From the NCBI RefSeq assembly GCF_036588685.1, contig NC_086375.1, positions 23,684,001 through 23,748,000 on the forward strand: 64,000 nucleotides of DNA, in the 5' to 3' direction. Every line of letters begins with the position of its first letter. Positions within the stretch are counted from its first letter, which is position 1. Both the position numbers and the translations under genes were made by a program. The notes below the pieces were generated by a model. It saw only the letters and a list, made by a program, of their open reading frames with translations. It had not been told where the DNA came from and ran no database searches. Shown piece after piece: positions 1 to 64,000 of the stretch. Source of the stretch: Mytilus trossulus. Its lineage: Eukaryota.

Positions 1-760
1 CTTCATCCCTCAATCACTTTCTCTAATCATTGCACAATCATATTTTATACCATCTCCCGAGATGATTCATAAAAATCTATGCCATATAAATCATATAAAA
101 GGTTATCCTCCATAACACTTTTGGATTCCAACGGAATTTACAATTTTATGTATAACAATTTGTGAAATTAGAAACTGGGACTTTATTACTTTTAATGGCC
201 GTGTCAAAAACATTTATTACTTCTGTTGAGCAGACCTACTCTGATTAGGAGGGAAAAAAAGTCATATAACAAAAGAAATTGACAGTTACGGATATTGTGA
301 CTGTGTAACTTAATGCATAAAAAGAAACATTTCCAATATTTTCTAAATGAGAAAAAAATGTTCAAAAGTTCAAGTATTTGCATTTTCCCATAAATGAATT
401 GCTAAATTATTGGAAGATATTATTCAGAGGAAATGGCTCATACAGAAAACTTTTAGCGAGATATATGATATGAAAGAAGTACCTGACAAAGATTGGAAAC
501 AATAGTTTTAAAAGAACAATAAGTGACTAAAAGGTGTTTTTATAGGCAGAGATCCTCCTAAATTTGCATGAAATATTTGCCACTTGATATTAGGCAACCA
601 ACAATCAATCAAACATTTAGCAGAGCAAAAATCTTATACGACATATCCCAGATCAAAACTGTTGCTGTAAAATTGTTACAGCAAATATCACCAATCTATT
701 AACCTTATTTTCCCAATGGTCAACTGTATTAAGAATTTTACAAATAGAATTTGAAAACTG

Positions 761-874
761 AAATTATCAGGAGATAAAAACTCTGATAGCCCTCATCTAC
801 ATAAATCACCTGAAAATAAATTATCAGGAGATAAAAACTCTGATAGCCCTCATCTACATAAATCACCTGAAAAT
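761..874. repeat. Tandem duplication, 57-bp unit x2
   Basis: aaattatcaggagataaaaactctgatagccctcatctacataaatcacctgaaaat occurs twice. Confidence 0.9.
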
Positions 875-1010
875 GCTTTAAAAATTAGCTTTTAATCACT
901 TGGTAGATAAAATTTGTTAACATTTCAATGTCTTCTGCTGTAAAGAACATAAATCCTTAGGATTTTCTTGTTTTTCTTCTTTTAATACGCATTCAATTTA
1001 CAATTGTTAC

Positions 1011-1155
1011 CTGTTAGGTACATGTCTTTGCCCATTCAGTAAAGCCATGATGACATTGCCAAGAGCAGGTAAATTCAGGCACGTGTCATTGGGGTCTTTG
1101 CCCCTTGAAGGACTTCCAAGGTCGATCAGATGTAAACGACTCCTGCCACCAGCAA
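1011..1155 (-). CDS. KIF26: KIF26-like exon (switch II region, [15 protein letters not shown]...HVPNR)
   Basis: Acceptor tttttcAG at 1156-1157, donor GTAACA at 1010; phase 1 to 2; part of ORF 1007..1264. Confidence 0.93.
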
Positions 1156-4100
1156 CTGAAAAATAAACAAGATGCATTGTGTTAAAAAAAAAATTGTTTC
1201 CATTCACAATGAAAACTACCATCATAAATTCAACATTGTTTAGCAGACGGCGAAATTGTGACAATAATAATATGTCTTAATCATGACAGATCTAGTTAAA
1301 GACCTGACAAAATCTCTCGGATCTACATTTCATCTCAGACATTGTTTCAATTAGAAAAGTAAAAACATGACTTAATTCTGTTATTACTCAATTCTAAAAG
1401 TTCCTGGAACATTCTCAGAAACAGAGAGCGTAATCAAGACTGCCAAATGAAGAGGATTTCGTCAATTATCGACAATACGTGCCTGAAATTTTGATTCTGC
1501 TTTTATATTTGTATAGAAGTACTTCGTTCTGATTACATCGTGTAAAATTACAACGAGGGAATAAGTTATTTTTATAAAAAATACCAGTCTGACATTAGAC
1601 TTATTAAAGACAAACATCAATGGCATTCAACAATATTTTTAATCATATTTCCCAGGGTTTTGTATCTTTACAGAGTATTCACACGACAATACCACGTTCT
1701 TTATGTTTCGTAAATTTTTAATAAACAATCAAATATAACGCAAACAGCTATTTCTTATGATCAAAACATGAAGCAACAGGTCAATTTGCCCACAATTCAA
1801 CATTTCAAAATTCAATTTGTTTCTAGATGAGAGGATTTCGTGATTGGCATTGCTAGTATTATATTTGATTTGGAAACACTCACATAGGAATAATAGGTAT
1901 AGAATTTTAACGTCAGTCGAAAGCTTTTGGTATTCCGATGACAAACATAATTTGTTATGAGAATGAACGATTCTTGCAGCCTTCATTTTCTACGATTACT
2001 ACACAAGTAAACTGTAAATTTGATTGTATATATCTAAAGCAATTATTCGCAAGTTCATCAAGAATGTCAGTAACATTTGGACAAAAAAATAGGTTTTATC
2101 AGCGGGAGAATTCTGATCAAGTTTGTCAATAGCAAGCAACAGGATAAATTGTGTGACACCCAGAAATACTGTTATAAATGAATTCTTGATTGACCGGAAT
2201 ATTGATTTATGCAAATGATACCGTACATCAATCATACAAGCATTAAATAAGCATCAAGTCATTTGACAATTGTTGACAATGTGAAGCTTTTTACTTTACA
2301 AGTATCGTAATCTCTTATTACATAACCAACCTACCATTTGTCAAAGTTATGTAAAGAAACGACTCTGTGTGAAATTTATATCTATAATATAAATCGTAAA
2401 AAGTCTTCCGGTATTTTACTGAGTATAACGGAAAAAACTGTGGGAGTTATTTTCACAAGTAAATAGAGCTTTCTAATGAGTTCTCTTATCTCCTTACGCC
2501 AAAGTTTTCAACTTCTTGTTTGTAACACCATGGAAGTATTATATTGACAACATCATACATCCATGGTAACACCAATATACAGTCCATTTACTATGTATGG
2601 TATATAAAAATTTTGTTCTCATTTCAACCAGGATTGCCAACAGCCCATGGATAACTTTTTGTTTTCGCCTACTTGCTACTTTCACGAGTTAAAGGGGTTT
2701 TCCTTTTTTTGATTTCTTGTTGTTTTTAGTTGGTCACAGCTACTTAATAAGACAATTTTTGGGTTAATTTTGAAGCATGTTCTGTAACTACATATCCAGG
2801 GAAAATGTATATTCTGAAATCATGAATGATCATAGGGCCGTAGTTTTTTTATTTTTAGTTTTACGAACCCTCCTACCCTAATTTTTGCCAAATAGGAAAA
2901 AAAATAAAATTAAAAATGTTGATTTTTATTTTTTTTTTCTCCTCCAACCCAGTGTTTTTCATGCAAAAAAAATAAAATTTTAGTTCATAACTGCATGAAA
3001 GAATCTAAATTTATGCTCTTGGTGATTTAGTAAGTTGTTGCACATTGATTTTCAATTCAAACCTTGTCAAGAAAAAAAAAAATAGTTGCTAAACTAGTAG
3101 AAAATCTCCTGATGAAATATTTTTTTTTTTTTTTTATATTGACGGTTGGTATTAAAAAAAAAAATTAGCAGCAGCAGTTTTTTTTTTTGTTTTTTTTTCG
3201 TCCTCCTACCCATTGGTTTTGTCAAAAAATTTCGTAAAACTAAAAATATAATAACTATGGCCTAGCTGCAACTTTATGCATATAATCTTGATGTCATTTT
3301 TGATGCATGTTATCCAGAGAGAAAGTGTCCATATATATGAGCAACTACTGTTTATCAGAACCATGAATTAATATATTTTGGGTAATTTTTACTAAATTGT
3401 TGAGTAAAAGTTTGGTTATTTGCCATTTGTGGCAACATTCTTAATTAAAGCAATTGCTTAATACATTTTGAGCAAATTTTTCATAATATTCATAGCAAGA
3501 CTTTTACAGTAAATAAATTTTACTTTTTAGAAAATTTATATTAACTTGTGGTAGATCTGTAGCTTAATTAAGGAGATATGAACCTGACGAATTTGAATTT
3601 TCTGCGCAACTCGAACTGTCGGTAAAATACAAAACTTATTATTGTACAAATAAATAATAAATACAAAATTTATAAAACGATTGAATATATTGAAACTTTT
3701 GTTATAAATGAAAGTTGTTTTATTATTGTTTGATGGAAATAATTTTGCGATCGCACGATTACGACATCGTTTAATTTCCGGCGCCATTTGTAAACAACAA
3801 CAGTCGTCTGCTGTAACGTAACGTTGGTAGCTGCAGTGATGACAAGAATACGTAAGCATGGCTTCAAATCTAAAAGATATCTGAAGGTGTCAGAGAGTCA
3901 ACATGCCCGATGGACCAAAACATCGACTTACTCTAATGATCACAACTATTTTTCCAGTAAGTAATCCATTTGATTCCCGAAAAATACACGACAACATCAA
4001 CACAAGTTTTACAACTACAATGAATAAATTATATACGTAAAATTATGTTGACCATAAAGATAATCTTTATATAGTATTAGTCCGAGATTGTTTTTACATC

Positions 4101-7100
4101 CAACGACTGTTTCGCCAAAAAAATCTTGGACTGAGGGGCCCTCACTGGCCAGCTTGTACAAGTTGTGGCAAAAAACCGTTGGACGTCAGAGCAATCTTGG
4201 ACTAATGAGTTTTAATACCAGTAACTGAGTAAGGTTAACATTTGCCTTCAAGAATAAATGTCCTGGACTAGCATGACAAGTCATATTTTAATTCCACTTT
4301 CAAAGGTCCTTTTCATTAAAAATCAAATACTTTCTCATAATCTTTATTATTATATTAACTGTAAAAGTTGAAGTTAGCCCCAGGATGTGAAGGGATCAAG
4401 TCTGTTTCACGCCTTGTCAAAATAATTATGACTGGCAAGGCTATTTTTTTTCTGGGACTCCTTCCTATGAGGTTGTCCCAAAAAAAAAAAAATAGCATTG
4501 CCAGACCTTATAATTATTTGGACTATTTTGTTCAATAAACATGTGTATTGTCCTTTCCTATGCCCATATAACCCTGCTCAGTCGCTCTGTAATTCTCCTA
4601 TCAAGGCTTAATAACAAGACCATGCATTATCAGCCACGTCACAATGTGAAAGGAGAAGTTATCAGGGATGTCACAATACAAGAGATGTTATCAAGCTTGC
4701 TTTTGTCAAGTGTAAAACTGTCTTAGGACGAGGGAAAAGACCAGTAACAGAACAATAAAAAGATAATCAAGTTTTCTTCTTTAATATAAATCGATATCAT
4801 AAAATATCAGCCACTCGACATAATGAGAAACATTCATAGGATCCAGGCCCCCTTTTGTGGGAAAAATTTGGTTGATTATATAGGGAATCATTGAAGCATG
4901 ACTGGAGCAGGCCCCCTCTTAGGTCAGTCAGAGGCCCCCCCCCCCCCCCCCCCCTTAGGAAAAGTTCTGGATCCACCACTGACATGTAGATCATTCCCTC
5001 GTAAAAAAGGTTCACTTTGTGGCTTGTGGCTGATATTTTAAAATATCAATGTCACATTGTGTAGAAAACCCCATAATCTATACTTACCACACACCTATGC
5101 GCCCTACGTCCATTCGCGCCTTACATATTTGCACCCAATTTTTGTTGAAATTCCAGTTGAATTATTAGATATATTTTTTCATATGTATATATATTCCCTA
5201 AAAAAATTATATAAATTTCCAAAATAAAATTGTGTCATAAGAGACATATCAAATGTTGTTTATGTTTTATCAAATGATGATTAATTATTAAATGTTATTT
5301 ATGTACATGTATGATTGCTGTTAATTGGTTAAAGCTTAATTTGGTCTCTTGCTTTGATATAAATACTGTAGCCAGGTATGAGTAAAACATTGAAGAATTT
5401 AAATGAAAAACATAAAAGATCGCAATACAAAAAAAAACCTGTCATAATAACACTTTATTTTGAAGAAATGAACAAAAATTATTTATACCAATATACTTTT
5501 TACCAAAACTCAATTACTAAATTATTATAAATCACAAAACCAATAAAAAGTGTGCAAAAGGACTTTGGGTGCGAACATGTAAGGTGTGAAAGGGACAAAC
5601 ATAATTGGACGTAAACATAATTTTGGGTGAACAGATCTGGATTCGATGTACATGTATAGGACACAGGGAAATAAAATCATAGAATTGACTGAGTATGCAG
5701 AACGAATGACTTGCACAAATTTGAACTCCTTCTTTATTCTAGATCTAGATAATCCATGCCTCCTTTCCCTATCCAAAAAAAAAATTGTTGCTCCGGTACA
5801 AATGTTAAAATTTACATAAGAACATTTATTCAACGTTTATGCGTGTCTCCAGCATTTTAAGACAGGATATATTGTACTTATTCATCACTTACCGGAATAT
5901 GTAATTTCACTTCAGGGGGGGGGGGGGGGAGGGGGGTTTAATGCTACCAATCAAATCATTTTATCAAAATTTAATACTTACAGGTTGTTGGGGAAAATCT
6001 GGATTCAAAATATTTGTATTTGTCATCTGCCTGACCAAAATATGTGTTTAGGAAATAAATCCCTTTGAATTTAAATAGAAATGTTGCCTAAAATTATTTT
6101 TCTAGGGGTGGGGAGCATGATTGATAAAAATAGCTAGTAATAATCATAATAATAAATATATTCTATTAAAATCTGTAAATACATAACATGTATCACACCT
6201 AAAATTTTATACAATTGAAAGTGCATCATCCGATTCTAATAAATATGATAAAAACAAAAACCAAAATTTCTGATTATTAAAACTAAGCTACTTCCAATAA
6301 CAAGGCTTTATATGGGTGGGTCTTTATTATAGGTTTGACTTTCTTGATTTGAATTCAATGAAATTTTGTAACTTTTTGAACAGTTTATATGTAATGTATG
6401 TATATATATACTAGTCTCCTTTTGGGGGTTTGACAACAAAACGAAGCTTATATTTGTAATATATATCATGTAACCAGACTTAAAATAATTTTCTTTATTC
6501 TATGTTTATTGCCACAGTGCACAAAGAAAACCTGACAAAAACAAAATTTCTGATTATTAAGACTAAGCTACTTCCAATAACAAGGCTTTATATGGGTGGG
6601 TCTTTATTATAGGTTTGACTTTCTTGATTTGAATTCAATGAAATTTTGTAACTTTTTGAACAGTATATATGTAATGTATGTATATATATACTAGTCTCCT
6701 TTTGGGGGTTTGACAACAAAACGAAGCTTATATTTGTAATATATATCATGTAACCAGACTTAAAATAATTTTCTTTATTCTATGTTTATTGCCACAGTGC
6801 ACAAAGAAAACCTGACAAAAACAAATTGAAAGAGGGAGGGCATATATTTTAATAAATTTACAGAAAAGCCTTTCAAATATGTACATGTACTTTTGTATGA
6901 AACATTGTATGTTTTATTTTTAAATTTCATATGACTTTAAATTAAGACAACAGTTGCATGTGAAATATTGACATGCCCCAAAACTAAACCTTCATAGGTT
7001 TTAGTCTATTATAATAACTCCTGAACTTATATGGGTCTCTCCGTCATTGTATCTTTTATTATTCATGCATGTTTACGATTAATGACACCAATAATGATGT

Positions 7101-10100
7101 GACTGTGATGGTTAATAAATGCACAATTATTCCAAAAATGACGGCAATGCATCCTAGTGGAGTATCATCACTCAGAGTATATAAACTTTATATATACATG
7201 TATATGAATGAATATAAAATGTATACATGTACATTGCACCTGCATTTATTATTGTTTTTTATAATTGCAGTTCCAAACATCTCAAATGCAACAAGGGAGG
7301 AAGAGGTTTCTTGTGAAGGAAAACAGACTAGGTCATCTGAAGACTGGAGAGAAGGGAGAAGAATTGTTGAGCTAGATGTCCTTGCCACTGGTCTAAGAGC
7401 ATGTCTTAAATGTGGTTTGCCCCTACAGCTTGGACATACTATTGACATACAGACATATGGTCTTGGATGTCTACTGAAAGTAAGTAATTCAGATTTAAAC
7501 AAAAAATCTAAAATGTCTGAACATTTCGAATGAATTCAGCTTGTCTTTCTATCCATCAAAAATAAAAAGACAATTTGATATGCATGTTCATACCTAAAGA
7601 AGCATTATAATAAAAAATAAAAAAAAGGATTTTAATATGACATGCTTCAAGTGTTTTAATAACAAACCGAGGATGTTACTATATATAACGGTATGACATG
7701 ACTTTAGTACTGACCATTTTTTCTATGTCTGCATTTTTGTCATTGAAAAGTAACATTGAAAAGATGGAGAGAGAGTAATGACATCTAATTTTGATGAGAT
7801 TTTTGTCATACAAATACTGACATTTGACCATTTGTCTCTTTATAAAATCAACTATTTTTTTTTCTTCAGGTACAGTGTTTTAATACCATTTGTATGCATG
7901 TAAACAGTGTTCCTACTGGAAAGCGTCATGACAGAGTATGGGATGTCAACAGTAAACTTGCAACAGGTACATGGACATGTATGCACAATATTATCCAGTC
8001 ATGTAAATATAGTCAATCAGCATCCAGGCAAATTTTTTTCACTATCACCTACATTTTCAGGGTTCACTTAGTTGTTTAAAGTTTATGTCATACATTACTA
8101 TATCTGAGCCATTATATTTATTAGGTCATATAAACTTGCTAGCATTTTCACAGATAGAGTTCTTGCAAGATTTTTATAAAATTTGTACTATAGAGCTAGT
8201 TTTGAAATGCTGGATGATTGACTTTTTGTCAAAAAGTTATGCCCCTTGAAAATATTAGATTTATGGAAAATGGCCTTGTTAGCACTCTATGGGAGCACAG
8301 TTCATGCCAGACTTTTGTATAACTTATACTCTTAGATTAATATCAGCAATATCTTGAAAAAAATTATAAAATGGTGGGACCTCAACTTTTTTTGTTAATA
8401 TAATTTTAAAACTATAAAATATGATTTAAAAAAATCATCAGCATTGCGAGATAAAAAATTATGCAAATATTCATCAAAATTTTACTGCATCATTATTTAG
8501 ATCATTGTATCTTTGATTTTTTTATTACAGCCCTTGTTCACTCTGGACTTGGAGAAAGACAAGCTAATAGTTTCCTATCAGAGCTAAATATTCCAGCATT
8601 TAGTTATAAACTGGTTAGTGCAAGACTGAAAGAAGTAGGGAATGTTGTTGAAGAGGTAGCCAAGGAATCAACAAATGAAGCACTGGAGAAAGAATTGGCA
8701 GCTGTAGAACAGTATGTACCTAAAAATAATAAAAATGAAAACATTAAACTAAACTCAAATTCAACAATGGGATACTTATAATTTAACTTATAATGATAAA
8801 AAAGAAGATGTGGTTGCAAATGAGACAACTCTCCACAAGAGACCAAATTAAACACAGAGATTAACAACTACAGGTCACTGTGAAGCCTTCGACAATGAGC
8901 AAAGCCCATACCTCATAGTCAGCTAAAAAAAGGCCTGAAATGACCATGTAAAACAGTCAAACAAGAAAACTAAAAGCCTTATTTTACATTAAAAAATATC
9001 TACAAAAAACAAATATGTAACACATAAACAAATGACAACCACTGAATTACCGGCTCCTGACCTGGGAAAGGCACATACATACATAATATAGTGTGTGTGT
9101 GTGTGTGTGTGTGGGGGTGATCATGTTAGTTGGATCATAATCCCCCCTAACCTTGGGCAGTGGTATAACAGTACAATATAGTTAGCATTGATTGAATTTA
9201 AATTTTTCATGCACTGTAAAAAAAAATAAGAAACACATTATTTTTATTATTCAGTAACTGAGACCTTCAGTTTTCATTATAAGAATTTGGAATGTGACTT
9301 AAAGTTATTTAGATTTCTAACATTTGACTAAATGATTTGATCCAATAATGCTTATGGTTAATATAGGTTTGGACACAAAGACAATATATTTCTGACTACG
9401 ATTGACTATTCTTTTGATTTATACAATCTTTGACATCTCCAGTTACAGTTTGTATTATGTTTAGTTTATTTACTAGTACTTTTATAAATTACAGAAAGAA
9501 GGGTTCACTTGTGGTTGCTGTAGATGCAGGATGGCAGAAAAGAGGAAGTGGTAGAGCATATGACAGCAAATCAGGTATAACTAAACACCATCAGTTATAA
9601 GAATGAAAATATACATTGACATAACATCATATTACAGATAACACCAAGAAACAAAAAAAAACATGATGGTCTTTCATGTCAAATATTTATATCTTTCTAG
9701 TCAGGTTGAGTCAATGGACTGTTATAAGGTCAAATATCAATTAAACAAACATTAACTACATTTACAAATATGCCATTTGGAAATGATGAATAGTTGTCGT
9801 ATTGGCTATTGCTGATCATTACTTATTTCCTTATTTTTGTCAAGCTTGAGACTTTTGTTGCAGAAAGCTAAAGATAGGAATAGTGATCTGGCATTTTCGG
9901 TGGTGTTAACTTTCTTCTTAAAAGCTTTATATTTTAAAAGATTGAAGACCTGTATGTTCATACTTTGTATAAGCTGCCTTATGTTAAGAAATTTCCTTCT
10001 GTCACATGTCTATTGTCTTTGACCATATTTTCATGGTTCGGTGTCCAATTGAGAAAAAAGTTAAGGTGAACATGTCCAACTGTCAGGTGCCATCTGACCT

Positions 10101-13100
10101 TGACTTATGTATATAAATATTATTTATAAGATTAAAATTATTTATTAAATATCTTATGTTTTGATATGTAGTAAAGAAAATATCTCAGATATCTTATAAA
10201 AACCAGATTACATAAGATATCTTGAAGTTAGAATAAATAGTAAAACGGCTTGCCATAATAAATACATATCATAAACAGTTTGATTTAAGAACTTGTTTTT
10301 AATTACTAGGTCATTGTTCCATGATTGGTCCAGAGACGGGAAAAATTATAAACTACTCCGTAAGATCAAAAGAGTGCAGAGTTTGCAGTAGAGCAGAATC
10401 CAGAAATGAAAGTCCAAGAGAGCATGCATGCTACCGTAACTGGGAAGGTAGTTCAAAGGGGATGGAGGCTGATATGGTGATAGAAATGGTGAAAGATGTA
10501 CAGAGTAAAGGCTGTACAGTAGCTGCATTAGTTGGAGATGAGGATTCAACAACAATAGGACGAGTACGGGCAAACATCAGTAATAGCATTGAAAAGATAT
10601 CTGATAGAAATCACTTAAAGAAGATTCTTGGAAACAGTCTTTACTCTCTTAAGAAAAATCATCCTGTTTTAACAGTTAGAATAATCAAATATTTACAAAG
10701 TTGCTTTAACTATATAATAGCCCAAGGTGAAGGTAATCCAGAACAAGTAGCAAAAGATCTCAATGCACTTTCGAAACATCCTTTTGGTGATCATCAATGC
10801 TGCTCAAGTCGATGGTGTAAATTTCTCAGCAATCCAAAGTCTGTTTTTAAATCATTTCCTCAAGGAAAACCTCTGTCGGGTTCAGGTCTACAAAAGTCTC
10901 TGGAAAGTGTTTTTGAAGGATATGCTAAGAACAGCCTTAAATTGTCAACTGTCGGTAGTACTCAAGCTAATGAGAGTTTCAACAGAATGGTTTCTGCTAA
11001 AGCACCAAAGCATGTTCATTACAGTTCTTCTGGAAATTTGAATTACAGAGTTGCAGCAAGTGTTGCCCAGAAGAACACAGGTCACAGATACCTAGTTAAT
11101 GTAAGTTTTACTACATTGAATTCATTATTATTTGTGGGATACTAATTTTCGTGGGTTTCGAGGGTACATGTGAACCATTTAAATTTTTCATGAATAACAT
11201 ATTCGTAATAGGCTATGTATACAGAGATTGGAAAAACTATGAAATCAAATACCCACAAATTTGCAAGTTTTCAGCAAACCACATAAATTGATATCCACGA
11301 AAATAAATGAATCCACAGTATATTTGTTAGAGCCCCTACTTGAAAAGGGGGCAGTATATAGTGTTTGTGGTGTCCTTGTGGCCACCCATTTGTCTGAAGA
11401 CATAGCAGATTTGCATATTTCCCAACCTTTTTTATTACAACAACTTTTTAAGAGTTATGGGACTTTGACTGTGGCTCATCAAATTCAAATAAACATCCAA
11501 GGCAAATATCTTTGTATGTAGAAGCAGCATAAATTGTAAAGATAAGAACTTATCTGAAAACTTCACATTATGTTGACATAACACCTCTGTCTTGTTTTTG
11601 CAGGTCAGCATTCAAAAGAATAATTACTCTTGTAGTGTAGATCTGTTTACTTAATAGCACTTATTATTTTGTTTTTTTGTAAGAAAAAATAGTTAATATA
11701 AATATGAAGTCTTATTTGTTATTTTTCCTTTTTCAGGTTAATAAGAAGTTGGGGCTTTCACCAGGTTACCATACTCAGCGCCTTGCCAGATTAAGAGATT
11801 ATCAGCGATCAAAGCAGAGGGCATTGGCAACTACAAGAGCATTTAAAAGAAAACGACTGGAAAAGAAAGCTAAGATGTAATTAATGCATATTTTATTTCA
11901 AAATATATCCCATTTATTTACCTGTGTATAAAAAAAAATATAATGTCCATTGAAAAAACATATTTTTCATTGTGGGATAACCTTACAAAACCACATCTAT
12001 TGAATAACCTTATTTTTCAAAGAGGAATAACCCTTGAAAAGTACAACTTCTAGCAATTAACCTCCAAAAGCCTCTTGTAACTCATAGATTAATACTGAAA
12101 CACCATATATATTTGCTGTTTCGTTTCAATTAAATCAGTAAAAAGCTTTTATTGAAATTAGATTTCATATTTTTATAACTTAAATGGTAGTTTTCAAGTC
12201 AAATAATATTGAATATTTAAAGCATAAAGACCCAAATGGTAAAAAAAAAGATTTGGTAACTATTTTTCTTGATAATTGAAATAAATCCTATTTCATTTAG
12301 GCACCAAAAGCTTGCATCTGCAGAAGTCAGAGAAGGTGTCTCCTATCAAACAGGATGTTCTCTTGATGCAGCAATATCGGATGATATTCAGTCTATTCCT
12401 GCACCAGTTATTACTCCAGAATATCTTCCTTTGGAACCAAAGACCTTGAATGACAGTTGCATGACATACTTTGATGTTGAAACAACAGGACTTGGTAAGG
12501 ATTACTCATTATGATGAAAGGCTTTAAGTATCTAAGAATTCAATACCTCTTTTTGTAGATTTGCTGGGGTGTAAAAGAATTGTCTGAAGTATAAAAAAGA
12601 AGATGTGGTATGATTGCCAATGAGACAACTATCCACAAAAGACCAAAATGACACAAACATTAACAACTATAGGTCACTGTACGGCCTTCAACAATGAGCA
12701 AAGCCCATTATTGTTAACCAATCAGAATAATGTGTTACAATGAAACATACATGTAATGTTATTATATATCTATATATGAGTAGATGTGGTTTGAATGCCA
12801 ATGTGACACCTCTGCATCTAAGTCTGCAACATGGAGCATTTGGTCGTACCTGACAACAAGCTATAAAGGACCAAAAAAGCATTGTTCTTTTAATTTGATA
12901 ACAATTGTTTGAATTATAGAAATTTAAAGGATTCTTCTAATACAGTTAATGTCATCCCAACTTTTCAAAACAGAAGTTCTTGTAAAAAATGTGGAAGGAG
13001 CCTGAAAGAACAGAGCTGGGCAACTGATCAACATAGATCACTGTGACATACATTTAACACTTCATCACATTTTGCTTTATTCAATGTTCAAGTTCATATA

Positions 13101-16100
13101 TCAGCATTTAGACTATATTTGGTAGGATAAAGCAACCTTGCATAAAGATGCATCAGGGATAGAAGGTCAGCTTCCAATCTAACTTGGGTTGCTGTTACTG
13201 ACATTTGATGCTTCTGAACTTATGACAATATTTTGAACAAGGTGGTAACTAATACTAAATGTAATTTGTCTAACAGGTAACTTTGAACCTCTAGATTATA
13301 TTATTTTTATTTCAGGCAGAGATTCTCACATAATACAGTTGTCTGCTGTCAACAGCCAAAACACAAAATTCAATAGATACATAAAACCAGCTAGACCTAT
13401 ATTACCACAAGCCTCAGAAGTGACTGGTTTGAAGTTTCAGAATGGGAAAATGTACCATGAGGATAGAGAAGTTCAGAGTATTGGAATTTCTAATGCCTTA
13501 AAAGCTTTTATTCTCTTTCTGAAAGAAATTCACAACACTGTACTTGTTGGGCATAACTCCAAAATTTTTGATGTTCCAATATTAATTAATGCACTTGAAA
13601 AAAATGGTCTACTTAATAACTTTATGTCATCAGTGAAAGGATTTATTGACACACTTCCTCTTTTCAAAGAGTGTATACCAAATCAACCATCATATTCACA
13701 GCCAAAAATTTATAACGCTTTATTTGGTGAACTGTATAGTGCTCATGATTCCATGGAAGATGTTGTGGCTCTACGTCGCTTATTTGAGAAAATATCACCT
13801 AGTCTTGTATTGAAATCCAAATTCTCTGGCACTAATGAATCTGTAATGCAGTTGTATCAACACAGAAACTGTACAAAAGGTTTGCTTACAACACTGAGAC
13901 CTCTAACAAATAGCAAAACTATAACGAACTGTATGGCTACGAAAATTGCTAGCAGTGGATTAGGTCTAAGCCATCTTAAACTGGCACATAAAAGAGACAG
14001 ACAACAAGGAATAGAGAATCTATTTACAGAATTATGTGGACATCCATCAAAAGCTCGTGTTACAAAGTCAAAAAAAATAATTCAAGCAACATCAATCTAT
14101 CTGAATGACTTTGAGGAATGAACTATAATACTCATGTATATATAGTTTTATTGACAAAATAGACTACTAAGCTTGATTTTATTTGTAGTTGATTTTTTTT
14201 TACAATATATCAAAATTTAGATGTAAAAAGAAATTGCAACTTGAGTAAGGGCACACCGGTGTCGTAAAATAATGACCACTTAAAGGCAGAAAAATATATC
14301 CTATCATATGGGTAATAAGGGTACTTTTTTTAAAACTTTACAAATCTACTGTACCCTACTTATGCTGTACATAAAAGATTATGATTGCAGACCAAAAGTG
14401 TACAGGGAAGATAACCAAACTTATGTTAGATTTGTTACGATTTATCAACATTTAGATGAAAAAAGAAATTGTAATTGAGTAAGGGCTGTGTCCTAAAATA
14501 ATGACCCCTTAAAGGCAAAAAATTATCCTATCATATGGGTAATAAGGGTACTTTTTATGTTCATTTTTAGCTTGAAATAGGGTAATTGGATGTTTCATTA
14601 AACTTTACACTTCTACTGTACACTACTTAGGCTGTACATAAAAGACTATGATTGCAGACCAAAAGTGTAAATGGAAGATAACCAATGTTATATCTTTAAA
14701 AGGGGGATATTCTCTGTCTCATTCCTAATTTATATAGTGAAAAGGGGGGGGGGTATCTAAATCTTGGGCAAATACCATTAAAATACCAAGAAAGGTCCTG
14801 CTGGATCTTTCTTACCTAACATATACTTTTTTTCTGACTTCAGAAAATAGCAAAAATAAATCATACATCTAGTAAAGCAGAATTATACACACATAAGGGA
14901 ATGTTCGAATATTCAGATTTAAAATTATTTCTTTGGACAAAGATAAAAAATAGAATATTTTATTCCCAATAACTTGGACATAAACTTTCTTAAAACATTT
15001 TAAAAGATAAAATAGTGAAAAGTACGGGAAAATTTTCCCTCCAAATTTCCACTATATAACCAGTCAAAATTTTCCTGCCATCTTTTGGCTTGATTTGAAA
15101 TTTTAGGTTTACAAAATTTATCTTTAGGGCAAAGTTACCACATTTTAAAGGTAAAATCATTTTATACTTTTATTATGTACTGTCTACTGCACCATTATTA
15201 GGTGGACAAACTCATCATAATTTGAGATGGTAAAGTTATATTTTTCCTGTTATTGTAACTTTTTTTCGAAATCATGTACCCATACTTTTTTTTCTGTAAT
15301 AATTTAGCTTACTGTAAAGGCTTTAAGATGATAACAAAAAAAAAGAAGATTAATTATTGCAAATTATATTTTATGTCATATATATGGGCCATGGTTGTTA
15401 TAAAATCAGTGAAAATTTATTAAATTTGGAAATTCTGGAATATCTTATTTGAACAAGTTTGTGTAATCTCATATTTTTTGGTTATTTACTGAATGCTGAT
15501 GCCATTGACATGTGAATACTACCAATAAATCAATTTCCAACAAATGCATTTACTCTTTTTTGTTGATTTTTATCCTTATATCCTTCTTCTACGAATATAC
15601 ACAAATATGGTATATTCAGAGGTCGTTGCCATGGAAACGGTGTCATGTACATGCCAATTTTATTTCATTTTTCTGACAATGGTTATTGTCCCTTTGAGTA
15701 CATACCCTTTTTATGTTACTTTAATTATTATTTTGTCAGGTTCATATCACCTTAATCAATTGAAGTTTACATGTTTATTAATTTACAATAGAAGAATTGT
15801 TACAATAAGCCATTTATCTGGTAATTAAATCATAATAATGCCCCGTTAAACCATTATGTCAGCTGAACATCTGACTTGAACTACAAAATTACGCAATATA
15901 AGTGATTGTTTTGTCACTTAAGTAAAACGTTTAAGGGATAATCTTATTTATAGTATTCAGTTATATAATAGAAAGGAAGGACAATGTGTACAAATTATTG
16001 ATATTTTACTGTGGATTTATGAATATTCATAAGGTACCAGTTTTTATAGATTTTGTCATTAGAGAGAAACCACAAATTTTCGATACTGTACTGGTATACA

Positions 16101-19100
16101 ACAGATACACAGTTTTAGTTCTTTGCTAGAAGCAAATTATGAGACTTCCTCATTGGAATCTTCAACTCACTAATAACTAATACAAAATAAAAATTAAAAG
16201 AGTTGAAAGTTTTTATGAATTTTTCTCTGGGATCACTATCAGTTTGAATAAAAACCTCTAATAATGAATATTTCTGAACTTTTATAAACTTTTATGTTGT
16301 ATCTTTAGCTTGTTTGGTTTCTTGTAAGTATCTGTGTAAATCACAATAATACTATTTTCACGTAAACTTATGACCAACTTGATTCATTGATTTATAGAAG
16401 TGTAATATGTCTCACAATGACAAACTGTTGCAACTATTTCCAATATGCTTCTTCATCTATGTATATTTATATAATCTATGAATCATAAAATTTGAAATTT
16501 TCAATCTTGTATTTGGTTTTACAGCTTTCATGCTTAATTTCCCCCTTTTATGATGTAAAATGCATAAAATATGTTTGATATGCATTTTTATTTTTACGCA
16601 TGATTTGTTTCTTTGAATCAATTCATGTTTTAATATTTATTCAATCTGTTTTAAGGTGTTCAATTTGGCAAAAATTTAAACATGTAATAAAGTAAAATAA
16701 AATTCAACAACTGTAAAAAGGGAGTTCCAAATATTTGTTTTATCACTCTTTTCATAACGGCAAATTAAGCGTTAAGATAAACATCACATAATCAAATGCG
16801 CATCTTGCCTCATAAATTTGAAGAAGAAAAAAAAACAAGAAATAAAAAAAGATCTCTCCACAAAACCACAAAAATTTAAAAACACCAAAAGTCCTTGAAC
16901 ACAGTATTTGCTGGGATACAGTTTGAAACTTGGTTACTATTAAACATCCAATCAAGGAGAGATAACTCATATCAAAGGATTAACATATAATTTGAATGCC
17001 TATATCATTGGTCTGGTTTAAGATGTATGATCTGAAAACTGTGCTAATAATACAATATAAAGCTGGGAAGAATTCTAAAACTGCCAACAACATAGGTCTG
17101 CGTTAGTTCTGTGATCTGAAAACTGCTACTGATAATACAATATAAAGCTGGGAAGAATTCTCAACAGATATCTACTATAAACCCTTAAGATGAACCATGA
17201 TTTCATAACACTTGAATTAGTACGCAAATGACTGCAATTTCAAAGTTATGTAATACAAAATAGACATAAAGATTACTGCAGAGTAGTTCATATATAGTAG
17301 CTATAACTTAATGTATGGACAACTCAAGGGAATGCTTAAAGGAATGCACAATCTTCTTTTCTGATTGATAAGGTTGAAATTTTCATTAAAGATCATTAAA
17401 GCTGTAAAATCACTTATGAATAATTTCACGCTTGATTAGTTTTTATTTAAAAACTTCAATGTTAAGATATTTACTACTGTCAATGAAAAGCAATGCAGTG
17501 AAATCGGACAATAAAATGTAAAAGGATTCCTTCACTCACAAATATTTTATATAATCTGTCACGATTCCAACAAGAGGCTCTTTGCAGCCATGTAAAATTA
17601 CAAGCAGCAGATACATATACTTGAGCATCCAATACCATGGACATGTAATTCCAAATGGTCGATCAGATTCAGAATTTAAGGCAACATGGCAAACACTCAA
17701 AATTTGGGAGGCCTTTAATAGCTTACTTAGTGGTATAGGTTGTGCTCATTGTAGAAGGCTGTAAAATGACCTAAAGTTCTTACAACTTCTTCCTCATTTG
17801 AAATTTGGTGGAGAGTTGTTTCATTGGCAATCTTACCACACATCTTTTTATCTGCCAGTCAATTACAAATATTCAGATAACTCCTATGCTCCAGGTAAGT
17901 TAAAAATTACACTAAAGCACGAAACCTTACCTCCAGGTAATCCAGCTTGGTTAGCTTTCTCTATTCTGTACTGATATACATGTATGGTGAATAGCATATG
18001 TGAGGACTGGCCATCATCGTCTGTAAATAAAAGAAGGGATTTTATATTTCTGCTGTTAATGAATTCATCTCTGAACTCAATTCCTCAAAAGGATTGCATT
18101 TCCCCCATTTCAAACTGTTTTGGTTCTTACACATCTGTGGCTTTCAAATATTCGGCTTTGAGCTTTCCTGATGAAATTATATCCAGAAAAGTGCTTTGAA
18201 CACATAAAATTTATAAAGTGTTTTACTCATTTTTTTTTGTTTCTCCCTGATTAGCAAAGATTGTCATATCCATCTAAACACTCATCAGATAATCCAAGAG
18301 ATCTGACACAATTCTGAATGTCTAACCTAATGGGATTATGCAATATATCATTTTCTATAAAAAAAAAAAATGCTTTCATATCAGCAGATAATTGTTTGTT
18401 TTAATCATATTTCTAAAGAGTAAAGTTGAGAATAGAAATGGGTAATGTGTCAAAGAGAAAACAACCTAGCCAAAGAGCAGAAAACTGTTCAAGGCCACCA
18501 ATGGGACTTGAACACATGTACCCAGAGGCTGGCTAAATATGGCCTTCTCACAAAAATGTGTATTAGGCATTTGATTTAAAAATAGTAACACTAGAATATT
18601 TTTTTTAAAAACTTTTGTACCTAGTCAACTTGACAAGAAAGTGTTCATTTTCTATTGCCATACAGAAAAAAGGAAAAGAAATTGAGAGTTATTTCAAATT
18701 CAAATTTTTAAAATGCAGTAAAAATTCTTTCTCTATTCTTACCAAGAGCAGTTCTTGAGGCCAGTGCTGCATCAAGATAGTAGCATGCTCTCTCAGCAGT
18801 GGGTGCACGTAATTCACTTTGGTTTTCTAGCTGTGTACCACAAATAGGGTCCTCTCTTAGGTATACACCTGGTGAGGTTCCCTGTCCAGATTCAGTACCT
18901 GTTGAAAGATAAACTGAGCAGTTAAAATATGAAAGTAAGACAAAGATGCATTTAAAGGTGATGTGGTGTATACACCGTTGCGACAGCAAACCAATGACAG
19001 ACACAAAAAAAGACAAGGAAAAGGCATCTAGGTTCATACACTATGCAAAGGAAATCATCAGAAGAACAACCTTAGGGGTGAACTCAGGTGCACTAAAAGG

Positions 19101-22100
19101 ATAAACAGTTCTGCTCCACGTGCAGAGCAAGGAAATAAAGTGCTGCAGTTATAAAACATCTTGCATACAAATTCTTACTCTATACTTTAAATATATATAG
19201 ATAGAATTTTAGATTCTTTAAAACAATGGCATTTTGTATGTGGTGTAAAATTAATGGTTTACAATGACTAATATCCATGTTCAAGTTAAAAAAAAAATCC
19301 ATATAAAACTAAAAGAACATTTTTCCAAAGATAGATATTTGTGAAACATTCAGAACAAATTTGCTTAATTAAACTATAAATCAAGAGAGATTTGTTCATC
19401 CGTTTGATCCTGATGCACCAGCTTGAAACTGGAGATTATTTGAAAAGATTTCAATAAATTTGAAAACCTTTATACAAATCCAAATCATTTTTTTATTAAA
19501 ATTTCATATCTATTTCAAATAATTACTATTCAAAAGTAACAATTAGAAGAGCATTTTTAAATTAAATCAATGGCCGCTTTTCACTATGAGTAAACAGCAT
19601 ATTTTTATCATCTGACATCAGTAAATACTGCTTAAAACATTGACATCGAACATTGTCTATTTTTTACAAAGATAAAAGTATTTGTTACTAAACGGTAATT
19701 TCTAATTCCATATTATATAACATTAATAATCAATGCTTTCAATTCAGTTTTTAAAACCATTAATTAAATATGTCAATTTTAATTTACAAGATCGTACTTA
19801 TACCAATACTGCTATTAGTTGGATTTATAAAAGGGCTCGACATGTGATTTTAGTATTCACGTTCATCAACAAAATCAATACAAACTTACTGTAACAAAAT
19901 TACTATCTATGTTTATTATGACAAAATTGACTTTTTCAATTAGGTGTTGAGAAATCTATAAAACTTAAAAAGTTTCTTTCATCTAAGTTTTACAGCTTTT
20001 AATTTTGACTTTTACTCTGTAATTTTCCCCTGAAAGAGTTTTTTGAAAAGATAATTTTCAAATTTCTAATTTCAAGATTAGGCATGCATTTGATTTTGAA
20101 TGTCTCAATTAAGATAAGATTTCAATCAGCCTTATTATCAGGTGATGACAAAATTTAATGCTTTGAACTAACAAGCGATTTTATAAACTTTGTTGAAACC
20201 TAGAAAGTTGGTACATGGATGTTTTCCTTGCCTCACAAGTTCTCAGGTCATTAAAAAATGCATTTTTTGCCAGTATACTTACCAAAATCTGGAACTTTAA
20301 ATTTGATCAATTGGAAAAACTTTACTGCTTTTAACATTTGTAGAAAGACCAGATTCATAATAATGTTTTTTACATTGTAAAAGCTCTTGCTATTAAAACA
20401 AGTCCTGCATCATTCACAGATTTTGGTATTTGTTCATATATAGGACTTGGGACTAAATGGGTATTTTCCATTCTAGAACATAAAAAAATATGAGAACCTA
20501 TCTACTTTTAACTGAAATTACGAATTTATTAAAATAATCCTTACCCTGAGCAACTTCACTCAATAAATCTCTGAGCAATTCTTGTTTTCCAGTTACTTCT
20601 ACTGCTGATACCCTCACTGAGAACCGGGCACCAGTTTTATCCTTTTGTTCATTAATCAAACGAAAAAGCCAGGTAATGGCACTAGGTATTATTCCTAAAG
20701 TCTGGGCTGATTTGTCACTTCCTACAATGGTGTATGATTTTCCTGAAATGAGAAAAATTCAAAATGAAGTTTCAAAAACAAAAAAAGAAATTTGAAGCTA
20801 AACATGCATACAGCTTTTTGATTTTATTCCAAGAATTGCACAAACAGTTTTGAAATTCATGAATCACAAGTGTACTGAAAACAATGAAATCAATTCAGAA
20901 AGCATTGAAATTGTGGTTTTTATCAAAACAAACTTTCAACTTCAACTTCTCAATGAAGGAATTGGCAATGATACTACATCTCTTAAATTCTTATATTTCA
21001 AGACTGACCCTTGAAAAAATTGTTTCTTATTATAAATACCATGGCAATAGTGGTCTTGAAATTTAAGTTTTTTAGCAACTGTGTCGGAGATTAAGGATGA
21101 AAAAACTCAAGTCCTTTTTTATTACTGAACACTTACAGATATTATTTTGAAACTTGAACATATAGATATCACAACAAGCTCTTAAAATCTTAGATGGGTT
21201 TCTACATTTGAACTCTGTATAACTTAGAAGTCAGAGCAATTGATAAATGCAGGCGGAAAAACAAAACAGTAAAAAATTTAACTTTATGACACGAATACAC
21301 TTGAAGATATTAGCATAAAATCTAAACAAACAAATGTGCAACCTTTTTCAAATAATACTCAATTACCTGTACCACAAGGAGTCTATTAAATTGAAGAGTT
21401 TCTAATGATTTGTCAAATACAACTACAAATGACAGAGAAAAAGAACTTTCGTAAATTGATTATCAATCTATTACAAATCTAATGCATTATACCTATTGAC
21501 TAAATTAGGAATATTTAATTTCTTAAAATGTATGACTTCTATAATTTAAAACCATTCATCTTGCTACGAGATAGCACTGCACTAATTTGTACACGACATA
21601 TGTGAGAAAAAAAGTTGGAGCATACTTTACAAATTATTTCAATGCAATGTGAAATTGCACCTTGCATGTTGATTGCTATTTTATTACTAAATTAAAGTGC
21701 AGATTCAAGAAACAATTACGTTAAATGAACTTTGAAAGAAATGTAGGGAAATACATTTTTTTCACTTACTTTTTTTTATTACCTTTTAATCATTTCACTT
21801 ATTGTCTTAGTCTGAGATGCTCTGCCATCTGACCCACTCTTTTTTGGGGCAGAGGGACGTAAGAGCACAGTCCTTAAACATGGGAATCGCCCACCTTAAC
21901 TTGGGCAGAACATTTTCGGTCATGAAATTAAAACAGATCCATTTTTTATTCATTTTTTGCAACTTATATTTCAGTAAAAAATTGCCTCTCAGAAAAGAAA
22001 CAAAAATTCTATTCTATGAAATTTTTTCGCACTTTCTAGTACATAGCCTACACCGTTAGACAATCCTTTTTCTCTTTCAACCGGTTTACTTTGAATTAGA

Positions 22101-25100
22101 TGCTCCTTACAAGCCTGCACATATCTGAAGTTTATACAAGCATAACAAACTTAAAAAGATTTAACAAAGTAAAATGGATATCTTATCCCTAATTATCACT
22201 ACTTATTTGATTATAGAAGTGTACTTGTGCAATAAAACAAACATATATGATAGGGATAAGTCTAATAAGACACCAAATTGATATAAGTACATACTTGTCT
22301 ATACTTCAGTAGTTTAATATACAAATATGGTTATATGATCTTTTATACTTGGTTATTATGGTGGAAAATTGAAAATTTCCCCTTTTTGTAGAAAAAATAT
22401 CAGATTTACTTAATAAAATGGTCATAAATGTGGTTTGGAAAAATAAGAAATTCCCCTTTTTGAGGAAAATATCAGTTACTAAATAAAATGGTCTTGATGT
22501 CATTTAAAGCTTTTTATTCATTTGGTGCTGCATGACTGTCTCATTTATATACGTATCTCAAAAGTTGTTTAATAAGAATTTGAGGCTTGTTGCTTATTGT
22601 GCAGACTGGTCTGCCTAGACTTTTTATATTTTGATTTTTTTACATCTACATATATAAAGAAGGAACAATAATACCAAGAAGTGTTAATATTTGTCGATAT
22701 TCCTTCCTTAAAAAGTGTTAGATTTTAAGATGAGAGTTTTTGTTGCTGATTTTTTTCAAAACATCATTTTTTTAAACAATTTGTTTTGAAAATCTGTATG
22801 CTGATAATATATGCAGAAATGTTTGCCCTAAAACGTGGCACATAATTTGAGGGTGAACAATTACCATATTAAGAGAAGTGGAGAGAACTAGACAATCTGA
22901 AAAGTCATAAAAAGTTTATTAAGGTCTGGTCTTGTGATCATATAACAACACCACCATAAAAAATTTGATATAGACTAGAATTGCCAGCCTAAGTACCTCA
23001 TTTCAAAACTCTTTATATTTATGGAATTCTATCATGTTAGCAACATTATACAAAATTTATGGAAATTATATTCTATATGCGATTGTTTTTTACTCTAGAC
23101 ACGATATTAGCAAGTCTATAAGGCCTAGTTACATATGTTTTACAAATGATGTGAAGGCGGCATCTCTCTACCAATTTACGAAAAGTCAATATGGGCTAGA
23201 GATCACTATTTTGTACAATGTTTCGGTCATATTCAAGATTGTCTTCCGAGTTAAGTTCTGACACTCGATAAAATCTACAAGGACTCAATACAGTGTAAGA
23301 ACAAACTTAATGAATTGTTTGAATAAGACCGAGTGAAAATGAATTTAATGTGTATTATAGAATATTAACAAATCTACGGGGACTTGTTGGATGTTTGTAG
23401 CAATTAGAACAAATCGATGGACTCGAGTGACCTGTCCCTGTACTTAACTAATGCTTCACTTAAATGCAATAGATTAATTTTATTGCAGAACAACTATTGT
23501 GGTATAAATTAATTATTCCCGTCAGGAACAACTCAATGAAGAGAGTAATTCAATCATTTTCTCCTTTTGATGACAAAGACCATTTTAAAACCGCCATATT
23601 CTCCGGCAAAAAATCCAATGCTCTTAACCATGTTTGATTTGATTTAAAAACAATGGAAGCTTGTTGCATCAATATGCATCGTTTGTACATGGTATTTATC
23701 CAATCAAATCTAATTGTTGTAACCATATTTCATTTATTAAATACAAGGGCCTAGCGCTAGGTTAGCTGATAATCAAATTTTGACACATCGCAATGAGATT
23801 GGGAAACGTGACTCATCCTAATGTCTATAACCATACAGGGATGTCCGTCAGAAATGTAAGTTTCATGTCCAGATTAAATCATGTATTCATCTGTTGATCT
23901 CTAGCGTCCAGAACAATACCGCCAATTTACGCCAATCATCAAATTATAATGAAAACTGTGTTTAATCAGAACGGTTACCATCAAGTGCTTTACAGTTTCT
24001 TAACCATAAAGTACATTACGACAATACAATTACCGCGATTCTGTTTCATTTGAATCCAAATTTCATAAGCTTAAGAACAATCCAGACGGTTATTTCCTTT
24101 CTATTGATTGCTGTTGTTTCATGACCAGCGGCTATTTCCTTAGACATGACATTTCAAATGCCAAAGAAAATATATTGTCAGGCTGTTTTTAATTGTAATT
24201 AAATTTTATCAGACCAAAAGACAATGAACTGGAGTAAAAAAAATCATTGTAAGGCCATTGGTATTCTACCTTTTCTTCCTTCTTGGTTAAGAAAATATTG
24301 TAAGCAAGCAGTATTTTATTTTGTATAAACATTAATTTTTTTAGTAAACCAAATTTCTGAATACTTGTTTTTGTTATTAATTTTAATACACCAGATTCAA
24401 TTTAATTTAGGATTTTTTAACCAGAGTTAATATGTAAAATAAAATCTCTAAGCGTAGACAGAAGTCCAAGAGTGAGAAAGCTAACTGGGGTGACCTCAAG
24501 ACCAAAACATATATAATCTTGAAATTTTTGCTTAACATTGTTTTTCTCCTTAAAATAAAAACAAAGTTAGTTTCCTAAACCACATAGATTTGCTGGTATT
24601 AGAAAGTTATTACCGAACACACCGGGGATAAGTCAGAGAAATAATTTTTATTTCTTTCTCTCTCCATGGAATCGTGCCTGGATCTGACCTAAACAGTAGG
24701 AGCCAAACAATGGTACCACATTTAATTACTTTTCCTAATCAGTACCAGTAACTCTACATAGATAAATACCATATCTATTGTGAAACGGATAATATGTAAC
24801 ATATTTTACACAGAAAAACTTGCGACTGGACTTTGCCAAAAATAAAAGCGCAATACTTTGTAGCTGAAAGTCTTGTCAAATCTAACCCAATGTTAAAGCA
24901 AAATATTTTAAACTATATGAGCATGAGAATACAACAATTTTATTCATTTTGCAATTTGGACACTAAGAGTTATTACCCTTGTTGGCATGTAATCTAAATG
25001 AGTTTTTGTATCTTTTATAAGAATTTTTAACATTTCTTTGTTAAATCAATCAATATGACTCTAAAAATGCTTTTTAATATGCAACATATTTGATTTAAAA

Positions 25101-28100
25101 TTATCTATGCTTATTTATTGACAAATTTAGATCAATCTTCAAAAATATATAAACCAACTTTCAATGACGCAGATAAATTTCCAAGAAAATTCTGTTTCTA
25201 AACTTTAAGGTAGAAATATAAGTGTAATTACAAATTGTTTTTTACACTGTTCATTTTTTCAAACAATTCACCAAAGAACCACTACAAAAAAATCTTACAT
25301 GTTTTGTCTGAAAATGTACATAATTAAAATACTGCCCTTCCTCAAAGAAAATCCTTCACAGAATAAATTTATGGTAAAATCATTAAAAATATTTCAAAGC
25401 CATTAAAACATGTTCTTTTAGCTAGTTTAGTAAATGGTACATTAAGAAATTCTTGGAGTTCAAGTTGCTGTGAAGTCTGGAAAAATCCCAAAGTTTGACA
25501 AAAAAAATAAAAAACTTCAAGTAGGCAAACAGACAACAGCCTTTTTGTTGTTAATCGAATTACACCACCTGTTAATAAGTTTTATAAGAAGAAAGGACAG
25601 TCAAGACCAGAGTTCTGAAACTGGTGGTTTGAAGGTTTTGGCTACAAAAAAGTTTCATTTTTTTTCAAGGACCACAAGCGTAAAAAGATTTTGAGAACTC
25701 TGTTGAAGACTTTATTTTACTGAGCAATAGCTTCAGTGTGGGTCCTGGCTCTTACACACTGGGTTGTAGCTGTGTAAACCTTTTAGTGTGAAGTACAAAA
25801 AAATGTAGATACCTCTTTTTTTAACTACAATTTTATCTAGACACTTCAAAGACATATTCTTTGGGAATCCACTAGATTGTGGAAACAACTACCAAAGTTG
25901 GCAATTTTTTAAGGAAATGATGGTACAGAGAACAGAAAGACAGAACAATTGTTCCTATAATTTGTTTTTCTGTAAATTGAGATCTTGTAGATACCTACCT
26001 ATTTTTGAATGACCGTATGTAAAGACACACCCATCAGCACCACTAACCACGCCTTGTATGATTTCTGTCAGACTACTGGAACATAATTCACTCTACAAAA
26101 GGAACCATTAATAAATATAAGCAAACCTCAATACATTAGGTATAAGAGAAAAAGACTTCACACGATGAAAACTTCATGATTATTATCGTTTTTTATACAA
26201 GGTCCATAGATTCACATACCACTTTCCTCTCTCAAGTTTTTTCAATGTCATCTTTTGTGTACTGTACCTGTTTCACTTTTTTTTTTTAAATTTCAAGTAT
26301 TGGCTTTGCTCATTGTTTTTAAAAGTATTTGATGACCTATAGTTGTTAATTTCTGTGTCACTTGGTCTCTTGTGAAGAGTTGTCTCATTGGCAATAATAC
26401 CACATTTTCTTTTTTATATTTGTGAAAATCAATGAAATCCAACCTCCCTCCTAAATTTTTTTGTGGAGTGGTAAAGGGGGATAAGTCATTACTATAAACA
26501 TAGTTTTTACCTGTGAATCATCAGGAGAAAAGACAGCATCAAAGGCAAACATTTTAGGAGCTGATGTTTTTCTGTGTGCAGATGTTGGGATACCACTGGC
26601 TGTAGGATCAAATACTGTGATCTGTTTTCTGCGAGGATCTATAGATAGGAAGGAAGTTCCCTGGTCACTGTGATGGGTTGATGGACATATCTTTAACATG
26701 ACCTTCACCTGAAAATAATTAAATATACAATGTAACTATGGTATCAAATTATTTCAACTTTATATGAAGAAAAAACATTGATGTAGAAACCTATGATGTA
26801 TTTAAAAAAAAAGTAAAAAGAATCAAAGAAATATATTTCATTGTGGTTTATTAAATTTTCTTGGATGTCCCGAGGATGAGCCAAGCCACAAAATTGAAAA
26901 CATCATCTAGCTGGAAACAGGACTTTTCAAATATAAAAGAATGTACAAATAACATGGAGTCTCCAAATTCCTTTATGCCCTGCCCTGTTTTACTATGCCA
27001 GGTGCAAATCAATCAAGTACCAGTATAAAAAAATCAATTACTGAAACATGTGAAGAAAAGAAATTCTTAGAAGAAAAAAAGATAATTGATACATCATTCA
27101 AAAAAAAATTACATATTTATTGGCCTACTGTTCTCAAATCTTCTAAAAATAACAAATAACCCCAAAAAACTATTAATTTTCAACTTCATTAGTGTAAAAG
27201 TGCTTATCAACTTATTCATAAAACATGTTGCATGTGCAAGAATCCAGCAACACCATTAAATGAGCAGTTATGTTCTCATATCACAAGATGATTATTACAG
27301 TTGGTAAAATAGATAAAATATTGATAGATTAAATGTTCAACAGCAATACACATCTGTATAGTATGTAATTATAGAACAATTATATTTAGCGCCCTCTAGG
27401 GACTAATTGTTTTAATGACCAAATATGCTGTCTAGCAATACACATACAGGGCTAAAGACATTCAGTTCCGATATTCCCCGGAGTCTACTAAAATGGCTCC
27501 ATCTTCAGTTTGGTTTTTATAATATTTGACTTATCAACTTTATTTTTCCATTCCTATCTGATTTTTATTACCGTTTCGGGAATTTTATGCATATGGATAT
27601 TGCAAATTAATAAAGGAAAACGAATCAGGGAATAAGTTTTTTGTTTTAAAGACCAAGATAACATAAAAAGATGTACAATAAATGAACCTGATGCATCGAG
27701 TCTGGGAATTCCGAGGGAAAAAGTGCAATCCAACTGAGTGCTTTGTTTATGTTATTGTTTACACGTAGTTGATGTGTTTTATGGGCAATGCACGGCACCA
27801 GTTTTAACAGGGGATATATATTGCAGTTTTATTTTTCACAATTTTGCAATGTAAAGTATCTAATAATATTAAACTAGTGAAAATAATTTTCCATAATAGA
27901 TGAAAAAAGTTAAACTAAGAAAAAACAAACCAGAATCGTAACAGAAAATCAAAAAATGAGTATCCTATAAATTTTTCTGGTCTATAATTGAAGGAACCGG
28001 TAAAATCTTCCAATTTCTTTTACTATTACTAAAGAGAAATGACCATGAGCTAAATTTCTTTATAAAGGAAGATGAGATAGTATTTGATAAATTGCTTACA

Positions 28101-31100
28101 TTATTTGAATTGATTTGTGATAAATAGTCATATCTCTATTTCTTTTATTACAGGCAAGTAAGTTGGACATTATAACAAAGATATCCTGAGAATAAAGGAA
28201 AGATTTCATGAGAATAAAAGAAAGATGTCATGAGAAGAAAGAATCTTTGTTAGATGTAAAAATAATATTGATGATGATGAATGTCATTTATTTCTTTCTT
28301 GTCAAATACAAAAGCAAAGATAACTAAACTAATAATAAGCTTTGAAATTTTAACATCAAAGCTTATGCAGATGTGGTTAAAGTTTCATTGTTAGCAATAT
28401 CTGATATCAAAACAGTTTCATATGTAAGAACTGAGAAAAGGGAAACAGTTGCAATATAAATGTTTCAGATGACTCTTGCATATCAATCTTTTATATTTAT
28501 ATTCAGATTAAAATTGAGATATCCTGAAATGTTGACTGAACTGTTACCCTGCAAGCTCATCTGGCTAGGTACAACCATAGGATATTTACATGTTATTCTC
28601 CTGAGGCTCTTTCACAAGAAATATTTGAGTATTTGTATTGATCATTCTTTTTATAAAGATCCATTTTTGTGAAATTAAGTCACAGTAATACAAAGTTTCC
28701 AATAAAAAAAGGAAATTAGTTGCTTTCATAATTTAAATCTTTATCCAATCATTAAACAATGAAATCATTGGTCAGTATTGCATATAGGTCACATGTACTA
28801 CAAAATTTAAGTGTACACTAAGACCAAATGTACTACAAAGTTTGGTATCATAGGGACAAATCAACTACAAATTTTAGTAGACTTTAAACCAGTTATAATA
28901 TTCTTTGGAGATCTTTTATTATTCCTCATTTTCAAGACCTTCTAAATAAGCAAGCGCTACTAACATTTAGCAAGTTAAAGAATAGCCCCATGGGAGCAAA
29001 TTTAGTAAGCCTGTTTTGCTTTTTGATATCTTTATTGTGACATCTATAGCGCTTTATGATTGATTGATCTAGGAAGCTTAAAACAAACAAACCATAAAAA
29101 AAACACTTATAATCTCTTTTTGCACAATTTTATCTAACAAATATAGCTGCAATTAAGAGGCAACAAGAGGAATAAGCTTCTTTATGTATAAAACCATCGT
29201 AGTTGTAGCAATGAGTAAGTGCTTTTCTTTTTCATAATTCAATCTATTTGATGCTTAAACAATATTAAAATTGATTTTTATGTCTTAATTAACACTATTT
29301 GTTCAATATAATTGTTTTGTATCATATAGCATAAATGCACATAAAAATGATACAATCTGCATTATGCAATAACTAGTTTATAGGACAGAAAAATAAAAAT
29401 CTGTGAAAAATAAAATTTAATATGCTATGTCAACTATCAGATGCATTAATTGTTGCCGGAATAAATACTTTCTGGAGAAACCTAAATTTCTGTTTTTTCA
29501 AAAGCTAAATCAACTATGATCTGTGAAAAACCAAAGAGCTTCAAACAGACAGAGACAAATAACCAAAGCATAAAACAGATTAGTTTACCGACAGAAACAA
29601 CTTAAATTCAATTAATGGAAAAACTTTTGAAATCTCTCAATTAAGAGTCTATACCAAGATGCTTTAAGATTCAATCACATCAGATACACTTAAAACCCCT
29701 ATAAAGTGTCTATACTAAAATAATCTTAATATGTGTCTTAAGTAGATCTAAGATCAAATCGACAGATTGAATTTTTTCAAATGAACATTCGCCAGACACC
29801 CATGGTTCTTCTATTAGATCTATTTACTGGTCCTAATAATAACACTACGATAATTTCTTTACAGATAACAACTACTGAAAATGTTAAATCCATAAATATA
29901 AAAATATTTCTGCATGCGTAAGTACATATAAAGCCTACTTAATCCTGCTAGAAATATTAATCATAGATATCTTTATTACACCAGACTCCAAAGATCTGGC
30001 ATAAAAACCATGCTATCATACAGAGCTAGCTGCTAAATTAATTCCTCTTCAATATCACCCATTTGGCCAGATTTATGACAATTAAAGCTAACATCTTCCA
30101 ATACAAGTTATAAGATAGATGTTTTGGTTTATTGCCTCAATTTAATGAAAGGTTAGTGTAATGTTTGGTTTATTTCGGGAAATATTAATGAAATATAAGT
30201 ACAGGATAAACTGGAACGAAAATTAATTTTTATGACACGATCCTCTGATTGGTTCATGTTATGACTATTTCGAACAAAAGGGGAGATAATTTACCAGTTC
30301 CACATGACATATGATATTGTTGTTTCTCTTTAAAGTTCTGGCTTTAAAACTTGAATGAAATTTATATTTTATGACACAGTCCTCTGATTGGTTCATGTTA
30401 TGACTATTTCGGACAAAAGGGGAGATAATTAACCAGTTCCACAAGACATATGATATTGTTGTTTTTCTTTAAAGTCTGTCCTTAATTGCTAACACTGAGG
30501 AAACTTTTTGAAAGCTTTGATATTGGGGACTTAACCAGAATGAATTCCAAGATTACAAGTGCTGTTTTTATTGACTTTTTATTAGGGGCCACTACTGTGT
30601 TATAAAATCTGGATTTATTTTGTGCTTCATTCCCAACATAAATTTACAGAAAGGCTTAATTACTCCATAAACCAAGCATGTGGTAACCATTTTTCTACAA
30701 CTGGCCAATTAAATCTAATCATCATGTTTATTTAAAAATAAAGTTTTCATGTTTTAACTAATTTTCATCTTGCTGGTCATTTCAATGATTTTTTCTATCT
30801 TCTGCTATTAAAAGAACTGTTATATAGTGAAATCAGTTAGTACTTTTGACTGAAACAGCTTGACTTACAAGATTCTACCTTTAATTGCCATTCTTATTTC
30901 AACACCTGACAAATTTTAACTTCATCTTTCAACATATTCTCTTTAATACAAACTAACCCTTTCAATTAATAAGAGCTATCTTAAATGAAAAACTAAAATT
31001 TCAGAGGAATTTAGGAACAGCAATGAAGTTTACTAAATCTATTCTTTTTTTTTGTACAAGCAATGCTGAATGCACCCAAATTTTGTCTACCCTCTGCAAT

Positions 31101-34100
31101 GTTAAAGCGAATACATTCTTTTTAAAAGTATAAAATTTGACACAAAAAATTGCCTGTTTTGCTTATTCTTTTTATATATACAAATAACCTTTTAATATGC
31201 CGTTTTTACACTAAAAACAACTTTTCTATTTGATAAATGAACAATTATTTACTATGCATATACCATTAACGACAGACATTTGGCCATATTTCAATACCTT
31301 GGCATCTAGTATCATACATGTTCAAAGAAAGGTCTGTATCTACTAGGCCATTAGAAAAATGTAAATATTTATATGTGCATGTCTGACACGATAAAAATTC
31401 CCTTAAGGGGTCATAAAATAATAATGTTACCATTTAGTATTATTGAACTGAAAAATATATCTATGTAGCTATTGCTTTTGGCTATTTAACAAGTTTTCAT
31501 GGTAATTGATCTAGTTTGAAGAGTGGCTAGCCAGAGTTGTTGGACTCCAACAAACCTACCGTCAGAGAAGATAAAGAGTTTGTTATCTGGTCTATCTTAT
31601 CTACCAACATAATTATATTAGCATCAAGAATAAAAATGTAATAAATATAGGAAATCTTTACCATCTATTTTGAAAGGGTGGTCATTAAAGACCAACAAAT
31701 TGATTTATCAATCAAAATGGAGTCTGATGGCCTTTAAATCAGTGTAACTTTACATCTATAGTATAAGTTTATATTTTTCTGTCCAGGAAAATAAATCTTT
31801 GTGAATTTGGATGACTGTTTGAATTCTGGCACCAGACTTTTGTCTTTATGTCCAGGAAAATAAATCCTTGTAAATTTGGATGATTGTTTGAATTCTGGTA
31901 CCAGATTCACGTCTGATGGCCTTTAGATGAGTGCAACTTTACATCTATATAGTATAGTATAAGTTGATAATTTTCTGTCCAGGAAAATAAATCCTTGTAA
32001 ATTGGGTTGATTGTTTGAATTCTGGCACCAGACTTGAGTCTGATAAGTAAATAGATACTTATATCATTCCCTTCTGTGACATGATCATAATTGAGAAGTC
32101 TGTATGTAATATAGCACATTAAATTGTACAAAAATCAGTAGACCTGACCTGTTCTTAGTGACATATTAGTGCTGTCTTGGGAGAAACTGGGAACCAGTCT
32201 AATGAATGGTAATATCCCCCAGACATGTTAACTTATTTCATTTCAGATTTGAATTCATTGTATGCCATAATTCAATATGTGTGCATCTATAAAAAATCAC
32301 AAGTTTCCAGGGTCAACTGCAAGTCTCTTAACCTCTATTCGTACAATATATCAAGATATTTTTGAAAGAGGAAAAAGCAGGGGGAAAAGGAAAAGTTGGT
32401 CTCAGTTTTGATTTTCTATCAATTTTTATACGATAAGAAAATTCATTGCAACACAACTTCTTACTCAGACTTCTGTTATCTAGATCTTTTATATTCACTT
32501 TAATGCATTTTTATAGTCTGCAGTTCAATATGATCCCATTTGTGGAATATACTGTTACCTTGTGATCCTTAAGTGATGCTTTAGAAAAGATTGCAAATTA
32601 TTTTGACTTATGTGTACACCAACATATATGTTTTTGATACAGACATAAAAGACAGAAACCATGTTGTCTGTATACTAGGGCTTTGAAACCAGGGTTGATT
32701 AATTGATTATTGTATGCTAATGTCCAGTGGAAAATATTTCATGCATGTTCAGGGCAAAAAAAACCAGGGTTAAAGGATTTTCCTAGATATGGGACTGTCT
32801 GAATGTGGTAATAACTATAAGACAATCATTATCTGTATCTCTCTCACCTTGCCAACACCAGGATTCTGTACCCTGCCAACAGTTCGTAACAAACATGGCG
32901 GAATAGGAGGCGGGTTTGTTCTCACGACCTCGTAAAACTTTGTCGGAAATGAAGGTGTGTCTGGTTGTGTTGCTTGGTGACGCCGTTTCTTCTTTCCCAG
33001 CTTCTGTGCAGCTCTGTAATGAGTAAAGAATGAAAGCCATTAAGTGGAATAAAGTTAATGCCAGAGATTTGGTTCCTGTGTAATTCGAAAACTTCATTTA
33101 AATCATTACCGCACATCAAACTATCGCAGAAATTAATCACCAAAACAGTAGAATATGATGTAATTATTATACACTTAACAATTTGTTAATATGCACCATA
33201 TGGCTGCCAAATATTTACGCAGAACCATTAAAACACAGTACAAACTTACTATAAGTTAATATCGACAATAAAAATTACAAATTTCATTCCGTGAAGTCTT
33301 GGCAAATGTACCTCAAACTGTGTGTTTAATATGGAATTATGGGTTCTCAGGAAAAGTAGGAAACCAAGCTCTATAGGCATTTTAATGAGACATCAGAATT
33401 TAGTTCCACTAGCTCAAAATAAAACACTCATTCTGGTTCAAATCATAAAGCAATGAGAACTCTTGCAAAACTTTTTATAAAGTTTTTATAAAGTTTTATA
33501 TTCTCAATATGTTGTTTTGTGAAAAAGCAACTATGGCCTCAGTTTTGTTTATGTTTTACAGTAACTTCTGAAATGCAACAGGAAAAAAGTCTTTAAGATG
33601 CACATCCATCAAGTATAAGATCAGATTCCCCCCCCCCCCCCACCCCCCTTTATTCAGAATCAGCCTCTTCTATTGTGTATCTGTGTAACTAATCTTGTAA
33701 ACGCAACTCAAAATACCAAAATAATCCAAAATCAGATTTCGTAGAAGTCCTAAATAGACCCCCCAGCAAACAAATACTTGTTACAGCAACTCAAAATATT
33801 TACTCATGACCTACATATATTTTTAATAGAACATTCTTTATAACCCCCAGCAAACAATTATACTTGTGAAAGCAACTCTCACCAATTACATAAGAGATGT
33901 TTACACCAAGTTGTATCCCTCAGACAAATAATTTATCAGCCGAGCGACTTTATATGAAATATTGATGAGGAGCTTACTATCTAAATGGTCTTACCATTAA
34001 ATAATAATGAGATAGTTGGTTAGTGTGATGACTATAATGAAGTAACGTAGGGTCGCAGTAGTAAATTAAGGATTACAATAAAATCCTATTTGAAAAAGAT

Positions 34101-37100
34101 CAACAATTGCATCTTTAATGACAATAAATTAAAATATCTCACATTCCTGTGGATAGAAGCAATAAAGCTATTAACACACAAGAAAACAGAAGTTGGCAAA
34201 ATGGATTTTACGTAAAAAGTCTTTTTTTTAAATGTCCTTTTTTTTCGCTGGTCAGACTATCTAAAATAAAACACCTGCCTGCAAGTCCTAGTTTGATCAA
34301 TGTCAGTAAACTGTGTCTATTTTTGTACTGTTTTTAAATTGAATTTTTGATGTCTGGTCAAACTATTTCAAATATAACATCTGCATGCAAGGTCATGTTT
34401 GAGTAATGTCAGTAAACTGTGTATTCTTGGTACTGTTTTAAATTGAATTTTTGTTGTCTGGTCAGACAATTTTAAATAAATCATCTGCCTGCAAGGTCAT
34501 GTTTAAAAATGATCAATGATCCTGCAATGCCAGAAAGTTAATAGATCACAAAACATTCTTGTTTAAATTGTTTTACATTTATCATTTCACTCAGGGTCTC
34601 TTGTAGCTTGCTGTGTGGTACGGTTTAGCTTATTCATTGAAGCCTGTACAGGCATCTTATGATCTATAGTTGCTATTTGGTCTATGGTGGAGAGTTGTCT
34701 CATTGGCAAGAATACCACATGTTCTTATTTTTATTTATATACTCATCGACATAGATTTAACTCTTTATAATAATTCTAACCCCATTTACAATTTTGACTC
34801 TAAATAAACCTCCCCTGTTCATGAATTTATATTACCCCAATAAACTCTTGGAAACAAAGTGACTTAATGAAATTCTGGCACAGGAATTTTGTTTAATGCA
34901 AATGCCTAAAAATACAAAAATACTCTGACATTTTAAGCCTGAAGCTGCTGACTTTCTAAAAAAAATGTATAAAAATCTATCAATCATAATATCTCTGCTT
35001 GAGGTTATCTTCCGAGTATCAGAAAAAGAATGCTCTTTATTTATACAGAATCGGTGAATATACATATAACCTTGCACTGAACCTAAACATAACTTGCAAT
35101 AGACATAATATTATGTCTTTAAAAAACACAAGCTGTGATCAATACATAAAATCTTTTCTCATTATTCTACAATTTCCACATGTCAAACAAAATTTTCTTC
35201 AATATATCTCAGTTCAAATGAACTACTACTCAATTTCCTTGAAGTTAAGCAAAATGCATGTTAAGCAGTATATGTATTGATTGACAATATAAAAGCAATT
35301 TCACTGATTGATGAAAGGCACCCCTGATTACTAATCAGTCATAGGTCCCTCATCAAAACAATCAATAAAATTATCAATGGTACACTTAACTCTGGAAAGA
35401 AAACAATCCTCCCCAAAACCCCCTTAAATCAGTCATAGGTCCCTCATCAAAACAATCAATAAAGTTATCAATGGTACACTTAACTCTGGAAAGAAAACAA
35501 CCCTCCCCAAAACTCCCCTAAAACAATCAATAAAATATCAATGGTATATATTTAACTCTGGGAAGATAAAACAACCCTTCCCAACATCATTTTTTAAAGC
35601 AGTAACATAATCCTTTTAACCATTATTACACATTTGTAAGAGATCCTGACATTATACTCTGGGAAGCAAAACAAACCTCCTTTGAATCAGTGACACCTTA
35701 AAAATTATGATGACATTTCTAATCTGTAAGAGATCCAACATAAAAACAACCAGTTAAGTTGCGGTACACTTACTTAACTCTGGATAGAAAACAACCCGAC
35801 CTGAAACCCCGTCTTTAAGTTAGAAAGACACTGAAAACTGATTTTTATCTGTCAGAGACCCCACATTAAAGCAACCAGTAAAGTTGATATGCCGAGAACC
35901 TTGTGTCACATGAGCACGTAGTTCTGTAAAATCGTTCTTTTCGCCAAAAACCCTTGCCCTGATAACTAACAAGTCCAAGAAATTCTACCCTTCAAGGGGC
36001 CCATAGCATTATACATGTTTTGGTCCTATTCAATATATCCTGTTTTGCTAATGACAATCTGAATTTCCTACTTTTTAGCCAGGTCAATCAATCATGCAGT
36101 TCAGCTACTATTGTCATTCTGAATATACATGAAGTACTTGCCATTGGACATTAAGCAAACAGTTACTTATCAATAATCCCTTGAACCTTCTCTTAAAACA
36201 AGCCCCTTTACAACCCTAATGAGTTACAGTCATCATATATAACATATGTTTCACTATTATTATCACTGGAAGATAAATTTTCAATGTATTGTTAAAGAAT
36301 AAAATTTCAATGAAAGTTTATTCACATACAAGTATATAAACAAATTTTAAAATACCAAGTTCATAATGACCATGGTTAATGAGGTAGCCATTGAAAAACA
36401 ATTCTAACTACAATAATAATTGAAAACTTTACAATGTTGCCATTGAAAATCAACAACAATAATTGAAAACTTTACAATCAGACAAGTCTCATAGTCCTAC
36501 ATTAATTTGATCAAAATAAACATTGATCATTGAATATATAACAACATTTACAGCTGTTCTTTTGCAATATTTCATTTGAAAGTTCATTTACCTATATCTA
36601 CATGTACAGTTGAAATGTCAACTATTTAAGAGGGAAGTAGTCTCCTCAAGCCCCAACTTGTTCAATACCCCATCAATATATGTAAACCATTTTTTTAACT
36701 GAAAAATGGATTTCGTGTCATTTTTTCAAAAAACTTTCAGCAAGAATTCTTATTTTCAGGTTTCATTATGGATGTCAACAATGAAAGCTAAAATGCATTG
36801 CATAATCTTCGTATACAACTCATTTGCATGTGAGAAAAACACCCCCCCCCCTTTTTTTCTCTCAAGTGCATCACCTTTTTAATAGAAGTGCATCAAGAAC
36901 AGCAAATGTCACAACAGTATTAATGATAGTTTAAAATGACCTTTATCAGAATCTATACTCATAAAATAATCAATTTTCAAAACAGATAGTAAACTCTGCA
37001 AATTGCTTTTCTAAAAACTTCTATCAATTTAACCAAGGATCTTAAATATCAAAGGATTTTAATGAAGCCAAAAGTTCGTATTGATCATTAATTACAATAT

Positions 37101-40100
37101 TTCACCAAAATACCCAATAGATTATTTTTCACAATTTAAAAAACAAAATGTCACATATAAATCATATTTTAACTGTACAAATTTCAAAAATATAACAAAG
37201 TATTAATCAACGGAAAAATCATACCTGTAATTTCTTGGCAGAGTATGCATAGTTCTCTGAGACATACCGATAAATAAAATGTGTTTCACTTTCTCACAGC
37301 TTCTCGTTCCCCAGAGTATGCTATAGCATTATCAAGCTAATATACTGGCACAGTATGGCATCAACCAAACTTATGGCCATTTTTATAGATTTTCTCCATC
37401 ATTTGTAAAATCTATCATCATTGTATTTGGTTAAAATAAAGTAAACAGCATTTAAGTTGGAACACACAAACATCAATTGTAACTTTTATCATCAGTCAAA
37501 CTCAATAGACAAATATGTCCCGAGAACTTTTTTGTCTCCTTGAGCGACTCCGCAACAGGTGTTAACTAAAATTAATTTTCTCACATCAGTCTTAGAGGAC
37601 TTGGCAATTTAGCAAATAGTCAATTATCCATTTAAAGACTTCTTAGCTTAGCTTTTTTGTTTACTTTTTGTCTGTCTTTTGATTATATGGCTTTATGTTA
37701 AAAACACATATAACTTGCAAAATCAAATTTAAAATGTTTTTTGACACATTGAACAGCAAAAGCCTTTTAAGAAGTGATACTTGTTTATCTTTAACACTAT
37801 TCCTGGTCAATTTAACAACAAAAGGTGCAATGATAAAATAAAACAGCAGAAAGAAAGAAAGAAAGAATGAAAGAAAAAAACAATATTTGTAGGAAGATAA
37901 GGCAATATAAAATTGCAGAAACCATTAATTGCTTTAATAACTTTTTTACTTTTGAAAATATCAAATTTCATCTAATCATCTCAAAAATTACGGTCAAAGG
38001 TATTCAAGACATAGTTGAAGACTCAAATGTTCAAAAAATCAATAAAAAACATGATGTTCTGTAAGATGCACAGAGCGAACATGATGTTCTGTAGAGCAGA
38101 GAATGAACATGATGTTCTGTAGAGCAGAGTCAACAGGATGTTCTGTAGAGCAAAGAATGAACATGATGTTCTGTAGGACAGAGAGTGAACAGGATGTTCT
38201 GTAGAGCAGAGAGTGAACAGGATGTTCTGTAGAGCAGAGAGTGAACAGGATGTTCTGTAGAGCAGAGAGTGAACAGGATGTTCTGTAGAGCAGAGAGTGA
38301 ACATGATATTCTGTAGAGAAGAGTGAAGAGGATGAACATGATGTTCTGTAGAGCAGAGAGTGAACAGGATGAACATGTCCTGTAGAGCAGAGAGTGAACA
38401 TGATGTTCTGTAGAGAAGAGTGAAGAGGATGAACATGATGTTCTGTAGAGCAGAGAGTGAACAGGATGAACATGTCCTGTAGAGCAGAGAGTGAACATGA
38501 TGTTCTGTAAAGCAGAGAGTGAACATGATGTTCTGTAAAGTAGAGAGTGAACAGGATATTCTGTAGAGCATGGTATGTTCACCAAAGAGACAACTTTCCA
38601 ACACAGATTTAATTTCCTAGAAATTAGCAACTATAGGTCAGCATACAGCCTTCAACAACGAGTAAAACCAATACTGCATGTTTAAAATAGATCTTGTATA
38701 AACCAGAATGGTTTATGTGGAGTTCTGGTAAATCTATTATACAGTAACCTGAGACAATTTGTTTCCCCAAAGCAATATTGATTTTGATACATAACAAATG
38801 TTTAAATATCACTTGATAAAATTTCAAATTTCAAAATAAAACAAATTGATTAGTTAAAGAACTTGAAGCAAGTTTACATACAATATACAATGTGATGAAT
38901 TAGATGCTTCGATAATTTCAGATTCCATGTTGAAACTAATTAACATGTTCCAGACTCTTTACACTATGGGTAAAATATATTCAAAGCTTAATTTTATAGC
39001 TGAACATTTATATTAATATGCAAGCAGTTGCAGTTTAATGTGTATCAACATCTGTACCTGAGCAGCCTTGGGGTATAAGCACATCTACCTTTTCAGACTT
39101 GTTTGTTACGGAAAGGTTACCAAGGTTAAATCCGTGGATACGGCAATGTATGCCAAAGACAAAATCTAGACGCAGCTAATTAAATAGAAAGAGAAATATT
39201 AACTAGAATCAGCTACTTGTCATTATCAACATTTGTTTCTTATAAAACGGCAGCAAATTAATAAACGTAGAAATATCTTAATATAAAAAGGATTAGAACA
39301 CAGGGTTCCTAGGGTGAACTTGATTGCTCATAGTAACATCATGTGTGACAATTTAAGTTTGTTTTATGATAATGTGCTACATGCGTAGGGGGAATGAAAC
39401 GTAAGAAATTGTGTCAGTTGTCCCCACCCATAACTGTAATTCAATCCTTAACTATGGTGATTGAACTAAGCTTTTAACTGGTACAGTGGTTATAACTCCA
39501 TGGTATTACAAGATCGATGGTAACTCAAATATTCTTGCACTTAAAAGACACCCTTGTAGATTTCGAAAAAAGAGTAGGATAATGCAGCTAGAAGGTAGTA
39601 CTCGCACCCACAAAGTGGAAAGGGATTAATAAAAGTTTGAATAACTTAAATAAATATGTTAAACTAACTCAAATATATTTTTTCTACTTTTGAAACCATA
39701 ACTCTTATCATCTGCGGTTTAATTATTTTTGGCTATTGGATGAGTCAGAATTTTGTTTTGGGCCTTTAATGTATCCATGTCAACAGCCTTCAACAATGAG
39801 CAAAACCCATATCCCATATCTAGACCGATATGGTGAGTCAGAGGTTGATGACTGTATTGTCTGCAGTAGCAGGACACATCTTTCTGACCTCGAGCCAAAC
39901 ATTCTTTACTCATGTTCCCCAAATGCTTTATGAAGCAGCAGCAAACAGCAATTTTTTTAGTCTTTTTTCATAAGACCAGATATCAAATCTGTGTTCTCCG
40001 TCCCAAGAAACAATCACGATTTAAGAGACCACCGAGGTAGTTGAAGTAAGAGAAAAACACTGCAAATCTGCATATATCTATTCTCATATACCTGTACACT

Positions 40101-43100
40101 TTGGTCAGAGAAATATCAAAACATGTTCAACTTTATTTGCAAAAAGTTGGCAATGGAACAGTCGAATTAAAATCGGCATTGAATTTAAAAAACATAACAG
40201 ACCTACAGAAATTGGGAAGGATTTGTTCAGACATCTTAATTAACCAAATTCTTTTGCACTGAAGTTTTTATATACATTGTGATATATTTATTACTGATAT
40301 ATACCTGGAGAAAATTAAAACAGGTAGACGAAAATGCAAATTTAAAATTTGACATTTTAATCCAATTATTATATACATCTACCTCAACGTGAACAGGATT
40401 CAACAAGATTTAGTGCAAATCAGCGGGATACTATAAACAATTTAGTGGATATTACATCTAATACAGGTTTAATCTAATTTACTTAACTCCACATCTTAAA
40501 AATTAAATTGTAAGATGCACATATTTTGCAACAAGGAAGCTGCGACTTCCTGAAGTTATAAGATTCCAATGCTAAATGTTAAGCAGACAGGCTGCTGTCA
40601 GCCTCATTTCCATAAATGTGAAGCCAACAATACAACCGATAACCATTCTGACAGTTCTAAACAATACCAATCCATAACTCTCATTAATTACACCGGTTCC
40701 CATGCTTTATAATCAAATCAAAACTGGTAGCAGTCAACATAGTTCAATGGCTGGTGCATATATAGCTTGGTCAAAGACTACAAATTCAATTATATCAGCA
40801 ACAAGTGTCAATTATTATTACCAGAATCTGATACAACTTAATTCCCAAGCATTAAAAAAAATATTTCAGGGCTAAAATCCATTCTTGAAGAAAATTTCAA
40901 GAAAAGAAATATCAGATTCAAGAAACTTTAAGTTATCAGTATAATCCAACAATTAATAAGTCTGAGCTCAAGATTAAAACTTTGAAGTAGCATGAGTCAA
41001 ATGTGAAATTAAGACTTTGAAAATTTACTAGCTATGACTTGAAAGAAATTCACATTTATTGTTCTTTAATTTGTCACACACAAAAAAATACTAATTTTAT
41101 TTAGTTTAAGTGCTAATGCTTCATTTGGAGAAGCCGGTCTGGAGGTTAACACAAATGGGAGGAAATGGGATAAAAGAATACATCAATACAAAACTGACCG
41201 TGCCGGACATGTGTGATACATTTCCTTTATCGAAAATATTTCCAGAAAAAAATCGAAAACTACAGCACCAACACCAAAACAATTCACAGCTTATTGTATG
41301 CTTGCTTCTCCCTAAAACATGCCATATGACTGACAGCTCCTAACCAAAATCGGATAACGTACATGTTAAAATATATAACTGTCACGAAATTTATAAGTAT
41401 TGTAAGTTTTACGGTTACCCGAAGTGTTTACCCTCTATTTTGTTTCCTTTGAAGTAAGCATACATGTAGATAATCACATAAAAGTTAAGCTTTATGTAAC
41501 AGATTAGACAATACAGACATATGTTAGTACCTTTCTTACAAGTAGAGTGATACCGTTAACCATCATTACATGTACTAACGAGATTAGTATCAAACAAAGG
41601 TGTTATTGTAGCGTCTGGTACTTTACTTGTTGTTCATGACTTGTATGTACTGCTATAGCTGTGATATCAAAATAATTGATCTGGATTTTGTTTTAGAAAT
41701 TATTCTTAGATCAGAAATCAAACAACATTGATGAAATGTGTTATTAATTTCCCATTCAAACTAACATCAAAAGACCACCTTGTGAGAAGATTCTTCTTTT
41801 AATAAAATTTTAAGAATGCAATCAGTGTTTTTCTCCTTAACCAGTTTGATGAGATTAATAGTAAACAGACAGCAACCTGACAAACAAATTAATTTAATAT
41901 TCTTGAAATATTTATCATTGGACAAAATCAACAAGATATTATCAACCAAAATGATCCAATGAAAACAGTGCTTTTTAGAGTTTGCAGCCTCAGTGTGAGC
42001 TTAAAACAGTCATAATTTGTCCCTTTGACATATTCACCATTTCTTTTCTCAATTTTATAATACTTTCAAGCAGGAAAATCTTACTCAGACTCGAAATCAA
42101 CCTATCAAATAACTGGATTTGGTTTTTCTAGTACATCCTTTGTTCTGGGAGTAAAGTCTTATAACTGAAAAAGCTGAGAGAACAATATTTTACACATCAG
42201 ATCTAAATTTATCTTTGCAGCTGTATGGTTTGTACTTTTACGATATGAATAAAAAAAATCCAAACAACTTGCCACTTATAAAGGTAATAAATAATAACAC
42301 GAGCAAATTATGCAAGTAAAAAAACAAGGGTACCAGTCTTTTGTGTTTTTACTGCTATCCTGTTCAATGATAGATAACAGTAACCCAGAAAACAGTGAAC
42401 TGAGATGAACGACATATTTATGTTCATTACATAGAAATCATGAACATTTCTTAGCAACAAAAAATAATGCCTACTGTCATTCTCAATTTACCCCCTAACC
42501 ACAATGAAGAAATGCATCATGGGTATTTTGATAGATGTAATGTGTCAAAGATCAAGTATATTAACAATGTTTGGCACATATGCAGGTCACAAAATTTTTT
42601 TCCATTATCCCAGAGTATTTTTTAAATGAAGATGCACAGAGGATCCCTGTAGACCTGTCAGTTAAATGGGTTGTAAAGTTAAACCATATGTTGGCTACGA
42701 TTTTCTCCTGTTGCTTGCAAATGCATCATTTTAAAATGGAATGATGAGGAAGAATTTGGCAGGTTGAGGGGAGTAATGTAACTAGCATCTATTGTATAAT
42801 AGATATCAGAAGCAAAAATGTGACAAGTAATGATACTGGGATTTGACACTAAAGGCAGAAAAAATCCATTGGAACAATTACCATGCTTTAAAACAGTATG
42901 ATCTAAAGCAGTTGAGAATGCAAAAGAATGATTGAAAGCCTTATGATTATGTCAACAACTTGATGAAACAATCATTTAGTTTCTATTGTCAGATATGGTT
43001 ATGTTGCTAATCTATCGGTTTAACATTTGTCCTCAGATATGCTTTGGAATAACGTTATGATAGTGCAGGGCTTTCATGTAAATAGAGATCTTGGTATTTG

Positions 43101-46100
43101 CTGTACCAAAGTGGGAAGGGATACTTCATTCCTCTCAATTCTTCACAGTATCAAATAAATGCTTTTCTCTGTCATTTGGTCTCTTGTGGAAAGTTGCCTC
43201 AATGGCAATCATACCACATCACCTTTTTTATATTGTGTATTTTTTTGTTTATTTGCTGTCATTTTAGTTTTAAAATAGAATCTCGTTATTCAATATTGTT
43301 ATAAAAGATATGATGAAAAATTAACATTATCTGATCCCTACATTAGAAATACGCCTACAATTAATTATGTTACTCTCGTTAAACAGTTTTAAAATATTCC
43401 TCTGGGCTTTCAGCTTATGTGTTATCAGTTTAAGGGAAAAGTAAACCTCTGACACACCGGGCCAAATGGATCTTCTCATACTATCCGAGAGTCAATAGTT
43501 CGCTTTCACCAGAAGAATGGCGCCATAACAAAACTAAAACCATGCTTTGTTATTTAAGATTGTTTAACAATTAATTAACTTGTCAAAATTACCATTTTCC
43601 TTTTAACTTTATTGACAAAAACACCAAAAATCAATTAAAACGGTGGAAAATCAGATCATGGATGGTAGAAAAAGGAAATGTAACTGTCATCGGAGCCAGA
43701 GACTGACCAATTGGTTCAAATACAGCGGCAGATTTATAAACCAGTTGCTTTTAATGTGCCAAATTGGTTTTTTTCTCACAACACCAGTAACTATGATCAA
43801 TTCCCTAATGGTGCAGTAACGTCTTCGAGAATTGATAACGAGAATTGATAACGGCATAAGGATACGTATAGTGGAGATGATATCCAACGACTGTTTTAGA
43901 CATGAAATGAATCCTGTATTTGTGTACTTGATTAATTTGAGGTTAACTATTATATAATTAAGATATATTTCTAACTACCATTGAAAATCTTCTAAGAAAT
44001 CAAGTTTTGAAGTTTAATATCATTTAATTTTAACACTTAAAATTACTTTAGAAAAAAATAAATTGAAGGAATATTGGTGGATATCAAGTCGAAAAAATTG
44101 ATATCTTTTTGTTAAAAACCCTTGATAAAATTGAGGCCAATAGTTCAAAGAACATTGATGAACACTTGAATTGCCAATGCTGTAAACCAAGAAATAATTT
44201 CCACATGAACACAAATTTCCAACAATTTGCCTAAGTCGTAAAAACAACAAACAAATCACAATTCAGCAATGCATGAAAACAAACATTCCATAAATCAAAG
44301 TTTTTCAAAATGTAGAAAATCAGATCATGGATAGTAGAAAGAGGCAATATAACAGTCACTGAAGCCCAAGACTGACCAGTCCATTTCAATACAGCCACAG
44401 ATTTATAAACTAATATCACATAAGTTACTGGCAATATAATATTTAAACAATTTAAAGCAAGACCCAGGGTAAAGGTGATAGTTCATCCCTGAAGCTTTTA
44501 ATGTTCTATAACAGTTAACTTGGTTTGGGTTGCTGTCCTCACTAGCATTTATTTCATTTTTAACTCATTTAGGGAATGTGTTAACTTGGAATGCACACCT
44601 GCTAAATTTAACAATCTATTTTCAAAAGCAAAAGATAAAACTTTTGCACCTTGCAAGTTGCAATGTAACTGTTGCATGTTTCTGTTACGTAAAATACGTT
44701 ATAACCTGTCTGTAAATTTCTGTCTCATTTAAGCCTTGTCTAATGCTTTAGTGTACCATGCATTGTTTTGCAATCAATCTCCATCAATTTTTTAATTATT
44801 TCATTTATAACCTCCAATTTTGTTTTATATTTGAAAATTCTTACACCATAAGAGGAAATTTGAATTATTCAAAGCCGAGTTCTCAATCGATTTTTACTTG
44901 TCTTCATATTTAATAAACAGCTGAGTTTGATGTTCAATATTCCCAACCTGACAACTCTAAACATTAAACTGCTCTACCATGCATGCAAAATACCCTACCC
45001 CATAAAACTTAATGGTCTTAGATATAATTTATTGTTCAATTAAATGCCTTTCAATTAAGTAAACTTTCTGCATACCTGATTCAAACAACTAAATAGCATA
45101 AATAATTGATATTTGTTTACTTTAATGATTTGAAATTAGTCATTTTATTGTGTATTGGTCCTATAAGAATAATAAATTGTGGTATTAGCACAGGAGATGC
45201 TAAAATCAATATATGTTTAGCAGTTAAAGGGAAGTAATTCTAATACAAAACAGAGTTCTAATTTGACAAGTCAAGATTTCTGTGGGAGTACTATGCATTT
45301 ATTCTTCAATTTAATTTCAATATCAAAATTTTATCGATTTCATGGTTAACCAAAAACTTTTTTTCTCTGTATAAAATGCATAAAATAGTTTGATTTTTTA
45401 ACTGTAAAATTGGAATCTATGAATATTTTAAAACAACACAAACTAAGAAAAAAATAACACATTTCGTTATCAAAAATAACATTCTTGCTATCTTAACTTA
45501 CAAAATGCTTTACCAATGAAAAGAAAAAGTAATTAGAAAATCATTCTAACACCTTAACTGACACAAGTGTTAACTAACCTTTTTAAAATTGGTAATTTCA
45601 ATATTGAATTTAACACTTTTTTACAATTTAAAATCAATAGATAATAATCTCAGATAAAAACAGTGCTTTGAAAGATGACATCTTAAATCTGCCTGTCGTC
45701 TGCTTGAGCCATTTTAAGCTGTCAACACCATAAATAGAAACATTTAAAAAGAAATTTCTCACTTGGAATCAATTTGCCCAAAAAAGTTTACACCTAAACA
45801 AGTTTGTGTGTAATTTGCAACAAGACAAATCTTGAAGATGACCCCAAGACATTTTTTAATGCAAATTGTTTAAGATAATAAATCTCACAAAAAGATATGA
45901 CAAATTGAGATTTTTAAAATAGCCATTGGCTCTTCTCCTTTTTTAAAGAGCTAAAGACATTCCTAACTTTGATCTGTAACATAAGGCAACCTTTTCTATC
46001 CGTCCATTGCTCATTATCCAGAAATAGAAAATGAATAATACCAAATGGATAAATGTCTTATGAGTAAGCTTCTGATCTACTAGTAAACAAAAGAAATGTA

Positions 46101-49100
46101 CAACAGCTTGGAAACTAATTGTTGGACTATCCCATAGATAGATACAGTTTCTGTTGCAAAACTAATAAAATAGACACAGTTTCCAAAACTAATATCTTAT
46201 TGAAAAGACCAGTTTAAATTTCAGGTTACCAATTGACCAAGAGCTGGTTTAAGAAGATATGTGGGACTTTCCCATAGATAGTTAGAGTTTCCAATGCAAA
46301 ACTAATAACTAATTTACTGAAAAAATCAGTTAATATTTCAGGTTACGAAGTGACCAAGAGCTCGTTTATTAGATATCTAATTGTGGGACTTTCCCATAGA
46401 TAGATACAGTTTCCAATGCAACAAAACTCATAACTAATTTACTGAAAAAATCAGTTTATATTTCAGGTTACGAAGTGACATGAGTGACCAAGAGCTGGTT
46501 TATTAGTATCTAATTGTAGAATTTTCCCATAGATAGATACTGTGGTATCCAATGCAACAAAACTAATAACTAATTTACTGAATAGACCAGTTTATATTTC
46601 AGGTTACGAAGTGACCAAGAGCTGGTTTATTAGATATCTTATTGTAGAACTTTCCCATAGATAGATACAGTTTCCAATGCAACAAAACTCATAACTAATT
46701 TACTGAAAAGATTAGTTTATATTTCAGGTTACGAAGTGATCAAGAGCTGGTTTAACAAGATATCCGCAGGCCCATTAGCACCCTGGGTAAATCCACGTGT
46801 GTCAACATAGATTGACATTGCACAAAGGCAGATAAACCATCACAATCACTATCGGATTAAACGGCTTCCATTAAAATCTGATATCATCTTTATTATTAAA
46901 ATGTTCTTTGTCAAACGTAAGACCTGCAGGTATGTTCTGTCATGTTTATTTCAAGGGTCTTTTGTGAAACACCTTTTGACATAATAATCACTTTTGTGAT
47001 ATACAAAACCTGCCAAATTTAATTAAAAGTAAAATTAATTACATTTCTTTAAAAGTAACAAACCATTTCAGTATTAATTTCAAGGACATTTTTCGGAATT
47101 TGGACCACGTTTTCCTAATTGGAAATAAATATGTCAAAAATCTTCTTTTAGTGATTGCCTAACTGTAAATTTTGTCAAATCCCAAGCAACATCTGTTTTA
47201 TGTATGAAACATTTGAATTAATCATTAAATTTATAAGGAACAGTTGTTAAATGAAATTCTTTTGTAATAAATCACTGTAATGTCACTTGCTTACTAATCT
47301 GGGGACTACAAAAGTTCAATCAGGGGCATTAGGCAATAACAAATGTTTGTTAATTACAGACTTCAAAGTCCTCAGCTTAAACAAATTTACTCTTAATTTG
47401 CAGATTATAAATATTTCCTTTTCTCTGGAGAATGTATGGGAAACAAACAAAAATGTGAAGCTTATTTGAAAACTAACAGGCTATTTACAGCTCACCTGGC
47501 AAGCCTGCCTTTCCTTTTATAGCTGACTATGCGGTATGGGCTTTGCTTGTTGTTGAAGGCCGTACGGTAACCTATAGTTGTTAATGTTTGTGTCATTTTG
47601 GTCTTTAGTGGACAGTTGTCTCATTGGCCATCATACCACATCTTCTTTTTTATACTTTCCAAAACTTTTTGATTTCATGACCCTAACAAAATTTGGTCAG
47701 GAAAGAGGGTTCCTTAATTTTTTTCTATTCTTTTAATTTTTTGCCCATGATTCTCTTATCTTTATGTTTAAACATTCCTTTATTTTTCTAAAAAAAAAAT
47801 CAAATCACCCCATGTTTTCATTACCGGTAACCCCTAATATTGGGTAATCCTTCAGCTTTACAGAAAGATTAATGGATGATAACTGTTAATCCATTTGACA
47901 TATTTATTGAGCTCAACTTTCATTAGAGGCTTACTTCCACTCAAGTTGGGGTTTTGGAAGAAAAGTAAGGGAGGTCTAACCAATAACAGTCCTGTTTAAG
48001 GGGCAATAACTCTTAACAAAAAATCTACATTAGTCAATGATAATGCACTTTAAATTTTTCCATGTCAGAAAAAGACATTTTCTACAATACTGCAATCTAT
48101 TCTTCAAATGCATTTGACATAAAAAAAAAAAATATATAAATTAACCAATGCCTTTTAGTGGATAATTCATCATTTCTGTAAAAAAAATTGCAAAAAAAAA
48201 TCATGGAACTAAATGAACTGCATGGTATAACAGCTTCTGAACATGTTTATGACAGTGCACAAAGCCGAAACATTTTGAATTTTCCAGTTAATTAATTTTG
48301 TGGTGTAATCAAGACTTATCAGAGGCTACCATATCATGGAAGCATTTACTTCAACTATCCAGACTTATTTTATTCTTTTCCACTATCTGTCAAAAAAATT
48401 GTATGACTTTTTGTCGATTAATTGATTTGTTTTTTTTTAAAGTGGATAATTACTGAAAATTGGTCAGTAATCATAAAAAACACATTTTGCCCCAGAGCAA
48501 AAAAAATGATTCCATTGTAAACATAAAAACAATAGAATAAAGTAACGATATTTTAACAAATCTATTCTATTGAATAAAATTAAAAATCGTGAGTCACACT
48601 ACAACCCTCCTCCCCGAGGGAGAAATCAACAGGTTAATTAGGCGGAACTATCAGTGCCTGTCACCAAATCCATGGTTTTGACTTCATTATGAAAATTCAA
48701 TTTTTAGTTACAACACATCTGATTACGATCAACAAAGAAAATAATTAAATTAATTGATTATGAACAAAGGAATGGACCAGTACCTTGACGTGGAATGATA
48801 CATTAATTAAGACATGTGGGCAGGGAAAAAGACCAGCGACGTTACTTTCGTACAATGACAAGTATCAATTTGAGCATCTTCGTTTCTAATTGTCCATTTG
48901 CATCAAAGTACGAAAAATTATATTTCTCAAATATGAGATTTGTCTTTTCATCTTAATGTGCAATTAATTCATTAGCAGGGCTCGACATTACCGTTTGTCC
49001 GATTGTCCGGGACAAGTGGAAATAGGTGTCGGGCAAGTAGATTCATCATACTACTTGTCCGATGGGACAAGTGAAAAAATCGATGTCAGATGTTTATAGA

Positions 49101-52100
49101 TCAAATTCAAGACTTAAACATTCCTAAAAATATGAATGATTGTTTTATTGATCATACAAAATCAAATAAATATTCATTGATTGAACCAGAGACATGTAAA
49201 CGTGTATAATATGTCTCTGATGGAACGTATTTGAACATGCTGGCAGCCATTGACCAGGGGAAATAAGTAAGGGGAAGTAACCCAATGTTATTGTTTCTTC
49301 TTACTATAAGCCTCCTTGAATTAGGAGCACCTCCATATGCATGATATGGAGTTTTACCATTGTTTGCCTTAACTTTAAATTTTTGAATTAAAGTTTGTGT
49401 CATTTGATTTTGCTTTTAGGCATAACATTAAATTAAGAAAGGTTTTATTTAATAAGATCAATTTGTTAAAATAATAAGTTAAGATGTAAAAATTAAATGA
49501 AATCTAAAAAGGCAGATTTTTTACTAAAATGTTTTATGTACTCTTCCTGATCATATATCATGTATATTAATGTATGTAAAAATCAAAAAAAATTGTAAAA
49601 TCTTGTTTGGCACCATCAATAAATTAAAAAGGTTTATTTATAAAAAGGTGCCAGGCGTATTTGGTTTAAACCATACCACTACTTCACATACATGTGAACC
49701 TCCCGACGGGAGTACAAAACTCCCGTTTTCAGGGGTCTCCTCCCGTCCTCCCGTTTAGGAGAAAAAACTCCCGTGTATGAAATATTTCATGAATGAAAAT
49801 TTTCAGACGCCATATTTGATCATTTCTTACTACTGTACGGGTGTAATTGACACCTGTGTTAAATTTTACCTGTACACCAAAGAAGATGTATAATTATATG
49901 GCTTCACTTGACAGCTTGGGTGTCAAACATACTGGTAATCTCTGGCTAACTGCCGTTGTGTTATAAAAACGATGTGTATTGGGAATATTGAAATACTTGT
50001 TTGTTACTTCCCTTTGTTTTATCCTGTTTTCAGTTATTTTGCTTTTAAAAATGTAAATTGTAGAAAGACTATAAATGATTGATATTTTAATCAAATAATC
50101 AAAAAAGGATGTTGATTAAATGAATTTAAATGTTTTGGGACAAATAGAAAAATATAAATTTATAAATTGTTTTAGCAATCTGGACCTCCTTTCAAGGATT
50201 AAATTCAAGTTTATATTATAAATCTGTTGTAGAAGGTAGTATTTGATTGATTTTAATGAGTAAACTAAGAAATTGCAAAACATTTTACACTGTTAAAATC
50301 TCTTTCTACAAAATATGTCTTTCATATTTTTTATGTTATTTATATGTTTTTATATTCGGTCAAAAGCTCCTTAGAGCTTGTGTTGCTTATTTGTACTCAT
50401 GCCGAATCAAAATAAAGTTTTCTTATCTTATCTTATTTGATCTTATCTTATAATGCCCTGCAGTACTAGTGTTATTGTATGTTATTTTTTTAATTAATTT
50501 ATGATGTTGCAAATATACATGTAGAGCTTATTTCTTTCTTATTTGTCTGTAGAGTTACCAATGATAAGGAGATGGAGACATGAATACAAATCTATACAGA
50601 TAAGATAAATAAATATAATGATTTATTTGCAAGCAGTGAACAATCATTTATCAAAAACAAAACAAAACAAGAAACAGATTCTTCTTAATATTTTATTTTA
50701 TTCAAAAAGAAAGGCAATAAGGGTACTATGAACATATTACAATTTGATGGAAATTTGAAGGAAAAACGCAATTTCTACATCATATGGTTACATTTACGAC
50801 AAAATTTATGTCGATAAAAAACCTCCTGATCTGAGTCCTAATCTCCTGACCAAAATTTCCAAATCTCCTGATCTGAGTTTCACAGTCCATCACATGTATG
50901 ACTTCAGAATGAATATAGGTCCATGAATAGAAGAACCTAGTGGTATGGAAAGAGATATAATTTAATGATCGACACATGATATATAGTGACAATGAGTCAG
51001 AGAGCTCAGTCTTGCAAATAAGCCTTCACTCTGAAATAATAAAATGAATTTTGATGTGGTATTCATATAACATAATAAAATACTCCCTTTATTGATCTTT
51101 ATTAGGTACAATCAAAGGGCAAGTGTTATTATTGCATATAACATGTACATGTATAATCAATATGGAGGAATTTCAATTAAAAATTCGGACAAGTGAGTTA
51201 AGAGTTCGGACAAGTTGATTTTCTTACAACTTGTCCGAAGGGACAAGTTAGAAAAAATGATAATGTAGAGGCCTGATTAGGAAATGAAGCTGAATTATTT
51301 CGGTAAAAACAATGATATAGAACAATTCCAATAATTGCTGAATCATTATATAAAAATATAAACCATTCAAGATTAACCGATTTCCATTGAATTCTAATTA
51401 AGACTGTCAAAAATGTTTTTTTAATCTGTTATTAGCTGTCGATATCAAAATTACTTAATTAAAAGTGCTTATTTCTTGTAACTTTATCCAGACATGAATT
51501 CAAATAGATGTTCGTATTACATCAATAGGACAGCAACCAGAAAACACACACAGACCCCATAAGACACCTATATTACATAATCACAAGTTTTAAAAGATCA
51601 CTTGTAAAAATGTCAATAATACTGACCACTCTCGAGTAATAGGTTATTGAAACAAGAATGGTTTAGGCTCTAGTTAAGATGCTTCTGAGCTAGTTTTTTT
51701 TTCTCAAACTTCAGAATCACACCTACAATGTATATGACCTTTAACTTCAGAATCACACCTACAATGTATATGACCTTTAAGTCTTAAGTTTGTTCTTTTT
51801 ATTATAAGAAGTTTGGATGGGGCCTGAAGTTAAATGGTATGTAGTTAAAGCTGCAATAGAATTTTCTGACAATGTTTTGTTTTTGAGCAGGGAAACAGCA
51901 GTAGCTGATAAAGTTGATGCAGTGTGTTATCTCCCTTGTGTGGTTCTCTGTACTATTGGTGTTATCGTCAGTCAATCATTTCCTATTATTAATAACATTT
52001 TGCCAATGTGTTCAATGAATAATTTATACCACAAAATTAGGATGATAAAAAACAACAAAAGTTGGCAAAATACAAACTCAAATGTCAAATACTTTCAAAC

Positions 52101-55100
52101 TGAACTATAAATTCCCATCTGAAATTAGCTTCAGAAACGTTACATAAAATATTAAGAATTTATAGGCAAAAAACGAGCTATTATTTGGATAGTATATGTC
52201 AGCTTTTATTAATATAAAACTCAAATAAATATCTTTATTATCCATATAACTAAATAAATGTTAAAGTTTTACTCCTCGTACACATAAAACTGGTGTAACT
52301 TTCAAAAGAAATGGTTTCTCAGGTGCACAATCTTGAGACTACATGTTGAAGAACTGAGTTCTTATTTGCAGCAGACTATAAATTTCATTTCAATTACCAG
52401 TACACAAATTTACTTTCAATTCAATGAATTTTTTGTAACTTCTCAAATTTTCCAATAAGTGATACTTTCTGTGAGCTCTGTGCTTAATTCACACACCTAT
52501 TCCCCTACAAAGTTCCTGTTTTGGGAAATCCATTTTTAACTTTTATGAGATGCACAATGTCATCAAAAGTTGGGAAATTGTGAATTTTTCATGGATATCA
52601 AGAAACTGTCTTTCAAGTATACACAGTATATACGAAAATATGTGTGACACAAAATTTCTAAATCCAAAATATTAACCTTATACAAGAGTGCAAGACAGAC
52701 AAACAGAATGCATAAACTGGAAACCATAATGCCATCTACTTTTGTGTGTCAATGCCTGACCAAAAGTTGAATTTTTTTTCAAGCAATAGGAATGTATTTT
52801 TTTGTATCAATTCTTACCTTGCAAAAAAGGAAGCAGCTGCAGATGGTGGCGGTGATGACATCCGTGACGAATATCCTGGCGGGGGTGACATCATCCGTTG
52901 ATATGATCCTGGAGGTGGAGAACCAATTTGTTGATTAAAGGCAGGTACATTTTGAGGTGAACCCATCTGTTGATTAAACTGTGGCATATTTGGCGAGCCA
53001 ATCTGTTGATGTTGACCGTATTGAGGTGATCCCATGACCTGATTATAGTTCGGCTGGTTATGTTGAGGCATATGTGATGGTGACCCCATTTGTTGATTAA
53101 AATTTGGCTGGTTGTATTGAGGAATATTTGATGGTGATCCCATTTGTTGATTAAAATTTTGTTGGTTGTATTGAGGATTTTTTGACGGTGATCCCAATGC
53201 TTGATTCAAGTTTTGCTGGTTGTATTGAGGAACATTTGATGGTAATCCCATAGCTTGATGAAAATTTTGTTGTTTGTATTGCGGAATATTTGACGGAGAT
53301 CCCATCGCTTGATTAAAATTTTGCTGGTTGTATTGAGGTATATTTGTTGACATTCCAGGATTTGGCGGAGGTAAGTTCGGAGGCTGTGAGTAATACTGAT
53401 TCCTCATGTAAGTAGGTATTCCAGACACAGAATAATTATTTAACATATCCACTTGTCCATAATTTAATCCACTATGTTGTTGATCCACATTCATGTTTGG
53501 TTCTTCGTAGATGTGGTTATTGTTCTGCAATACATAAATAACAATAATCAAATAATGAAATGGAGCAATTTGATTGACGGTTAAAACCAGCTCTGACTAA
53601 TGTCATATATAGTCCCTTGTTATATCCACCCTTTAAAAAGAGGGTCAATCACTTACCCCAACTAGTTTCCAAAGTCAACTTTCAAAAAATTTATGCAGCG
53701 TTCATATTTGTGTCTCCTCAATACATTTATTTCATGTGCTGATGGTAGTACTGCTTTTTGGCAAGAACTTATTTCTCACTAAATCCCATCATAAACAAGT
53801 TCACTGTTTCTACTTTTGGAAAATGACATTAAGAAGTCTGTTTTCAGACTGTAGTTTGTTTCTTTCGCATAAATAACAGCTCACAAAGTCGTCAATGTAC
53901 TATTACTCAAATATATCCACTATAAAAGTCAGCGTTTTTAGGTAAAAAAAAACTTCTTACAAAGCATCAGTCAGCATTTATACGATTTCAATGAACTTTT
54001 ACGAAACATACTTATATAGATATATACAAATATATACAGAAAATAACCTCTAATTTTGTCTTCCTACAAGTCAATGTATTTTATAGACAATTAAACATGG
54101 TAATATACTTGTAGAGGGTGTATGTGGTATAAAAAATTTAGCATTTCATCAAAATTAAACAAGGAATTGTCGATAGATTGTACATGCATGTAGACTGTGG
54201 GATGTTCCTAATTCATCATCATTGTTTTAACATGCAAAACTAAATAGTTCTAATGACTTACTTCAAATGTAATTTTGAATACAAATTAAAATGATAATTC
54301 TTCGGCCTACACAAAAACAATGCATAATTGGCATATAGTTACAGAATTCAAGGGTTTATTTGTACTGATTGTCTTACATCAGTACCCATGCAAAAAGAAT
54401 AGTACATGAAAATCAGAAAGTATTCCCCCATGAATTTTTTTTAAAGCAAGAAAAGTTAATCACAAACTTTTTTGGTAAGAATTTAATGCATTTCAAATAA
54501 TTTTCAATAAACAAAGTGCTATACCCTTCTACCTTTAAGGGACATCACCTTATTAAAAACATTAGTTAAAATAGCTCTTGACAAATCTAAAATTGAACTG
54601 TCTAGAGGCAAGGAATTAAGTTTGCCATGTCTTTGATTAATGGTGTAAATAAAATACAGCATACCATTGTTAGAAACTATGAAATGATAAACTTCTCACA
54701 AAAGGCCAAAAAGCAGTAAAAACTCACTATGTTATGAACTTATCAGTTCAAAAATCTTTGTATGCAACATGACTTTTAAAGCCCTTATAATACATGCATT
54801 TTTACTAAACCAACCACTTATTTTCCCCTCATAAAAATCTTACATTATCTGACACAATTCTATTCCAAAACTGATAAGGTTCAAAATCCAGCTGAACTTT
54901 TAATGTCCATTGGGAATATGTAAATGTGTAACAAGATCACAGATAAGTCAATTCCAAAGCTTTTATATTCCATACAGAATTTCTTTATACTCCAAGAAGA
55001 TCTCTATCAATACTAGAAGAAACTTTTCTCTACATCAAAATCTCCGATTCCAATAAATTTGAAATTCAAATTTTTTGTAAGTGCATTACGATAGCGATTC

Positions 55101-58100
55101 TCTGGTTTGGCTCATCGTGTGATATTGACATATTGGCCAGTACGTTATAAATTCCCCAGACTTTAACCAATATGGTTTTGACCTTCATCAGTGATCTATA
55201 TTGATGGGGCACATATTTCTCTTGTTCGTAATAAATTATATGTATAACGTTATTAAACATGACTGTCATAGTCATAATAATCCCATGTATCACTTTAATT
55301 TTTATTTTCTAATTTCCATCTATTTTGAGAGCTTTCCATCTATGTCCCAATCCAATATTTTCTGATCAAGTGGAAGTGTGATAGATATATTCATCGTTCT
55401 CTCAGATACTTCGGAGAATCTTTCTTAATAAATAAAACGGAATATGGGTATAAATAAATGAGACACTAACCTAATAAAGCCATAATTTAAATAAAATCCT
55501 AATACTTTTTTTCGAATCTTTGTAAAAAAATGCATTTTTATCCCATTGCAATATTCTAGTTTTGAAATTAAGCACAAGTCAAAAGGCTCATAGAAACAAA
55601 ACAAATCTTTATTAGCCGACTTTTAAGGGACCATTACAATACAGTTTGTACAAGTTTTAATTGTTATGTGTTATGAATGTGCACTTTCAATATAAGACTG
55701 AAAGGAGATGAAGGTACATGTTTTATACTACAAAAGTCTAATTTACCTTTTACATAAGAATAAAAATATCCCATCTCTATCCATGTGCTCTAGTCCAGAA
55801 AAATATTCAGAAAAAACTTTTACAAAATATTAATGATCAATTAAGGAATAATTTGTCCAAAGTTACACAATTAGAATATCAAAATTGATCAGCTTTTCAC
55901 AATGCACTATTCCTGTATTTTTTCCAATTATTGAAGAGAAAAGTGTAAAAATGCACTTAATAATCCTTTGATGAACACAAAATGCACAAATTCCAACTAA
56001 CTCCAATAATCTTTTAATTTATCCCTATAAAAATCACTTCCAAATAATCCATTCCTTTGATAAAACTGCTTGAACTTTTAACTTAAACAAAAACTTTTAA
56101 CAAAAAATCTAAGAAAATAAAATCCATTTCTTTTTTTCAATGATTATGCTTTGATTTCATTTCATTCCAAAAATCTATAAATTTGTTCCAATAATAACAT
56201 TCCTAACTGTAAGTAAAAGTACAGATATAAGCTAGTATATCCCCTTTTGTTTATCATTATTCTAACCACATGATAACAACACCTGTATACAGACTATATT
56301 ATCTAACCCTATGTAATCGACATGTGAAATATACACAATTATCTCACATGTACTAATAAGATTAGGCAATCCATATCACAAACATGAAAGAAATTCGAAA
56401 CTGATAATCAATCTTAAAAGAAAGTTTTATTAATGAAAGGAATTTTATGAATATTGAAATCAGACAACTACCCTGATCTTCAGACAAAGGAATAACGGTC
56501 ATGCTATATATTTAAAAGAAATTACACCCTTGAATTAAGATACAAGATTTTTGAAGAATTTTCCGTTGTTTTATCATGGTGAGATCTTGCCCTCAAAAAG
56601 AAAAAAAAATAACAAAATTCCTACCCTGTGATTTTCTGACCAGGTAGAAAACATTTAATTATAGGGTTTATCCCCATGTGGACTGTATCCCCTCCCCGTG
56701 ATATAATTATGTATTATTTGCCCCAAGTGAGTGTAACAATACTAATTATCCCCTGTTTAATCACTTTCAGAAATTACAACTTGTGAGGTCAGAAAATATA
56801 AACATTAAGCCTGCCAAGATATATTACTAGTCAGACCAGTATTTTTACATTTAACCCAAATGCCAACATATATAAAAACATTGACTTTGCCAAAATATAC
56901 TACTATTTTGTCCACTATTTTACGCTAATTCACTCATGAGCCAAAATAATAGATACTACATACGAAAAGTAATTTTCATCATCTTTTTTCTATAATCAAC
57001 TGTCTGTGTAAAAACAGTACTATTGTTATAAACTTGTTTGGATAGGTCCTTGTGATTTTGCAATCTTAGAGTTCCAATTGCTTCATTTAATCTGACCTCC
57101 TTAGGTCAACAAGACATAACTGTTTTTTGTTATTTCCTGCTTAGAATCAGATGTCTTATAGTTTTCACATTGCTGATTTTGCAACTACCTTTCTCTAAAA
57201 GGACTATAAAGTATCTAAAAACTTGTACTATGCACACTGAGTTAGAATATTGAAACTATTTTTCTGTTAAAGTACTAAAATGGAAAAAAATCTGGAGTAA
57301 GCAATACACTTTACACACAAGATGAGGTTCAAAAGCATAAAAATTATCTTTAGTACTTTTCCAAGGTTTTCTTAAGATAGCAAAAATATTAGCAGATAAA
57401 ACATTGATATGAAATATGTAAATTTACAACAGATAAAATATTGATATGCAATTTGTTAATCTAACAACAGCCTACCTTAATATTCCAGCATTTACTAATG
57501 TCTTTATTTGTTCGATCACTTAAAAGTACGAAATCAAAAACTTTTCAAGTAATCACTTTTAAAGAACATATCCAATATTGCAAAATAAATATATCACTTG
57601 TCAATTAAAATCTGTCAGTTTCAATAACTTTGAATCCCATTTCACCAAGTAACCTTAGTATTACTGTTGTATTTTAGTCCTCGGTATATATAGACTGTTC
57701 CATTTACGACTTCCTATTGAATGACAGTAGGATAGTCTAAACTATGTCCCATAAAATTTTTATCAATGAAAACTTTTCTACCCATGAATCAGTATATGAA
57801 CAAATATAATTGTGTGAACGCCATAAAATTCAGTTATTATCAAACTTGCACAGAAATTTCAACTTTTCTTACAACTATCCAACATTCCTTTTGAGTTTAT
57901 GTCCAAATAATAAATGATTCATATCCAATGTTCAATTAAATCACTATAAACTTTTTTTACAATGTCCCTGCAACATGTGTTATTAGATCATAAAATGAAT
58001 GTAAGTCTTGGCAGATCATTTTCTAAGATGATCAATTAATACATTAATTTTTCATGGCAAATTAAGCATAGCCTTCAGAAATGAGATTGCTGTCCAAACA

Positions 58101-61100
58101 CATGCTTAAAGAAAACAATCCATTTTCTTCAACCACCTGGTGATATTTTCAACAATTTGACAGTTTTTCGTCCCCAGGCTCCGGCTAATTTATCAAACTT
58201 GTGTTTACTTCTCTTATTAGATTAATTTGTCCAAACAAGTCGCTACTTTTTACCTATTCCTTTAAGATTTATCTATTAAACTTCCCGACTCATCATAAGG
58301 AGGCTTATCCGCGGGCATCCATTTCTTTCAACGTACTAATTTTATCTCTTGTACTGAAGGAATATTGTTTTGAACTTTTGATCATGATATTATTTTTTAT
58401 CACTAAGTTTACATCTTATAGGACGCGTGCAATCTCCACAGAAGTAAAATATGCTTCATAGAGCAGATCATCATGGCTCTGACTGATACATTCGAAGTGG
58501 AAAATTGATTTCCACAAATCTATTATAAAATTCACGACTGAAAATAAGGCAATAAGAAAGAACATCCGAAGTGATCCAATAATTTTCTAAAATATCAAAG
58601 ATTGTCCTTTATCAATACGTTGTTTAATTTTAATGATTTTTAAGTCAAGCAGAAATAATCAAATTTGTTCGCGAACCGAATTATAAAAAATACATGAATT
58701 TGGCTAGATAATATTATTATACATTTCACAGATTCAATTTAATTGTTTGCAATCTTGAATTTTACAGAAAATGAAAGCTTTCAGGCCTAAAGCATTAAAT
58801 GTGTATGAAACAAAAAAGTAAATTTAAAAGCCCTTTTAAAGAATTCCATTTAAAGTTTTATTTCTAAAACCAATTTGCTTAGCTAATTTTTTCTTTTTCC
58901 CTATTATTCATTTTGTCTATCTGACAGATAATTCAATACATTTTATAAACATTTTGACTAGAAGAAATTTATAACATTGACTGTATACAATTTTCTTTTT
59001 TATGACTTAAATTTAATTGTAAAAACATAAATCACTATTGCTAATGAACAGTCAAGAATACTATTCAAATCAATAGAAAAAGACCACTAAGCTATTACAA
59101 ATCTCATTGTTTGACCAATGTCCAGTTGTCGTTTGACCATTGTCCAGTGTTTTACATCATTATTTCAGGTTGAAGCAACGTTGACAAGTCTTTGTTGATG
59201 CTTAAAGAAGCATGAGTTGACACCTGGTTCAAGCATACTTCAGCAAGATTATAAATACTGATTAACGTTGACTATTTCCTCCTTAAAAATACCAATTACG
59301 CCTGCATGTGCACTGATCCCGCAACATTTCACTGGTCGCGATCAACTAATGAAAGCCTTTGTGACAAGTTGCAAAGCATGCAAGTGGCAATATTAAACGA
59401 CAATCATACTTTATATAAAGTCTTTTACTGAAGTGACACACACGCTATTGTCCTATACCCCCTCACGATAAAATAACATTGTAAATCGTTAACAATTATT
59501 AATGTAATTTATTAGCTTATCTCCTGAAATTCTTTATATTCCAAGTTCAAATCAGATCAACACATGTGCATGCATGGCCCCATCCCCCCTTTTTTTTCAA
59601 ATAGTCAACAATCTAATTCTTTTGTAATTTTAATGTAACATTAAATGGACTCACTTTTCAAAACGTTATGCTTTCAGAAAACAGTATTTCATTCTTCAGA
59701 TATCAAAGGTTCCATTAGATAAAATTTGACAGCGTTTGAAATAATTATTATAAAATTTTTACATTTAAACAAAGAGAATAATTTTTGAAAGGTTTCATCA
59801 AAATCATCTCAATATATCTGTATTGTTTAATGAAATTTAATTAAGAATCTAATTTCGGAATTTATAAAGTTTCACAAAAATGAAAAGCAATAATTTCTAG
59901 GCATCAGATGTTAGCCTTTCCAACTGTCAGCTTTAACTCAACGTTATTATGTAATAATTTTACATATAACCCAATTATAATAAAATTTATGAATTTTTTT
60001 GAGTGGTAATAGTGTCTTAATTCTACACTGTGTTTGTAATGACATCCTGCACTGTTCACGTTTTTGTTTGATGTCTGAAACTTCAATTGATTTATTTTTT
60101 TCTGTGTTTGATTTGGAAGTTTTTCGGTCCTCATAACATGTAATTTTGTCAAAAAACATGTAATTCACATAAAGAGAATATTACAGAGAAAAGTGGTCAC
60201 ACATTATCTGCTTCAAACAAAATTGTCTTCTGACGTGAACTTGACAAAAAATATATGAAGTTAATATTTGCCATAATGGTTGTCTCGGATAAAAAAGAAC
60301 ATTAAAATATTTCCTGTGGTATTTTGCTCTCATTTAATTCTTTTATAAATGATAATTTAATAATACTCTGAGCTATAAAATGTTAAGCACCATCAAATCA
60401 GAACATATAAAATGTAAGTCTTTTACTTATGTTTTTCCTTTATTGTAGATTTTCGTCAGATTATTATTTTCACATCAGTGCATACTTTTTTCATCGTAGG
60501 TACATACAACCCAAGATACTGCTTTTAACCATCCCTAACACAAAAGTGACAAAACCTCTAATTTTCCACCCTCAAGAACATAAAACATCAGATACTGTTT
60601 TCCCCTTGAAACATTAAAACCTCAGATACTGTTTAACCCCTTAGAACATAAAACCTCATATAATGTTTTTCCCTTTGGAACATAAAACCCCAGATAATTT
60701 TTTTCCCCTTAGACACATAAAACCTCAGATACTGTTTTTCCCTTTGGAACATAGATCCTCAGAAAAAGTTTTTCCCCTTTGGAACATAAAACCTCAGAAA
60801 CTTTTTTTCCCCTTGGAACATAAAAACCTCAGATACTATTTTTCCCCTTGGAACATAAAACCTCAGATACTGTTTTCCCCTTTGAACATAAAACCTCAGA
60901 TACGTTTTTTACCTCGAACATAAAACCTCAGATACTGTTTTCCCCTTTGAACATAAAACCTCAGATACGGTTTTTCCCTCGAACATAAAATCTTAGATAC
61001 GATTTTTGATGTCAGGAATGTGATTTAAACCTGGATGTTTTCACCCTTGGAATATACAAGTATTTTTTTTCTGTCGGAATATAAAACCCCAGATATTGTT

Positions 61101-61625
61101 TTTGCTGTTTAGATATGAAACCAGAATCGTGAAATATGAAACCTCAAATACTATTTTTTACCCATAAAACCTCAGTTTTTCCATTAATAAAGATATAATT
61201 TCCAGTTTTCTTTAGAATATTTCTATGTATGATCCTTGCTATATAAGAATTTCTCAAAGAACTAACCTAACAACTTTTTAGCTTTTTACATCAATCATGT
61301 CTTAAGAACTTCTTAACTCTGGTAAAAACTGTAAGAGTATTTACTGAATAAATTCAATAAAAACATCGCATATAGGTTTTCTGTATACATCCAGACAGTC
61401 TACGAATCCAACAGATGATTTTATCCAATATTTACAAGCCACATAAATCTAAATTTTACCAATTTCTTTTCTTAAATAGGACGATATATTCTCATTTTGA
61501 ATAGATTTACATACATGATAATGGAATAAATGGGACTTCCCCTTACCTGAACAGACTTCCAGGCTTGATTTGGATGGATTGGTTGACCATTGGCTGGCAA
61601 CGGCTGACTTTTGCTTTTGGTGTAC
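1011..61625 (-). CDS. KIF26: Kinesin-11 family (KIF26A/B-like) gene, partial; exons join complement(61547-61625, 52818-53524, 32848-33013, 26511-26708, 25999-26092, 20545-20742, 18743-18898, 17931-18020, 1011-1155)
   Basis: Nine GT-AG exons with compatible phases. The translation has KIF26 hallmarks: SAAASFFAR|[15 protein letters not shown]...GVGK|[28 protein letters not shown]|[70 protein letters not shown]. Start and 3' exons lie outside the window. Confidence 0.93.
2522..2572. mobile_element. 37-bp palindromic P-element-like relic/footprint with 7-bp TSD
   Basis: gtaacac|CATGGAAGTATTATATTGACAACATCATACATCCATG|gtaacac; the insert is an imperfect palindrome with CATG ends. Confidence 0.65.
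2833..3264. mobile_element. MITE with ~33-bp TIRs, TA-flanked
   Basis: Left tagggccgtagtt...atttttagttttacgaa vs right ttcgtaaaactaaaaatataataactatggccta; internal repeated cctcctaccc. Confidence 0.8.
3572..3591 (+). repeat. Left terminal inverted repeat of Kolobok-type element
   Basis: GGAGATATGAACCTGACGAA preceded by TTAA. Confidence 0.9.
3745..3838 (+). promoter_or_regulatory. Putative internal TATA-less promoter of the transposon gene
   Basis: CpG-dense patch in AT-rich DNA, with adjacent TTCCGG (ETS-like), CGCCATTT (YY1-like) and GTAAACA (forkhead-like) 40-65 bp upstream of the ATG. Confidence 0.4.
3839..3956 (+). CDS. Transposase gene exon 1 ([39 protein letters not shown])
   Basis: ATG 267 bp inside the left end, open frame to donor GTAAGT; phase 1 matches exon 2; basic N-terminus and DHNY motif. 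Confidence 0.75.
3839..14121 (+). CDS. DDE transposase (Kolobok/Mutator-like fold) fused to DEDDh exonuclease with PML-like C-terminus, 871 aa; join(3839-3956, 7271-7479, 7870-7966, 8531-8711, 9495-9574, 10310-11100, 11737-11876, 12301-12494, 13316-14121)
   Basis: Exon lengths 118+209+97+181+80+791+140+194+806 = 2616 nt = 871 codons + TGA; all introns GT-AG and all phases compatible. Motifs: [36 protein letters not shown]; [25 protein letters not shown]. Confidence 0.9.
4076..4206. mobile_element. Small MITE in transposase intron 1
   Basis: ~40-bp imperfect inverted repeats attagtccgagattg...tccaacg / cgttggacg...caatcttggactaat. Confidence 0.75.
4416..4523. mobile_element. Small MITE in transposase intron 1
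   Basis: Inverted repeats gtcaaaataattat..ctggcaaggctattttt / aaaaatagcattgccag..ataattatttggac. Confidence 0.7.
4790..5050. mobile_element. MITE with a second GC-rich MITE fragment (~4835-4981) nested inside
   Basis: Outer inverted repeat gatatcataaaatatcagccac / gtggctgatattttaaaatatc; inner ggatccag...poly-C...ctggatccaccactg. Confidence 0.6.
5090..5645. mobile_element. Degenerate non-autonomous DNA element
   Basis: Inverted subterminal motifs ccttacatatttgcacccaa / ttgggtgcgaacatgtaagg around an AT-rich core; left terminus unclear. Confidence 0.5.
6261..6820. repeat. Near-perfect tandem duplication, 280-bp unit x2
   Basis: caaaatttctgattattaa at 6262 and 6542; cctgacaaaa ends at 6540 and 6820; only a few substitutions. 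Confidence 0.95.
7271..7479 (+). CDS. Transposase gene exon 2 ([10 protein letters not shown]...CLKC...GLGCLLK)
   Basis: ttgcAG acceptor, GTAAGT donor; within ORF 7069..7533. Confidence 0.88.
7870..7966 (+). CDS. Transposase gene exon 3 ([10 protein letters not shown]...WDVNSKLAT)
   Basis: Polypyrimidine-cAG acceptor, GTACAT donor; overlaps ORF 7894..8079. Confidence 0.85.
8531..8711 (+). CDS. Transposase gene exon 4 ([22 protein letters not shown]...)
   Basis: ttacAG acceptor, GTATGT donor; within ORF 8461..8781. Confidence 0.88.
8796..9180 (+). mobile_element. Abundant interspersed repeat (SINE/HINE-like), longest copy in window; contains (TG)n
   Basis: aaaagaagatgtgg...aatgagacaactctccac...aacaactacaggtcac...caatgagcaaagccca recurs at least 7 times in the window. 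Confidence 0.8.
9495..9574 (+). CDS. Transposase gene exon 5 with first catalytic Asp ([22 protein letters not shown])
   Basis: ttacAG acceptor, GTATAA donor, 80 nt; absent from the ORF track. Confidence 0.9.
9835..10110 (+). mobile_element. Degenerate Helentron-associated (HINE/DINE-like) repeat fragment
   Basis: Begins in a T-run (tttttgtcaagc...) and contains tgaccttgac / catattttcatggttc core motifs typical of mollusc HINE-like repeats (recognised from memory). Confidence 0.45.
10310..11100 (+). CDS. Transposase gene exon 6, catalytic core (second Asp, DxxH, Glu)
   Basis: ORF 10321..11145; actAG acceptor, GTAAGT donor. Confidence 0.93.
11112..11320. mobile_element. MITE (TA-flanked, Tc1/mariner-like ends)
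   Basis: Right end ccacgaaaataaatgaatccacagta, degenerate left end gaattcattattatttgtgg..ttttcgtgg; related fragment at ~16007 (tactgtggattt). Confidence 0.6.
11737..11876 (+). CDS. Transposase gene exon 7, basic linker / NLS-like ([10 protein letters not shown]...[12 protein letters not shown])
   Basis: ttttcAG acceptor, GTAATT donor; phase 0 to 2. Confidence 0.88.
12301..12494 (+). CDS. Transposase gene exon 8, linker and ExoI motif (YFDVETTGL)
   Basis: atttAG acceptor, GTAAGG donor; ORF 12269..12514. Confidence 0.9.
12593..12708 (+). mobile_element. Copy of the abundant interspersed repeat
   Basis: Matches 8796-8910 and the reverse complement of 47517-47653. Confidence 0.8.
13316..14121 (+). 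CDS. Transposase gene exon 9, DEDDh exonuclease ExoII/ExoIII plus PML-C-like tail
   Basis: ORF 13339..14121; tttcAG acceptor; [34 protein letters not shown]...RVTKSKKII. Confidence 0.93.
14215..14685. repeat. Diverged direct duplication (~205/235 bp) in the 3' region of the transposon
   Basis: atttagatg..aaagaaattg..ttgagtaagggc..tcctatcatatgggtaataagggtacttttt..gattgcagaccaaaagtgta..gaagataaccaa at 14215-14418 and 14450-14685. Confidence 0.85.
15732..15751 (-). repeat. Right terminal inverted repeat of Kolobok-type element
   Basis: TTTGTCAGGTTCATATCACC followed by TTAA. Confidence 0.9.
17028..17161. repeat. Short direct duplication (~50 bp)
   Basis: tgatctgaaaactg..ataatacaatataaagctgggaagaattct occurs twice. 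Confidence 0.8.
17742..17850 (-). mobile_element. Degenerate copy of the abundant interspersed repeat
   Basis: tgctcattgtagaaggc...ggtggagagttgtttcattggcaatcttaccaca. Confidence 0.65.
17931..18020 (-). CDS. KIF26: KIF26-like exon (switch I region, [30 protein letters not shown])
   Basis: tttacAG acceptor, GTAAGG donor, 90 nt, phase 1 to 1; not in the ORF track. Confidence 0.92.
18743..18898 (-). CDS. KIF26: KIF26-like exon ([52 protein letters not shown])
   Basis: caacAG acceptor, GTAAGA donor, 156 nt; within ORF 18708..19037. Confidence 0.93.
20545..20742 (-). CDS. KIF26: KIF26-like exon (GKSYTIVG...[35 protein letters not shown]...)
   Basis: tttcAG acceptor, GTAAGG donor, 198 nt open frame with kinesin motor motifs. 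Confidence 0.93.
25999..26092 (-). CDS. KIF26: KIF26-like exon ([32 protein letters not shown]-loop start)
   Basis: ttttgtAG acceptor, GTAGGT donor, 94 nt, phase 0 to 1. Confidence 0.92.
26302..26418 (-). mobile_element. Copy of the abundant interspersed repeat
   Basis: ggctttgctcattg...gacctatagttgttaatttctgtgtca...gagttgtctcattggcaat. Confidence 0.75.
26511..26708 (-). CDS. KIF26: KIF26-like exon (start of motor domain, VKVMLKIC...[15 protein letters not shown])
   Basis: ttttcAG acceptor, GTAAAA donor, 198 nt, phase 0 to 0; ORF 26451..26708. Confidence 0.93.
28160..28320 (+). pseudogene. Relic of non-LTR retrotransposon (CR1/L2-like) ORF2 C-terminus
   Basis: Fragmentary translation GHYNKD...[22 protein letters not shown] resembles the C-terminal GRY...C..C...DE.HF...C motif. 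Confidence 0.4.
30229..30475. repeat. Direct duplication (~108 bp, ~139-bp spacing)
   Basis: tttatgacac..tcctctgattggttcatgttatgactatttc..acaaaaggggagataatt..tttaaagt occurs twice. Confidence 0.9.
31720..32035. repeat. Complex local tandem duplication
   Basis: tgtccaggaaaataaatc...gtttgaattctgg.accaga x3 and gtctgatggccttta x2. Confidence 0.85.
32848..33013 (-). CDS. KIF26: KIF26-like exon ([13 protein letters not shown]...[23 protein letters not shown])
   Basis: attacAG acceptor, GTGAGA donor, 166 nt, phase 2 to 0. The true frame differs from both ORF-track calls here. Confidence 0.9.
34248..34505. repeat. Diverged tandem repeat (~105 bp, ~2.5 units)
   Basis: ctggtca.ac.at...ctgc.tgcaag...aatgtcagtaaactgtgt repeated. 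Confidence 0.75.
34610..34735 (-). mobile_element. Degenerate copy of the abundant interspersed repeat
   Basis: ggtggagagttgtctcattggcaagaataccacat. Confidence 0.65.
35333..35885. repeat. Diverged tandem repeat array
   Basis: Repeated aatcagtcataggtccctcatcaaaacaatcaataaa..atcaatggtacacttaactctgg..aaaacaa units. Confidence 0.75.
37225..37265 (-). CDS. Candidate alternative first coding exon of KIF26-like gene ([14 protein letters not shown])
   Basis: ATG plus 12 further codons plus AG|GTATGA donor; the phase-2 end matches the acceptor phase of exon 33013. Confidence 0.4.
38048..38570. repeat. Minisatellite, ~28-bp unit (gaaca(t/g)gatgttctgtagagcagagagt)
   Basis: Directly visible tandem array with longer variant units; explains the three overlapping minus-strand ORFs. 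Confidence 0.95.
43646..44410. repeat. Two diverged ~95-bp direct repeats about 670 bp apart
   Basis: gaaaatcagatcatggat.gtagaaa...agactgacca...tcaa.tacagc..cagatttataaac at ~43646-43741 and ~44315-44410. Confidence 0.7.
46126..46763. repeat. Tandem repeat, ~120-140-bp unit x5
   Basis: tcccatagatagatacagtttcc...tttcaggttacgaagtgaccaagagctggttta repeated. Confidence 0.92.
47517..47653 (-). mobile_element. Well-preserved copy of the abundant interspersed repeat
   Basis: ttatagctgactatgcggtatgggctttgct...gttgtctcattggccatcataccacatcttctttttt; retains CpGs. Confidence 0.8.
48976..51275. mobile_element. Non-autonomous hAT-like element with 5-bp TSD (ATTAG), 2300 bp including nested insert
   Basis: attag|CAGGGCTCGACATTA ... 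TAATGTAGAGGCCTG|attag (13/15 TIR identity); subterminal ggacaagt/acttgtcc repeats at both ends. Confidence 0.88.
49687..50900. mobile_element. Nested non-autonomous hAT-like element with 6-bp TSD (ACTTCA), 1214 bp
   Basis: acttca|CATACATGTGA ... TCACATGTATG|acttca (perfect 11-bp TIR); subterminal ctcccg and ctcctga repeats. Confidence 0.88.
51707..51780. repeat. Perfect 36-bp tandem duplication
   Basis: aacttcagaatcacacctacaatgtatatgaccttt x2. Confidence 0.9.
52818..53524 (-). CDS. KIF26: KIF26-like exon, Q/N/P-rich repeat region ending SAAASFFAR
   Basis: attgcAG acceptor, GTAAGA donor, 707 nt open frame (ORF 52814..53551); the conserved AASFFAR joins AAQKL of the next exon. Confidence 0.88.
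60577..61180. repeat. Minisatellite, ~36-bp unit (gaacataaaacctcagatactgtttttcccctt)
   Basis: About 12 clear units to ~61007, then decaying copies. Confidence 0.93.
61547..61625 (-). CDS. KIF26: Probable KIF26-like exon ([26 protein letters not shown])
   Basis: Strong acceptor ctttttatctttgcAG and donor CAG|GTAAGG; the phase-0 end is compatible with exon 53524; locally GC-richer. No recognisable homology. Confidence 0.7.
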
Positions 61626-64000
61626 CTGCAAAGATAAAAAGATAATTCATATGAATACAAGTTGCAATAATACAGAAATGAATTATACTTCAAAATGGTT
61701 ACTTATTTACTCATAAAATTAAACTTTGAGTATGCACAACATTCAATAGAAAAGAGTTTGAGAAAAATTCTTACTCACATTAAAACTAAAACAGAAAACT
61801 TTTGTTTTTTTAACATTTATTTATTTGTAGTCTTTAATTTTTTACTTCTCAACTTGTATACATGTAAAACTTTTTAACTTCTTGATGGGGAAAATGCATG
61901 TATTGTCATGCTTTTCATACACACACTTGTAATTTTAGGAAGTCATTCAGTTCAGTAGTACTTGAGATAAGTGTGAAGTTTTAATTTCAATTTTATTCTG
62001 CATATTGTTAATTTCAAATATCGGCAAACAGGAAATAGGTGTCTACCAGATCCAATAAGTTTACCCATGTTACATTAAGTCAACTCTGTCAAGAGGTTTA
62101 CCAAATATGAGGTCATTTTGTTCAATAGAACCTGCGAAAAAGTGTGCAGGGATTATTCGTTGGCCACACTGTTAGGCAGATATTTATAATGTCTGCCCTT
62201 TCATATGATATTTTTTGCTAGGCAAAAGAACAGTTCTTGCCCTTTTATTTAGCTTTAAAATCAAAATGCTTTAAAAAAAAATAATTTAATTTTCTGATGA
62301 AAGTGATCCCAAGAAAGTTTTCAAATGTTTTATCGATATACCATAGGTTAAAATTTTCCCATTTTGCTCTTATTTTAGAGCATCAGTTTGTCTTTGGTGT
62401 GAATATCAAATTAATCAAAATAGTCATAGACATTTTAGAGGCAAGACATAACTTTACTTCGTTTTTTTTTTTAATAATTGAATAAATAACATATATAGAT
62501 GAAAAGATATAATTCCATAAAAAAATGAAAGATATTAAATGCAATTAAATTCTAAATGAAAAGTTTATAGAATTCAGATCAAAGAAATACGACAAAATAC
62601 TAATAACAATAAGAGCTGATCATAGAATGAGCGAATATTGAATATTGCATACAAAAAACACAATATCAATATATGTATAATAAATGTTATAAATGATCCG
62701 ATGTCAAGGTTTAATTGAAGATAATTGGTAAAAATAGAATTTCTCTGACAGGAATTGTAATGATAAAGAATTGAAATCCATTAATTTGTGAAAATTAACA
62801 GCTGTATATGAAATGTGACTAATTACTTAAACAATGAAGTTCAATTTCCTTTCTTACCAAAACACTCAAAGTATAGGCATCATAACAAAAGTATATCGTT
62901 TTTACAATTTCAATGAAATAAAAACATTTCTTTTTTTAACGATTTTTCAATGTTCCGTTTCATAGCAAATGCATTTAAAAAGTTTGCACAGTTAAATGAA
63001 GACGAAACAAATTAAACCAGATCAAAAGAACATGACGAATTAATTTTCCGCGTTTAAAATATTTCTGCATTGAATAAAATAACACCTGGAAAAGAGAACT
63101 ATTTAACAACTAGCTTTTAAATGTTGATCTAAGGGAATTTCAAATGCATTTAAAATATTAAATGAAATCCATTCGTACAATCCAAATAGAATTACTAAAA
63201 TATCACCTCGTAAACCTGCAATAATGAACAACTTGAAATAAATCAACATTTATTGTACATGTATTTGACAATGTCTGAGCAATAACAAATTCCTATCTTG
63301 TCTAGGAAACACCTGGCAAAAGTTTTTACCTGTAATCAGGATCCTACTTGGACTTGAGGTTAGCCGTCTGCTGTTTCAGCAGTTGATACACTGATAATAT
63401 CTAGAGTTATCCCCCCTCTTACAAGTTTCTACAATTTATCAGTGCAATCGTAGAGTATTGTTTTTGTTATGATTATTTCCAATGTAAAAATAAATATATA
63501 ATGCAATAGAATAATAAACAGAGAGACAGGCTAATTTTACCTTTATTTATTTCATGCCATTGCAATTTTGAGTATCAGAGCTATAAGTTTATACTTTTGA
63601 GGTTCTAACTTCTATCAATATAATGCTTTATTACGAAATGAATGACCAAATAGGCCAATTAAAAGTCAATTTTGATAAATTTGATTAAATTTTGAATATA
63701 AATACAAAATTAAAAAAAAAAAAAATCACTTAATTTTTTTCTTAAGCCTTTTAGATAAAAATCAATTTAATCTTGATTAAAGATGTCCATTGATTGCAAA
63801 ATCTTACAAAACCATTTAAAATTTGCTACATTGTATCTTTAAACTGCCTTGAACAACAATTGCTTTATGAAATTTAATTTAGATTCTATTCAAAAATGGA
63901 AAATTGTTGTATAATGTTTTAAGTATATAATACATGTATATAGTCGAATTTTGATGATAGAGTATAAAAAACTTTCAGATCTTGACCCTGTGATAGAAAA

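Follow-up and report, generated by a model that had tools for sequence, protein, structure and literature searches.

The window (the whole stretch of Mytilus trossulus DNA analysed here, 64,000 nucleotides) carries an intact, multi-copy element that is almost certainly a KolobokD DNA transposon, i.e. a Kolobok transposase joined to a DEDDh exonuclease. The nuclease module of this element is, with hardly any doubt, homologous to the C-terminal domain of vertebrate PML and to fish Plex9, and its family was probably the source of both, with transfer from transposon to host. The KolobokD lineage was reportedly named by Kojima and Bao. It is an already known lineage of Kolobok transposons, named in 2022 (Mob DNA, PMC9587614), and the preliminary description of this DNA had not recognised it.

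Structure, copies and transcripts of the element

The positions of all features are given in Table 1. The nine exons, separated by GT-AG introns, encode an open frame of 871 aa with no internal stop, and the gene model differs at 3 residues from the named 871-aa M. trossulus protein. Intron 8 was spliced out in contigs of three runs (presumed RNA). One presumed-RNA contig joined exons 6-9 (introns 6, 7 and 8 removed), corresponding to a transposase-nuclease transcript. In the raw RNA reads of two runs, depth over the exons was very low.

Table 1. Features of the element in the window
Feature	Position	Strand	Basis or remarks
Whole element, assigned to KolobokD	3572-15751	.	12,180 bp; 9-exon gene, 17-bp terminal repeats, TTAA duplications
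Left target-site duplication, TTAA	3568..3571	.	Read from sequence
Left terminal inverted repeat (TIR), 17 bp, begins GG	3572..3588	+	13 exact left ends in genome
Exon 1: start codon, basic N-terminus	3839..3956	+	Sequence; agrees with mussel protein P0031
Exon 2	7271..7479	+	Sequence; agrees with P0031
Exon 3	7870..7966	+	Sequence; agrees with P0031
Exon 4: N-terminal part of transposase	8531..8711	+	PF20700, E 1.1e-9
Exon 5: putative first catalytic Asp, D212 (DAGW; role assigned from alignment)	9495..9574	+	
Exon 6: CCHC zinc finger, D305, DxxH D327/H330, second zinc finger, E450	10310..11100	+	PF20700, E 1.9e-50
Exon 7: basic linker beyond transposase core	11737..11876	+	Splice joints seen in contig
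Exon 8: linker and ExoI motif D597, E599; phase-1 donor within codon D+7	12301..12494	+	
Intron 8: 821 bp, GT-AG, phase 1	12495..13315	+	Sequence and spliced contigs
Exon 9: ExoII D689, ExoIII H747/D752, helical PML_C tail (about 13885-14109), stop	13316..14121	+	
Right TIR, ends CC	15735..15751	-	9 exact right ends in genome
Right target-site duplication, TTAA	15752..15755	.	Read from sequence

The two TIRs were identical at 16 of 17 bases and flanked by TTAA on both sides; when 763 x 763 TTAA sites of the window were compared, this was the single such pair. The TTAA duplications and the GG...CC termini follow the pattern of the Kolobok superfamily (5'-RR ... YY-3'). The 22 exact ends found genome-wide lay at differing flanks, each left flank being distinct, and paired ends were found at five other genomic sites. 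Three of ten further copies checked were fully open. No empty insertion site was present among the joints listed for four contig runs.

P0031 matched the transposase family PF20700 with 304 bits. The transposase motifs (D212, D305, DRNH 327-330, E450) include the C/DxxH signature of the superfamily, and the two zinc fingers of KolobokD were found in place, the CCHC finger after the first Asp (residue 251) and the second after DxxH (390). Exon 8 terminates in the ExoI motif DVETTGL, and ExoIII is AHDSMED in exon 9. All five DEDDh residues are present (D597, E599, D689, H747, D752) with a match to PF00929, as in KolobokD, and on sequence grounds the fused module is predicted to be a 3'-5' DEDDh exonuclease. 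The element thus shares with the KolobokD lineage the TTAA duplication, RR...YY termini, DxxH, both zinc fingers, DEDDh exonuclease and mollusc host, and does not differ from it in kind. KolobokP was ruled out: the nuclease is of DEDDh and not of His-Me finger type, and no long terminal direct repeats of KolobokP type bounded the element among the repeat families listed.

The structural part of the preliminary description was borne out. The tail of about 120 aa after AHDSMED, with the words TLRPL...RVTKSKK, was present in exon 9 of an open, spliced reading frame; the nuclease was attached to a transposase, as seen from the exon 6 match and the contig of exons 6-9; and the element was bounded by TIRs.

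Homology of the nuclease module to PML and Plex9

The nuclease module was assigned to the family of PML and Plex9 because the Pfam match, reciprocal search, vertebrate-free profile, fold and intron position agree. Residues 190-263 of exon 9 matched Pfam PF25244 (PML_C) with 88.8 bits (E 2.8e-25, cut-off 27.1). In the structure comparison that the preliminary description had called for, the best match of the nuclease model was zebrafish Plex9.1 (Z 28.8, rmsd 1.1, 37% identity), followed by Exuperantia (Exu, 25.0) and TREX1 (21.4), a far more distant relative than Plex9. Exon 9 alone was compared with solved chains and gave E values of 1e-24 to 1e-32 for Plex9-type chains and 1e-3 for TREX1. Gar PML and the mussel protein were 36% identical across 250 aa. 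A reciprocal search with gar PML returned four vertebrate entries, then 15 other proteins (13 of them with PF20700), then 17 DnaQ-type proteins, read as bacterial; its closest non-vertebrate matches were KolobokD proteins.

Generic DEDDh similarity, combined with a Pfam label inflated by transposon sequences, could in principle mimic this kinship. The PML_C model does lean to transposon-type sequences (85 bits for the mussel tail, 64 for gar PML), and direct BLAST of the gar tail against the mussel tail was weak (31% over 45 aa, E 2e-4). However, a profile built from 51 transposase-linked invertebrate tails, and thus free of vertebrates, still matched 6 of 8 vertebrate proteins (fish PML/Plex9) with 33-44 bits, the best of 300 shuffled controls reaching 4.3 bits. 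Together with the exon 9 chain search, the fold, the reciprocal search and the intron position apparently common to element and PML/Plex9, this largely refutes generic similarity, which we consider extremely improbable. The likeness of the tail to the PML C-terminal region, claimed in the preliminary description, was therefore upheld by the Pfam match, the vertebrate-free profile and the Plex9.1 fold; a profile match was obtained, and the module did not group with unrelated DnaQ families.

The mussel protein is not an orthologue of PML (TRIM19): P0031 has PF20700 and not the RING/B-box/coiled-coil (RBCC) N-terminus, and RING, B-box and PML_CC domains were found in both gar and shark PML. Fish PML and Plex9 have the same fold as the module, 36-43% identity and intact DEDDh residues. 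They are host genes, RBCC-fused or free-standing, that lack the transposase and TIRs of the element. The PML_C tail also occurs in gar, sturgeon, paddlefish and shark or ray proteins, whereas the teleost Plex9 proteins tested are without it. The PXL domain of human PML-1, compared through its published description (NAR 2026, PMC13659232), has an EXO domain and a SAM-like helical bundle, like the element; it is described there as catalytically dead and as binding G-rich RNA and DNA. The mussel tail folded alone without an alignment gave pLDDT 53 and no meaningful Foldseek match; as this fold was uninformative, the SAM-like assignment of the tail is based on the complete model together with the PXL paper. 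Drosophila Exuperantia (PDB 5L80) shares the EXO+SAM layout and aligned to model residues 1-281 at the Z score given above, but is a pseudo-nuclease with 20% identity and an rmsd of 10.5 across both domains. TREX1 and TREX2 share the DEDDh fold (Z about 21) at about 21% identity and have no match to the PML_C tail.

The position of intron 8, within the ExoI motif, also appears to be common to the mussel element, fish Plex9 and human PML exon 8a/9. For fish Plex9, a same-codon intron was placed in three clusters on the evidence of protein calls rather than DNA, and two metagenome scans yielded no fish Plex9 locus; the human junction lies 6 codons past the retained Asp614 (PMC13659232). The intron was absent from 6 mussel families. 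As a synapomorphy the intron was rejected: it seems to be present near the other subgroup of KolobokD too, and parts of subgroup B (below) lack it, so it does not polarise the tree.

Phylogenetic position and direction of transfer

Tree sampling started from the gar query and is biased toward PML relatives. In the bacteria-free unrooted tree, vertebrate PML/Plex9 formed one clade (support 100/99) with the mussel protein outside, and vertebrates grouped with KolobokD subgroup B (94/92). The element of the window sits in the other KolobokD subgroup, not in B, which adjoins PML/Plex9. Median identity was 46.6% within vertebrates and 37.5% among transposase-linked rows outside subgroup B. With a bacterial outgroup at the base, FastTree nested the vertebrate clade inside KolobokD; in IQ-TREE mixture-model trees, bacterial DnaQ-like outgroups attached among or inside the vertebrates, which was judged a long-branch artefact, and this rooting was dropped.

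The outgroups for rooting a transposase tree were KolobokE-like and KolobokP-like sequences of this mussel genome, labelled by motifs and tandem layout. Subgroup B and the group of the window element formed a clade (97/94), with support dropping when more outgroups were added. This rooting was suggestive, and the AU tests were not significant: they did not reject a basal subgroup B, under which vertebrates could be the sister group of all KolobokD (p 0.49 and 0.26). A mussel Exu outgroup was sought with PF18609 without a match, and the control was also without any match. No transposase remnant was found in the vertebrate-clade rows (0/21), hence no intermediate. As the root is not fixed in these trees, the transposon-to-host direction is likely, not proven. 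Domestication from a mobile reservoir, as put forward in the preliminary description, is plausible, but nesting was not proven, and the element of the window belongs to the other subgroup, not to the one that adjoins PML/Plex9.

Conversely, animals may have had an ancient host gene, related to Exuperantia, that coded for an EXO+SAM nuclease and was captured once by a Kolobok element, with PML/Plex9 descending from the host copy. The unfixed root is compatible with such an origin, as are the EXO+SAM layout of Exu, which spans the whole model, a spliceosomal intron that suits host gene and element equally, and transposase-free relatives in two snails, an isopod and a cricket. Nevertheless, the transposase-free invertebrate proteins are scattered in the tree and form no single orthologous clade with vertebrates, nearly all best mussel nuclease matches examined were multi-copy or transposase-linked families, and the gene would have to have been lost in cyclostomes as well as in many invertebrates. 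Host origin is considered improbable. Under the preferred transposon origin, snails, isopod and cricket may each have domesticated this mobile module independently, and arthropod Exuperantia was possibly derived from it.

Proposed mechanism and significance

The transposase would cut at the terminal repeats and insert at TTAA, and the fused nuclease, anchored by the SAM-like tail, would trim back or remove the free 3' DNA ends arising in transposition. The chances of such an end-trimming role are put at about even; trimming or clearing by the exonuclease was proposed by the authors who named KolobokD (PMC9587614). The nuclease might instead act outside the cutting chemistry as a counter-measure, degrading stray DNA, be it excised copies, cDNA of rival retroelements or immune-stimulating DNA, so that the element is better tolerated, and would thereby have been pre-adapted for host defence. 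This is rather unlikely in our view, although fish PML and Plex9.1 are reported to restrict L1 and to degrade both ssDNA and dsDNA (PMC10123124), and other Kolobok lineages have unrelated nucleases or none (PMC9587614), making DEDDh dispensable for the superfamily. Against it, a covalent link in a single frame joins the nuclease to the transposase, and D, E, D and D were retained in 97 of 97 non-vertebrate rows, the first two partly owing to the row filter; both observations suit a function within the transposition complex.

On the transposon-to-host reading, the last two exons of an element of this lineage would have stayed behind in the genome of an early jawed vertebrate. There they would have been joined by splicing to a TRIM RBCC gene, giving PML, and would also have persisted as stand-alone Plex9 genes. 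PML and Plex9 have been reported solely from jawed vertebrates (PMC10123124).

No paper connecting KolobokD to PML was found, nor a publication for PDB 9L85-9L8D, in searches conducted mostly without subscription literature. The KolobokD paper likens the nuclease to Exu, TREX and ERI1, makes no connection to PML (the word occurs 0 times) and, in its accessible part, does not mention the helical tail (PMC9587614). In the paper on PML evolution (NAR 2023, PMC10123124), the domain arises in jawed vertebrates with no source named, and 'transposase', 'Kolobok' and 'invertebrate' are absent from the text.

The intact, multi-copy and spliced element provides material for testing the role of the nuclease in transposition and in L1 restriction. 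A precedent exists in KolX of Kolobok, which was turned into the tail of P2X7. If the transposon origin is true, the gene for PML, a major tumour suppressor and antiviral protein, would, like that for P2X7, be a vertebrate gene whose tail came from Kolobok.

The intact transposon and its gene

The transposase and nuclease were modelled as one nine-exon gene in the window, of which the nuclease forms the final two exons (see table). The joined exons encode 871 aa with no internal stop and GT-AG ends at every intron, and the product differs at three residues from a named 871-aa Mytilus trossulus protein (P0031). Its N-terminal part is a PF20700 transposase with D212, D305, DxxH at 327-330, E450 and both zinc fingers, and its C-terminal part holds the complete DEDDh set (D597, E599, D689, H747, D752). 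The 763 x 763 combinations of TTAA sites in the window gave no such pair of inverted repeats other than this one. The fusion of nuclease and transposase within inverted repeats, as claimed in the preliminary description, is borne out by the 871-aa frame, PF20700 and the repeats with TTAA. In the part of the source available, TTAA duplications together with RR...YY ends are what defines Kolobok, and the name KolobokD goes to the lineage that encodes a DEDDh exonuclease, hosted by molluscs, arthropods and cnidarians (PMC9587614). The element is an ordinary KolobokD of unusually good preservation.

Features of the window and related arrays
Feature	Position	Strand	Remarks
Transposon	3572-15751	gene on +	12,180 bp; 17-bp inverted repeats, 16/17 matching, GG...CC; TTAA either side
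Exon 1	3839-3956	+	spliced ORF
Exon 2	7271-7479	+	spliced ORF
Exon 3	7870-7966	+	spliced ORF
Exon 4	8531-8711	+	spliced ORF
Exon 5	9495-9574	+	spliced ORF
Exon 6	10310-11100	+	spliced ORF
Exon 7	11737-11876	+	spliced ORF
Exon 8	12301-12494	+	spliced ORF
Exon 9	13316-14121	+	spliced ORF
Tandem duplication	6257-6816		280 bp, 99%; intron 1
Short interspersed repeat, in introns	about 8811-8930, 12574-12708		very abundant
Same repeat, elsewhere	near 17790, 26350, 34670, 38620, 43170, 47540
Kinesin motor exon-like frames	1010-1156, 25958-26092, 26454-26735	-	flank element
Tandem repeats	38028-38598, 52943-53400, 60564-61130		periods 28, 54, 34 bp
Stop-free frame	52817-53596	-	260 aa; contains 54-bp array; no Pfam match
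PF20700 tandem arrays, this genome (G000)	C1:16.03-16.10 Mb, 22.31-22.38 Mb, 55.01-55.03 Mb; C303; C504		near-identical transposase genes, long arrays, spacing about 4-4.7 kb

Exact element ends were found 22 times in the genome (13 left, 9 right; reversed control, 0), with different flanks at all 22. Exon 9 had 16 matches including the window's own, nine of them full-length (96-100% identity). Ten other copies were fetched: three were open across all nine exons, one was complete with one stop, four were deleted in part and two lacked exon 1 in the stretch fetched. From the exact ends with differing flanks and the near-identical, open copies we infer that the family is young and probably still able to move.

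In contigs of three sequencing runs guessed to be RNA (X1, X2, X4), intron 8 was removed with GT..AG ends; X2 also joined 11100-11737 and 11876-12301, and single contigs covered exon 6 through exon 9. These contigs and joints place transposase and nuclease on one spliced sequence, and may derive from other copies or related species. The M. trossulus 'hemicentin-1-like' protein P0046, an annotated host protein, has a C-terminal end that corresponds to part of the element's exons 7-9, probably a gene-model fusion and possibly a real exon capture.

Two of the flanking kinesin frames matched PF00225 weakly, in the correct order (E 0.08 and 0.014), and the transposon has likely inserted into an intron of this kinesin motor gene in antisense orientation; the gene is presumably 'KIF26-like'. 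At least 11 divergent KolobokD-type nuclease families, from both main subgroups, some having the ExoI intron and others lacking it, were seen in this genome. The layout of its PF20700 arrays is like that described for KolobokP multimers.

Resemblance of the nuclease to PML and Plex9

Residues 190-263 of exon 9 matched Pfam PML_C (E 2.8e-25). The mussel protein outscored gar PML on this model (85 vs 64 bits), which indicates a tilt to transposon-type sequences, so a separate profile was built that drew only on tails of transposase-linked proteins from non-vertebrates (51 proteins). Gar PML, two shark or skate PMLs, sturgeon PML, and paddlefish and ray proteins scored 33-44 bits on it (top of 300 shuffled controls, 4.3); two teleost Plex9 proteins gave no match. 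Over 250 aa, a stretch that extends through the tail, mussel residues 586-871 and gar PML were 36% identical; the tail alone matched weakly (E 2e-4). By sequence the tail is PML-like, as the preliminary description had proposed.

Against solved structures, exon 9 matched four chains at E 4e-32 to 6e-24 (two are zebrafish Plex9.1, one matches a fish protein) and TREX1 at 1e-3. The AlphaFold model of the P0031 domain (99% identical to the window's; pLDDT 95.7) matched Plex9.1 best (Z 28.8, rmsd 1.1), with lower scores for Exuperantia (Z 25.0, aligned along the whole length) and for TREX1 (Z 21.4). The human PML-1 domain PXL is described as EXO plus SAM-like, nearest to Exu, Plex9.1 and TREX1, in the part of its report available (PMC13659232); its structure was absent from the matches of the model in our structure searches.

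In the reciprocal search, gar PML residues 499-766 returned 36 matches: four vertebrate entries, 15 other proteins (13 with PF20700) and 17 weaker DnaQ-type matches, read as bacterial. Of 2558 representatives, the best 150 included 43 with a transposase remnant (≥20 bits) and five with an RBCC part; many of the remainder were single-exon gene calls.

Common intron, trees and direction of transfer

Intron 8 is in phase 1, inside the seventh codon past the first ExoI Asp (D+7). In a survey of 52 rows from 60 loci, a GT-AG intron at D+7 was present in five divergent nuclease families of this genome and absent in six; three further loci or families were not assignable. In three fish clusters, judged from protein sequences only, spliced and unspliced gene calls diverge at the same codon: for two clusters, with three pairs in all, the first common residue was D+7; for the third it was D+8, with D+7 altered, which fits phase 1. 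Two scans for fish DNA of the locus found none. Published accounts place the exon 8a/9 junction of human PML six codons past Asp614. In our alignment human D614-L-K616 appears to be the ExoI D-x-E, supported by sturgeon PML FFDLKTTG, so that codon 621 of human PML would be D+7. The intron position common to the element and the fish and human genes shows descent from one spliced gene and says nothing on direction.

For the FastTree analysis, 140 rows passed the coverage and ExoI filter and 124 remained after removal of those >70% identical. The vertebrate clade (support 99) was sister to subgroup B of KolobokD (support 98), the two joining at 88; both were nested among other KolobokD, and the window protein fell in another subgroup. 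IQ-TREE with 38 picked rows without bacteria gave vertebrates 100/99, B 93/84 and their union 94/92; under a mixture model, bacterial outgroups fell among vertebrates. With one outgroup set (27 rows), the transposase trees united B and the window's group (97/94); with three sets (30 rows) this grouping was not recovered, and AU tests did not reject a basal B (p 0.49 and 0.26). Since the bacterial rooting is unstable and a basal B is compatible with these tests, the nesting of PML/Plex9 among transposon nucleases that had been anticipated appears in FastTree and is suggested only.

Distribution and diversity favour transfer from transposon to host: PML and Plex9 are reported solely from jawed vertebrates in the available part of the source (PMC10123124), vertebrate domains are more alike (median identity 46.6%) than subgroup B (43.3%) or other transposase-linked rows (37.5%), and Kolobok supplied the P2X7 tail. 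Counting against it, 0/21 vertebrate-clade rows had a transposase remnant, and the sample was drawn with a gar query. Also against it, host EXO+SAM genes exist elsewhere (Exu is one), and the nuclease domain could instead have been a host gene.

Other transposase-free relatives were seen. P0081, P0086 and P0090 (Anabrus simplex) have tandem, partly degenerate EXO(+SAM) domains; Exu models outscore PML_C on P0090, and independent domestication or Exu paralogy is possible. P0162 (Littorina) pairs with P0173 (Babylonia), and P0136 (Armadillidium) with P0166 (FastTree support 99 and 98, 124 rows); these may be genes that were domesticated in snails and isopods.

Proposed function and significance

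A single fused, spliced, intact protein carries both catalytic residue sets. The DDE domain would cut and paste the element into TTAA, the exonuclease would trim or clear 3' DNA ends of transposition intermediates, and the helical tail, like those of PXL and Exu, would bind nucleic acid. The 3'-end trimming role was proposed by the KolobokD authors in the available part of their text (PMC9587614). Clearance of stray DNA by the nuclease is the main rival and is compatible with end trimming.

The element belongs to a known kind, KolobokD, and the database label 'protein PML-like' on mussel proteins already records the resemblance. No statement that PML or Plex9 derives from KolobokD was found in the literature searched, which left most subscription papers outside. 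The present analysis contributes a multi-copy element in intact form, the match in intron position and a formal tree test in which PML/Plex9 nesting is suggested.
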